Of a DNA stretch of 53,115 nt, positions 1 through 53,115 are shown piece by piece. Origin of the DNA: an uncultured Rhodospirillales bacterium. GTDB taxonomy: Bacteria > Pseudomonadota > Alphaproteobacteria > CACIAM-22H2. The translations under genes and the position numbers were made by a program. The stretch is taken from the NCBI GenBank assembly GCA_903860935.1, contig CAIOSQ010000436.1:1-53115 (forward strand), written 5' to 3'. Under the pieces are notes generated by a model. The model was given only the letters and a program-made list of their open reading frames with translations, was not told where the DNA came from and made no database searches. The stretch's first letter is position 1. The number at the start of each line of letters is the position of its first letter.

Positions 1-3000
1 CCTCGCGGCGACCGGCCGCGTGCAGCAGCCGCGCGCGCGCGCCATGGTCGGCAGCGCGGCCAGGTTCCAGGGAGACCGCACGCTGCCATGCCGCGATCGC
101 CGCGTCGGCGTGCCCGAGGCGCTGCGACAGCATCGCCAGATTGCGCCACGCCTCGGCATCGCCCGGCGCCGCCGCGACGGCACGCTCCATCGCCGCAAGC
201 GCTGCCTCGGGCGCGCCGCGCGCCACGAGGAGCGCCGCGCGGATCTTGAGCGCGACCGGCGTGTCCGGAGCCTGCGCGAGGATCGCATCGGCACGGCGCA
301 GGGCGTCGTCCTGGTCGCCATGCCTGTAGGACCGCACGAGCCCGTCGATGTCCCCCCTGGAGGGCACCGCGCGGGCGGGAACCGGCGGCTTGACGCCAGC
401 CCGCGAACCGATCCAGGCCGCAAGATCGCCTGCCACCCGCGCCAGGACGCCGTCCCAGTCGCCAGGGCGCTCCTGGCGGTAGAGCCGCGCCGTCGGATAC
501 CAGGGACTGTCGGTGCGATCGCTCAGCCAGCGCCAGTCGGCCGCGAAGGGCAGCAGGATCCACACCGGCCGGCCAAGCGCGCCGGCGAGATGGGCCACCG
601 ATGTGTCGACGGCGATCACCAGGTCGCAGGACGCACAGAGCGCCGCGGTATCCGCGAAATCGGTCAGGCGTGCGCCGGCATGCGCGAGTTGCGGCAGGCT
701 GTCGAGCGTCGCGCGATCCTCCGGCCGGACATCGCGCTGAAGGCTCACCCACGTCGCCCGTGCATCGAACAGCGTCGCGAGACGCGCCAGGGCGAGGCTG
801 CGGTTGCGGTCGTTGGCGTGGATGGGATTGCCGCTCCACGCGACGCCGATGCGCGGTGTCGCCCCGCCCAGGGGCAGGTCCGACCACGCCGCGATGGCCG
901 ATGCCGGTACGCGCAGATAGGGCACCATGGCCGGGATCGTCGCAAGCCGCGTCCCAAGCACCGCCGGCAGGCTCATCAGCGGGCAGTGCAGATCGAAGGC
1001 CGCATCGCCGAGCGGCGCGCTCGTGGCCACCGCCCGGGCCACGCCGTCGAGCCCCTCGCAAAGCCGCACGAGCGCGGGATCGATCTCGGCGATGACCGTC
1101 GCGCCACGTGCGGCGAGAAGCGGCGCGAAGCGCAGAAACATGATCTGGTCGCCGATGCCCTGCTCGCCGACGAGCAGCAGACGACGTCCTTCCAGCGGCT
1201 CCGCACCCGTCCATCGCGGCCGCGCCGTGACGCGCGGCGGCGGCGCGCCGGGACGCTGCCAGCGGCTCTCATGGGCCTGCCAGCCCTCATCGAGCCGCCC
1301 CAGCGCCAGAAGGGCCAACGCCCGGTTGTAGCGGGCCTGCCCATGACGCGGATCCAGCGCGACGGCGCGTTCGTAGGCCTCGACCGCCGCACCGGTCCGG
1401 CCCATGGCCCGCAGCACCAATCCGCGATTGCAATGCGCGTCGGCGAAATCCGGCTGCAAGGCGATCGCGCGATCGCAGGCGGCGAGCGCCTCGACCAGTT
1501 GTCCGCGCTTTTCGAGCAGCAGGCCGCGCGCGGCGTGGGCGTGTGCGCCGGCCGGCCGGAGCACGATCGCACGATCGAAACAGGCGAGTGCTTCGTCGGC
1601 GCGCTTCATCCGCACCAGCACGGCGCCACGATTGAACCACGCCCCGGCATCGTCCGGCCGCTCAGCGATGCTGTCCTCGAAACAGGCCAGCGCCGCATCG
1701 AGGCGTCCGGCATTCACCAGGGCGAGGCCGCGCAGGTCGCGCGTGACGGCGGGATCCGGATCGCGGGCCAGCGCGCGATCGCCGACGGGGCTCTTGCGCA
1801 GTTCCCCCGCGTCCATGCCCAGGACCCTGCCACCGCCCCCGGCCGTGGCCCGCGCGTCGATCCAGGCCGCGAGATCGTCCGCCACCCGCGCCAGGATTCC
1901 ATCCCAGTCGCCGGGGCGCTCCTGGCGATGGAGCCGTGCCGTCGGATACCAGGGGCTGTCGACGCGATCGTGCAGCCAGCGCCAGTCGGCATTGAACGGC
2001 AGGAGGATCCACAACGGACGGCCAAGCGCCCCGGCGAGATGCGCCACCGATGTGTCGACGGCGATCACGAGGTCGCAGGCCGCGCAGAGCGCCGCGGTGT
2101 CGGTGAAATCGGCAAGCGCCGCACCGGAATGGCGCAGTTGCGGCAGGGCGTGGAGCGCCGCGCGGTCGCTGTCGCGCAGCTCGCGCTGCAGACCGATCCA
2201 CTCCACCGGCGCGCCGAGAAGCGCACTCAGGCGGGCGAGTGGAATGCTGCGCCGCGCGTCGTTGGCGTGGGCAGGATTGCCGCTCCAGGCGATCCCGACG
2301 CGTGGTCGCGACGCAGGGCCGAGCGTCGCCGCCCACCGCGCCCGCGCCGGCTCCGGCACGCGCAGATAAGGGATGCCCGCCGGGATGGTCGATAACTCGG
2401 TGCCGAGCACGGTCGGCAGGCTCATCAGCGGACAGTGGAGGTCGAAGGCCTCGTCGGGCACCGGCGCATCGCTGCGTACCACCCGCGCGACGCCGGCGAG
2501 TCCCTCCAGCAGCGGCGCGAGGCGTGGCGCCGTCTCCAGCAGGACCCGCGCGCCACGCGCCGCCACCTGCGCGGCGAAACGCGCGAACTGGATCTGGTCG
2601 CCCAGGCCCTGCTCGCCCCAGAGCAGGATCGTCCGGCCCGCGATCTCCTGCCCGGGCGCACCGGTCCAGCGCGGTCTGGACGTGGTACGCGGCATCGGAG
2701 CACCGTGGATGTTCCAGCGCCGCTCGTGCAGCGCCCAACCCTCGCGCATCCGCCCGAGCGAGAGCAGAGCAAGCGAGCGGTTCCATTCGGCGCCGATGTC
2801 GCCGGGCGCGAGGGCGAGGGCGCGATCATAGCTGTCCAGCGCCTCCGCGAAGCGGCGCAGATCGACCAGGATCGCACCGCGGTTGGCATGCGCCTCGGCA
2901 TAGGCGGGGCGCAGGGCGAGCGCGCGATCGATCGCCGTCAGCGCCTCCGCGAAACACCCGCGCTCCTCGAGGATGACGGCGCGGTTGTTGTGCGCCTCCG

Positions 3001-3670
3001 CATCGTCGGGCCGCAGCGCGACCGCCCGGTCGAGCGCCGCGAGCGCCTCTTCCAGCCGCCCAAGCTCTTTCAGGGCGACACCGAGATTCCGGTAAGCGGC
3101 GCCGTGCCCCGGCGCGCGCGCGATCGCCGCGCGGTGGCATGCCTCCGCGTCAGCCGGACGGTCGCGCAGCTGGAGCGTGACGCCCAGGGCATGATGGTTC
3201 TCCGCTTCCGCGGGCGCGAGATGCACGGCGGTGCGGCCATGCGTCTCGGCCTCCTCGAGGAGGCCGGCCTCGCGCAGCAGCGCGCCGAGATGGCGATAGG
3301 ACGGCGCATGATCCGGCGCCAGGACGAGCGCCACGCGAAAGGATCCGATCGCCGCCTCGCGCGCGCCGGCGCGCTGGAGCAGGGCGGCGAGATTGCGATG
3401 CGCCTCGGCATCGCGCGGCGCGAGCTCCGTGGCGCGCCGCGCCGCCGCGATCGCCTCCGCGAGCGTCCCCACCGTCCCCAGGCTCGCGGCCAGGATCTTC
3501 CACGCCAGCGCGGCACCCGGATACGCCGCGACGATCTCGCGCGCGGACGCGATGGCGGCGTCATGGTCGCCCCCCGAGAACGCGCGCAGCAAGGCATCGC
3601 GCGCCGCCTTCGACGGCCCCGCCCGCCGCGCACTGACCTCGAGCGTCGTCGCTCCCGTCACCGCATCCAT
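1..3670 (-). CDS. Multi-module TPR-repeat / GT9-like (heptosyltransferase-fold) glycosyltransferase, partial (C-terminus lies beyond the left window edge)
   Basis: From my own reverse-complement translation. ATG at 3670-3668 has AGGA about 5 nt upstream; an alternative GTG lies at 3724, after the in-frame TAG at 3739-3737. I found no in-frame stop down to base 2, and the frame was re-checked at about 2458, 1678 and 358. The ORF is missing from the supplied track because it has no stop inside the window. It reads MDAVTGATTLEVSARRAG..., then TPR units (DAEAHRNLAALLQRAG...), then GEQGLGDQIQFARF...CPLMSLP...VGIAWSGNPAHANDARRSIPL...DLVIAVDTSVAHLAGALGRPLWILLPFNADWRWL...SPWYPTARLHRQERPGDWD. A second TPR+GT unit follows, then a third TPR block at the edge. 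Confidence 0.75.
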   Translation of the reverse strand, partial: MDAVTGATTLEVSARRAGPSKAARDALLRAFSGGDHDAAIASAREIVAAYPGAALAWKILAASLGTVGTLAEAIAAARRATELAPRDAEAHRNLAALLQRAGAREAAIGSFRVALVLAPDHAPSYRHLGALLREAGLLEEAETHGRTAVHLAPAEAENHHALGVTLQLRDRPADAEACHRAAIARAPGHGAAYRNLGVALKELGRLEEALAALDRAVALRPDDAEAHNNRAVILEERGCFAEALTAIDRALALRPAYAEAHANRGAILVDLRRFAEALDSYDRALALAPGDIGAEWNRSLALLSLGRMREGWALHERRWNIHGAPMPRTTSRPRWTGAPGQEIAGRTILLWGEQGLGDQIQFARFAAQVAARGARVLLETAPRLAPLLEGLAGVARVVRSDAPVPDEAFDLHCPLMSLPTVLGTELSTIPAGIPYLRVPEPARARWAATLGPASRPRVGIAWSGNPAHANDARRSIPLARLSALLGAPVEWIGLQRELRDSDRAALHALPQLRHSGAALADFTDTAALCAACDLVIAVDTSVAHLAGALGRPLWILLPFNADWRWLHDRVDSPWYPTARLHRQERPGDWDGILARVADDLAAWIDARATAGGGGRVLGMDAGELRKSPVGDRALARDPDPAVTRDLRGLALVNAGRLDAALACFEDSIAERPDDAGAWFNRGAVLVRMKRADEALACFDRAIVLRPAGAHAHAARGLLLEKRGQLVEALAACDRAIALQPDFADAHCNRGLVLRAMGRTGAAVEAYERAVALDPRHGQARYNRALALLALGRLDEGWQAHESRWQRPGAPPPRVTARPRWTGAEPLEGRRLLLVGEQGIGDQIMFLRFAPLLAARGATVIAEIDPALVRLCEGLDGVARAVATSAPLGDAAFDLHCPLMSLPAVLGTRLATIPAMVPYLRVPASAIAAWSDLPLGGATPRIGVAWSGNPIHANDRNRSLALARLATLFDARATWVSLQRDVRPEDRATLDSLPQLAHAGARLTDFADTAALCASCDLVIAVDTSVAHLAGALGRPVWILLPFAADWRWLSDRTDSPWYPTARLYRQERPGDWDGVLARVAGDLAAWIGSRAGVKPPVPARAVPSRGDIDGLVRSYRHGDQDDALRRADAILAQAPDTPVALKIRAALLVARGAPEAALAAMERAVAAAPGDAEAWRNLAMLSQRLGHADAAIAAWQRAVSLEPGRAADHGARARLLHAAGRRE
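400..2750 (-). repeat. In-frame tandem duplication of the GT9-like module inside the TPR/GT gene (period 1449 bp = 483 codons)
   Basis: Direct alignment: atccaggccgcaagatcgcc at 411 matches atccaggccgcgagatcgtcc at 1860. ctcatcagcgggcagtgcag at 972 matches ctcatcagcggacagtggag at 2421. Both pairs are offset by exactly 1449 bp. The shadow ORF 20..2395 shows the same two-fold repetition. Confidence 0.85.
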
Positions 3671-3859
3671 CCTCGTCCTGGCGCCGCCGCCCGCGGGCGT
3701 CCCTCGCCGCGCGGGCCCACACACCCGCTTCGAAGTCTAGCGACGTATGCGCGACAAGTGCAGCGCGGCCCGCGCGGCCCTCCGGTTCCCCTGGCGCGCG
3801 CGGCGATGCTACGGTCATACCCTCGTTCATCCCGACATAGCAGCGAGCGCGCCCGCATC

Positions 3860-5668
3860 ATGGCCTCCCCCTCCTTCACCACCCGCCCCGAGATCATGGG
3901 GACGTTCGGCGTCGTCTCCTCGACGCACTGGATCGCCAGCCAGGTCGGCATGGGCGTGCTCGAGAAAGGCGGCAACGCCTTCGATGCGGCGGTCGCCGCG
4001 GGTTTCGTCCTGCTGGTCGTCGAGCCTCACATGAACGGGCTCGGCGGCGATGCCGTGATCCTGGTCAAGCCGGCCGGAGACGCCTCCCCGACGGCGATCT
4101 GCGGCCAGGGACCGGCGCCAGCAGGCGCGACGCTGGCGCATTACCGCTCGCTCGGCATCGACGTCATCCCTGGCAACGGGCTGCTCGCGGCCTGCGTGCC
4201 CGGCGCCTTCGACGCCTGGATGAAGATGCTGCGCGACCACGGTACGCTGACGCTGGCCGAGGCGCTGCAGCCGGCCATCGCCTATGCCGCGGAGGGCCAT
4301 CCGCTCTGTGCCGGCGCGGCCGGCGCGATCGCCGGCATGGCCGATTTCTTCGCCGAAGAGTGGCCGAGTTCGGCCGCGCTCTGGCTGCCCGGTGGCACTG
4401 CACCGAAACCCGGCGCGATCCACCGCAATCCCGATCTCGCCAAGACACTGGCGCGGCTGGTGCGGCTCGGCGCCCAGGCCGGCCCCGATCGCGAGGCCCA
4501 GATCGACGCCGCGCGCCGCGCCTACTATGCCGGTTTCGTGGCCGAGACGATCGAGGCCTTCGCCACGCGTACCGAGGTGCTCGACGCCAGCGGACGGCGC
4601 CATCGCGGCGTGCTGCACGCCGCCGACATGGCCGCGTGGAGTGCTGCGAGCGAGCCCTGCGCCAGCGTCTCTTATCGCGGCTGGGAGGTCTTCAAGGCCG
4701 GCCCCTGGAGCCAGGGCCCGGTGATGCTGCAGGCGCTCAAGCTGCTCGAGGGCTTCGACATCGGCGCGATGGACACGCTGGGCGCGGAGTTCGTGCATAC
4801 GCTGGTCGAGGCCAAGAAGCTCGCCTATGCCGATCGCGAGGCCTGGTACGGCGAGCCCGTCGGCGGCGACGTCCCGCTGGCCGCGCTGCTGTCCGACGCC
4901 TATGCCGCGCAGCGCCGCGCGCTGATCGGCGCCACGGCCTCGCGCGACATGCGTCCCGGATCGCCGGATGGCCGCGAAGCGCCGTTCCCCGCCTATCGCC
5001 TCGCCGACGGCACAGCCATCGCTGGCATCGGCGAGCCCGCGCGCATCGAACAGGAAAGCCAGGAGCGCCCGGCGACGCGCGGTCCTGCGGAAGGCGATAC
5101 CTGCCATCTCGACGTCGTCGATCGCTGGGGCAACGTCGTCGCCGCCACGCCGTCGGGCGGCTGGATGCAATCCTCGCCCACGATCCCCGGGCTCGGCTTC
5201 TGCCTCGGCACGCGCACGCAGATGTTCTGGATGCAGGAGGGCCTGCCCTCGACCCTGCGAGCCGGCGCGCGGCCGCGCACGACGCTGACCCCGACCATCG
5301 CGCGCAAGGGCGACACGGTCATGGCCTTCGGATCGCCCGGCGGCGACAATCAGGACCAGTGGATCCTGCAGTTCTTCCTGCGCCACGCCGATCACGGGCT
5401 CAACCTGCAGGCCGCGATCGACGCGCCGCAGCTGCAATGCGACCACTGGCCGAATTCCTTCTATCCGCGCCACGCGGCGCCGGCGAAGCTGCAGCTCGAA
5501 GGACGGTTCCCGCGCGACACCGTGGCCGCACTCGAACGCCGCGGCCACGAGGTCAAGCTGGTGGGCGACTGGTCGCTGGGCCGCAACTGCGCCGCCTCCA
5601 CCGATGGCCGCATCCTGCGCGCCGCCGCGACGCCGCGGCTGCAGCAGGCCTACGCCGTCGGCCGCTGA
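3860..5668 (+). CDS. Gamma-glutamyltransferase family protein (no obvious signal peptide)
   Basis: This is the C-terminal 602 aa of track ORF 2435..5668, starting at the internal ATG 3860 (MASPSFTTRPEIMGTFGVVSSTHW...). GGT-like motifs: GLGGDAVILV and the nucleophile region GDTCHLDVVDRWGNVVAATPSGG. The upstream 475 aa of the track ORF is the antisense shadow of the TPR gene. Confidence 0.85.
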   Translation: MASPSFTTRPEIMGTFGVVSSTHWIASQVGMGVLEKGGNAFDAAVAAGFVLLVVEPHMNGLGGDAVILVKPAGDASPTAICGQGPAPAGATLAHYRSLGIDVIPGNGLLAACVPGAFDAWMKMLRDHGTLTLAEALQPAIAYAAEGHPLCAGAAGAIAGMADFFAEEWPSSAALWLPGGTAPKPGAIHRNPDLAKTLARLVRLGAQAGPDREAQIDAARRAYYAGFVAETIEAFATRTEVLDASGRRHRGVLHAADMAAWSAASEPCASVSYRGWEVFKAGPWSQGPVMLQALKLLEGFDIGAMDTLGAEFVHTLVEAKKLAYADREAWYGEPVGGDVPLAALLSDAYAAQRRALIGATASRDMRPGSPDGREAPFPAYRLADGTAIAGIGEPARIEQESQERPATRGPAEGDTCHLDVVDRWGNVVAATPSGGWMQSSPTIPGLGFCLGTRTQMFWMQEGLPSTLRAGARPRTTLTPTIARKGDTVMAFGSPGGDNQDQWILQFFLRHADHGLNLQAAIDAPQLQCDHWPNSFYPRHAAPAKLQLEGRFPRDTVAALERRGHEVKLVGDWSLGRNCAASTDGRILRAAATPRLQQAYAVGR

Positions 5669-5693
5669 ACGGCGCGCGGGGAAAAGACTCGCC

Positions 5694-7199
5694 ATGACCG
5701 GCGCCCTCGCCGCTTGCGTCCCCATCGCCATCATCGGCGCCGGAACGATGGGAACAGGCATCGCGCAGCTCGCCTGCCTGGCCGGGCATCGCACGATCCT
5801 GATCGGCACGCCGCCCGAGACGCTCGACGCCGCGCGGCGCGCGATCGCCGCGGGGCTGGAGATCCTCGTCGGCAAGGGCAAGCTGTCGGCGGCTGCGCGC
5901 GACGCCGCGCTGGGTCGGCTCGAGACCTCCGGCGACATCGCGGCCGCCTCGCCCGCCGGCCTCGCCATCGAGGCGGTGCCGGAGGACATGGACCTCAAGC
6001 ATCGCGTGCTGCTGGCGCTCGAGGCGGCGATGGCGCCCGCGGCGCTTCTCGCCTCCAACACCTCGGCGCTTTCGCTTGCCGCGATGGCGCGGCCGCTGGC
6101 CCGGCCGCAGCGCTTCTGCGGCCTGCATTTCTTCAACCCCGCCCAGATCCTGCCGCTGGTCGAAGTGGTCGACGCGCCACTCACCGATCCCGCGATCTGC
6201 GATATCGGCGTCGCGACCATGCGCGCCTGGGGCAAGACCCCGATACGTTGCCGCTCCACGCCGGGCTTCGTCGTCAACCGCTGCGCGCGCGCCTTCTACG
6301 CCGAGGCGCTGCGCACGCTGGCCGAGCGCGCCGCCGATCCCGCGACGATCGACGCGGTGATGCGCGAGAGCGGCGGGTTCCGCATGGGGCCCTGCGAGCT
6401 GATGGACATGATCGGCCACGACATCAATGTCGCCGCTACCGCCTCGCTCTCCGCCGCGACCTTCGGCGATCCGCGCTATCGCGGCTCGCCCATCCAGAAG
6501 GAGATGGTCGAGGCCGGGCTGCTGGGGCGCAAGACCGGGCGCGGGTTCTACGATCACGCAAAAGGCGCGCAAAAGCCGCCGCCAGCCACCGCGACGCCTG
6601 GCCCGCGACCGCGCAGCGTGCGCGTGCTGGGCGATCTCGGCCCGGCCGCCGCGCTGTCCGCGCGCGCCGTGAAGGCCGGGCTCGCGGTCCATTGCACGTC
6701 CGGCGACGGGCGCATCGTCGTCGACGGCATCCATCTCGCGCCGAGCGATGGGCGCCCCGCCACCCTGCGCGGCGATGTCGACGTGGTCTTCGACCTCGCG
6801 CTCGACGCCGCCACGCAGACGCGCGCGGCGATCGCGGCCAGCGACACCGCGCTGGCCGGAGCCGCAGAGGTCGCAGCCGGGTTCTTCCAGGCGCTTGGCA
6901 TCGCAGTCAGCGTCGTCGACGACATGCCGGGCCTCGTGGTCCTGCGCACGGTCGCCTGCCTCGCCAACGAGGCGCTGGACGCCGCGCAGACCGGCGTGGC
7001 CAGCGAAGCGGATATCGACCTCGCGATGACCAAGGGCGTCAGCTACCCGATCGGTCCGATCGCCTGGGCCGCGCGCATCGGCTTCGGCCGCGTGCTGGGC
7101 GCGCTCGACAATCTCCAGGACGTCACCGGCGACGACCGCTACCGCCCCTGCCTGCGCCTGCGCCGCCGCGCCGCGGCCGAGGTGGCGTGCCGCACCTAG
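5694..7199 (+). CDS. 3-hydroxyacyl-CoA dehydrogenase, PaaH-like long form
   Basis: Internal ATG at 5694 (MTGALAACVPIAIIGAGTMGTGIA, a Rossmann GxGxxG motif). Also NTSALS, GLHFFNPAQILPLVEVV, GFVVNR, and a second C-terminal 3HCDH-like repeat (GLVVLRTVACLANEALD...ADIDLAMTKGVSYPIGP). Confidence 0.85.
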   Translation: MTGALAACVPIAIIGAGTMGTGIAQLACLAGHRTILIGTPPETLDAARRAIAAGLEILVGKGKLSAAARDAALGRLETSGDIAAASPAGLAIEAVPEDMDLKHRVLLALEAAMAPAALLASNTSALSLAAMARPLARPQRFCGLHFFNPAQILPLVEVVDAPLTDPAICDIGVATMRAWGKTPIRCRSTPGFVVNRCARAFYAEALRTLAERAADPATIDAVMRESGGFRMGPCELMDMIGHDINVAATASLSAATFGDPRYRGSPIQKEMVEAGLLGRKTGRGFYDHAKGAQKPPPATATPGPRPRSVRVLGDLGPAAALSARAVKAGLAVHCTSGDGRIVVDGIHLAPSDGRPATLRGDVDVVFDLALDAATQTRAAIAASDTALAGAAEVAAGFFQALGIAVSVVDDMPGLVVLRTVACLANEALDAAQTGVASEADIDLAMTKGVSYPIGPIAWAARIGFGRVLGALDNLQDVTGDDRYRPCLRLRRRAAAEVACRT

Positions 7200-7208
7200 T
7201 TCCAACCC

Positions 7209-7268
7209 GGGACGGAGCCCGGATTACCCCGTTTGTTCCACCCCAGGCGGTAATCCAGGCTCCGTCCC
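7209..7268. repeat. REP-like long inverted repeat (20-bp arms, 19/20 paired, 20-nt loop) between the dehydrogenase and HCCA-isomerase genes
   Basis: Left arm gggacggagcccggattacc (7209-7228) pairs with right arm ggtaatccaggctccgtccc (7249-7268), with one C.A mismatch. No T-tract follows. Confidence 0.8.
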
Positions 7269-7289
7269 GCAGCGATCGCGAGGCGACGC

Positions 7290-7901
7290 ATGATGACGAC
7301 GGCCCCAGCGCCTGCCAGACGGCTCGACTGCTACATCTTCGTCGGCAGCACCTACAGCTTCCTGACCGCGCATCGCGCCGCGGCCTTTGCGGCCGCACAT
7401 GGCGTCGCGCTCGACTGGAAGCCGTTCAGCCTGCGCACGCTGCTGCGCGAGCAGGACAGCACGCCCTTCCTCGGCCGACCCGCGAAGACCGCCTATATGT
7501 GGCGCGACATCGAACGCCGCGCGGCGCGTTTCGGCATCCCCTTCGCGCGGCCCTCGCGCTACCCCGTCGATTCCGCGCAGCGCGCCAACCGCGTCGCGAC
7601 GTTGGCGGCGCGCGAGGGCTGGTGCGCCGAATTCCTGCGCGAAACCTACCGCACCTGGTTCCTCGAGGACCGCGATCCCGGCGATCCACAGGCGCTGGCA
7701 GAGACGCTGCGGCGCCTCGGCTGCCCCGAGGCCGTCGCCGCGCGGGCGGACGCACCGGACATCGCGGCGCAGTTCACGGCCAACACCGATGCGGCCCGCG
7801 CGCTCGGCATCTTCGGCGCGCCGAATTTCGTCTGCGACGGGGAGGTCTTCTGGGGCGACGACAGGCTAGAGGACGCGATCGCCTGGCGGCTGAGGACCTG
7901 A
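7290..7901 (+). CDS. 2-hydroxychromene-2-carboxylate isomerase / DsbA-like thioredoxin-fold protein
   Basis: 203-aa ORF. Family-typical features: LDCYIFVGSTYSFL, the WRDIERRAARFGIPF region, and the C-terminal GIFGAPNFVCDGEVFWGDDRLEDA. Confidence 0.8.
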   Translation: MMTTAPAPARRLDCYIFVGSTYSFLTAHRAAAFAAAHGVALDWKPFSLRTLLREQDSTPFLGRPAKTAYMWRDIERRAARFGIPFARPSRYPVDSAQRANRVATLAAREGWCAEFLRETYRTWFLEDRDPGDPQALAETLRRLGCPEAVAARADAPDIAAQFTANTDAARALGIFGAPNFVCDGEVFWGDDRLEDAIAWRLRT

Positions 7902-7955
7902 CACCAGCGACCTGGGCCCTTCGCAATTGGAGGCAATCCATGCTCTGAGCTACCC

Positions 7956-7991
7956 CCGGAATACCCCTTGGGGTAATTCGGGCTCCGTCCC
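7956..7991. repeat. Second copy of the REP-like 20-nt box, within an imperfect palindrome, at the convergent junction with queF
   Basis: ggtaattcgggctccgtccc (7972-7991) is 18/20 identical to the right arm at 7249-7268. ccggaatacccc / ggggtaattcgg (7956-7981) form an imperfect palindrome. Confidence 0.65.
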
Positions 7992-8000
7992 CGGTTGTTC

Positions 8001-10656
<2,656 letters not shown>

Positions 10657-10791
10657 CTAGCCGATGCGCGCGCGCCTCGCCATGGCGGCGCGGCCTTGCC
10701 TGTGGCATGGCACCACGCGGCTGCACATAGTGATGGCCTCTTGCGTCCGGCTGCGGACCGGGCGCCGGGCATCCCATACGAGGGCGGAACC

Positions 10792-11628
10792 ATGCGCAAC
10801 ACGACCACGATCGGCTTCATCGGCTTCGGAGAGGTCGGCCAGACCTTCGCGCGCGGCCTGCTCGCCTCGGGCGACCTGCATGTCGTCGCCTACGACATCC
10901 TGTTCGACGATACGGCGCGGCGCGCGGCGCATCTCGCGCGCACCGCGGCGGTCGGCGCGGTTCCCGCCGACAGCGCGGCCGCGGCGGCGCGCGACGCGCG
11001 CGTCGTCATCTCCGCGGTCACGGCCGATCAGGTCGAGGCGGTCGCCGCGGCGGCCGCCACCTATCTTTCGCCGGGCCAGTACTTCCTCGATGTGAACTCG
11101 GCATCGCCGGCGACCAAGTCGCGCGCCGCCGCGGTCGTCGAGGCCTGCGGCGCCCATTATGTCGAGGGCGCGGTGATGGCGGCAGTCCTCGGCCCGGGCC
11201 TGCGCGTCCCGATCCTCGCCGGTGGTCCGAAGGCCGAGGCGGTGGCCGCGCTCCTCAACCAATTGGGGATGAACCTGACCGCGGTGACGCGCGAACCGGG
11301 TCGCGCCTCCGCGATGAAGCTCTGCCGCAGCATCGTCATGAAGGGCTTCGAGGCGATGGTCCTGGACTGCGCCACCGCCGCGCGGCGCTGGGGCGTCGAG
11401 GCGGAGGTCTGGAACAGCCTGGGCGCCACCTACCCCGCCTTCGACTGGGCGAAGCTGGCCGAGGAGATGGAAGAGCGCGTCACCACGCACGGCATCCGCC
11501 GTGCCGCCGAGATGCGCGAAGCGGCCGCGATGCTTGCGGACCTGGGGCTCGATCCCACCCTCGCCATGGCGACCGCGACGCGCCACGAGCGCATCGCCCG
11601 TGCCGCCAAGGGAGCGCCCGAGGCGTGA
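10792..11628 (+). CDS. NAD(P)-dependent oxidoreductase (6-phosphogluconate-dehydrogenase-like NAD-binding domain plus C-terminal helical domain)
   Basis: Internal ATG at 10792 (MRNTTTIGFIGFGEVGQTFARGL). Shows a Rossmann motif and MKLCRSIVMKGFEAMV. The family call is generic. Confidence 0.7.
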   Translation: MRNTTTIGFIGFGEVGQTFARGLLASGDLHVVAYDILFDDTARRAAHLARTAAVGAVPADSAAAAARDARVVISAVTADQVEAVAAAAATYLSPGQYFLDVNSASPATKSRAAAVVEACGAHYVEGAVMAAVLGPGLRVPILAGGPKAEAVAALLNQLGMNLTAVTREPGRASAMKLCRSIVMKGFEAMVLDCATAARRWGVEAEVWNSLGATYPAFDWAKLAEEMEERVTTHGIRRAAEMREAAAMLADLGLDPTLAMATATRHERIARAAKGAPEA

Positions 11629-11728
11629 CCCGCGCGGCCGCGCGGAATGGCGGCGGTGCGACCGATCCTGGCGGATGTCGCGCGTGTCGTGCCAAGCTTC
11701 GGCGGTTGAACGCCGCAGGCGGAAAGGA

Positions 11729-12520
11729 ATGTCGATGACGGATCTCGCTGGCAAGGTCGTCTGGATCACCGGTGCGGGGAGCGGCGTCGGCGAATCGGCC
11801 GCGCTCGGCTTCGCGGCCGCGGGTGCGACGGTCGTCCTGACGGGTCGGCGCGCCGAGCCGCTCGCGGTGGTCGCCGCGCGTATCGCCGCGGCGGGTGGCC
11901 GCGCGACCTGCATGCCCGGCGACCTCGCGCGCCGACAGGTCCCCTATCGCATCGCCCAGGACATCCTGGCGGCGCATGGCCGTATCGACATCCTAGTCAA
12001 CAATGCCGGGCTCAACGTGCCCAATCGCGGCTGGAAGGATCTCGACGCCGACACGATCGCGCTGCTGGTCGACGCGAACCTCACCAGCGCGATGTTCTGC
12101 GCGCATGCGGTGCTTCCGGCGATGCGCGCGCAGGGCGACGGCATCCTGATCCATACCGCATCCGGCGCCGGGCGCTGGGTCAGCCTGCTCTCCGGTCCCG
12201 GCTATACCGCCGCGAAGCATGGCATGGTCGCGATGAGCCACCAGCTGAACATGTCGGAATGCGTGAACGGCATCCGCTCGATGGTGATCTGCCCGGGAGA
12301 GATCGCGACGCCGATCCTCAAGAACCGGCCGATCCCGCTCACGCAGCAGGAGCTCGACCGGATGCTCAAGCCCGAGGACGTCGCCGACATGATGCTCTAC
12401 TGCGCCCGCCTGCCGCGCCATGTGAACCTCAACGAGGTCGTGATGCTGCCGGCCTGGAACCGCGCCTATGTCGCCGCACTGGACAACCAGGCGCGCGAAC
12501 GGGCCGCGAAGGGCGGCTGA
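11729..12520 (+). CDS. Short-chain dehydrogenase/reductase (classical SDR)
   Basis: Internal ATG at 11729 (MSMTDLAGKVVWITGAGSGVGES = TGxxxGxG). Also has NNAG and YTAAK (YxxxK). Confidence 0.85.
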   Translation: MSMTDLAGKVVWITGAGSGVGESAALGFAAAGATVVLTGRRAEPLAVVAARIAAAGGRATCMPGDLARRQVPYRIAQDILAAHGRIDILVNNAGLNVPNRGWKDLDADTIALLVDANLTSAMFCAHAVLPAMRAQGDGILIHTASGAGRWVSLLSGPGYTAAKHGMVAMSHQLNMSECVNGIRSMVICPGEIATPILKNRPIPLTQQELDRMLKPEDVADMMLYCARLPRHVNLNEVVMLPAWNRAYVAALDNQARERAAKGG

Positions 12521-12578
12521 GCGGCGAACCACCTCCACAGGCGGGATGCCAGACACATCCTTCGTCAACGCGCTCAAG

Positions 12579-13355
12579 ATGAGGCAACCCATGCGATATG
12601 TCCTGACGATCCTCCTCTCGCTGCTGATGTCGCCTGCCTCGGCGGGAGAATTGCGGATGCTCGGAACCGGCGCGTCCCGGGCGATCATCGAGGGCATGGC
12701 GCGCCAGTTCGAGGCCGCGACCGGCCATCGGATCGCGCTGGTGACCGATACGGCGGGCGGCGGCACGCGACGCGTGCTGTCGGGCGAGGCCTATGACGTC
12801 ATCATGATCGTGCCGTCCGCGATCGACGATCTGATCGCGCGCGGCCATGTCGTCGCGGGGACGCGCCGCGACATCGCATCCGTCGGAGTCGGCGTCGGCG
12901 TGCGCGAGGGCGAGACGCGTCCGGACATCTCGACGGTCGCGGCTTTCATCGCGGCCCTGCGCGCAGCACCGCGCATTGCCTATGTCGATCCGGCGGCGGG
13001 CGGCACCAGCGGCATCTATTTCCGGAACTGGCTGGAGCGCAACGGGCTCGCGGCGGAAATGGCTCCGAAGACGCGCCTCCAGGCTGGCGGCTATGTCGCC
13101 GAGCTGGTCGCGAAGCGCGAGGCGGACCTCGTCGTCCACCAGATCAGCGAGATCCTGCCGGTCAAGGGCGTCGTGATGATCGGCCCCCTGCCCGCCGAGA
13201 TCCAGTTGACGACGACCTATTCCGCCGGTCTGTCCGCCAGCGCCCGCGATCCCGCCCTGGCACGCGCCTTCATCGACCACATGACCAGCGCGGCCGCCGG
13301 CGAGATCATCCGCGCCGCCGGCATGGAACAGCCCCGACAGGCAGCGCCGAAATGA
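12579..13355 (+). CDS. Periplasmic substrate-binding protein (ModA-like SBP_bac_11 fold), orphan
   Basis: Signal-peptide-like N-terminus MRQPMRYVLTILLSLLMSPASAGE. Layout resembles molybdate/anion-type binding proteins. No cognate permease lies adjacent on the same strand. Confidence 0.65.
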   Translation: MRQPMRYVLTILLSLLMSPASAGELRMLGTGASRAIIEGMARQFEAATGHRIALVTDTAGGGTRRVLSGEAYDVIMIVPSAIDDLIARGHVVAGTRRDIASVGVGVGVREGETRPDISTVAAFIAALRAAPRIAYVDPAAGGTSGIYFRNWLERNGLAAEMAPKTRLQAGGYVAELVAKREADLVVHQISEILPVKGVVMIGPLPAEIQLTTTYSAGLSASARDPALARAFIDHMTSAAAGEIIRAAGMEQPRQAAPK

Positions 13356-13365
13356 CCGTCCGCGC

Positions 13366-14250
13366 CTATCGCCGGTAGCGGCGCTGGACCAGGATGTTGG
13401 CGGTCGCGGTCAGCACGATCGTGGCCGCCATGAGCACGAAGGAGATGGACGCGCCGAAGGGCCAGTTGTTCTGCTGGACGAACTGGTTGTAGACGAGCGG
13501 CCCCATCATCACGAAACGCGGCCCGCCGAGCAGGACCGGCGTGGCATAGGCGTTCATCGCCAGGATGAAGGTCAGGATCGACCCCGCGAGCAGACCGGGC
13601 AGGGCCAGCGGAAGAAGTACGCGACGCGCCATGTGATAGGGGTTCGCGCCGAGGCTGAACGCCGCTTCCTCGACGGCGCGGTCGATGCCCTCGATCACGC
13701 TCTGCAGCGTCAGGACCATGAAGGGCAGGTTGACCGCGATGATGCCGATCGTGACCACGACCTCGGTGTACATGATCTCCAGCGGCGCATCGATCAGGCC
13801 GATCCGCATCAGCAGCGAATTGACCACGCCCTTGCTGCCGAACAACGCCATCCAGCCGGCCGCGCGTACCGCGTTGCCGACGAAAAGCGGCAGGACGACA
13901 AGCATGATGAACAAGTTCTTGCGTTGCGACTGCATGCGCGCGAGCACATAGGCCAACGGAAACCCGAGCAGCAGGCAGACCAGCGTGCAGGTGACGGCCA
14001 CGCGCAACGTGCGCGCGAGCACGGTCGTGTAATACGGGTCGGAGAAAAAGCGCAGGTAGTTCGCGGCCGTGAAGGCCTCGATCATCTGCTTGTACGGCCC
14101 GACATCGTTGAGGCTGTAGCGGAACAGGATCGCGATCGGAACGAGCAGACCGGCGGCGACGAAGATCGTCGCCGGACCGATCAGCGCGCCAGCCGTCAGG
14201 ACCTGATCGCGCGCCTCGCGGCGTTCGGATGCGGAAAGTGTCGTGGCCAT
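13366..14250 (-). CDS. ABC transporter permease (PotB-like)
   Basis: 294-aa polytopic membrane protein with an EAA-type loop (VEEAAFSLGANPYHMARRVLLPLALPG). Confidence 0.85.
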   Translation of the reverse strand: MATTLSASERREARDQVLTAGALIGPATIFVAAGLLVPIAILFRYSLNDVGPYKQMIEAFTAANYLRFFSDPYYTTVLARTLRVAVTCTLVCLLLGFPLAYVLARMQSQRKNLFIMLVVLPLFVGNAVRAAGWMALFGSKGVVNSLLMRIGLIDAPLEIMYTEVVVTIGIIAVNLPFMVLTLQSVIEGIDRAVEEAAFSLGANPYHMARRVLLPLALPGLLAGSILTFILAMNAYATPVLLGGPRFVMMGPLVYNQFVQQNNWPFGASISFVLMAATIVLTATANILVQRRYRR

Positions 14251-14314
14251 GGGGTGCTCGACACGGGGGATCCGGACGGTGCCGGATCCCCCTTTGCCAG
14301 CGTCGGAGACGGGA

Positions 14315-15355
14315 TCAGGCCTTGAAGACCTTGTCCCACCACTCCTTCATCGCCGCGTCGTTCTTGGCGATATAGCCATAGTCGAGATCGACGAGGCGCT
14401 TCTGCTCCTCGGCCGTGAAGCCGATGCGTGCGTTGAGGTCGGCCGCGACGTTCGCGTTGTTCACGGTCGCGTTGTAGCCCATGTCGACCGCGAAATTCTC
14501 CTGCGCGCCCTTCTCCAGCATCGCATTGAGGAAGACATGCGCGCCGGACTTGTTCGGGGCGTTCTTCGGGATGCAGAAGCCGGAGATGTAGAACGGCACG
14601 CCCTCGGACGGGGCCGCGGAGTCGACGGAGATGCCCGCGTTCTGCCACTGGACGACGCGCGCCTTCCACATGATGCCGCTGTGGATCTCCTCGCTCTTGA
14701 GCGCCGCCGCGAAGGCCTCGTTGGTCGGATAGATGCGCGCGCCGGCCTTCTTGGCGGCCAGCAGCACTTCCTTGCCCGGCTCGAAATTCGAGACCGAGCC
14801 GCCATTGGCGAGCGCCGCCGCGAGCATGACGAACTGGTACTGGATGTCGATGAAGCCGAGCTTGTTGCCGTGCTTCGGATCCATCGACTCGCGGAAGCTC
14901 TTCGGCGCCGCGACCAGCTTCGGATTGTAGACCGCGACCTTGGCGGAATAGATGTGGCCGATCCCGTAGCTGTACTTCATCGCCGGGAGCAGGTTCGCGC
15001 CGTTGGGGATCTGAGCGTAGTCGATCGGCGCGAGCAGACCGGCCTGCTGCATCTCGAACATCTGCGCCGCCGAGAGCGCCTGGATGTCGGAGGTGCCGCG
15101 CGGCAGGCGCGCTTCGGCCTGCATCTTGGCGCGACGCGGACCGTCGGCGGCCTCGTCATAGACCACCTCGACGCCCTTGGACTTGAGGAACGGCGTGTCG
15201 ATGTTCTTCTGGATCAAGCGGCTGTAGTCGCCGCCCCAGGTGCCGACGACGACACGCTGCTGCTGGGCCTGCGCGACGCCACCCAGGGAAGCCGCGCCGA
15301 TCGCGGCGGTGCCGGCCGCGAGGGCCTGGCGGCGGGTGAGACTGGAACCGGTCAT
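14315..15355 (-). CDS. ABC transporter periplasmic substrate-binding protein (PotD/PotF-like) with Tat-type signal
   Basis: N-terminus MTGSSLTRRQALAAGTAAIGAASLGGVAQA, followed by a soluble alpha/beta protein. It sits in an operon with the permeases and ATPase. Confidence 0.8.
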   Translation of the reverse strand: MTGSSLTRRQALAAGTAAIGAASLGGVAQAQQQRVVVGTWGGDYSRLIQKNIDTPFLKSKGVEVVYDEAADGPRRAKMQAEARLPRGTSDIQALSAAQMFEMQQAGLLAPIDYAQIPNGANLLPAMKYSYGIGHIYSAKVAVYNPKLVAAPKSFRESMDPKHGNKLGFIDIQYQFVMLAAALANGGSVSNFEPGKEVLLAAKKAGARIYPTNEAFAAALKSEEIHSGIMWKARVVQWQNAGISVDSAAPSEGVPFYISGFCIPKNAPNKSGAHVFLNAMLEKGAQENFAVDMGYNATVNNANVAADLNARIGFTAEEQKRLVDLDYGYIAKNDAAMKEWWDKVFKA

Positions 15356-15405
15356 GAAGTCCTCCTTTTCGTTCCGGCCTCGCCGATGCGGGCCGGTCTT
15401 TGCGT

Positions 15406-16476
15406 TCAGGCCGCCGCGCCGGCGTCCTGGGTGAAGATACGTCCCGCGTCGGCGCTCCAGCCGACATGGACGCGCGCGCCGACCGCGGGCGCCATGCCGT
15501 CCTGGCGGTTCGCCATCTGCACGGTGACGCGATCGGTGTCGGAGAGGCGCACGCGCAGATCGAGCACGGCACCAAGATAGGAGACGAATTCGACGGTCCC
15601 CGGAAGATCGTTGTCGAGCCCGAGCGGCGCCGTCCCGAGCGCGACGCGCTCTGGTCGCAGCGCCATCACCGCCGGCCCGGCCGCGCTTCCAACGGCGCAG
15701 CGCAGCCGCAGACCGCCTGCGGTCACGAAGGCTCCCTGGCCCTCCGCCCGCCCCTCGAGGAAAGTGCTGCGTCCGACGAAACCAGCCACGAAACGATCGG
15801 CCGGGCGCTCGTCGAGATCGCGCTGGGTCCCGATCTGACGCACCTCGCCTTCCGACATCACGACCAGCCGGTCGGCGACGGTCAGGGCCTCCTCCTGATC
15901 ATGGGTCACCATCACGGTGGTCAGGCCGAGCTGGCGCTGCAATTCGCGGATCTCGACCCGTACCTCCTCGCGGAGCTTGGCGTCGAGATTGGACAGCGGC
16001 TCGTCGAGCAGCAGGACATCCGGCCGGATGGCGAGGGCACGCGCCAGCGCCACGCGCTGCTGCTGGCCACCCGAGAGCTGGCGCGGCAGGCGCTCGCCGA
16101 GATGGCCCAGCCGCACCATCCGCAGTGCCTCGGCGACCCGTGGCGCGATGTCGTCGCGCCCGACCTTGCGCATCTCGAGACCGAAGGCGACGTTCTGCGC
16201 GACCGTCAGATGCGGAAAAAGCGCGTAGCTCTGGAACACCAGCCCGGTATTGCGCTTCCACGGCGGCAGGTCTGTGACATCCGTGTCGCCGATGCGGATG
16301 GCGCCGCCGCTGGGCGTCACGAACCCCGCGATCATCCGCAGCGTCGTCGTCTTGCCGCAGCCGGACGGCCCGAGCAGGACAAGGAACTCGCCATCGGCGA
16401 TATCCAGGGACACCTCGCGCACGGCCTGGAAATCACCGTAGAGTTTAGAAAGGGAAGCGATTTCGAGGCGCGCCAT
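15406..16476 (-). CDS. ABC transporter ATP-binding protein (PotA-like)
   Basis: Internal ATG at 16476 (MARLEIASLSKLYGDF...). Walker A GPSGCGKTT, signature LSGGQQQRVALARAL, Walker B LLLDEPLS. Its ATG overlaps the stop of the upstream permease. Confidence 0.92.
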   Translation of the reverse strand: MARLEIASLSKLYGDFQAVREVSLDIADGEFLVLLGPSGCGKTTTLRMIAGFVTPSGGAIRIGDTDVTDLPPWKRNTGLVFQSYALFPHLTVAQNVAFGLEMRKVGRDDIAPRVAEALRMVRLGHLGERLPRQLSGGQQQRVALARALAIRPDVLLLDEPLSNLDAKLREEVRVEIRELQRQLGLTTVMVTHDQEEALTVADRLVVMSEGEVRQIGTQRDLDERPADRFVAGFVGRSTFLEGRAEGQGAFVTAGGLRLRCAVGSAAGPAVMALRPERVALGTAPLGLDNDLPGTVEFVSYLGAVLDLRVRLSDTDRVTVQMANRQDGMAPAVGARVHVGWSADAGRIFTQDAGAAA

Positions 16477-17297
16477 CACACCACCCGGGCGAGCTTGACA
16501 TAGCGGTCGGTGACGAGCATCGCCGCCGCGATCAGCGCGATCTGCATCACCGATACCGCGGCGATGGTCGGATCGAGCCGCCATTCGAGATATTGGAGGA
16601 TGGCGATCGGCAGCGTCGTCATCCCCGGCGCGATCAGGAACAGGCTCATCTCCAGATTGCCGAAGGAGGTGACGAAACCGAACAGCGCGCCCGCCACGAT
16701 GCCCGGGCGGATCGACGGCAGGGTGATCCGGAAGAAGGCCGTCCACGGCCCCGCCCCGAGATTGAGCGCCGCCTCCTCGATCGAGCGGTCGAAGCCCGCG
16801 AGGCTGGCGCCGATCAGCCGCACCACCCATGGGATGACGATCAGCGCATGGCCCGCGATCAGGCCTGGGACCGAGCCCAGGATCGGCCATTCGGTCGCGA
16901 TCTCGGCCTCGACCTGGAAGACGTAGATGGCCGTGCCGAGGACCACGCCGGGAACGACCAGCGGCATGAGGAGGAACTGGTTCAGCGCGCCGCGACCCGG
17001 GAAACCGCGCCGCGCGAGGGCCAGCGCGGCCGGGACCCCGAGTGCGACGCCGAGCGCCGTCGCGGCGATGCCGACCTGGAGACTGGTCAGGAAACCGCCG
17101 ACGAATTTCGGCTGGGCGAGTGCCGCGCCGAACCACGCGAAGGTGTAGCCCTCGGGCGGAAAGGTCGGGATCTCCTGGCTCCAGAAGGCGAGCCAAGTCA
17201 CCGAAACCAGCGGCACGAGCAGATACGCCATCGCGATGCACGCGACGGCGTTCAACGCCCAGCGCCCGAGGCGCCTCGTGTCGACGGCGAAGCCCAC
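16476..17297 (-). CDS. ABC transporter permease (PotC-like)
   Basis: 273-aa membrane protein with the EAA loop IEEAALNLGAGPWTAFFRITLPSIRPG. Confidence 0.85.
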   Translation of the reverse strand: MGFAVDTRRLGRWALNAVACIAMAYLLVPLVSVTWLAFWSQEIPTFPPEGYTFAWFGAALAQPKFVGGFLTSLQVGIAATALGVALGVPAALALARRGFPGRGALNQFLLMPLVVPGVVLGTAIYVFQVEAEIATEWPILGSVPGLIAGHALIVIPWVVRLIGASLAGFDRSIEEAALNLGAGPWTAFFRITLPSIRPGIVAGALFGFVTSFGNLEMSLFLIAPGMTTLPIAILQYLEWRLDPTIAAVSVMQIALIAAAMLVTDRYVKLARVV

Positions 17298-17302
17298 GCG
17301 GA

Positions 17303-18538
17303 TCAGACCAGCGCGTTCTTGAAGAAGCGCCCGCCCTGCATGATCGCCGGGATATGCGCGCCCTGATCCTGGAACAGGCCCAGATCCTTGACCGGATTCC
17401 CGTCGACGACGATCAGGTCAGCGAACGCGCCGGGCGCGACGCAGCCCAGCTTGCCTTCCATCCGCACCACCTCGGCGCCGACAAGCGTCGCCTGGCGGAT
17501 GATCTCGATCGGCGAGAGCACCTCGCTGCGCAGCAGGAACTCGCGGCTCTGGTCGATCATCAACTGGCCGAGCAGGTCGCTGCCATAGCCGACCTTGACG
17601 CCGGCGCGCTTGCAGATCTCCAGCGACTTCAGGCCGCCATCGATCACCATGTCGTTCTTGGCCAGCATGTCCGCGCCCATGCCGAATTCATTGGCGCGCT
17701 CCTTCATCGCGTAATAGGCGACGAGGTTGGCGACGAGATAGGCACCCTTCTTGGCCATCAGTTTCGCCGACGGCATGTCGATCAGGTTGCCGTGTTCGAT
17801 CGTCCGCACGCCCTGCATGACAGCGCGCTGGATCGCCACCGGCGTATAGGCATGGGCCTGGGTGTATTTGCCGAAGGCATCGGCCTCTTCCACTGCGGCG
17901 GCGATCTCGTCCAGCGAATACTGCCGGGAATCGAGCGGGTCGTAGGGCGACGCGACGCCGCCGGAGACCATGATCTTGATCTGGTCGGCGCCCAGCCGGA
18001 TCTGCTCGCGCGCCGCCTTGCGCACGGCATCGGCGCCGTCGGCGATCTCCATGCAATAGGTCATGGCGTTGCAGCATTTGCAGGACGCGCCCGTGTCGGT
18101 GCGCCGGCGCGAATCGCTGTGGCCACCGGTCGGCCCGATGGCGCGGCCCGCGATGAACAGGCGCGGGCCAGGGATGAGGCCGCTTTCGACCGCGATCTTG
18201 ATGCCCCAGTCGGCACCGCCGGTGTCGCGCACGGTCGTGAAACCGCGATTGAGCATGCCGCGCATGATCCCGGCCGAATGCGCCGTCATCAGCGTGAGCG
18301 GCATGTCCTCGAGTCGGCGGATATAGACCTCCGACAGGAAGACGTGGACGTGGCAGTCGATCAGCCCCGGCATCAGCGTGCGCTTGCCGCAATCGATCAC
18401 CTGGGCGTCCCGAGCCTTGATCGGCTTGGGGGACACCTCGCGGATCGTGTCGCCCTCGACCAGCACCTCGTAGCCGCCGCGCGGGGCGTCCCAATGCGGG
18501 TCAAGAAGCTGGAGATTGCGGAACAGCAACTGGCCCAT
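17303..18538 (-). CDS. Metal-dependent amidohydrolase family protein
   Basis: 411 aa. Contains PGLIDCHVHV (the HxH metal motif), KIMVSGG, AHAYT and GYGSDL. It is the first gene of the ABC transporter operon. Confidence 0.85.
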   Translation of the reverse strand: MGQLLFRNLQLLDPHWDAPRGGYEVLVEGDTIREVSPKPIKARDAQVIDCGKRTLMPGLIDCHVHVFLSEVYIRRLEDMPLTLMTAHSAGIMRGMLNRGFTTVRDTGGADWGIKIAVESGLIPGPRLFIAGRAIGPTGGHSDSRRRTDTGASCKCCNAMTYCMEIADGADAVRKAAREQIRLGADQIKIMVSGGVASPYDPLDSRQYSLDEIAAAVEEADAFGKYTQAHAYTPVAIQRAVMQGVRTIEHGNLIDMPSAKLMAKKGAYLVANLVAYYAMKERANEFGMGADMLAKNDMVIDGGLKSLEICKRAGVKVGYGSDLLGQLMIDQSREFLLRSEVLSPIEIIRQATLVGAEVVRMEGKLGCVAPGAFADLIVVDGNPVKDLGLFQDQGAHIPAIMQGGRFFKNALV

Positions 18539-18569
18539 GTCGAAGGCTCCCTGGATTTATCCGACCAAG

Positions 18570-19718
18570 CTACGCCGACGCGGCGTCGGGCCGCAACGCC
18601 GGCGACGCCCATTCCGCGCTCACGGCCGCGTCGGGTTCATCCGCGGCATGGGCGGCGCGCAACTCCGCGAAGGCCGCAGGAGCCAACAGGCACGACAGGG
18701 CCCATACCGCCATCGCGCGCACCAGCGGCGAGGCGTCGGCAAGCCGCGCGCGCGCGGCGGCGGCGAGCGCGGGGTCGCCGGAATTGCCGATCGCGACGAG
18801 AACGTTGCGCACGAACCGGTCGCGACCGGTGCGCTTCACCGGCGTTCCCGCGAAAAGCCGCCTGAACCCCGCGTCGTCGAGCGCAGCGAGCGTCGCGAGG
18901 TCGGGCGCCTCCAGCTCGGCGCGCGCCGCAAGCACCCCGTCGCGCGCCGCGCGCGCGAACTTGTTCCACGGGCAGACCGCGAGACAATCGTCGCAGCCGA
19001 AGACGCGGTTGCCGATCGCGCGCCGGAACTCGGGCGCGATGTGTCCCTTGTGTTCGATGGTGAGGTACGCGATGCAGCGCCGCGCATCGAGGCGGTAGGG
19101 CGCGGGAAATGCGTCGGTCGGGCAGATGTCGAGACACCGCGTGCAGGTTCCGCAGCGATCGGCATGCGGCGCGTCTGGCTCCAGCGCCAGCGTGGTGAAG
19201 ATCGCGCCGAGGAAGAGCCAGGATCCGTGCTCCGCCGACACGAGGTTGGTGTGCTTGCCCTGCCAGCCGATCCCGGCGGCCGCCGCGAGCGGCTTTTCCA
19301 TCACCGGCGCGGTGTCCACGAACACCTTCACGGCGCCGCCGTGGCGCGACTGCATCCATCCGGCGAGCAGCTTCAGGCGCCCTTTCACCACATCGTGATA
19401 GTCGCGCCGCCGGGCATAGGCGGACACGATGCCGCGGTCACGCCGCGCAAGCAAAGCCATCGGATCGCCATCGGGCGCGTAGTCGACCCCGAGCATCACG
19501 ATGCTCCGCGCCTCCGGCCACAGGACGCGCGGATCGGCACGGCGATCGGCATTCGCCGCCATCCAGTCCATGCCGGCGTGATGACCGGCGGCGAGGAAAT
19601 CAGCGAGCCGGGAAGACTGGTGCGGCACCGGCTCGACCCGCGCGATCCCCACGGCGTCGAAGCCCAGGGCCGCGGCCCGTTCACGGATCGCCGCCGCGTC
19701 CGCAAGACCATCGCTCAT
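18570..19718 (-). CDS. queG: Epoxyqueuosine reductase
   Basis: 382 aa. Contains [21 protein letters not shown], the ferredoxin clusters [13 protein letters not shown] and [11 protein letters not shown], and a HEAT-like C-terminus. Confidence 0.88.
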
Positions 19719-19796
19719 CGCGCCGCCCTTGCCATGGCGCCATCCTGGACCCGATCATCCCGGACGGATCCGCGTTGCGGACAGGCTGGAGCCCCC

Positions 19797-21263
19797 ATGG
19801 CCATGGACGATGCCATCGTATTCTTCCTCGACGACAGGCTGTGCAGGATCGACGGCATCGATCCTAACACGACCGTTCTCGAATGGCTGCGCGGCGCCGC
19901 CGGGCGGCGCGGCACGAAAGAAGGCTGCGCCGAGGGCGATTGCGGCGCCTGCACCATCGTGGTCGGCACGCCCGACGCGGCCGGCGGATTGTCCTGCCAT
20001 GCGGTCAATGCGTGCATCCAGCCGATCGCGACCCTGGACGGATGCGAGGCGTTCACCGTCGAGAGCCTGCGCGACGACACCGGCGCGCTGCATCCCGCCC
20101 AGGCCGCGATGGTCGAATGCCATGGCTCGCAATGCGGTTTCTGCACGCCTGGGTTCGTGATGAGCCTCTATGCGCTGCTCCACGACGGAACCCCCGCTGG
20201 CGACGAGCCGACGCGCCGCGCGCTGGCCGGAAATCTCTGCCGTTGTACAGGCTATCGCCCGATCCTGGACGCGGCCGCGCGCATGCGCGAGTTGCCGGGC
20301 ACCGGCCGCGATTTCACCGCCGGCATCCCGGCGCGCCGCGCGCGGCTCGACGCGCTGGCCCGGGCGCGAGGCCTGCGCCATCAAGGCGGCGGGCGCAGCT
20401 GGTACGCGCCGCGCAACCTCGCCGAACTCGACGCGGCCATCGCCGAGGCGCCGGAGGCCGTGTTCGTCGCGGGTGCCACCGATCTCGGCCTCGAGATCAC
20501 CAAGACACATCGCCGCTTCGATGCCCTGATCCATCTCGGCAGCGTCGCCGAACTGCAGGGCATCCGGGATGCGGGATCGCATCTCGACATCGGCGCCGGC
20601 GTATCCTGGCGCGACGCGCATGCCGCGCTCGCGGCCCTCTGGCCCGGCATGGACGAGTTGATCGCGCGCTTCGCCGGGCTGCAGATCCGCAACGTCGCGA
20701 CCATCGGCGGCAATCTCGCGAATGCCTCGCCGATCGGCGACGGGGCGCCCGCGCTTCTGGCACTCGACGCGACGCTCGACCTCTGGCGTGCCGGGCGCCG
20801 CCGCTCCGTGGCGCTGTCCGATTTCTTCCTCGGCTATCGCCGCACTGCGCTGCAGCCCGGCGAGATCGTGGCCCGCATCCGCATCCCGAAGCCTGGCGCA
20901 GGCACGCGCTTCGCCGCCTACAAGGTCGCCAAGCGGCATGACTCCGACATTTCCGCGGTCTGCGCCTGTTTCGCCGTGGAGCTCGGCGCAGATGGCCGCA
21001 TCGCCGCCTGCCGCATCGCCTATGGCGGGATGGCCGCCGTGCCGCTGCGGTTGCATGGTGTCGAGACGCTCGCGACCGGACGCACATGGGACGAGGCGCT
21101 CGACGAGGACATGGTCGAGGCGCTGGCGGGCGCAATGGATCCGATCGACGACCTGCGCGCCTCCGCGGCGTACAGGCGCATGGTCGCCTCAGGGCTCTGG
21201 CTGCGTTTCGCGGCCGAGCACCGCGATGCCGCGCCGCTGTCGGAGACCCGCGTCCATGGATGA
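19797..21263 (+). CDS. xdhA: Xanthine dehydrogenase small subunit (2Fe-2S + FAD-binding)
   Basis: Internal ATG at 19797 (MAMDDAIVFFLDDRLCRIDG...). Contains CAEGDCGACT, CHGSQCGFCTPG and CRCTGYRPI, followed by an FAD-binding domain. Confidence 0.9.
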   Translation: MAMDDAIVFFLDDRLCRIDGIDPNTTVLEWLRGAAGRRGTKEGCAEGDCGACTIVVGTPDAAGGLSCHAVNACIQPIATLDGCEAFTVESLRDDTGALHPAQAAMVECHGSQCGFCTPGFVMSLYALLHDGTPAGDEPTRRALAGNLCRCTGYRPILDAAARMRELPGTGRDFTAGIPARRARLDALARARGLRHQGGGRSWYAPRNLAELDAAIAEAPEAVFVAGATDLGLEITKTHRRFDALIHLGSVAELQGIRDAGSHLDIGAGVSWRDAHAALAALWPGMDELIARFAGLQIRNVATIGGNLANASPIGDGAPALLALDATLDLWRAGRRRSVALSDFFLGYRRTALQPGEIVARIRIPKPGAGTRFAAYKVAKRHDSDISAVCACFAVELGADGRIAACRIAYGGMAAVPLRLHGVETLATGRTWDEALDEDMVEALAGAMDPIDDLRASAAYRRMVASGLWLRFAAEHRDAAPLSETRVHG

Positions 21264-23562
21264 TCCCGCGACCATGCCACGCGCGCCGCTCGGCCTGCCC
21301 CTGCCGCATGACAGCGCGACGCTGCATGTCACCGGCGAGGCGCTCTACGTCGACGATCTGCCCGAGCCGCCCGGCCTGCTCCACGCCGTGCTCGCGCTGT
21401 CGCCCGAGGCGCATGCGGAAATCCTGGCCCTCGACCTCGACCCGGCGCTCACGCTGCTCGGCGACAACGGGCTTGCCGTAACCGCGCGCGACATTCCGGG
21501 GATCAACGACGTCGGACCGATGTCCGGACCGGAGCCGATCCTTGCCGACGGGATCGTCGCCTATGTCGGGCAGCCGATCGCCGCCGTGGCCGCCCCAGAA
21601 CTCGCCCGTGCCCGCGCGGCGGCCCGCGCGGTGCGCGCGACCTATCGCCGGCGCGAGGCCGTGCTCGACATCCCCGCCGCGATGGCACGCGCGCAGTATG
21701 TCTGCCCGCCGCACCGCATGACGCGCGGCGATGCCGCCGCCGCGATCGCGGCCGCCCCGCGTCGCCTGTCCGGCACGTTCGCGATCGGCGGCCAGGACCA
21801 TTTCTATCTGGAGGGCCAGGTGGCGATGGCGCTGCCACAGGAGGATGGCGGCGTGCGCATCCTCTCCTCGACCCAGCACCCGAGCGAGGTGCAGAAGATG
21901 GTCGCGCGCGTCCTCGGCCTGCCGGAGGCAGCGGTAACCTGCGAGGTCCGGCGCATGGGCGGCGGGTTCGGCGGCAAGGAGACCCAACCCGCAATCTTCG
22001 CCGCGATCGCGGCGCTCCTGGCGCGGCGCGCGGGCCGGCCGGTGAAGCTGCGCCTCGACCGCGACGACGACATGACGATCACCGGCAAGCGGCACGACTT
22101 CCATGTCCGCTGGTCGGCCGGATTCGACACCGAGGGCAGGCTGCACGGCGTCGAGATGGAACTCGCCGCGCGGGCCGGCCATGACGCCGACCTGTCCCCG
22201 GCCATCGTCGACCGGGCGATGTTCCACGCGCTGAACTGCTACCGCGCGCCGGCCGTGTCAGTCGCCGGATACGCCTGCCGCACCAACACCCAGTCGAACA
22301 CGGCCTTCCGCGGCTTCGGCGGACCGCAGGGCATGCTCGCCGCGGAGGAGATGATCGACGCCATCGCGCGCGACCTCGCGATCGATCCCATCGAACTCCG
22401 GCGACGCAACCTGCTCGTCCCTGGCGATGCGACCCATTACGGGCAGCGTATCGAGCACATGGCGCTGCCGCGGATCTTCGACGCGCTTCTGGACGGCGTC
22501 GGATATGCCAGCCGCCGCGCCGAGATCGACGCGGCGAACGACGGTCCGGGGTTCATCCGGCGCGGCCTCGGCTTCGCGCCCGTGATGTTCGGGATCTCCT
22601 TCACGGCCACGGCCTACAATCAGGCCGGCGCGCTCGTGCATCTCTACACCGATGGTTCCGTGCTGCTGAACCATGGCGGCACCGAGATGGGTCAGGGCCT
22701 CTATCGCAAGGTGGCCCAGGTCGTGGCCGCCGAACTCGGCGTGCCGCCGGGGCGGGTGCGCCTCGCCGCGACCAGCACCGACAAGGTGCCGAACACCTCG
22801 GCGACGGCGGCCTCGTCGGGCAGCGACCTCAACGGTGCCGCAGCGGCCGATGCCTGCCGCAAGATCCGCAGCCGGCTCGCCGATTTCGCGGCCCGCGCCC
22901 ATGGCGGCGCGCCCGACGAGATCGTGTTCGCGGACGGTCATGTGCGTGGCCCCTCGTGGTCCTTCGACCTCGCGACCCTCGCCACGCAGGCCTATCGGGC
23001 GCGCGTCCAGCTCTGGGATTCCGGCTTTTACGCGACCCCGCGCATCCATTACGACCGCGCGCGCAACACGGGACATCCTTTCTACTACTACGCGTTCGGC
23101 GCGGCGCTCTGCGAAGCGGCGATCGACATCCTTACCGGCGAGAGCCGGATCCTGCGCGCCGACCTGCTCCACGACGTCGGACGCTCGATCAACCCGGCGA
23201 TCGATCTTGGCCAGGTCGAGGGCGGGTTCATCCAGGGCCTCGGCTGGCTCACCTCCGAGGAACTGGTCTTCGATCGCGACGGCAGGCTGCGCACCCATTC
23301 GCCCGCGACCTACAAGATCCCGACCGCGCGCGATCTGCCGCCGGATTTCCGGGTCCGCCTGCTCGAGGGCGCGGACAATCCCGTCGCCACGATCCACCGC
23401 TCCAAGGCGGTCGGCGAACCGCCGCTTATGCTCGCGAACGCCGCGTGGCTCGCGATCAAGGACGCCTGCGCCGCAGCCGCCGGAACACGCCATGTGCGTC
23501 TCGATGCGCCGGCGACGCCGGAGGCGATCCTGCGCGCCTGCGGCCGACTGCCCGCGCGATGA
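21256..23562 (+). CDS. xdhB: Xanthine dehydrogenase molybdopterin-binding subunit
   Basis: Internal ATG at 21256 (MDDPATMPRAPLGLPLPHDSATLHVTGEALYVDD). Contains RRMGGGFGGKE, FRGFGGPQG and GEPP. It overlaps the xdhA stop by 8 nt. Confidence 0.9.
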   Translation: MDDPATMPRAPLGLPLPHDSATLHVTGEALYVDDLPEPPGLLHAVLALSPEAHAEILALDLDPALTLLGDNGLAVTARDIPGINDVGPMSGPEPILADGIVAYVGQPIAAVAAPELARARAAARAVRATYRRREAVLDIPAAMARAQYVCPPHRMTRGDAAAAIAAAPRRLSGTFAIGGQDHFYLEGQVAMALPQEDGGVRILSSTQHPSEVQKMVARVLGLPEAAVTCEVRRMGGGFGGKETQPAIFAAIAALLARRAGRPVKLRLDRDDDMTITGKRHDFHVRWSAGFDTEGRLHGVEMELAARAGHDADLSPAIVDRAMFHALNCYRAPAVSVAGYACRTNTQSNTAFRGFGGPQGMLAAEEMIDAIARDLAIDPIELRRRNLLVPGDATHYGQRIEHMALPRIFDALLDGVGYASRRAEIDAANDGPGFIRRGLGFAPVMFGISFTATAYNQAGALVHLYTDGSVLLNHGGTEMGQGLYRKVAQVVAAELGVPPGRVRLAATSTDKVPNTSATAASSGSDLNGAAAADACRKIRSRLADFAARAHGGAPDEIVFADGHVRGPSWSFDLATLATQAYRARVQLWDSGFYATPRIHYDRARNTGHPFYYYAFGAALCEAAIDILTGESRILRADLLHDVGRSINPAIDLGQVEGGFIQGLGWLTSEELVFDRDGRLRTHSPATYKIPTARDLPPDFRVRLLEGADNPVATIHRSKAVGEPPLMLANAAWLAIKDACAAAAGTRHVRLDAPATPEAILRACGRLPAR

Positions 23563-24335
23563 CGCCGTCCACAGGTCAGCTCGACTGGCTCGCGGCGCTC
23601 GGCGCGGCACGCGAGGCCGGCGAGGCCTGCGTCCTCGTCACCGTCGCCGCGTCGCGTGGCTCCGCGCCGCGCGAGGCCGGCGCCAAGATGCTCGTGCGGC
23701 GCGATGGCGGCTTCGCCGGCACCATCGGCGGCGGCCGGCTTGAGCATCGCGCGCTGGCCCGCGCCGGAGAGCTGATCGCCGCAGGGGCAAACGAGCCGGC
23801 GCTCGAGCGCATTGCCCTCGGTCCGGCGCTCGGCCAATGCTGCGGCGGCGAGGTGACGCTGCTCTTCGAACCCTTCGCGGGCACCGCGCTGCGCGTCGCG
23901 CTCTTCGGCGCCGGCCATGTCGGCCGCGCCGTGGTCGAGGTGCTGGCGGGGCTTCCGGTCCGCATCGACTGGATCGACTCTCGCGACGGGATGTTTCCGG
24001 CCGCGCTGCCGCCAGGAACGCGCGCGATCGCCGCGGACCCGCCGGCCGACGAGGTCGCGGACCTTGCCGCGGGCAGCGCCGTCGTCGCGATGACGCATGG
24101 CCACGATCTCGATTTCGCCATCGTCGCGGCGGCGATCGCCCGCGGCGATTTTCCCTATGTCGGCGTCATCGGCTCCGAGACAAAGGCGGCACGGTTCCGA
24201 GCCAGGCTCGGGCAACGGGGTCTCGATCCCGCCCGGCTGCGCTGCCCGATCGGCGTCCCCGGCCTGCGGACCAAACATCCCCGCGCCGTCGCGATCGCGC
24301 TCGCCGCGGAGCTCCTTGGCCTCACTCGCATCTGA
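23559..24335 (+). CDS. xdhC: Xanthine dehydrogenase accessory/maturation protein
   Basis: Internal ATG at 23559, overlapping the xdhB stop (ATGA). Contains RGSAPREAGAKMLV, FGAGHVGRAV and YVGVIGSETKAARF. Confidence 0.85.
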   Translation: MTPSTGQLDWLAALGAAREAGEACVLVTVAASRGSAPREAGAKMLVRRDGGFAGTIGGGRLEHRALARAGELIAAGANEPALERIALGPALGQCCGGEVTLLFEPFAGTALRVALFGAGHVGRAVVEVLAGLPVRIDWIDSRDGMFPAALPPGTRAIAADPPADEVADLAAGSAVVAMTHGHDLDFAIVAAAIARGDFPYVGVIGSETKAARFRARLGQRGLDPARLRCPIGVPGLRTKHPRAVAIALAAELLGLTRI

Positions 24336-24398
24336 CACCGCGGGATCGCGTTCCGGGGCGTCGTCGGCCGCGCAGGCTTGGCGTAAACTCGAGCGACC

Positions 24399-25430
24399 AT
24401 GACCCGATTCTTCGTCGTCCACGCCATCCTGCTCGCCGGCCTCGCCGCGATCGCCGCGATCATCGCCTGGGCGATGGCGCGCTGGCGGCCGCTGATGGAC
24501 GCGCCCAACGCCCGCTCGTCGCATGCCTTGCCGACGCCACGCGGCGGCGGGGTCGGGATCGTCGTGGCGACGCTGTTCGGGTGGCTCCTGTTCTGGAATG
24601 CCGGCTTCGCGTCGCGCGCGGCGGGGGCGCCGGAATTCGGACTGGCCGCGGGAGCGACGATGGTGGCGCTCGCAGGGCTGATGGACGATCGCCGCGCCCA
24701 GCCCGCGGCGATCAAGCTGGGTGCGCAGGCGCTCGCCACCCTCGTGGCGCTCGCGTGCGGCCTGACGATCGATCGCATCGCCCTTCCCGGGCTCGGCCTG
24801 GTCGAGCTCGGCGTGTTCGCCTGGCCACTCACCGCGCTCTGGCTGGTCGGGCTCACCAACGCCTTCAACTTCATGGACGGGCTCGACGGACTTGCCGCCG
24901 CCACGGCGACGATCGCCGCGGCGGCCCTCGCCCTGGTGGCTCAGGCCGGCGGCAACGGTCCCATCGCGGCGCTCGCGTGGTCGCTGGCCGCCGGCAGCGC
25001 GGGGTTCTTGCTGCTGAACAAGCCGCCGGCACGGATCTTCATGGGCGATGTCGGCAGCCAGTTCCTGGGCTTCGCCTTCGCGGGGATCGGCGTGCTGATG
25101 GCAAGCCGCGGCGGGGACGGCGGCGGCGCGCTGCTGGTGCCGCTGCTGCTGTTCCACTTCCTGTTCGACACCGCGCTGACCGCATGGCGGCGCGCGCGAC
25201 GCGGCGAAAAGCTCTGGCAAGCGCATCGCGAGCATCTCTACCAGCGGCTCAACCGCACCGGGCTTGGCCATGGGGCGGTCACGCTGTGCGCCAGCGCCGC
25301 GGCGCTGATCCTGGCCGCGCTCGCCCTTCTGGCGCCCGACGCGAGCGCGCTCTGGCGTGCCCTCGGGATCGCCTTCGCGCTACAGCTCGCCTATGCCACC
25401 TGGGTCGCGCGCCGCGAGGCGCGGCGCTGA
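24399..25430 (+). CDS. Polyprenyl-phosphate N-acetylhexosamine-1-phosphate transferase (GT4, MraY/WecA family)
   Basis: 343-aa polytopic protein. Contains GLMDD, NAFNFMDGLDGLA and MGDVGSQFLGF. Confidence 0.85.
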   Translation: MTRFFVVHAILLAGLAAIAAIIAWAMARWRPLMDAPNARSSHALPTPRGGGVGIVVATLFGWLLFWNAGFASRAAGAPEFGLAAGATMVALAGLMDDRRAQPAAIKLGAQALATLVALACGLTIDRIALPGLGLVELGVFAWPLTALWLVGLTNAFNFMDGLDGLAAATATIAAAALALVAQAGGNGPIAALAWSLAAGSAGFLLLNKPPARIFMGDVGSQFLGFAFAGIGVLMASRGGDGGGALLVPLLLFHFLFDTALTAWRRARRGEKLWQAHREHLYQRLNRTGLGHGAVTLCASAAALILAALALLAPDASALWRALGIAFALQLAYATWVARREARR

Positions 25431-25437
25431 CCGCGGC

Positions 25438-26850
25438 TCACGCGCCGAGCGGCGGGGGCGGCAGCGGCGCGACGCGCTCCAGCGCCGCGCCGAGCGACAG
25501 CACGCCTTCTTCGTTCCAGCGCGGTCCGACCACCTGCAATCCGACCGGAAGGTTCGCGCGGTCGAGCCCGGCCGGTACGCAGAGCACGGGCAACCCGGCG
25601 GAGCTGAGCACGAAGGTCGGGGCCGCCCAGTCGATGTAACTCTCCATCTTCCGGCCACCGATCGTCTCGGGATAGTTCTTGTCGACGGCAAAGGGCGGAA
25701 CCGGCGCGCAAGGCGTCAGCAGCCGGTCGTGCCGCTCGAAGAATGCCGCGAGGCGCGCCATGAGCCGCGCACGGCCACGCTCGCCCTCGGCGACGTCGCG
25801 TGGCGACTGCGCCAGGGCGAAGCGCAGGTTGCCGGCGTAGTTCGGTCCCAGACGGTCGATCCTGTCGAGCATGTCGAGCCCGCCATTCAGGACGAACTGG
25901 CCGCGCAGCTGCAGGAAGGTCTTGCGGAAGGCCGAGAGGTCGAGATCGACCTCCTCGACCTCGACCCCGAGGTCGCGCAGCGCGAAGGCCGCCTGGCGCG
26001 CGACGCGCTCGATATCGGGATCGATGCCGATGCGTACGATGTCGGCGCAATAGGCGACGCGCAGACCTGGCCGCAGGGGCGACGCCACGGCCGCGGGGAA
26101 GTCGCGGCCCTCGACCGGCACGACGAAGGGTTCCATCGGATGCGGGCCGGACACCGCCTGGAGCATCAGCGCGAGGTCCGCGACGTTGCGCGCCATGGGC
26201 CCGTCGACGCTGAGCGGATTCCACGGCTGGTCCGACGGGACCAGCGGCACGAGACCGGGCGACGGGCGCAGCCCGACCACGCCGCAAAACGACGCCGGCA
26301 GGCGCAGCGACCCACCGAGATCGGAGCCCGTCGCGAGCGCGAACATCCCGGCCACCAGCCCGGCCGCGCCGCCACCCGTCGACCCGGACGCCGAGAGCGC
26401 CGGGTTCCAGGGGTTGCGCGTCACGCCGAAGACCTGGTTCACGGTATGGGCGCCATAGGCGTATTCCGGCACGTTGGTCTTCCCCATGACGATCGCATCC
26501 GCGGCGCGCAGACGCGCGACGATCGCCGCATCCTCGGCGGGGACATGGTCCTTCATCAGCGGCGACCCATAGGTCGTCCGGATTCCCGCCGTCGGATGCG
26601 TGTCCTTGATGCCCACGGGCACGCCGGCGAGGAGACCAAGGGGCGCGCCCGCCGCGCGCCGCCGCTCGATGTCGCGCGCCTGATCCAGCGCCGCCTGGGC
26701 GGTCTCTGTGACGACCGCGTTCAGCCGCGGATTATGCCGGGCGATCGCCGCGAGATGCGCCTCTACCACTTCCGTAGGCGTCAATTCGCCGCTGCGGATC
26801 TTGAGCGCGATGGTGGTGGCGGACAGGCTGACAAGGGACGAATGGCTCAT
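25438..26850 (-). CDS. Amidase-signature family amidase
   Basis: GVPVGIKD..., the Gly/Ser-rich signature SGSTGGGAAGLVAG...ATGSDLGGSLRLPASFCGVVGLRPS. Start placed at ATG 26850 (MSHSSLVS); an upstream alternative lies at 26892. Confidence 0.85.
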   Translation of the reverse strand: MSHSSLVSLSATTIALKIRSGELTPTEVVEAHLAAIARHNPRLNAVVTETAQAALDQARDIERRRAAGAPLGLLAGVPVGIKDTHPTAGIRTTYGSPLMKDHVPAEDAAIVARLRAADAIVMGKTNVPEYAYGAHTVNQVFGVTRNPWNPALSASGSTGGGAAGLVAGMFALATGSDLGGSLRLPASFCGVVGLRPSPGLVPLVPSDQPWNPLSVDGPMARNVADLALMLQAVSGPHPMEPFVVPVEGRDFPAAVASPLRPGLRVAYCADIVRIGIDPDIERVARQAAFALRDLGVEVEEVDLDLSAFRKTFLQLRGQFVLNGGLDMLDRIDRLGPNYAGNLRFALAQSPRDVAEGERGRARLMARLAAFFERHDRLLTPCAPVPPFAVDKNYPETIGGRKMESYIDWAAPTFVLSSAGLPVLCVPAGLDRANLPVGLQVVGPRWNEEGVLSLGAALERVAPLPPPPLGA

Positions 26851-26966
26851 GGGAGTTCGATGGGCGCCCTGGCTGGAGGTGGAGTCGTCCACCCCAGCGT
26901 AGCGCCAAATCGGATCGTCCCAGAGATGCGGTTTCGCCGCCCCCGCCAGGCTCGGAGACAGGCTTC

Positions 26967-28127
26967 ATGCACCGGAACGTTCCTTTCTACCGCCACGACC
27001 TCGCACCGCAGGACGCCGCGCGGATCGCCGAAGTCCTGGCGACGCCCATGCTCACCTCGGGCGCAGTCGGCAAGTCCGTCGAGGCGCAGTTGCGCACGTT
27101 CTTCGGTGTCGGCCATGCCGGGCTCGTCAACTCCTGGACGAACGGCGCCGTCGCGGCGCTGCTCGCGCTCGATGTCGGTCCCGGCGACGAGGTGATCGTT
27201 CCGGCGATGACGTTCATCGCCACCGCCAACGCCGCGGAACTCGTCGGCGCCAAGCCGGTCTTCGTCGATGTCGATCCCGACACGCTGCTGCTCTCTCCCG
27301 CCGCGATGCGCGCGGCGCTCGGACCACGCACACGCGCCGTGATCCCCGTGCATCTCTACGGGCAGATGGCCGACATCGGCGCGTTGCGCGCCACGCTCGA
27401 CGAGGCAGGACGCCAGGATGTGCGCCTGATCGAGGATGCCGCGCATTGCTTCGAGGGCAGCCTTCGCGGCGAACGGCCCGGGGCGCGCTCGGACATCGCG
27501 ATCTTCTCGTTCTACGCGACCAAGAACGTGACCTGCGGCGAAGGCGGCGCCTATGTCACCAATTCCGACGAGATCGCCGAGCGCATGGCCCAGACGCGGC
27601 TGCACGGCATGAGCGCCGGCGCCGCCGACCGCTTCCGCCAGGGCGCGTATCGCCATTGGGACATGACGCGGCTCGGCACCAAGGCCAATCTGCCCGACCT
27701 GCTGGCCGCGCTGTTGCCGCCGCAGATCGACACCATCCAGGCACGGCTGGCGCGGCGCGCGACGCTCGCCGCGCGGTACGATGCCGCACTCGCAGACCTG
27801 CCGGTGCGCCGACCGGCGCTGCGCCCGGATGCGCTCTCCGCGCACCATGTGTTCCCGATCCATGTGCCACCGGCGATACGCGACGAGGCGATCGCCGCGT
27901 TCAACGCCGCCGGTGTCGCCGTCACCGTCAACTACCGCGCCGTCCCCACGCTTGGGTACTACCGCGAGAGATACGGGTACGGACCGGCCGATTTTCCTGT
28001 CAGCTACGCGTGGGGTGAAGGAACGGTCACGCTGCCTTTCTTTCCGGCGATGCAGGACGCGGACCAGGACCACGTGGTCACCGTCCTGCGCGAGCGCATC
28101 GTCCCCTTGTGCAAGCGCGCGGCCTGA
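26967..28127 (+). CDS. DegT/DnrJ/EryC1/StrS-family sugar aminotransferase (PLP-dependent)
   Basis: 386 aa. Contains VIVPAMTFIATANA, VDVDPDTLLL and IFSFYATKNVTCGEGG (the Lys of the PLP Schiff-base region). Confidence 0.88.
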   Translation: MHRNVPFYRHDLAPQDAARIAEVLATPMLTSGAVGKSVEAQLRTFFGVGHAGLVNSWTNGAVAALLALDVGPGDEVIVPAMTFIATANAAELVGAKPVFVDVDPDTLLLSPAAMRAALGPRTRAVIPVHLYGQMADIGALRATLDEAGRQDVRLIEDAAHCFEGSLRGERPGARSDIAIFSFYATKNVTCGEGGAYVTNSDEIAERMAQTRLHGMSAGAADRFRQGAYRHWDMTRLGTKANLPDLLAALLPPQIDTIQARLARRATLAARYDAALADLPVRRPALRPDALSAHHVFPIHVPPAIRDEAIAAFNAAGVAVTVNYRAVPTLGYYRERYGYGPADFPVSYAWGEGTVTLPFFPAMQDADQDHVVTVLRERIVPLCKRAA

Positions 28128-28163
28128 CGCCGCGCACGCAACCGCCAGAGGAGCACGCCATAC

Positions 28164-29207
28164 ATGAGCACGGATCCGAATTCGCAATCGACCATCCTCG
28201 TCTCCGGCGCCGGCGGCTATATCGGCAGCGTCCTGACCCGCGAGCTTCTCGCAGCCGGGCATCGCGTCGTCGCCTTCGATCGGTTTTTCTTCGGGCGGGA
28301 GACCCTCGATGGCGCCGATCCCGGAGGAAAGCTGTCGATCGTCCAGAAGGATATCCGCGACGTCGAGCCAGCGGATCTGCAGGGCGTCGACATCGTGTGC
28401 GACCTCGCCGCGCTGTCCAACGATCCTAGCGGCGAGATCGATCCTGGCCTCACGCATGCCATCAACCACGCCGGCCGCCAGCGGCTCAGCGCGGCCGCCA
28501 AGCGCGCCGGCGTCCGGCGCTACATCCTGTCCAGCTCGTGCTCCGTCTACGGCGCCGGCGAAACGCTCGACCTCTCCGAGGACGCGCCGACCGCGCCGCT
28601 CACCGCCTATGCCGAATCCTCCCTGCGCGCCGAGCACGATGCGATGGCGCTCGCCGATGCCGGCTTCTCGCCGACCGTGCTGCGCAACGCGACGGTCTTC
28701 GGCGTGTCGCCGCGCATGCGCTTCGACCTTGTGATCAACCTCATGACGCTGCACGCGGTCGAGCGGGGACACATCACCGTCATGGGCGGCGGCCGGCAAT
28801 GGCGACCGCTCGTCCATGTGCGGGACGTCGCGCGCGCCTTCCGCGCCGTGATCGATGCGCCGGCGGAGCGTGTCTCGGGGCAGGTTTTCAACGTCGGCCT
28901 GTGCAACATGCAGATCCGCAGCCTCGCGTTCATCGTGCGCGAGACCTTGCCCATACCGGTGACGGTCGCGATCGCGCCCGACGACGCCGACCGCCGCAAC
29001 TACAGCATCTCCTTCGCGAAGGCGCGCGCGCGGCTGGGTTTCGTGGCGACGACCGGCATCGAGGACGGCGTGCGCGAGATCTACGACGCGCTCAAATACG
29101 GGCGCGTCGAGAGCGGCCCCAAGACCGTGACGGTCGGTTGGTACCGATCGATCCTGGATGCCAAGCGGCTGATCTCGGCCGTCGAACTGAACGGTCGCGT
29201 GCTTTGA
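28164..29207 (+). CDS. NAD-dependent epimerase/dehydratase (extended SDR) with atypical YxxxS in place of YxxxK
   Basis: Contains VSGAGGYIGSVL (GxxGxxG) and SSCSVYG. The active-site region reads TAYAESSLRAE (tat gcc gaa tcc tcc, 28608-28622). Confidence 0.8.
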   Translation: MSTDPNSQSTILVSGAGGYIGSVLTRELLAAGHRVVAFDRFFFGRETLDGADPGGKLSIVQKDIRDVEPADLQGVDIVCDLAALSNDPSGEIDPGLTHAINHAGRQRLSAAAKRAGVRRYILSSSCSVYGAGETLDLSEDAPTAPLTAYAESSLRAEHDAMALADAGFSPTVLRNATVFGVSPRMRFDLVINLMTLHAVERGHITVMGGGRQWRPLVHVRDVARAFRAVIDAPAERVSGQVFNVGLCNMQIRSLAFIVRETLPIPVTVAIAPDDADRRNYSISFAKARARLGFVATTGIEDGVREIYDALKYGRVESGPKTVTVGWYRSILDAKRLISAVELNGRVL

Positions 29208-30154
29208 GCCGGCCGCTGCTCTCGGTGGTGGCGCCGGTCTACCGCGAGGAAGGGAACGTGGCGGAGTTCTGCCGCCGCACGACGGCGGCGCTCGCCGCCA
29301 TCACGGCCGACCACGAGATCATCCTGGTCGAGGATGGCGGCGGCGATGGCTCCTGGGCGCGCATCGTCGAGGAGTCCCGCCGCGACCGCCGGATCAAGGG
29401 CCTGCGCTTCGCGCGGAATTTCGGACAGCATTACGCGATCACGGCCGGTCTCGCGGCGGCGCGCGGCGACTGGATCGTCGTGATGGACAGCGACCTGCAG
29501 GACAGGCCAGAGGTCATCCCGGAACTCTACGCAAAGGCCCAGCAGGGATTCGAGATCGTCTTCGTCGCGCGGCAGGACCGTCCGGAATCCCTGCTCTACC
29601 GCTGCGCGCAGCGGCTGTTCTACGCGACGTTCCGCTGGCTCGCGGGCACCGACTACGACCCCGCCCACGGCAATTTCTCGATCGTGTCGCGCCGGGTGCT
29701 CGCCCACTACCTGGCACTGAACGAGCAGTTGCGATTCTACGGCGGCATCCTCGCCTGGCTCGGCTTTCCCCGCGCCTCCATTCCCGCCGCACATGGACGC
29801 CGACATTCGGGCAACTCGGTCTATACGCTGCGCAACCGCCTGCGGCTCGCCGGTGCGATCATCGTCGCGCATTCCGACCGGCCGCTGCGCCTGTCGATCG
29901 GATTCGGCTTCCTCATGGCGGCGGGCGCATTCGCCTACGGGCTCGCGATGCTCGTGCGTGCGCTGCTCGGCCAGATCATCGTCCCGGGCTACGCGAGCCT
30001 GATGGTCTCGATCTTCTTCATCGGCGGGCTGATGCTGATCGTACAGGGAATCGTCGGGGTCTATATCGGCAAGATGTACGCCGAGACCAAGCGGCGGCCG
30101 CTCTACGTCGTTGCGGAAAGCATCGGCCTGCCCCCACCGGAGGTACGCCCATGA
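29204..30154 (+). CDS. GT2 polyprenyl-phosphate glycosyltransferase (ArnC/GtrB/DPM-synthase-like) with two C-terminal TM helices
   Basis: Family N-terminus LSVVAPVYREEGNV, then VEDGGGDGS, MDSDLQDRP, and the C-terminal TM pair ...FFIGGLMLIVQGIVGVYIGKMY. No ATG is available. The best start is TTG 29204, overlapping the upstream stop; an alternative GTG lies at 29225. The first 222 aa of track ORF 28538..30154 are an out-of-frame shadow. Confidence 0.8.
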   Translation: MSRPLLSVVAPVYREEGNVAEFCRRTTAALAAITADHEIILVEDGGGDGSWARIVEESRRDRRIKGLRFARNFGQHYAITAGLAAARGDWIVVMDSDLQDRPEVIPELYAKAQQGFEIVFVARQDRPESLLYRCAQRLFYATFRWLAGTDYDPAHGNFSIVSRRVLAHYLALNEQLRFYGGILAWLGFPRASIPAAHGRRHSGNSVYTLRNRLRLAGAIIVAHSDRPLRLSIGFGFLMAAGAFAYGLAMLVRALLGQIIVPGYASLMVSIFFIGGLMLIVQGIVGVYIGKMYAETKRRPLYVVAESIGLPPPEVRP

Positions 30155-30855
30155 CCATGCCATGCCTGTTGCGCCAGGACTTCGACAGCGCGGCCTTCGG
30201 ACGCCCGTTCTTCCGCCTCGCGCGCTTCGATCCCGAGCGTCTGCCCGGGGAGCTGGCCGCGCGCGCCGAGGACCCCGACGTGATGATCGACGCGAAACTC
30301 CCGGCGGAGGAGATCGGACAGGCCGCGCTGCTGCAACGCCTGGGCTTCCGCAAGGTCTCGACCCAGATCGCCCTGTCCCGCCGCGTCGATGGCGCGGAAC
30401 ATGGCGAGGACGGCGCGCGGATCGGCAATCGTCTCGCCCTCGAGCCGACCGATGTCGCCCGCCATGCGGCCAATTTCATCTATGACCGCTTCGCCCTCGA
30501 TATTGCCGTCGATCGCGCGGCGCATGACGCGTTCTACACGCGCTGGATCACCAATTCGCTCTCGGGCGCGCGCCATCGCGTCGCCGATCTGCCGGGTGGC
30601 TTCGCGACGTTCCGCGACGAGGGCGACGCGCTGCGCATCGACCTGCTCTCGGTGCTCGACAAGGGCCGCGGCACCGGAACCGCCCTGCTGCGCGCGATCC
30701 TCGCCCATGGCGGGCGCCTCGGACGCGGTCGCGTCGACGTCGTGACGGAGTGCGAGAACAAGCCGGCCATCCAACTTTACCTGTCGCTCGGATTCCAGCC
30801 GGTCGCCTTTCACACCGCGCTCCATTTCGGTCGGGCGGTTCCACATGCGCGGTGA
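30151..30855 (+). CDS. GNAT-family N-acetyltransferase, WecD-like two-domain layout
   Basis: 234 aa. The C-terminal acetyl-CoA region is GRGTGTALLRAIL...VVTECENKPAIQLYLSLGFQPV. The N-terminal half resembles the non-catalytic domain of TDP-fucosamine acetyltransferases. Its ATG overlaps the GT2 stop. Confidence 0.7.
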   Translation: MTMPCLLRQDFDSAAFGRPFFRLARFDPERLPGELAARAEDPDVMIDAKLPAEEIGQAALLQRLGFRKVSTQIALSRRVDGAEHGEDGARIGNRLALEPTDVARHAANFIYDRFALDIAVDRAAHDAFYTRWITNSLSGARHRVADLPGGFATFRDEGDALRIDLLSVLDKGRGTGTALLRAILAHGGRLGRGRVDVVTECENKPAIQLYLSLGFQPVAFHTALHFGRAVPHAR

Positions 30856-31252
30856 GATGCTCTCCCCGACGCAGCGCTGGGCGATCGTCGGAGGCGCCCT
30901 CAATGCGGCGCTCTACCTCGCCTATCTGGCGCTCGCCGCCACGCCGCTCGGCCACCGGGGCGCCATGACCGCGACCTATGTGGCGGGACTTGGCGCCGGC
31001 TACGTGCTGAACCGCGGCTGGTCGTTCCGACATCGCGGTGCCGTCGCCGCGTCGCTGTCGCGTTATGTCGCGCTCTATGCCGCCGGCTACGCCCTCAACC
31101 TCGCGGCGCTGGCGATCGCGGTCGACGGCTACGGCGTCCCGCATGCCATGGTGCAGGCGATCGCGATCCCGGCGCTCGCGCTGTTCTTCCTGTTCGGTCA
31201 GGCGCGCTGGGTCTTCGCACCGGGTCGTTCCCATGCGGGCCCGGCGTCATGA
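30845..31252 (+). CDS. GtrA-family small membrane protein (lipid-linked sugar translocation family)
   Basis: 135 aa with four predicted TM segments. Contains the GtrA-like YVLNRGWSFRH motif. Confidence 0.8.
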   Translation: MRGEMLSPTQRWAIVGGALNAALYLAYLALAATPLGHRGAMTATYVAGLGAGYVLNRGWSFRHRGAVAASLSRYVALYAAGYALNLAALAIAVDGYGVPHAMVQAIAIPALALFFLFGQARWVFAPGRSHAGPAS

Positions 31253-32685
31253 TCGCCGCGAAGCTCCGCCGCGGCCTCCACGGCCTGTTCGCGCTGAGCA
31301 TGGCGTACGCCGCCTTCGCGGTGTTCGCGCTCAACGTCGACACGGCGGACCGGCGGGACGAGACGCTGGCGCTGCTGGCCGGCGTCTCGGGCGCCGTGCC
31401 GATCCTCATCGCCGCATGGCTCATGCGGCACGCTCTGCGCGAGCAGGCCGCGCGCCTGGTCATCTGGCTGGCCGCGATCCCACCGCGCCGCGTGCTTGGC
31501 CTTGCCTGGCTGCTCGGCCTTGCCCTGCGCGTCGCCTGGGTCGCGATCGTCCCTCCCGCGCCGGCCTCCGACGGGGCCGCCTATCATACGCTGGCCCTGC
31601 GCCTCGCCGCCGGGGAGGCCTATGTCTCGGCGGGGCTGCACGCCTATTGGCCGCCGGGCATGCCCCTCGCACTGACGCCCTGGATCGTGGCGCTCGGGGA
31701 TCGCCCCGTCGTTCCGCTGCTCCATAACCTGGTCCTGTTCACGCTCACCCTCGTCGCGACACGCCACCTCGCGCGCCGTCTGGCCGGCGACGCGGCGGCT
31801 GCGATCGCCGTCGTCCTGCTGGCGACATGGCCGAGCCATGTGATGAGCTCCGGACTCGTGACCAAGGAGTTGCAGGTGCTCGCCCTGGTCACCATCACGC
31901 TCGCCCTCTATCCCACCCGTGCCGCGTTCGGCCGGGCCGCCCTTGCCGGCTTCGCCTTCGGTCTCGCGGCGCTCACCCAGCCGGCGCTGCTCCTCGCGCC
32001 GGTCGCCGTCGTCGTCTTCGAGGCGCTCCGGGCATCGGCATGGCGCTTGGCGACGATCCGGGTGGCTGTGTTCCTCGTCGCCTTCGCGGCGGCGATCGCC
32101 CCCTGGACGGCACGCAATGCGATGGTCTTCGGACGCTTCGTGCCCGTGACCAGCACCAGCGGCTTCGCGCTGTTCATCGGCAACAACGACCGCGCCTGGG
32201 GCGGATGGATCGACCTCGCCGCGATCGGCGATCCCGCGCTCGACCAGCGCCGCGACGAGTTGGGGGCCGGTCGGGTCGCGCTCGAGCGCGCCGTCAGCTG
32301 GATGGAAGCGAATCCCGCGCGGGTCGCGGCACTCGCGCTACGCAAGCAGCAACTCTTCCTCGGCGACGACAGCGACGGCGCCTTCAACGCGCTGAAACGC
32401 GGGCTTGGCATCGACGGCCCCGCCTATGTCGTCGCGAAATCCTTGGCCATCGCGTTCTGGCTCGGGCTCTGCGTCGCGCTGATCGTCTTCCTCGCCGCCG
32501 CGTGGCACGCACGGCGCGGCGCACTCCCCGCCTTCGCCGCGCTGCCGCTCCTTCTGTTTTTCTACCTTCTCTCGCTCCACAGCCTGGTCGAGAGCGGCAG
32601 TCGTCATCACATCGCCGTTTCCGGCGCGCTGGCCGCATTGCTCGGTGCTTGGGTCGAGATCGCCGCGCGGCGGCATCGGCACTGA
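31249..32685 (+). CDS. ArnT/PMT-like (GT-C fold, GT39/GT83-type) polytopic glycosyltransferase
   Basis: 478 aa and highly hydrophobic. The first periplasmic loop is SDGAAYHTLALRLAAGEAY, typical of PMT_2/ArnT-like proteins. Its ATG overlaps the gtrA-like stop (ATGA). Confidence 0.75.
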   Translation: MIAAKLRRGLHGLFALSMAYAAFAVFALNVDTADRRDETLALLAGVSGAVPILIAAWLMRHALREQAARLVIWLAAIPPRRVLGLAWLLGLALRVAWVAIVPPAPASDGAAYHTLALRLAAGEAYVSAGLHAYWPPGMPLALTPWIVALGDRPVVPLLHNLVLFTLTLVATRHLARRLAGDAAAAIAVVLLATWPSHVMSSGLVTKELQVLALVTITLALYPTRAAFGRAALAGFAFGLAALTQPALLLAPVAVVVFEALRASAWRLATIRVAVFLVAFAAAIAPWTARNAMVFGRFVPVTSTSGFALFIGNNDRAWGGWIDLAAIGDPALDQRRDELGAGRVALERAVSWMEANPARVAALALRKQQLFLGDDSDGAFNALKRGLGIDGPAYVVAKSLAIAFWLGLCVALIVFLAAAWHARRGALPAFAALPLLLFFYLLSLHSLVESGSRHHIAVSGALAALLGAWVEIAARRHRH

Positions 32686-32694
32686 GCCGAGGCA

Positions 32695-35600
32695 TCAGGC
32701 GATCCGCTCTTCCGGGATCAGATCGAGTTGCTGGAAAAGCTTCGACAGGGGGCGCGCCGGATCTCCGGCGGTCGCGATCCGTGTCGTGCCTGGCCATTGG
32801 GCGTCGATCCGCGCGATCCATCGCCGCGCGCGCGCGCGGATCGCGGGATCCGCATGATAACGCAGCAGCATATGGAGACCCGCCTGATGCTGCTTCACGA
32901 AGCTGTACCCCACCTCGCGCAGGTCGCGATCGAGTTCGGCCGGCGAAGCCGGCACGCGCAGCGCCCGCGCGACCGCCGGATCGCGCGTTGCCGCACCGAG
33001 CCACGCATGAAGCCCCCGCATGTCGTCCGCGCCCCAGATCGGCCAGGCACCGCTCGCCGAGTCCAGTTCGACCCCGCCGCCGGCCGCCGGCCGTGCCACG
33101 AGGTCGCGGCAGAGCACGATCGCGCCGCCTGGAGTTCCGAGCAGCCTGAACCACGCCTCCGGCGGCGCGTCCTCGAGGGCGTGGAGTTGCCATAGGCAGC
33201 GCTGGATCCCGGGCGCGAAATCGGCTGCGTCGAGATCCATGCCGTGCATGGCGCACATGTTCACATAGGCCGACTTGAAGGCGTCGAGCCGCGCCATCAC
33301 GCGAACATGCCCGGCGCTCGGTCCGGAAATCCGGCCCGCGGGCATCAGCGGCGGCACGGCGCGCCAGCTATCCGATCCCGGATCGAAGAGATTGCGGACA
33401 TGGAACGCGCCCCAGATGGTGCGCGCGCAGAGCAGGTTGAAGTGGTTGGCCTGATCCTGGGCGACGCGCCGCCAGTAGGACCGTCGGCGATGACCCTCGA
33501 AATGCAGAAAGGCCGCGCGCAGGACCTCGCGCATCGGCCAGGCATAGCTGCGCTCGCCATTCGCCACCTGGTAGCCGACGACGTGATCGCGGTCTCCGGG
33601 CGAACCACCGGTGCGTGGCCGCGTCAGCAGCACGTCGCTCTGCGTCTTGACGAGGCAGAACCACGCATATTGCTCCTGCTTGTCGAAGAAGCATTTCTCC
33701 GGCCGCACGAGATAGGCCGAATAGATCCCGCTCGACGGCAGATGGCTGTTCGCCGGCAGGAACGGCCGCTTGAGAAGATGGGCCTGACCCAGCGGATGGA
33801 ATTTCGTGTCGGGCTGCTGCGGCCTTCCGAACGGATTGCCAAGGCGCGGCGTCGTCCCGGCATGGGGCGCGAAATCCCAGCGCGCGTAGAGATTCGGCGT
33901 CGCCAGCGCATCGGCGCCACCGGCGCGCTCGTCGCGCAGCTGGAAGCCGCGCGCCCCGAAGACGTTGTCAGCCTGGGCCTCCAGGCTCGGCCAAGTCGCG
34001 AGCGTGTCGCCGCTCCAGAACCACCATTCCCAACTGGAGAAGACGCCCAGCTCGGCACGCGCGCCGCCCTCGCCGGTGAAGCACCACGCGCCGGCATAGA
34101 GCGGATCGTTGAGCGTCGCGCGCACCGGACGGCGAAGACCGCTCCAATCCTCGACGCGCCGGCCGCCGCGCCAGCGCAGCGCCGCGGTCTCGTTGCGCTC
34201 GAAATCGATATCCGCGCCGCGCAGCTTGCACGCCATCTCCGCCGTATGGTCCTCGTCCGGATGACGGGTCCAGGGAAAGACGAGGCGCGCGCGCATGAAA
34301 TCCGCGGCATCGCAACACGCCGCCGGCTTCTCCGCGGCCCAGCGCCAGGTCTCCCACGGTCCGTGATGGAGGTCGCGCCAGCGCTCGGCCGCGAAGCCGG
34401 CGGGCGGCGCGCCGTCGACGAGGATGCGCGCGTCGTGGACATGATCGCGCGCCGCCGCGAAACAGCGCGGATTCTCGACCGTGACCTGGCGGTCGACGAT
34501 GCGGCCGTCATGCGCGCGCGAGACCCTGAACCAAGCCTCCAGATGCGGATGGATCGCGCCGTCCTCGGCGACGAAGGCGGCGCGCCGTTCCTCCTGGCGC
34601 AGCAGGCGCCCGTCGAACCAGGGGGAATCCGGGCTCGGCCGCCCGGCGGCGAAGCGTGCCCGCCAGAGCCGGCGCGGTACCGGATCGTTGATCGGCTCAA
34701 GCAGCGTGTCCGTCGATCTGGCGCCGTCGCGACCGGCGAAGACGCTGAGCGACGACCCCGCAGCGCGACGCAGCCGCACGCGCAGCCGGTAGGGCTCGGG
34801 ATCGCCCGGCCGCCAGCGCGGCCAGATATAGAGCCCGTACCGCCCCTGCGCCTCGTTCCAGCGATCCGACGCGTGGGCCTGCGCGAGACTGCGCCGGGGC
34901 CCATGTCGGGCCGTCTCCGCGGCGAGGCCGAAGGCATGGCCGAGATCGTTGACGACCAGGGCATTCCCGTATTTCGGGCGGAAATGATCGTCGTTGGCTT
35001 CGCCGGCGCGCCCTTCGCGCCGCGGCAGGTGACGCGGATCGTAGCACCGGTAGCGGCCGGCGGGATCCTGGGTCACGCGCTTCGCGAGATGGTCGAACAG
35101 GGCGCGGCCGCTGTCATGCGCGGTCTTCCACGCATGCGTGGCGTTGAAGCGATGACGATAGCTCTGCTCGCCCAGGGCGTCCGCGAAAACGAGTTCGACC
35201 TCGTCGCCGGTGACCGGCTGGCCATCGAAGGCCAGCCAATGGATCCGCGGCTCCCAGATCGACAACTCCACGGCGAAATCCGCATCGTCGCGCCACAGCG
35301 CCGCCCAGTCCGGCGCGGGCGGCAGCAGACGCCCGACGATCTCCGTCGGCGCGAAGCCGATCTCCACCGCCGTGCCGGCGACATAGGCGGCGGGCAGGTG
35401 CACATGCGCGGTGCAATGGATCAGCGTCCCGTCGCCGCGGATCCGGAACTGCTCGGCCTGGATCGCGAGCGGCGCACCGCCCGGCCCGGCGGGATAGCGC
35501 GCGCAAAGCCGCCCGCGCCACGCCGCCGGGAACGCCCCATGCCGGAACGGGATCCCGAACGGCGACACCCAATGCGCGCCCGAGGCGGCGCTGCGCAGGA

Positions 35601-35706
35601 CCGTCGCGCGCTCGAACCGCTCAACCGAGGCCGTCGTGGTCCCGGCGACCGCCGCGCCCGCGACCGCGGCCGTCATCCCTGCGAATGCCCGTCGCCGCAT
35701 TATCAT
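32695..35706 (-). CDS. Large hypothetical protein with twin-arginine (Tat) signal; no family recognised
   Basis: 1003-aa ORF with balanced, Trp/Phe/Tyr/Asp-rich composition. The opposite-strand ORF 33244..35838 is Arg/Gly/Ala-rich shadow. The N-terminus is MIMRRRAFAGMTAAVAGAAVAGTTTA. Confidence 0.7.
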   Translation of the reverse strand: MIMRRRAFAGMTAAVAGAAVAGTTTASVERFERATVLRSAASGAHWVSPFGIPFRHGAFPAAWRGRLCARYPAGPGGAPLAIQAEQFRIRGDGTLIHCTAHVHLPAAYVAGTAVEIGFAPTEIVGRLLPPAPDWAALWRDDADFAVELSIWEPRIHWLAFDGQPVTGDEVELVFADALGEQSYRHRFNATHAWKTAHDSGRALFDHLAKRVTQDPAGRYRCYDPRHLPRREGRAGEANDDHFRPKYGNALVVNDLGHAFGLAAETARHGPRRSLAQAHASDRWNEAQGRYGLYIWPRWRPGDPEPYRLRVRLRRAAGSSLSVFAGRDGARSTDTLLEPINDPVPRRLWRARFAAGRPSPDSPWFDGRLLRQEERRAAFVAEDGAIHPHLEAWFRVSRAHDGRIVDRQVTVENPRCFAAARDHVHDARILVDGAPPAGFAAERWRDLHHGPWETWRWAAEKPAACCDAADFMRARLVFPWTRHPDEDHTAEMACKLRGADIDFERNETAALRWRGGRRVEDWSGLRRPVRATLNDPLYAGAWCFTGEGGARAELGVFSSWEWWFWSGDTLATWPSLEAQADNVFGARGFQLRDERAGGADALATPNLYARWDFAPHAGTTPRLGNPFGRPQQPDTKFHPLGQAHLLKRPFLPANSHLPSSGIYSAYLVRPEKCFFDKQEQYAWFCLVKTQSDVLLTRPRTGGSPGDRDHVVGYQVANGERSYAWPMREVLRAAFLHFEGHRRRSYWRRVAQDQANHFNLLCARTIWGAFHVRNLFDPGSDSWRAVPPLMPAGRISGPSAGHVRVMARLDAFKSAYVNMCAMHGMDLDAADFAPGIQRCLWQLHALEDAPPEAWFRLLGTPGGAIVLCRDLVARPAAGGGVELDSASGAWPIWGADDMRGLHAWLGAATRDPAVARALRVPASPAELDRDLREVGYSFVKQHQAGLHMLLRYHADPAIRARARRWIARIDAQWPGTTRIATAGDPARPLSKLFQQLDLIPEERIA

Positions 35707-35816
35707 GCGCGCAGATTATCGCGCCGAGATGCCTCGCGACGCGCACCCGTGGGACGTAAGCCGACCGGACCTCGGCGCGCATTTCGACGGGGCGGTCCGC
35801 CGTATTCTCCTGCCGC

Positions 35817-36737
35817 TCAATATCTTTCGGGAACGTAGAGTTCGGACGGGAGAACGCGGCGCTCGTAATCCGGGTTGAACACCCGCTGCGGCAAGGTCAC
35901 GGGATCGTGCGGCACCTCGGCATAGGGGATCATGGACAGAAGATGCGCGATGCAATTGAGCCGCGCGCGCTTCTTTTCGTTGCCCTCGACGATATGCCAA
36001 GGCGCCTCCGCGATGTTGGTGCGCTCGAACATCTCCTCCTTGGCCTTGGTGTATTGTTCCCAGCGCACCCGTGACTGCAGATCCATGGGCGAGAGCTTCC
36101 ATTGCTTGAGCGGATCATGGATCCGCATCAGGAAGCGCAATTGCTGCTCCTCGTCGGTGATGGAGAACCAGTACTTCACCAGCACCACCCCGGAGCGCAC
36201 GAGCATGCGTTCGAATTCGGGCACGTCGCGGAAGAAATCCTCGACCTGGGCCTCGCTGGCGAAACCCATCACGCGTTCGACACCGGCCCGGTTGTACCAA
36301 CTGCGGTCGAACAGCACGATCTCGCCCGCCGCCGGCAGATGCGGCACGTAGCGCTGGAAATACCACTGCGTCTTCTCGCGGTCCGACGGCGCCGGCAGCG
36401 CGACGACGCGGCAGGTGCGGGGATTGACGCGCTGGGCGATGCGCTTGATGACGCCACCCTTGCCCGCGCTGTCGCGGCCCTCGAACAGCACGACCAGCTT
36501 CAGCCCCTTGTAGGCGACCCAGTCCTGGAGCTTGATCAACTCGCTCTGCAGCCGCAGCAATTCCGCGAAGTAGACATGCCGGTCGATCGTGGTCACCTTG
36601 CGCCGCGCCAGAAGCTCGCGCAGCTCGGGCGGCAGGCGCCGATCGTCGACCTCCTGCTCGCGCTCCTCGTCGAGGTCATCCTCGATCTCCAGCTCGACCC
36701 AGGGCCGCTCGCCGGATTTCTCATTCCCGCCCGTCAT
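35817..36737 (-). CDS. ppk2: Polyphosphate kinase 2
   Basis: Internal ATG at 36737 (MTGGNEKSGERPW...). Contains FEGRDSAGKGG (Walker A), DRSWYNRAGVERVMGF and KQWKLSPMD. Confidence 0.9.
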   Translation of the reverse strand: MTGGNEKSGERPWVELEIEDDLDEEREQEVDDRRLPPELRELLARRKVTTIDRHVYFAELLRLQSELIKLQDWVAYKGLKLVVLFEGRDSAGKGGVIKRIAQRVNPRTCRVVALPAPSDREKTQWYFQRYVPHLPAAGEIVLFDRSWYNRAGVERVMGFASEAQVEDFFRDVPEFERMLVRSGVVLVKYWFSITDEEQQLRFLMRIHDPLKQWKLSPMDLQSRVRWEQYTKAKEEMFERTNIAEAPWHIVEGNEKKRARLNCIAHLLSMIPYAEVPHDPVTLPQRVFNPDYERRVLPSELYVPERY

Positions 36738-36906
36738 TCCGCGCCTCCTCGTCGTGGAGATGCGAATTCGTGCCGGGTCATCATGACGTCGCAATGACGA
36801 AACGATGACGCGACGTCGTCGCGACGTCGTCTGGTCACATGCCCGGCGGAGAACCGCTCCGTCCGGCACCCATGTCGCGACGCCACGCCCCTCGGATAGG
36901 TCGTCT

Positions 36907-36932
36907 GGATTGGATCTTGGGATTGGATCTTG
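36907..36932. repeat. Perfect 13-bp tandem direct repeat (ggattggatcttg x2) in the ATP-grasp/ppk2 intergenic region
   Basis: Read directly at 36907-36919 and 36920-36932. The nearby stretch 36785-36835 holds three GACGTC palindromes and the direct repeat cgcgacgtcgt x2. Confidence 0.85.
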
Positions 36933-36939
36933 TCGTCGC

Positions 36940-37890
36940 CTATTCGGCGGCGGCGGCGACGTCGCGCGTCGCGTGGAGAAGATCGGTCAGGTGGCGCGCG
37001 ATTGCACCCATGCCCGAGCGCCCCGCGATCGCCTCCGCCTCCGGGTTGTAGTTGGTGTTCGTGTTGACGTCGTAGGTCCAGGGCGTGCCGTCGCGATCGA
37101 CGATGAACTCGATCCCGGCGATCCCGATGTCGTTGGCCGCCAGGAAGGCTTCGTAGCGGGCGATCAGGGGGCTCGCGAAGCCCTCGGAGATGCGGAACTT
37201 CGCCCCCGGCGCGACGGCCGGGCACGCGGCGCCGGCCTCGATCTGGCATTGGTCGGCAGGACAGAGTTCGAAGCCCTGCGACGTGTCCACGCGCACCGCG
37301 TAGAGGAAGCGCCCGCCGACGAACTCGACCCGGGTGATGAAGGGCTCGGGCGCCTGGATGTAGCGCTGCACCAGCCAGATGCCGTCGACCGGTGCCTCGA
37401 CCTCTTCGGCGGCGAGATGCTCGGCGAGCCCCGCCGCGCTCAGCAGCAGCTTCACGCCAAGACCCTTGCCCGCGCGGTTATGCTTGAGGATGACCGGAAA
37501 GCCCAGAGTCTCCGCCGCCGTCGCGATGTGCTCGCGTCCGATCGCGGCGATCGTGTCCGGGCTGCTGACACCGAACGCCGCCAGGGCCTGGTATTGGGCG
37601 ATCTTGTTGATCTCGAGCGCCAGTGCCCGGGGACCATTGACCATGGTCCGCCCATGCCGCGCGAGCCATTCCAGGACGGCGGCGGTGTATTCGGGCGCGT
37701 AGCGATGGCCGCGCGTATGCGACGACGCGCTCATGCGGTTGTAGAACACGCCATCGGGCGGCGCCTGCGTCAGATCGAGGGCGCCGCGATCGAGGAACCA
37801 CTCCGCGACAGGCGTCCCCAACCGCGCGAATTGCGCGCGCAGCGGCGCGACCCAGGCGTCGTTCTCGTGGATGACATGGACCTTGCGCAT
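36940..37890 (-). CDS. ATP-grasp domain protein (RimK/glutathione-synthetase-like ligase fold)
   Basis: Start at ATG 37890 (MRKVHVIHENDAWV...). Contains FPVILKHNRAGKGLGV, WLVQRYI, and the C-terminal GIAGIEFIVDRDGTPWTYDVNTNTNY. Confidence 0.75.
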   Translation of the reverse strand: MRKVHVIHENDAWVAPLRAQFARLGTPVAEWFLDRGALDLTQAPPDGVFYNRMSASSHTRGHRYAPEYTAAVLEWLARHGRTMVNGPRALALEINKIAQYQALAAFGVSSPDTIAAIGREHIATAAETLGFPVILKHNRAGKGLGVKLLLSAAGLAEHLAAEEVEAPVDGIWLVQRYIQAPEPFITRVEFVGGRFLYAVRVDTSQGFELCPADQCQIEAGAACPAVAPGAKFRISEGFASPLIARYEAFLAANDIGIAGIEFIVDRDGTPWTYDVNTNTNYNPEAEAIAGRSGMGAIARHLTDLLHATRDVAAAAE

Positions 37891-38067
37891 GGCGGTGACG
37901 CTCCCTGGCTGAAGGAGCCGGACCATGGTCGCGCACGCCGCCGCGGCGCAAACGAGTTTGCCTTGCCCTGGCTTCAAGCGTCGCTAATGACGAAATCCCG
38001 ACGGGCGCCGACGGAAAGCACGCGCTAGACTCGCCGCGGCAAGACAACGGCCAAGACGGAGGATCCC

Positions 38068-38913
38068 ATGCGCCGAAACATCCTGCGCGAGAAGCTCGAC
38101 GCCGGCGAGCCGACGCTCGGCACGCATCTGCTCTCGACCTGGCCGACCCTGGTCGAACTGATCGGCCAGACCGGCCGCTACGACTATGTCGAGTTCACCG
38201 CCGAATACGCGCCCTTCGGTCTCCACGACCTCGACAATCTCGGCCGCGCGCTCGAACTCGCGGGACTTGGCGGGATGATGAAACACGAGCAGACGCAATG
38301 GACCCATCAGGCGATGCGGTCGATCGGCTCGGGCTTCCAGTCCGCGCTCTTCGCGGACGTGCGCAGCGTCGAGGACGCACGCGCCTGCGTGCGGGCGGTG
38401 CGCGCCGAGGAACCGCGTGCCGGCGGATTGCACGGCGTCGGCATGCGCCGCGACGTCGGCACGCTGCGCGACGCGGGCTCGCCGGCCTTCGTGAAGGCGC
38501 TCGACGACGTGGTCGTCGCGATCATGGTCGAGAAGCGCCAATGCGTCGAAGATCTCGACGCGATCCTCTCGGTCCCCGGCATCGACATGGTGCAGTTCGG
38601 GCCTGCGGATTACGCGATGAGCATCGGCCGTACCGGCGACTGGACCCATCCCGAGGTGCGCGCCGCCGAACGTCGCACGATCGAGACCGCGCTCAAGAAG
38701 GGGCTGCATCCGCGTGCCGAGATCTCCGAGCCCGATCAGGCCGCGCGCTTCCTCGAGATGGGCGTGCGCCATTTCTGCATCGGCTGGGACGTGACGATCC
38801 TGCACGCCGCATGGCGCGCCAACGGCGACGGAATGCGCGCCCTGCTGGAAAGCGCCGCCACCCCTGCGTCCGGCCGGCGGCGGCGCGCGGCGAAGAAGGG
38901 CAATTACGGCTGA
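38068..38913 (+). CDS. HpcH/HpaI-family aldolase / citrate-lyase-beta-like
   Basis: 281 aa. Contains YDYVEFTAEYAPF and VVAIMVEKRQCVEDLDAILSVPGIDMVQFGPADYAMSIG. Confidence 0.75.
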   Translation: MRRNILREKLDAGEPTLGTHLLSTWPTLVELIGQTGRYDYVEFTAEYAPFGLHDLDNLGRALELAGLGGMMKHEQTQWTHQAMRSIGSGFQSALFADVRSVEDARACVRAVRAEEPRAGGLHGVGMRRDVGTLRDAGSPAFVKALDDVVVAIMVEKRQCVEDLDAILSVPGIDMVQFGPADYAMSIGRTGDWTHPEVRAAERRTIETALKKGLHPRAEISEPDQAARFLEMGVRHFCIGWDVTILHAAWRANGDGMRALLESAATPASGRRRRAAKKGNYG

Positions 38914-39183
38914 TCGAAACCGGCAGGACGCTCTGGCCGATGCCACGGGCCTTGCCGGGCTGGCGTGCCCGAGTCGCCCGCGCGAGCGCCGTCGTCGTCC
39001 GCCGGGCCCCTTGGGCGGCGCGGCGGACGACGACGGACGACATGATCCCCTATGACGGGTCTGGGTCTTAGTTGGACGAAGAAGCGCGGATTGGCGCTTG
39101 TGCGGTGCAATCCCCTTTCCCGGGTCTGTCTGCGCGGCCGGAGCCACGGGACGCGACGAGGATAGCCTGAACCCGCCGCGCGT

Positions 39184-40716
39184 TCACAGCTTCTTCCAGC
39201 CCTTCGGATCGACGCTCATCGGTCCGTCAGGGAAGTCGACCTCCATGCGCGCCGCACCGAACGGCACATCGGCGGCGACGATCGCGATGTCGCCGCTGTC
39301 CGGGTCGCGGACGCGATCGCCACGGCGGAACTGGACGATGCGGGCCGGTGCCTGCGGCTTCGTCGGCTTGGCCGCGGCCTTCGCAGAACTGGACACAGGC
39401 GTCGCGGCCGCGGGCGGTGTCGCGCGCGCACGCCGCTTCTCGTCGCGCGCGCCTGCGGCGGGCGCCGGGGTCTGCGGCTGCGCCGGCGAAGACGCCGGAC
39501 CGGGCCCATCGCGACGCGGCTTCCCGCGGCGGCCAGCCTCGCGACCGCCCTCGCGACCGCCCTCGGCAACGGAAGACCGATGTGCGGGCGCGGCCGATCG
39601 TGGCGGCGGCGCCGGCCTGGGCGGACGCGGCGTCGGTTCGAGGAGGCGTCGCTGGATCGTGGCACAGGCCTCCGCGGCATCCGCCGTCTCGAACAGCGCG
39701 ATCCATCCGAACGGCACCGCCAGATCGCCGCGCAGCGTCACCGCGCGCGTATCGCCGACGACCATCGTCTCGCGCCGCGCATGGTTCCAGCCCTGGCGGA
39801 GCCCCTCGATCGAGGCCGCCTCGAAATGCGCATAGCGGCCAAGGCGCAGCAGGATGGCGCGCCGTCCATCCTCGGTGGCCGGCTGCGCGGGCCACGGCGC
39901 GTCGGCGTGAAAGCGCGCGCGCTCCTGCTCCCAGCGCTGGCGGTGGAATGCGTCGCAGGCCGCCAGGAGCGCATCGAGGTCGAGCCCACCGCCATCCGGA
40001 CCGGCGGCGGCGGCGTTGGTCATCTCGAACCTCGTCCCCGCGCGAACCACCTCGGCATCCACCAGCATGTCCCGGGTGCGCCCGTCGCGTCGGCGGTTGA
40101 AGACCCGCTCGATCCGCGTACACACCCCATCGGGCATGCAATCCCCGACGCGCAGGAAACGGAACGGATCGCGCCGGCCCATGACCGCGTCCGGGGCATC
40201 GGCGAGACCCAGAAGCGCGGCCTGGACCTCGTCGGAGAGCCGCCCGGAACGTCCGCCGCGCCCGTCCTCGCGCGCCGCGATCCGCCGCAGATCGCCGAGC
40301 ATTGGCTGGGCGCGCGCGCTCAGCAGCGCGGTGCGCAGCGCCCCCTTGACCGTGCTGCCGGGCAGGCAGGGCCGTCCACCGCTGCGCGCGAACAGGACCA
40401 CGCGGCCGGGCCGGGCGGGGCTGGACAGCGCCTCGACGATCCCGGCGTGCGACGCAGCGCCGACCAGGATGCGCTCGAGCGCATGCTCCGGACGCATCGC
40501 GGCGTGCAGCACGTCCTGGGCGAGGCGAAGATCGCCACGCTCGACCGCCAGCGCGAAGCCGCGCCGCGCGGCGTCGTCGAGCGCCGCCATCACCGCCGCC
40601 GGCTCGAAGCGCACCAAGTCGTCGCCGTCGAGGACGAAGCATTCCGGCAGCCACGCCTCGGGATCCTCGACATGGACCGGGGTGAGGGCCACGGCATGGA
40701 ACAGCCGCGCGGTCAT
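39184..40716 (-). CDS. csm5: Type III RAMP protein Csm5-like, with a 151-aa C-terminal extension (low-complexity linker plus small domain)
   Basis: Internal ATG at 40716, overlapping the csm4 stop (ATGA): MTARLFHAVALTPVHV... RAMP motifs: LPGSTVKGALRTALL, DPFRFLRVGD and FGWIALFE. The tail starts at EPTPRPPRP. The first 216 aa of track ORF 39184..41364 are a shadow of csm4. Confidence 0.8.
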   Translation of the reverse strand: MTARLFHAVALTPVHVEDPEAWLPECFVLDGDDLVRFEPAAVMAALDDAARRGFALAVERGDLRLAQDVLHAAMRPEHALERILVGAASHAGIVEALSSPARPGRVVLFARSGGRPCLPGSTVKGALRTALLSARAQPMLGDLRRIAAREDGRGGRSGRLSDEVQAALLGLADAPDAVMGRRDPFRFLRVGDCMPDGVCTRIERVFNRRRDGRTRDMLVDAEVVRAGTRFEMTNAAAAGPDGGGLDLDALLAACDAFHRQRWEQERARFHADAPWPAQPATEDGRRAILLRLGRYAHFEAASIEGLRQGWNHARRETMVVGDTRAVTLRGDLAVPFGWIALFETADAAEACATIQRRLLEPTPRPPRPAPPPRSAAPAHRSSVAEGGREGGREAGRRGKPRRDGPGPASSPAQPQTPAPAAGARDEKRRARATPPAAATPVSSSAKAAAKPTKPQAPARIVQFRRGDRVRDPDSGDIAIVAADVPFGAARMEVDFPDGPMSVDPKGWKKL

Positions 40717-41648
40717 GGGTGGACGATCTCGCCGTAGCGGATCGCGACGTGCCGCGCATCGTGGCGCACCGCCTCGGCACCGGGATGAACACCCGCGAGA
40801 AGCGTGCCGAAGGGTCCGGCGCCCGTCGCGGCAAAGGTCGCACCGGGCTCCGCGAGCAGGATCGCGTGCTTCCAGGGCCGCGTGCCGTCGCCCGATGCGG
40901 CGGCACCCAGGCGGCCGGAATGGGTGACCAACCGATAGCGTGCGTCGCGCATCGCCGCGTCGATCGTCCCGTGCGACAGGCTCAGCCAGCGCGCGCCATC
41001 GGGGCCATCGAGTTCGGGCGCGGGGACGATCGAGTCGACCACGAACCGTCCGCGGCCCCAGCTGGCGCTGCGCCCGTAGCCCGTCTCGCCGACCGCGCCC
41101 AGAAGCGCCGCGAGCCGCGCGGGCGTCTCGACGCTCCGCACATAGACATCGCGCCACGGCGCGATCTTGAAACTCCAATCCTCCTCGACGACGAAACCAG
41201 CGGCGTCGCGCACGCGCCCGGTCGACGCATCGACCGGCCCATGCGCGACCCGCACCGCATCGACGGTATCGGCACCATGCCAGGGCGAATCGACGAGTTT
41301 GTCGGCGAGAAAGACAGGATCCAGGCGCAGGCGCAGCGCGGCAAGGTCGGCCGCGCGGATCCATGGGCGGCGCGCCCGCGCCTTCGCCGCGTCGGCATCC
41401 GCCTGGCCCTGTGGGATACGCGGCGGCGGCGGTGCCAGCAACGGGCGCGGCAGCAGGCCTTCGGGAAAGCCGTCGGAAAAGATCGTCGGCGCCGTGTCCT
41501 GCGCCGCAAGCCAGCCCTGCAGGGACGCCGCGCCCTCGGCCTCGCGCAGCGCCCAGCAGACATGGCCGAACAGCGTGCCGGAGACGAGGCGCGTCCCCAG
41601 CGGCGCCGTCAGCCGCAGCCGGATGCGCGCGAGCGGCGGCAGGATCAC
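40713..41648 (-). CDS. csm4: Type III RAMP protein Csm4-like (Cas5 group)
   Basis: GTG at 41648 overlaps the csm3 stop (GTGA). Contains ARIRLRLTAP...SGTLFGHVCWAL, FSDGFPEGLLPRP, and the G-rich loop GETGYGRSASWGRGRF. Confidence 0.75.
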   Translation of the reverse strand: MILPPLARIRLRLTAPLGTRLVSGTLFGHVCWALREAEGAASLQGWLAAQDTAPTIFSDGFPEGLLPRPLLAPPPPRIPQGQADADAAKARARRPWIRAADLAALRLRLDPVFLADKLVDSPWHGADTVDAVRVAHGPVDASTGRVRDAAGFVVEEDWSFKIAPWRDVYVRSVETPARLAALLGAVGETGYGRSASWGRGRFVVDSIVPAPELDGPDGARWLSLSHGTIDAAMRDARYRLVTHSGRLGAAASGDGTRPWKHAILLAEPGATFAATGAGPFGTLLAGVHPGAEAVRHDARHVAIRYGEIVHP

Positions 41649-42403
41649 GCCACCCCCAGCGTCACGATCGTCGGCGCCTCGGCGCGATCGAAGCGCGCGA
41701 CGCGGAAGCCATCGCCCAGCGGGACCGCCGTCCCGCGGAGATCGCGGAAGACCAGATCCTCGAACCGGATCCGCCCATAGCCGCGCGATCCCGAGCCGCC
41801 CAGCGCGTCCTGTTCGAGCAGCGACAATCCGGCCAGCAGCCAGTTGAGGCATTGCGCATCACGCGCGCCGCCGTCGCCGGTGTCGTAGACGCGGAACACG
41901 AACTCGGCGTCGAAGAGCGCACCGGCCGAGACACGCTCGGTATGCCGCGGCGCCGACCGGTCATGCGCCTTGCCGGCGATGCGGTCGATCGCGATCTCGC
42001 CCTTCTCTTCGGTCAGCGGCCAGCCGCGCGCAAAGGCGCGCGCGCGCCAGGCGGGGTCGAGCGTCGCGTCGCGCACGATCAGCCGCGTCGGCCCGCCGCT
42101 CCAGACGCCATCGCCGGTCGGCGCCCCGAAGATGCGCAGAACCGGATCGGCGGGATCAAGACCCTCGCCGGCCGCGCCCTTTCCGACCCGCTCGAACGCC
42201 CAGTCGAGCAGGAAGCGCAGGCGCCCCTTGAGGCTGGACCCCGGAATATAGGGATCCTCGCCGACCGGCTGGCGGACGACCGGCGTGTCGCTGCCGCCGG
42301 CACCGATGCCCGTTCCGGCCGGACCGGCTCCGATATGGAGCCCGGAGAGCAGGCGGATCCTGCCGGTGACGAACACGCGCCCGAGCAGCCTGATGTCGTT
42401 CAT
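41645..42403 (-). CDS. csm3: Type III backbone RAMP Csm3 (Cas7 group)
   Basis: MNDIRLLGRVFVTGRIRLLSGLHIGAG...GGSDTPVVRQ...YIPGSSLKGRLRFLL...TEEKGEIAIDR...LGGSGSRGYGRIRFE. ATG 42403 is preceded by GAAGGGG. An alternative GTG at 42418 overlaps the csm2 stop. Confidence 0.88.
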   Translation of the reverse strand: MNDIRLLGRVFVTGRIRLLSGLHIGAGPAGTGIGAGGSDTPVVRQPVGEDPYIPGSSLKGRLRFLLDWAFERVGKGAAGEGLDPADPVLRIFGAPTGDGVWSGGPTRLIVRDATLDPAWRARAFARGWPLTEEKGEIAIDRIAGKAHDRSAPRHTERVSAGALFDAEFVFRVYDTGDGGARDAQCLNWLLAGLSLLEQDALGGSGSRGYGRIRFEDLVFRDLRGTAVPLGDGFRVARFDRAEAPTIVTLGVA

Positions 42404-42414
42404 CCCTGACCCCT

Positions 42415-43038
42415 TCACGCCTTGCGTTCGTAGAACCGGTGATAGGCGACCACGGCCTCGAAGATCCGTCGGAACGCCCCGAGGTCATGGGCGTCCTGGA
42501 CCGCCGCCGCGTGATCGACGAAGAACTGCAGCAATTCATGCGGGAAATTCTCGGCCTTCCCGCGGCGGCGGAACGCATGTGCGGCCCTCGCCTTCATGAG
42601 CACCATATGCGCCTGGATCGCCGCCGGATCGGGATCCCCATCCGGCGGCACGCGCCGCTCGATCAGGCCGACCTCGTCGTAGAAGCGCCGCATGAGCGAG
42701 GCGGGCACCGCGGCACAGGCACGCGCCAGCGCGTCGGCGCGATCCTCGAGCAAGTCGCGGCGGATCGCGGCACGCGCCTCGTCGGTGAAGTAGCGGGGCG
42801 GATTGGCCCGCGGCAGCGCCGGCAGATCGGGACGCGGCGGACCTCCGCCCTCGCGGCGTGCGCCATCGCGCGGCGCCGTGTCGCGCGGAGGTCCGCCACG
42901 GGGAGCGCCGTCTCGGGGCGCGCCGTCTCGGGGAGCACCGTCGCGGGGGCCACCGCCGGCCGGACGCGGACCGCGGCCGGGCGGCTTGCCCGGCGGGCGC
43001 TGCCTGCCGCCGGATCCATTCTGTGGGTTCGATGCCAT
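42415..43038 (-). CDS. csm2: Type III small subunit Csm2-like (Cas11), with a ~85-aa Gly/Pro/Arg-rich N-terminal extension
   Basis: The C-terminal helical part (SLMRRFYDEVGLIERR...VLMKARAAHAFRRRGK...ELLQFFVDHAAAV...FRRIFEAVVAYHRFY) matches the Csm2 pattern. ATG 43038 has AGGAGG 6 nt upstream. Confidence 0.75.
   Translation of the reverse strand: MASNPQNGSGGRQRPPGKPPGRGPRPAGGGPRDGAPRDGAPRDGAPRGGPPRDTAPRDGARREGGGPPRPDLPALPRANPPRYFTDEARAAIRRDLLEDRADALARACAAVPASLMRRFYDEVGLIERRVPPDGDPDPAAIQAHMVLMKARAAHAFRRRGKAENFPHELLQFFVDHAAAVQDAHDLGAFRRIFEAVVAYHRFYERKA
42859..42948 (-). repeat. Six tandem 15-nt units encoding PRDGA-type pentapeptides inside csm2
   Basis: The reverse complement reads ccc cgc gac ggt gct / ccc cga gac ggc gcg / ccc cga gac ggc gct / ccc cgt ggc gga cct / ccg cgc gac acg gcg / ccg cgc gat ggc gca. 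This translates to PRDGA PRDGA PRDGA PRGGP PRDTA PRDGA. Confidence 0.85.
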
Positions 43039-43044
43039 GGCCAG

Positions 43045-43050
43045 CCTCCT
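43045..43050 (-). promoter_or_regulatory. Shine-Dalgarno AGGAGG for csm2, in the 14-nt gap after the cas10 stop
   Basis: Plus strand cctcct at 43045-43050. ATG at 43038-43036. cas10 TGA at 43055-43053. Confidence 0.6.
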
Positions 43051-43052
43051 GT

Positions 43053-45428
43053 TCAACGCGTCCGCAGCAGCGCGATGGCGAGCGCGACCTCGGCGCCGTC
43101 CGGCGCCGCAAGTCTGGTGGCGACGAGCCCGCCCCCAACCAATCCATCGAAGAAGACGAGTGCCTCCGCATCGTCACGCGCGACATGGCGGCTCAGGCAG
43201 CGCGCCCAGCGCACGCGCCAATCCGCCGCCTCGAGCGCCATCGCGCTGGTCGCGCCGTCGCCCTCGGCGCGGCGGCGCAGGCGTGCGATGCCGAGGCACG
43301 CCTCAAGAAATCGCGCGGACACGCGACGCGCGCGGCGCATCTCGTCGATCCGACCCGCGTGGTCGAGCGCCGCGCGCAACGCCGGCCAGGACAGCGGCGC
43401 ACAGCCCGCGACCGCGATCCGGTCGCGCCCGGCCGCCTTCGCCGCCTCCACCCGCGACCCCACGCGGCGAAGCGCCGCCGGCAAGGCGTCCGGCCGTTCG
43501 CACAGTTCGACCGCCGCCGACAACGTCAGGGCGGGATTGCCGCCGACATGGGAACGGAACGCTTCCTCCAGCCGCTCGGCGACGCAGATGGTCGCATAGG
43601 CGGGTCCAGCGATCAGCAGATCGTCCCCGCCGGCATGGATCAGCGCGCACTCCGGGAATTCGCGCTCCAGTAGGTCCGGCACGGCCACGACGAAGAAGGC
43701 ATCGACCAGTCGCGACAGCGCGGCGATCCGGCCGAGGCTGCGGTCCTTGCCGAGCCAACGCCCGAAGATCTGGCCCAGCCGGTCCATGTCCGCGCGCAGA
43801 ACCGCGAGCGGACCGCGCGTCGGGATGGCGCCACGCCGCGGCAGCAGGCGCGGCACCACCGGCATGCCCGCCATTTCCGGGGTATCGATCCTCCAGCCGC
43901 CACGCACGCGCTCCCACGCCTCGCCATCGCCGCCATGCAGCGGCGCGGTCATCGCCGCAAGGCTGAGCCCGCCGGGCAGACCGATCTCGCGCACCGCGCG
44001 CCCGGACGGCATGGACCCTTCGGTCCAGAGCGCGGCCCGGATCGTGGGCAGGATCGCGCCCAGCGCCACCTCGTCGTCGCACGCGGCGCAGCGGAACCGG
44101 CCATCCGCCGCGGCGCGAACCGCCGGACGAAAACCGCAGGCGGGGCAAGGCGTGGCCGTCGCCGCCTCGTCGGCGAGCACGCCGGTCGGAATGGTCGCAA
44201 GGCGCCGCAGCGCCGCGCCCTCGGCAGCGCGCTGCATGGCGCCCCAGCCGCGCTCGTACCCGCCCTGCATGAGGTCGGCGGCGGACATCGCCGGCGCCGC
44301 GGCAAGGTCGATCGACACGTCACCGCGATGGCGGGCGCAGGCCCAGAGATCGAGATCACGGCGCACGCCGTCGAGCCGCGCCTCCAGATCCGGCAGATCC
44401 GGCGCGAGCAGCACGAAGCGTCCGCCGGCGAGGACCAGCTCGCAATAGGCGGGCAGGTCGAGCGCGCGGCAGACCAGGAAGGACGCCGCCCCCAGCGCGG
44501 CCTCCATCAGGAGGGACCGGGCCTGGAGCCGGCGCACGGCATCCGGCGCCGACAGCGCCTCCGGCCCGACGCGCTCCAGCGTCCGCGCGCATCCGGAGAG
44601 GTCGCCGACGACGAAACGGAACTTGCGCGAGGCACGGTCGCGGATGCGCGCCTCGTCGCCGAGCTCGCCGCGCGCCGCGTGGAAGCCGTGGAGACAGGCC
44701 GCGACCGCCGCGACGCTGCGCGCATGCTCGTGGAGGGAGACCTCGGGCTGGTCGTGCGGCGAGGACGGGATCGCCCAGGTCAGCCGCTCCGAAAGCGCCA
44801 GAAGCGCGCGATGGAACATCGCGGCGTCGCTCGCGCCGGCGCAGAGATCCGTGAAGCCTGCGACGTAATCCGGCCATAGCCGCTTGCAGGCGATCGCCTG
44901 CGCCGCCTCGCCCGCCGGGCCGGGCGCCAGCGCATCGGCGCGCGCCGCGGTGGCGACATGGAAGCGCGGATCCTGCGGTGGCCCGCCGAAGGTCAGCGCC
45001 GGAAACAGCGACCGCAGCGCGAGACCACGGAAGCTCGACGCCCCGCCGGGATCGCGGTCCTCGGCCTCTTCGTCGCGCGGCTTGCGCTCGAGCCCCGCGG
45101 CGATGCGGTTGGCCTCCGCGACAAGCCAGTCGCATGCGTCACGCGGATTATGGTGGCCGGCGGCGGCCGCGCGTACCGCGGCGAGGCGCATGCCGGCGGG
45201 AAGCACCGTGCCCGCCTCCTCCAGCGCGGCAAAGAATGCGTCGGTCCACAACACGTGCCAATGCGAGGAGCGACCGAAGAAGCCGGGAAGCACCTCCGGC
45301 GCGCGCGCCATGACGGCGGCACCGAGATCGGTGTTGCTGCGATGCGCGCGCTGCATGAACTTCCCGACATCGTGCAGGAAGGCGCCGAGCGCCGCCTCGT
45401 CGCGCGAGGGCGGTCCGTCGAAACTCAT
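43053..45428 (-). CDS. cas10: Cas10/Csm1 large subunit with HD nuclease motif and GGDD cyclase motif
   Basis: Internal ATG at 45428: MSFDGPPSRDEAALGAFLHDVGKF (HD at 45374-45369). Also AGHHNP, SLHEHARSVAAVAACL, FVVGDLSGCARTL, LQARSLLME, GGRFVLLAP, and the Zn-ribbon CPACG...CAACD. The palm-2 region has LAVLRADMDRLGQIF, SRLVDAFF and IHAGGDDLLIAG (GGDD at 43631-43620), followed by LTLSAAVE...EAAKAAGRDRIAV. Confidence 0.9.
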   Translation of the reverse strand: MSFDGPPSRDEAALGAFLHDVGKFMQRAHRSNTDLGAAVMARAPEVLPGFFGRSSHWHVLWTDAFFAALEEAGTVLPAGMRLAAVRAAAAGHHNPRDACDWLVAEANRIAAGLERKPRDEEAEDRDPGGASSFRGLALRSLFPALTFGGPPQDPRFHVATAARADALAPGPAGEAAQAIACKRLWPDYVAGFTDLCAGASDAAMFHRALLALSERLTWAIPSSPHDQPEVSLHEHARSVAAVAACLHGFHAARGELGDEARIRDRASRKFRFVVGDLSGCARTLERVGPEALSAPDAVRRLQARSLLMEAALGAASFLVCRALDLPAYCELVLAGGRFVLLAPDLPDLEARLDGVRRDLDLWACARHRGDVSIDLAAAPAMSAADLMQGGYERGWGAMQRAAEGAALRRLATIPTGVLADEAATATPCPACGFRPAVRAAADGRFRCAACDDEVALGAILPTIRAALWTEGSMPSGRAVREIGLPGGLSLAAMTAPLHGGDGEAWERVRGGWRIDTPEMAGMPVVPRLLPRRGAIPTRGPLAVLRADMDRLGQIFGRWLGKDRSLGRIAALSRLVDAFFVVAVPDLLEREFPECALIHAGGDDLLIAGPAYATICVAERLEEAFRSHVGGNPALTLSAAVELCERPDALPAALRRVGSRVEAAKAAGRDRIAVAGCAPLSWPALRAALDHAGRIDEMRRARRVSARFLEACLGIARLRRRAEGDGATSAMALEAADWRVRWARCLSRHVARDDAEALVFFDGLVGGGLVATRLAAPDGAEVALAIALLRTR

Positions 45429-45543
45429 CGTCGCATGTCGCTCGCGCGCTCGCCGTCCGTCTTCATGGGCGCACCGCTTAGCGCCTCCGCGCCCGCGACG
45501 CAAACCCGCCGGCGCCGGTACTCACGCGGTGCGGCACACCGCG

Positions 45544-46332
45544 TCAGGCCCACGCGCCCTTCGCCATCAGCCCGCCATCGACGTTGACGTAGCTGCCGGT
45601 CATGAACGACGCCTTGTCGCTCGCCAGGAACAGCACGACATGCGCGACCTCCTCGGGCTGTCCGATACGGTCGAGCGGATGGCACGCGGCCCAGGCGTCG
45701 CGCAGCCCGTCTATCGTCTGTCCCGACGCGGCGGCGGCCTCCGCGACCAGGGGCGTCTCGATGGTGCCGGGGTTGACCGCCAGCACGCGGATCCCGTCCT
45801 TGGCGTATTCCAGCGCCAGCTGCCGGGTCAGCGAGAGGTCGCCGCCCTTGCTCGCGGCATAGGGCGCGACGCCCAGCGCCGATTGCAGCCCCTGGACGCT
45901 GGCGATGTTGACGATCACGCCACCGCCGCGCGCCGTCATCTGGGGGACGCAGTATTTCGTCATCAGGAAGCGGCTCTTGAGATTGACGGCGATGATCCGG
46001 TCCCAGACGTCTTCGGACAATTCATGGGCCGGCTTGTAGCTGTCGGCCGGCTGGATGCCGACATTGTTGCACAGGATGTCGACGCCACCGAACGCGGCGA
46101 CCGCGCGCGCGACCAGGTCCTGGCACTCCGTGGCCCGGCTGACATCCGCCGCGACGAAAAGCAGCCGGCCCTCCGCACCCTGCGCGATCCGCATCGTCTC
46201 CGCCCCCGCCGCGACGTCGATATCGGCGCAGACCGTGTTCGCCCCGGCATGCGCGAAGCCCAGCGTGATGGCGCGCCCGATCCCCTTCGCGCCGCCGGTG
46301 ACGATGACGGTCTTGCCGGTGAACTCGCCCAT
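45544..46332 (-). CDS. Classical short-chain dehydrogenase/reductase (FabG / glucose-1-dehydrogenase-like), located between cas6 and cas10
   Basis: ATG at 46332 (MGEFTGKTVIVTGGAKGIGRAI). Contains NNVG, SVQG...YAASKGG (S-YxxxK) and PGTIETP. Confidence 0.88.
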   Translation of the reverse strand: MGEFTGKTVIVTGGAKGIGRAITLGFAHAGANTVCADIDVAAGAETMRIAQGAEGRLLFVAADVSRATECQDLVARAVAAFGGVDILCNNVGIQPADSYKPAHELSEDVWDRIIAVNLKSRFLMTKYCVPQMTARGGGVIVNIASVQGLQSALGVAPYAASKGGDLSLTRQLALEYAKDGIRVLAVNPGTIETPLVAEAAAASGQTIDGLRDAWAACHPLDRIGQPEEVAHVVLFLASDKASFMTGSYVNVDGGLMAKGAWA

Positions 46333-46418
46333 GCTCCGATCTCCCAATCTAGATGTCGCCATGCTCCCGGGCGGCGGCCGTGGACGTCAACCGTCGCGAA
46401 GATGCGCGCGCCGCCGCG

Positions 46419-47378
46419 TCACCGCGGCGCCGCCGTCGCGATCCGGAACGCGCCCAGCCCCATGCTCGCGCCCTTGCCCGCGCCGACCCATTGCGCGAGA
46501 TCCAGCCAGGGCCCGAGCGATCCGGCGTCCGGCCCGAGATCGATTCGGCAGGTGCCGACGAGACCGCCCATCTTCATCGTCTCGCGCTGGCGCGCCGAGA
46601 AGCGGGTCTGGTCCTGCCAGCCGAGATCGGCCTCCTCCAGCCGCGCCGTGTCGGCCGCGCGCTTGAGCGCCCCGTAGTCGGCTGCGATCGGACCGCCGCC
46701 ATGGAGGGCCGCGAGCGTCGAGACGCGACGGATCGCGGCGCCGATCAGATGTGCCGGACGGAACGCCTGCGGCGTCACCAGATCGCCGCCCAGGCGCAGG
46801 CGCAACGGTGTGCGCAGCGACGCCACGACATGCCGGCCGAGCGGCACCGCCTGCGGGCTGCGCGGCGCCACCGGCAGACACTGAGCCCCGCCGTCATGGA
46901 CGAGCGTCCCGGTCGCCGCGTCGAGCCCGTCGAGCGCCTCCACACGGGTCAACTGGAGCTGCGCGCGCGCCGGCCCGAGCCCCGCCAGCCCGGCCTCCGC
47001 CATCGCGCGCACGACATAGACAAGCCGCGCATTGGCGGTGCCCACCAGGGTTAGGACCGTCGACACCGTGTCGCCGGCGACGAACACGGTGTCGCCCCGA
47101 TGCTCCGGCGCGAAGACATAGGGCACCGTCACAAGATCGATCCCCGAGGGCCGCGCCGCCTGCGCGGGCACATGCCCGTCGAACAGCGCGGGATAGGGGC
47201 ACCCGTCGATCAGCGGACAGCCCACGCAGGGCCGCAACCGCATCGCACAGACGACCCGCTTCAGCGCATGCCCGAACACGCCGCGCCACGCCGACCCTCC
47301 GAAGGCCCGCAACACGCCGTCCCCGAGCGCCCTGTACGCGAATCGATAGCGGACCAGCGGCAACGAAATCCCGTCCAT
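46419..47378 (-). CDS. cas6: Cas6-family RAMP endoribonuclease (Cys-rich N-terminal type, DUF2276-like)
   Basis: MDGISLPLVRYRFAYRALGDGVLRAFGGSAWRGVFGHALKRVVCAMRLRPCVGCPLIDGCPYPALFDG...VPYVFAP..., with the C-terminal G-rich loop WVGAGKGASMGLGAFRI. Start at ATG 47378; an alternative lies at 47399. Confidence 0.75.
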   Translation of the reverse strand: MDGISLPLVRYRFAYRALGDGVLRAFGGSAWRGVFGHALKRVVCAMRLRPCVGCPLIDGCPYPALFDGHVPAQAARPSGIDLVTVPYVFAPEHRGDTVFVAGDTVSTVLTLVGTANARLVYVVRAMAEAGLAGLGPARAQLQLTRVEALDGLDAATGTLVHDGGAQCLPVAPRSPQAVPLGRHVVASLRTPLRLRLGGDLVTPQAFRPAHLIGAAIRRVSTLAALHGGGPIAADYGALKRAADTARLEEADLGWQDQTRFSARQRETMKMGGLVGTCRIDLGPDAGSLGPWLDLAQWVGAGKGASMGLGAFRIATAAPR

Positions 47379-47547
47379 CCCGCGACCATCACCCGCCATC
47401 ACCTGCCCAGTAAAGGCGGCAGACGCGATGTGCGGGACGCGGCCATGGCTCCACTGCGAGATCGGCCTTGACCCGATGGCGGGCCGCATCGACCCTGCGC
47501 GACGGTCGACTCGCGGCCTGTCCTGCCATCGATCCCGGAGCCGATGG

Positions 47548-48102
47548 ATGCGCTTTCTGCCGACTTCCCTGCCCGGCGTCGTCGTCGTCGAGACACCGCG
47601 CCTCGAAGACGAGCGTGGCAGCTTCGAGCGCAGCTATTGCCGCGACAGCTTCGCGGCCGCTGGCCTCCCGGATCTCGGGGTCCAATGCAACATCTCCGGC
47701 AATCGCAGCCGCCTCACGCTGCGCGGCATGCATTTCCAGGCGGCGCCGGAGCCGGATGCCAAGCTGGTGCGGTGCCTCTCGGGCCGGCTTTTCGATGTCG
47801 CGGTCGACATCCGTCCCGACTCGCCGACACACAGGCAGTGGACGGCGGTCGAACTGGCGGCCGGAGATGGCCGCGCGCTGTTCGTGCCCGCCGGCTTCGC
47901 CCATGGCTTCCTGACGCTCGCCGACGACACGACGGTCTTCTACATGATGGGGGCGTCCTATCGCGCGGAGCTGTCCCGCGGATTTCGCTGGGACGATCCC
48001 GAGGTCGCGATCGCGTGGCCGGATACGCCAATCGTCGTCTCCGCGCGCGATCGGGCCCTGCCGCCGCTCGCCGCGATTGCCGTCGTGGACCTCGCGCGAT
48101 GA
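47548..48102 (+). CDS. NDP-4-dehydro-6-deoxyhexose 3,5-epimerase (RfbC-like cupin)
   Basis: Internal ATG at 47548 ([30 protein letters not shown]). Contains [23 protein letters not shown] and [11 protein letters not shown]. Confidence 0.85.
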
Positions 48103-49019
48103 GGCGCCTGCTCGTGACCGGAGCCACGGGCTTCGTCGGGCGCGCGGTGCTCGATGCGCTGGCGCGCGCGCCGGTGGCCACCGTCGCCCTCGCGCGCCAT
48201 GCGCCGGAGGATGCCGGCCATCGCGTGCGCTGGATCGCTGCCGACCTCCTCGATCCTGCGGCATGCGACCGTGCCCTCGCCGAGGCGGAGTGCGACACCT
48301 GCCTGCATCTCGCCTGGGATGTCGGGCCGGGCTACTGGACCGCGCCGACCAATCTCGACTGGCTCGCGGCCAGCGCGACGCTGCTCCGACGCTTCACCGA
48401 ACGCGGCGGCAGGCGCTTCGTCGCGGCCGGCACCTGCGCCGAATACGACTGGTCGATGGCGGACGCCGCGCCATTGCGCGAGGACGCCCCGCGGCGGCCG
48501 GCGACGCTCTACGGCGCCGCCAAGAGCGCGTTCTGGGACGTGACGGAGCGCTTCGCAGCCGCGGTCGGCATCGAGGCCGCCTGGGGCATCGTGTTCCACG
48601 TCGTCGGACCGGGCGAGCGACCCGGTCGGCTCCTGCCCTCGATCGTCACGGCGCTCGACAAGGGAGAACCGGCGGCGTGCACGCCCGGCACGCAGATCCA
48701 GGACCCGATCGACGTGCGCGATCTCGGTGCCGCCTTCGCAGCCCTCGCCCTCTCCGATCTGCGCGGGCGCGTCAATCTCGGCGCCGGCGCCCCGCTGTCA
48801 GTCGCCGACCTGTCGCAGCGCATCGCCGCGTGCTGCGGTCGGCCGGACCTGCTGCGCCTCGGCGCGCTGCCGCCGCGTGGGGGAGAGCCTGCACGGCTGG
48901 TGCCGGATCTGACGCGGATGCACGCCGAACTCGGCTTCGTGCCGCGCCATGGTCGCGACGCGAGCATCGCCGACGCCGTAGCTTGGCAGCGCGCATATGC
49001 GAGCCCGTCATGCGCCTGA
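48099..49019 (+). CDS. NAD-dependent epimerase/dehydratase or sugar reductase (extended SDR)
   Basis: ATG at 48099 overlaps the upstream stop (ATGA). Contains [13 protein letters not shown] and LYGAAK (YxxxK). Confidence 0.8.
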
Positions 49020-49576
49020 TCCCTCGTCTGCTGCGCCGCAAGCGCGCCACGCGCCTTCCCGGCGATGTCACGATCGGACGCCACAGCTATGGCGTGTCGT
49101 CCCGCAACCTCGTCCGTCCAACCGCCGCGGCCCCGATCGAAATCGGGAGCTTCTGCTCGATCGGTCCGGAGGTGTTGATCTTCGGACAGGCTGACCACCC
49201 GACCCACCTGCCCTCCACCTATCCTTTCCGCACGCTGCTCTTCGATCCGGCCGCGGGCAACCGCGATGCCGTGACCCGCGGCGGCGTCGTCATCGGCAGC
49301 GACGTGTGGATCGGCGCGCGTGCGATGATCCTCTCCGGCGTCACGATCGGCCATGGCGCGGTGATCGGCGCCGGCGCCGTCGTGACGCGCGACGTGCCGC
49401 CCTACGCAATCGCCGTCGGCAATCCGGCGCGCGTGGCGCGTCATCGCTTCGCGCCGGAGATCGTCGCGCGCCTCCTCGCGCTGCGCTGGTGGGAGTGGCC
49501 CGACGAACGCATCCGCGACCTGGAGGAGGCGTTCTACGGCCCTGTGGAGACGTTCCTGGAGCGCAGCGGCGGATGA
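49010..49576 (+). CDS. Hexapeptide-repeat (left-handed beta-helix) acetyltransferase, xenobiotic/CatB-like
   Basis: ATG at 49010 ([28 protein letters not shown]). Contains [50 protein letters not shown] and the C-terminal WWEWP. Confidence 0.82.
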
Positions 49577-50433
49577 GCGCCGGGCCGCAGGTCGCGATCG
49601 GGCTGCCGGTCTACAACGGCGCCGCGTTCCTGGACGAAGCGATGGCCTCGCTCTGCGCCCAGGATTTCGCGGATCTGCGCATCGTCGTCTCGGACAACGC
49701 GTCCACCGACGCGACGCCGGATATCCTCTCCGCCTGGGCCGCGCGCGATCCACGCATCGACCTGCACCGGCAGCGGGAGAACATCGGCATGATCGCGAAT
49801 TTCGCCTTCGTGCGGCACACCGCGCAGGCCCGGTGGTTCATGCTCGCGGCGCATGACGACCGCTGGTCGCCCAATTTCGTGTCGACGCTCCACACGGCGG
49901 CGACGCGCGAGCCCGGCTGCCTGCTCGCCGTCCCGCAGGTCGTGAAGACGACCATCGCCGGGGACGAGGATCTTCGCTTCGCCGTTCCCGCGGCCCTCGC
50001 CGCAGCGCATGGCCTCGCGCGCCGGCTTGCGCTTCTGCGCTGGGCTCAGAGCGGCTGGATCTACGGGCTGATCGACCGCGCGGCGCTGCTGCGCGCGCAA
50101 GAGGCGACCGAGCGCTTCGGCCATGCCTGGGGCAACGAGTTCATCACGCTGCTGCCGTTCCTGCTCGACGGGCGCGTGGCGGCGGCGAACGAGGCCATCT
50201 ACTACCAGCGCCAGACCCCGCTTTCCGAGGCGCGGTACAAACCGCGCATCCTCGCCGACCAGAGGCGCCTCTATCGCGATTTCCTGCGCGAGGCGCTGCG
50301 CCTGCTCGGCGAGTCCGGCCTGCCCGCGGCGCAGCGCGCGGCTTTGCTGCCGGCGCTGCTGCGCTATTCCGGACGCCATGCCTGGAAGCTGCGGCGCCTC
50401 GTCCTGGCCAGCCTCGGCCTGCGCCGGCCCTGA
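49573..50433 (+). CDS. GT2-family glycosyltransferase
   Basis: ATG at 49573 overlaps the upstream stop. Contains [35 protein letters not shown] and AAHDD. Confidence 0.8.
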
Positions 50434-50461
50434 CCGGCCCTGACCGGCCCAGGCGCCGGCC

Positions 50462-51697
50462 TCAGCCGATGACGCGCGTGGACGGGATCGCGACGACGAA
50501 ACGCCCGCCCCAGTCGCGCACATGCGCCATCGACGCGACGATCTCGTCGGCGATGTTCCAGGGAAGGATCAGCACGTAGTCGGGGCGTGTGATGGCGATG
50601 CGATCGGGCGCATGGACGGGCAGCCGCGATCCCGGCAGCAACCGCCCCTGCTTGTGGGGATTGAGATCGACGACATAGTCGATCAGGTCGGTCCCGATCC
50701 CGCAGTGATTGAGCAGCGTGTTGCCCTTCGCCGCGGCGCCATAGGCGATGACGCTGCGGCCCTCCGCACGCGCCTGATGCAGGAAGGCGAGCAGCGATCT
50801 GCGTACCGCGTCGACCTTTGCCTGGAAGCCGGAATAGGCCTCGACGCGATCGAGCCCAGCGGCGCGCTCGGCGGCCCGCACGGCGGCGAGGCCGGGCTCG
50901 GCAGGCCGCTTCGCGCCGTCGATGCGGCACGCGAGAACGCGCAGGCTGCCGCCATGCGTGGGCAGCGTCTCGACATCGAAGACGCGCAGACCGTGGCGCT
51001 CGAAGACCGCCTCCACCGCGAGCAGCGAGAAATAGCAGTAGTGCTCGTGATAGATCGTGTCGAACTGCACCTCGCGGATGAGGTTCAGGAGATGCGGAAA
51101 CTCGACCGACAGCACGCCGGCGGGCTTGAGTGCGCGCGCGAGACCGGCGACGAAGTCATTGAGGTCGGGCACATGCGCCAGCACGTTGTTGGCGACCAGC
51201 AGATCCGCCGCGCGCCCGGACGCCACGAGGTCATCGGCCGCCGCACGACCGAAGAACCGCACCTCGACCGGGATGCCCAGCGCACGGGCCGCCTCGGCGA
51301 CATTCGCGGCCGGCTCGATCCCCAGCGACGGAATGCCGGCGGCGACGAAATGCCGGAGCAGATATCCGTCGTTGCTCGCGACCTCGACGACCTGGCTCGC
51401 GGATGTCAGTCCGAAGCGCCGCGCCGCCATCTCAGCGAAGCGCCTGGCATGCGCGACCCAGGAGGACGAGTAGGACGAGAAATACGCATATTCGCCGAAG
51501 ATCGTCTCCGGCGGCGTGACCGCCTCGACCTGGACCAGCAGGCAGGCGTCGCACACGCGCGCATGCAGCGGAAAGGTCGGATCGGGCATCGCCGCGGCAT
51601 GCGGCGGCACGTAGCTGTTGGCAAGCGGCGTGCGGCCGAGATCGACGAAGCTGCGCGTCAGCGGCGCGGCGCAGGATCGGCAGGCGAGAGACGTCAT
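50462..51697 (-). CDS. SAM-dependent NDP-hexose C-methyltransferase (TylCIII-like; N-terminal Zn-ribbon plus class I MTase plus C-terminal domain)
   Basis: Internal ATG at 51697 (MTSLACRSCAAPLTRSFVDLGRTPLANSY...CDACLLVQ). Contains VVEVASNDGYLL, YHEHYCYFS, GAAAKGNTLLN, DLNPHKQGRLLPGS and LILPWN. Its ATG overlaps the rfbG stop. The remaining N-terminal portion of track ORF 50462..52900 is a shadow. Confidence 0.85.
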   Translation of the reverse strand: MTSLACRSCAAPLTRSFVDLGRTPLANSYVPPHAAAMPDPTFPLHARVCDACLLVQVEAVTPPETIFGEYAYFSSYSSSWVAHARRFAEMAARRFGLTSASQVVEVASNDGYLLRHFVAAGIPSLGIEPAANVAEAARALGIPVEVRFFGRAAADDLVASGRAADLLVANNVLAHVPDLNDFVAGLARALKPAGVLSVEFPHLLNLIREVQFDTIYHEHYCYFSLLAVEAVFERHGLRVFDVETLPTHGGSLRVLACRIDGAKRPAEPGLAAVRAAERAAGLDRVEAYSGFQAKVDAVRRSLLAFLHQARAEGRSVIAYGAAAKGNTLLNHCGIGTDLIDYVVDLNPHKQGRLLPGSRLPVHAPDRIAITRPDYVLILPWNIADEIVASMAHVRDWGGRFVVAIPSTRVIG

Positions 51698-52758
51698 GCG
51701 CCCAGGCTCCCATGGCGTTCGATGTCGTCGAGGACGAGTCGGCGGGCATCGGCGCCGGCCGCGAGCGACGCATGCCACGCCGCCGTCCAGGCGATGGCGG
51801 CGTCGGCGTCCAGCCGCCCGCGCCAGCCCAGCGTCGCGGCGGCGCGGTCCGAATCGAGCGTCAGATGCGGCGCCTCCGCCGGATGCGTGCCGGGCGGCAC
51901 AGTGGCGCCCGGCTTGCCGCCGAAACGCGCGGAGAACCGTGCCACGACGTCGCCGACCGTCAGGAAGGCCGAGGGATCCGGCCCGAAATTGAGTGCCGCA
52001 GGCGCCGTACCGGGGCTGACGCACAGGGCCTGCGCGTGGAGCAGATAGCCGGCCAGCGGCTCGAGCACGTGCTGCCAGGGCCGTACCGCACCCGGGTAGC
52101 GCAGCGCGACGGGCTCTCCGGCGGCGAGCGCCCGCAACAGGTCCGGGACCAGCCTGTCCTCGGACCAGTCGCCACCGCCGATCACGTTGCCCGCGCGCGC
52201 GGTCGCGACCGCGACGCCGGCCGCCGCGAGGAAGCTCGCGCGATGGGACTCCACGGCGATCTCCGCCGCCGCCTTGGAGGCGCTGTAGGGGTCGTGACCG
52301 CCGAGCGGATCGTCCTCGCGGAAGGGGCGCCCGGCACCGTCGTTGCGATAGACCTTGTCGGTCGTCGCGACGAGGATCGCACGTAGGCCCGTCCGCCCGC
52401 GCGCGGCCTCGAGCAGGTTCACCGTGCCCATCACATTGGTCGCCCATGTCCCCGACGGATCGCGATAGGACCGCCGGACGAGCGCCTGGGCGGCGAGATG
52501 GAGCACGATCTCCGGCCTCGCCGCTTCCATCGCGGCCGCGCAGATCGCCGGATCGCGGATGTCGCCGATCGTCTCGCCCAGGGCGGGCCGCGTCGCGCAG
52601 AGCGCGTACAGGCTCGGACGGGTCTCGGGCGGCAGCGCCAGACCATGGACGCGCGCGCCGAGCCGCTCCAGCCAGAGCGCGAGCCAGCCGCCCTTGAAGC
52701 CGGTATGCCCGGTCAGCAGGACACGGCGACCAGACCAGAAATCCCGATCGGGCATCAT
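51694..52758 (-). CDS. rfbG: CDP-glucose 4,6-dehydratase
   Basis: Start at ATG 52758, overlapping the rfbF stop (ATGA): MMPDRDFWSGRRVLLTGHTGFKGGWLALWLERLGARV. Contains TTDKVY, PYSASKAAAE, GNVIGGGDW and RPWQHVLEPL. Confidence 0.9.
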   Translation of the reverse strand: MMPDRDFWSGRRVLLTGHTGFKGGWLALWLERLGARVHGLALPPETRPSLYALCATRPALGETIGDIRDPAICAAAMEAARPEIVLHLAAQALVRRSYRDPSGTWATNVMGTVNLLEAARGRTGLRAILVATTDKVYRNDGAGRPFREDDPLGGHDPYSASKAAAEIAVESHRASFLAAAGVAVATARAGNVIGGGDWSEDRLVPDLLRALAAGEPVALRYPGAVRPWQHVLEPLAGYLLHAQALCVSPGTAPAALNFGPDPSAFLTVGDVVARFSARFGGKPGATVPPGTHPAEAPHLTLDSDRAAATLGWRGRLDADAAIAWTAAWHASLAAGADARRLVLDDIERHGSLGA

Positions 52759-53115
52759 CGCGGCAACCAGGGCGGCCGGCCGCTCTCCCACAATTCCTCG
52801 AGCAGCAGCTTTTCGCGCAGCGTGTCCATCGGCTGCCAGAACCCTGTGTGGCGAAACGCGGCCAGCTGACCGGATGCCGCGAGCCGCTCGAGCGGCGCAC
52901 GCTCCCAGACGCTCGCGTCGCCCTCGATCAGGTCGAGCACGGACGGCTCGAGGACGAAGAAACCGCCATTGATGAAGCCGCTATCGGCCTGCGTCTTTTC
53001 GCGGAAGGCGACCACACGGTCGCCATCGAGCTCGGCGGCGCCGAAGCGCGCGGGCGGGCGGACCACGGTCATCGTCGCGGCGACGCGCTGCGCGCGATGG
53101 AAGGCGATGGTCGCG
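52755..53115 (-). CDS. rfbF: Glucose-1-phosphate cytidylyltransferase, partial (N-terminus beyond the right window edge)
   Basis: The track ORF starts at Met 53072, but the frame stays open to base 53114. It reads ATIAFHRAQRVAATMTVVRPPARFGAAELD...FREKTQADSGFINGGFFVLEP...GFWQPMDTLREK, which corresponds to the middle and C-terminal parts of RfbF. Confidence 0.85.
   Translation of the reverse strand, partial: ATIAFHRAQRVAATMTVVRPPARFGAAELDGDRVVAFREKTQADSGFINGGFFVLEPSVLDLIEGDASVWERAPLERLAASGQLAAFRHTGFWQPMDTLREKLLLEELWESGRPPWLPR

Follow-up and report, generated by a model that had tools for sequence, protein, structure and literature searches.

The canonical type III-A systems (such as the Csm systems of S. 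epidermidis, S. thermophilus, L. lactis, and T. onnurineus) comprise cas6 and the subunits Cas10 and Csm2 to Csm5, with a Cas10 built of HD, Palm1, zinc-finger, Palm2, and D4 domains and a catalytic Asp in Csm3. The Csm system of Lactobacillus delbrueckii (LdCsm) is of type III-A but neither makes cOA nor carries csm6 (PMC7214462, PMC8287949), and activation of its DNase needs the Palm2 DxD motif and the zinc finger (PMC7214462). It has its own 16-spacer array, an intact HD site, and a robust HD DNase. In types III-G and III-H, inactivation of the Palm cyclase occurs alongside the loss of CARF/SAVED proteins, and there is no adaptation module; type III-G also has no array in the locus, and its crRNA is proposed to be supplied in trans. 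Both types have their own subunit families (Csx26, diverged Cas11, and Cmr-type subunits) and are missing the Cas7 catalytic Asp.

The locus described here, a genuine type III-A effector gene set that selection maintains in a freshwater alphaproteobacterium, lies in a complete contig of 53,115 bp (the whole stretch analyzed, hereafter the window) of an incomplete metagenome-assembled genome (MAG). It shares the subunits, gene order, cas6, Cas10 domains, and Csm3 Asp of the canonical systems, but lacks an array, cas1/cas2, and a csm6/CARF gene, carries a short-chain dehydrogenase/reductase (SDR) gene between cas6 and cas10, has Asn at the HD-site Asp80 equivalent, and has lost Palm1 SGIQ and the adenine-stacking Tyr. 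As in LdCsm, a type III-A backbone is found without a CARF effector and, as the sequence suggests, without cOA signalling; the Palm2 DxD and zinc finger are conserved, and the GGDD Asp pair appears dispensable in both. Unlike LdCsm, the locus has no array and has Asn in place of one HD-site Asp. It follows the evolutionary trend of types III-G and III-H, but its subunits are Csm2-5 of the plain kind, Csm3 retains its Asp, and cyclase erosion is incomplete (GGDD in the window strain). The nearest full-locus relatives (for example, Vineibacter terrae CC-CFT640, L010; L011; L024) show 42-49% identity in Cas6 and 40-44% in Cas10, and share the order of Csm2-5 and a Csm5 C-terminal extension, whereas they carry the CARF genes Cas_NE0113 and Cas02710, cas1/cas2, and arrays with 36-37-nt repeats, and keep Palm1 SGIQ and YAGGDD. 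Their HD motif reads ED in L010 and L024 and HD in L011.

The original prediction, made from the DNA letters, had named seven co-directional minus-strand genes encoding Cas6, SDR, Cas10, Csm2, Csm3, Csm4, and Csm5; profile HMMs identified all seven in place, and the Cas calls were upheld by NCBIfam, Pfam, and PADLOC. Cas6 (46419..47378; 319 aa with the ATG at 47378 as start, in a longer ORF reaching 47489) scored 263 bits in PADLOC and 48.7 bits with PF10040, and the L001 gene identical to it matched PF27225 and PF10040. It has a Cys-rich AF_1859_N-type domain at the N-terminus and a C-terminal G-rich loop, GAGKGASMGLGAF. Cas10/Csm1 (43053..45428; 791 aa) matched TIGR02578 with 353 bits. Csm2/Cas11 (42415..43038; 207 aa) begins with an Arg/Pro-rich low-complexity extension of ~90 aa with PRDGA repeats, and TRF detected a period-15 repeat at 42899-42948 within the gene; the PF03750 match (56 bits) covers residues 102-211 of a 213-aa translation whose start precedes the chosen ATG by 18 nt. 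Csm3/Cas7 (41645..42403; 252 aa; TIGR02582, 177.5 bits) keeps the catalytic Asp (GGSD39TPVV, aligned to ToCsm3 GGIDNPVI) and is probably the RNA-cleaving backbone subunit, with its predicted RNase site intact. Csm4/Cas5 (40713..41648; 311 aa) and Csm5 (39184..40716; 510 aa) matched PADLOC profiles with 154 and 40 bits, respectively, and scored below the NCBIfam cutoffs (TIGR01903, 49.6 bits, just below 55; TIGR01899, 32.5 bits, below 38.3). Csm5 is composed of a RAMP core of ~345 aa, a Pro/Arg/Ala-rich linker of ~110 aa, and a C-terminal domain of ~50 aa, which is conserved in L009 and the outgroup L004. The tight gene junctions noted earlier were likewise found: a 14-nt gap with AGGAGG between cas10 and csm2, an 11-nt gap between csm2 and csm3, a GTGA overlap of csm3 and csm4, and an ATGA overlap of csm4 and csm5.

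A survey of the cas6-SDR-cas10 arrangement recovered the same layout in L001, L006-L009, L074, and L159-L161, and placed the locus in a small clade of freshwater Alphaproteobacteria, made up of unclassified alphaproteobacterial MAGs and one Acetobacteraceae MAG, with the gene order cas6-SDR-(MFS/SpeE)-cas10...csm5. Genes for a Mo-oxidoreductase and a sulfatase border the locus, and the same genes (90-96% aa identity) border it in L159, L074, and L009. The setting is a housekeeping site, not a mobile island, and the clade locus appears to have been inherited vertically at one chromosomal site. In relatives at ~45% Cas10 identity, the locus comprises cas6, cas10-csm5, two CARF genes (one after cas6 and another after csm5), cas1/cas2, and an array; L002 and L003 read cas6-Cas_NE0113-cas10...csm5-Cas02710, and L005 has cas1/cas2. 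Four queried accessory families, Cas_NE0113 being an example, match most of the 77 relatives' loci. Of the relatives' loci, 26 span at least 20 kb, and 20 of these have an array within 10 kb; a single repeat family is conserved across the array-bearing relatives.

The original prediction had also reported no repeat-spacer array in the window, and TRF, a direct-repeat search, and Rfam agreed in returning nothing array-like. A k-mer array finder gave no array in the window, versus arrays in 38 of the 77 relatives' loci; the relatives' repeat family (...GACCYGAWGAARAAGGGATYAAGAC) was absent from the window, and no guide-RNA candidate or repeat-like sequence was found in or near the locus. Scans with Pfam, NCBIfam, and PADLOC, which took in essentially all other genes of the window, confirmed that cas1/cas2, RT, CARF/SAVED, transposase, and integrase genes are missing from the 53 kb, the remaining genes having housekeeping, transport, and polysaccharide functions only. 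Searching the window by tblastn with the relatives' CARF, Cas1, and Cas2 proteins was negative. The contig of a sister strain (146.7 kb) extends 5.9 kb further beyond cas6, and this stretch was array-free. Arrays were found in none of the clade loci, and CARF or cas1/cas2 homologues in none of the five searched (window, L001, L008, L009, and L074).

The SDR (45544..46332, minus strand; 262 aa) is a classical enzyme of its family (PF13561, 211 bits; NF005559, 243 bits) with intact TGxxxGxG, NNxG, and S-Y-K motifs; its closest solved structure is BacC (5itv), and it had no match in PADLOC. Homologues with 79-81% identity occur in Caldilineaceae MAGs outside CRISPR contexts. Its gene occupies the position of the CARF gene Cas_NE0113 in L002, L003, and L005, and holds this place between cas6 and cas10 in every clade lineage, diverging at rates similar to those of the cas genes (aa identity of 80%, compared with 90-96% in the genes on either side of the locus), a combination that a pure passenger model does not predict. 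The 27-nt stretch at 45512..45538 has no counterpart in the junction alignment with L001; in sister strains, this place is taken by a 2.3-kb segment that encodes a fused MFS/spermidine-synthase protein (MFS/SpeE) of 751 aa (NF037959, 86 bits), and blastn of L001 against the window gave two blocks with a 2296-nt gap between them. The MFS/SpeE gene is carried by L001, L008, L074, L006, L159, L160, and L161, and is missing from the window strain and the L009/L007 lineage, both of which keep the cas genes; in the window strain, its absence is a precise strain-level deletion. About 55 homologues with 58-72% identity were found in non-CRISPR contexts. Both the SDR and the MFS/SpeE gene appear to be ordinary cellular genes.

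The 86-nt spacer between cas6 and the SDR gene (46333..46418) contains an element, GGTTGACG, common to all clade members (window, L001, L008, L074, and L009 compared), which is a possible promoter of the SDR gene itself. Additionally, TTGCGTC-N14-GCTAAGCG (45477..45503, minus strand), ~45 nt upstream of the cas10 start, was found by regex and alignment in every clade member, with or without a preceding MFS gene. A generic sigma-70 scan made no call at this element, which we take to resemble the Caulobacter-type TTGACGS-N10-14-GCTANAWC consensus.

The HD and GGDD motifs originally read in Cas10 are literally there, but alignments showed that further catalytic residues are altered. The HD site of the window Cas10 consists of H19, D20, N107, and H235, and N107 replaces the catalytic Asp (LlCsm1 Asp80; PMC8964682) in all seven clade members, where relatives have Asp or Glu. 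Because one of the four catalytic residues is Asn, HD activity is uncertain, and the fixed N107 may mean a dead DNase, leaving RNA cleavage only. Palm1 reads GDLSGCAR in the window versus GDLSGIQ in relatives, SGIQ being gone clade-wide, and the adenine-stacking Tyr572 (LlCsm1 numbering) is His or Gln across the clade, so that H598-AGGDD603 stands in the window in place of Y-AGGDD, with the Tyr-to-His change adjoining GGDD. Both SGIQ and this Tyr are near-universal in the ~77 relatives' loci wherever the motif scan found them. The window Cas10 retains Asp253, Ser277, DxD, and GGDD (for the roles of the cyclase residues in LlCsm1 numbering, see PMC11417356), with DxD at residues 546-548, and the zinc finger (C428/C431/C447/C450). 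Four of seven clade relatives (L074, L006, L009, and L007) have GGDA (Asp577 to Ala) and Ser277 to Ala, and L009 and L007 additionally have Asp253 to Ser. Among the Cas10 domains, dN/dS is highest in Palm2 and D4. These residue states suggest that the Cas10 active sites are eroding across the clade, the cyclase being probably dead in the GGDA sister lineages and questionable in the window strain. GGDA, Ser277Ala, and Asp253Ser in the sister lineages indicate that the cyclase is not under selection in the clade; the Palm cyclase pocket may be free of selection because the cOA sensors are gone. The missing ancillary effector fits this clade-wide erosion, although the window Cas10 could remain active as a cyclase, its signal acting on an effector whose gene lies at another place.

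The original prediction offered three options for such a locus: crRNA supply in trans from a distant array, a domesticated or guide-independent derivative, and decay. The last, a dead locus heading to pseudogenisation, would agree with the loss of the array, adaptation, and effector genes, with the eroded Cas10 residues, and with a cas-gene dN/dS about twice that of neighboring genes (0.06-0.16 in the flanking housekeeping genes). However, decay is refuted at the gene level, because dN/dS is 0.16-0.35 in every cas gene (0.23-0.32 in cas6 and ~0.2 in csm3) and the 7.4 kb contain no stop or frameshift in any of at least four lineages that are dS ~0.5-0.7 apart; translational coupling is also preserved, and so is the promoter-like motif ahead of cas10. 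A decaying remnant is thus disfavored and highly improbable. The same purifying selection, acting although every clade contig lacks an array, cas1/cas2, and CARF genes, is what a repurposed or guide-poor Csm complex would show, one that has ceased to be an immune effector and serves a host function such as RNA-guided or RNA-binding transcript control via Cas6 and Csm3 only. The clade-wide N107, the eroding cyclase residues, and stable inheritance at one housekeeping site outside any mobile island point the same way. Nevertheless, we consider repurposing unlikely: the retained Cas6 points to processing of a repeat-containing RNA, type III loci that lack an array and borrow crRNAs are well known (PMC12669027), the locus offers no candidate guide RNA, and the cas genes show a dN 3-4 times as high as the genes flanking the locus, a pattern usual in defence genes.

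An ordinary signalling type III-A system, with its array, cas1/cas2, and CARF effector on other contigs and an active cyclase in the window Cas10, seems somewhat less probable still. The source MAG is incomplete, all metal-binding cyclase residues are kept in the window Cas10 (PMC11417356), and for 133 loci that lack an effector, in-trans signalling between loci has been suggested (PMC11229360); on the other hand, the sister lineages at the same site carry GGDA, Ser277Ala, and Asp253Ser, the active variants that PMC11229360 lists do not include GGDA, and the window Cas10 too has lost the adenine-stacking Tyr and Palm1 SGIQ. We are more doubtful again that the SDR, with MFS/SpeE where present, is a new ancillary component that has taken over the role of the CARF effector, despite its location exactly in the relatives' CARF slot, its retention at cas-like divergence in at least seven clade loci, and the strong constraint on the MFS/SpeE copy inside the locus (dN/dS 0.08-0.17). 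Spermidine-synthase domains bind adenosyl-sulfonium ligands. By analogy with CorA, a possibility is that a SAM-AMP-like adenosyl signal is sensed by the SAM-fold spermidine-synthase domain of the membrane protein, SAM-AMP signalling to a membrane effector having a precedent (PMC10600005). Yet CARF, SAVED, and other known sensor domains are missing from both proteins, neither has a meaningful PADLOC match, homologues very close to each of them occur in non-CRISPR contexts, and a literature search gave no paper tying either family to Cas10. MFS/SpeE also stands beside GGDA Cas10s (L074 and L006) and therefore does not correlate with a live Palm site, its loss in the window strain and the L009/L007 lineage left the cas genes in place, and the SDR gene and cas10 have separate conserved promoter-like elements.

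The reading we prefer, and hold to be moderately probable, is a reductively evolved, cOA-independent type III-A interference module that is supplied with crRNAs by an array at another place in the genome. Of the three options originally offered, in-trans supply from a distant array is best supported, though we infer it, because Cas6 is under purifying selection, relatives share one conserved repeat family, and type III loci that borrow crRNAs have a published precedent (PMC12669027). The ancestor would have carried cas6, the Cas_NE0113 CARF gene, cas10-csm2-csm3-csm4-csm5, the Cas02710 CARF gene, cas1/cas2, and an array. In the clade, everything past csm5 would have been lost and the CARF gene between cas6 and cas10 swapped for a cassette of SDR and fused MFS/spermidine-synthase genes, the latter being deleted later in the window strain, while purifying selection would have kept Cas6, the Csm complex with the Csm3 RNase site, and the zinc finger and DxD of Cas10. 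Cas6 would then process the pre-crRNA of the distant array, which is predicted to bear the ...AAGGGATYAAGAC repeat family, and the Csm complex would bind and cut complementary transcripts; any further response would come from the HD domain, without second messengers. The Csm locus is a rare reduced variant of the known type III-A system, not a new kind.

Seven co-directional genes on the minus strand were identified in the window, each of them backed by profile HMMs: csm5 (39184-40716; PADLOC Csm5, 40 bits; NCBIfam, 32.5 vs. a cutoff of 38.3), csm4 (40713-41648; PADLOC Csm4, 154 bits; NCBIfam, 49.6 vs. a cutoff of 55), csm3 (41645-42403; TIGR02582, 177.5 bits), csm2 (42415-43038; PF03750, 56 bits), cas10 encoding Csm1 (43053-45428; TIGR02578, 353 bits vs. 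a cutoff of 170; PF22335 and PF18211), a gene encoding a short-chain dehydrogenase/reductase (SDR, 45544-46332; PF13561, 211 bits; PF00106, 185 bits), and cas6 (46419-47378; PADLOC Cas6, 263 bits). The assignment of Cas10, Csm2-5, and Cas6 made in the original prediction was upheld by TIGR, Pfam, and PADLOC profiles, and the gene junctions were as it had described them (cas10 TGA, 14 nt with AGGAGG, and ATG; an 11-nt gap; a GTGA overlap; and an ATGA overlap). In the profile search, Csm2 and Csm3 scored above the curated cutoffs and Csm4 and Csm5 slightly under the NCBIfam equivalog cutoffs; the latter two calls therefore rely on PADLOC and canonical gene order. The Cas10 had a Csm1-type domain architecture, and its profile was alignable to solved Csm1 chains. 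The catalytic Asp of Csm3 was kept (GGSD39TPVV, aligned to GGIDNPVI of Thermococcus onnurineus Csm3), and the G+C content of the window was 72%.

Additionally, two terminal regions of the Csm proteins were observed. The C-terminal part of Csm5 (39184-39700) consists of a Pro/Arg/Ala-rich linker of approximately 110 aa and a small domain of approximately 50 aa (IVQFRRGDRVRD...WKKL), which is conserved in the clade locus L009 and in the outgroup locus L004; in other relatives, its place is taken by another small domain. The N-terminus of Csm2 (42760-43038) carries an Arg/Pro-rich extension of approximately 90 aa with PRDGA repeats, the copy number of which is apparently variable between strains.

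The genes of the window were called by positional G+C, and essentially all of them were scanned with Pfam, NCBIfam, and PADLOC, which identified no cas1, cas2, RT, CARF, SAVED, transposase, or integrase gene. Searches by tblastn with CARF, Cas1, and Cas2 proteins from more distant loci (relatives) were also negative in the window. No array-like sequence was found in the window by Tandem Repeats Finder, direct-repeat search, or Rfam, nor any array by a k-mer array finder, which as a positive control recovered arrays in 38 of the 77 relatives' loci. The relatives' arrays share one 36-37-nt repeat family (...GACCYGAWGAARAAGGGATYAAGAC) that is not present in the window, where the best match was one 13-mer with two mismatches within csm3, at chance level; a search for solo or degenerate copies in the window and the clade loci gave nothing above chance. 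The absence of an array, cas1/cas2/RT, CARF/SAVED, and transposase or integrase genes from the 53 kb, as originally proposed, was thus borne out by repeat searches, HMM scans, and tblastn.

The window (53,115 bp) is a complete contig. A sister-strain contig (L159; 146.7 kb, 98-99% identical) extends the cas6 side by 5.9 kb, adding genes for an NTP-transferase, a molybdopterin oxidoreductase, and two sulfatases, and no array was found in this segment past the window edge. Together, these contigs are free of arrays for 39 kb downstream of csm5 and approximately 11 kb upstream of cas6. The remaining genes of the window encode queuosine enzymes, xanthine dehydrogenase, ABC transporters, PPK2, aldolase, an ATP-grasp protein, and two sugar/polysaccharide clusters. 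Between the polysaccharide gene cluster and PPK2 lies a Trp-rich ORF of 993 aa (32695-35676, minus strand) with a strong coding signal and no Pfam, NCBIfam, or PADLOC match. An imperfect 102-bp tandem repeat (2804-3049; 2.4 copies, 77% matches) sits in a TPR-repeat/glycosyltransferase-9 gene at the left contig end and most likely reflects the encoded TPR repeats.

Homologue and genome scans recovered both the relatives and a small clade to which the window locus belongs; the cas6-SDR-cas10 arrangement, proposed for survey across related genomes, was seen in this clade. The clade layout is invariably cas6-SDR-(MFS/SpeE)-cas10-csm2-5, in which MFS/SpeE is a fused MFS/spermidine-synthase gene. 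Besides the window and its near-identical sister contigs, the clade includes loci from an uncultured Acetobacteraceae MAG (L008; Cas10 identity of 93%), two Alphaproteobacteria MAGs (L074, 76%; L009, 72%), a run-assembly contig (L006, 74%), and a lake-metagenome contig (L007, 70%). L008, L074, and L009 belong to the MAGs CAYSUY01, JBIKLI01, and JBIKXN01, respectively, and a JGI 3300035703 bin that includes Ga0310140_0000239 also has the locus. The nearest loci outside the clade, such as that of Vineibacter terrae, showed Cas10 identities of 40-46%. The full layout of the relatives comprises cas6, the CARF gene Cas_NE0113, cas10-csm2-5, and the CARF gene Cas02710, with cas1/cas2 and an array; 26 of the relatives' loci span at least 20 kb, and an array was located within 10 kb in 20 of these. 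No clade locus contained an array, and no CARF or cas1/cas2 homologue was present in the five clade loci searched for them; as tblastn queries, Cas_NE0113 and Cas02710 of the relatives had no match in any clade locus searched and matched most relatives.

All three sub-lineages of the clade share a flank containing a Mo-oxidoreductase (90-91% identical) and a sulfatase (96% identical), indicating that the locus was vertically inherited at one site. The sole variable flank slot lies between the Mo-oxidoreductase and cas6 (47548-53115 in the window; 9450-15417 in L159; 4022-5661 in L074) and holds seven CDP/dTDP-sugar biosynthesis genes in the window lineage and three small genes in L074 (DUF6878, DUF6915, and one other), and is empty in L009. 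A module occupying two chromosomal contexts and mobile as a unit with the SDR was considered and rejected, since L159 has the same Mo-oxidoreductase/sulfatase flank 6 kb further out.

Pairwise Nei-Gojobori comparisons gave dN/dS values of 0.16-0.35 for cas6, cas10, and csm2-5, at a synonymous divergence of approximately 0.4-0.7, with no stops or frameshifts in the compared cas genes. Flanking housekeeping genes gave values of 0.06-0.16. The cas genes are thus clearly maintained, though under weaker constraint than the flanking genes, a pattern that is common for genes of defence systems.

The catalytic sites of the window Cas10 were located by transferring residue numbers of Lactococcus lactis Csm1 through the profile alignment to solved Csm1 chains. 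The HD site of this protein consists of His13, Asp14, Asp80, and His206 (PMC8964682), and its ATP sites include Asp253, Ser277, Asp281, Tyr304, Asp520, Ser546, Tyr572, and Asp577 (PMC11417356). In the window, H19, D20, and H235 were kept and N107 occupies the Asp80 position, leaving the HD nuclease site incomplete. This position is Asn in all seven clade members compared and Asp in the relatives with a findable motif, except for Glu in two. In the Palm domains of the window protein, Asp276 of GDLSG, Ser305, the DxD motif, and GGDD were kept, Tyr was replaced by His at position 598, and SGIQ was lost. The HD and GGDD motifs named in the original prediction are both literally in the sequence, but N107, the lost SGIQ, and the Tyr-to-His change do not fit an unaltered Cas10.

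The Palm1 motif GDLSGIQ is near-universal among the relatives; the clade versions are GDLSGCAR, GDLSGVAR, or GSLGGAEG. The Tyr stacking on ATP1 is His in the window and Gln in sister lineages. In L074, L006, L009, and L007, the residues equivalent to Ser277 and to the second Asp of GGDD were both replaced by Ala, the latter yielding GGDA, which is not included among the variants accepted as active (PMC11229360), and L009 and L007 additionally have Ser in place of Asp253. The dN/dS of Palm2 was among the highest of the Cas10 domains. By these residue changes and the Palm2 dN/dS, constraint on the cyclase is relaxed in all seven lineages, four of which have, as far as sequence can tell, a dead cyclase. 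The window strain keeps the metal ligands, and its cyclase activity is uncertain. The four-Cys zinc finger, the Palm2 DxD, and the catalytic Asp of Csm3 were conserved throughout the clade. Compared with the nearest relatives, 46 aa are missing ahead of Palm2; an inactivating deletion was considered and dropped, because the linker of the active T. onnurineus Csm1 is similar in length. Among the nearest relatives, many Cas10 proteins (L010, L012-L025, L038, L046, L055, L060, L063, and L085) have ED or QD instead of the HD dipeptide; the rest of their HD site (the H..H pair, HH, and the equivalents of Asp80 and His206) does not vary, and their loci carry CARF genes. In these proteins, the HD domain may serve a conserved function that does not need the canonical His.

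The SDR is of the classical type and aligned over its full length with its closest solved structure, BacC (5itv), with VTGGAKGIG, NNVG, and YAASKGG corresponding to the Rossmann TGxxxGxG, NNxG, and Ser-Tyr-Lys residues; it is apparently an intact oxidoreductase. No match of the SDR to defence families was found with PADLOC. Its homologues with 79-81% identity occur in unrelated contexts in MAGs of Caldilineaceae (Chloroflexota), and this cross-phylum identity suggests horizontal transfer. In each of the Caldilineaceae loci (L153 and L156-L158), a DUF3037 and HipA_2 pair and a GNAT gene come after the SDR, and L156-L158 also have a spermine-synthase-like gene at a distance of 3 kb from it.

The MFS/SpeE gene (751 aa; NF037959, 86 bits) was identified between the SDR and cas10 in L001, L159, L160, and L161 (98-99% nucleotide identity), L008, L074, and L006, and was absent from the window, L009, and L007. 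In the window, 27 nt (45512-45538) stand in place of the MFS/SpeE segment of L001 (7622-9917), indicating a clean, recent deletion in the window strain. Because L009 and L007 are also without the gene, it was probably lost twice. Approximately 55 homologues with 58-72% identity were found in metagenomes in a conserved non-CRISPR context. Given such close homologues outside CRISPR contexts, the SDR and MFS/SpeE are best read as ordinary cellular genes in place of a CARF gene, and literature searches gave no link of SDR or spermidine synthase to type III systems. Promoter-like elements conserved clade-wide were identified before cas10 (TTGCGTC-N14-GCTAAGCG; 45477-45503, minus strand) and before the SDR (GGTTGACG; within 46333-46418); a generic scan of the locus for sigma-70 promoters and terminators missed both and was otherwise uninformative. 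Since the SDR and cas10 are each preceded by such an element, cas6, the SDR, and cas10-csm5 are probably transcribed as three separate units.

Among known systems, the III-A system of Lactobacillus delbrueckii (LdCsm) has neither cOA (cyclic oligoadenylate-type second messenger) synthesis nor csm6, and the allosteric activation of its DNase needs the zinc finger and Palm2 DxD, the GGDD pair being dispensable (PMC7214462). Like LdCsm, the clade Cas10s retain the zinc finger and the Palm2 DxD. An active cyclase is predicted for about 92-97% of Cas10s, and cyclase domains have been reported to be near-ubiquitous in III-A (PMC11229360, PMC12669027); the clade is therefore uncommon, yet not a new kind. 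With III-G and III-H, which are reduced and cyclase-dead, it shares an evolutionary trend only (PMC12669027). Those subtypes are marked by Csx26 or a diverged Cas11 and by loss of the catalytic Asp of Cas7, whereas HMMs identify typical Csm2-5 subunits in the window and Csm3 keeps its Asp.

These results are best explained by a III-A module that has undergone reductive evolution and is independent of cOA. The Csm complex would still assemble and act as a crRNA-guided, RNA-cleaving effector, with crRNAs supplied from an array elsewhere in the same genome. Of the options originally put forward, such supply in trans is the most likely. Because the clade Cas6 proteins are 42-49% identical to Cas6s adjoining arrays of the AAGGGATYAAGAC-type repeat, the distant array is predicted to bear this repeat. 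Whether the HD domain would cut DNA is uncertain because of N107. A normal signalling system with its array and effectors on other contigs is quite improbable, as the sister lineages have apparently dead cyclases at the same locus. Decay of the genes, another of the original options, was refuted; with the observed dN/dS values and intact reading frames, a decaying remnant is highly improbable.

Other readings give the module a different output. We consider a repurposed or regulatory complex unlikely. It is very doubtful that the SDR and MFS/SpeE are new ancillary parts, since both have non-CRISPR homologues, the SDR and cas10 each have their own promoter-like element, gene presence is uncorrelated with the Palm-site state, and MFS/SpeE is deleted in the window strain. 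The same deletion and the roughly 55 non-CRISPR homologues, together with the lack of tracking of GGDD vs. GGDA, leave a low probability for MFS/SpeE as a SAM-AMP-type membrane effector. Also quite unlikely is that a Cas10 altered at both catalytic centres, with Csm and the CARF-replacing SDR long kept under purifying selection, has an output that is neither HD DNase nor cOA. If true, the clade would be a III-A derivative acting by another route, which may be pure RNA-guided RNA cleavage or regulation, or a new output with the SDR and the membrane MFS/SpeE.

Taken together, the locus is a new reduced III-A variant in which the loss of signalling has reached an intermediate stage. That ordinary metabolic genes have taken the place of a CARF gene calls for caution against regarding each gene found within a cas operon as an accessory factor. 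The clade represents a III-A system caught while losing cOA signalling: the CARF genes are gone, one lineage has intact cyclase residues and its sisters apparently dead ones, all lineages have a change at one catalytic residue of the HD site, and the whole effector is still under selection. It is an independent and recent parallel to the reductive evolution of III-G and III-H, and provides a natural series on which to see which Cas10 motifs stay necessary after signalling is lost.
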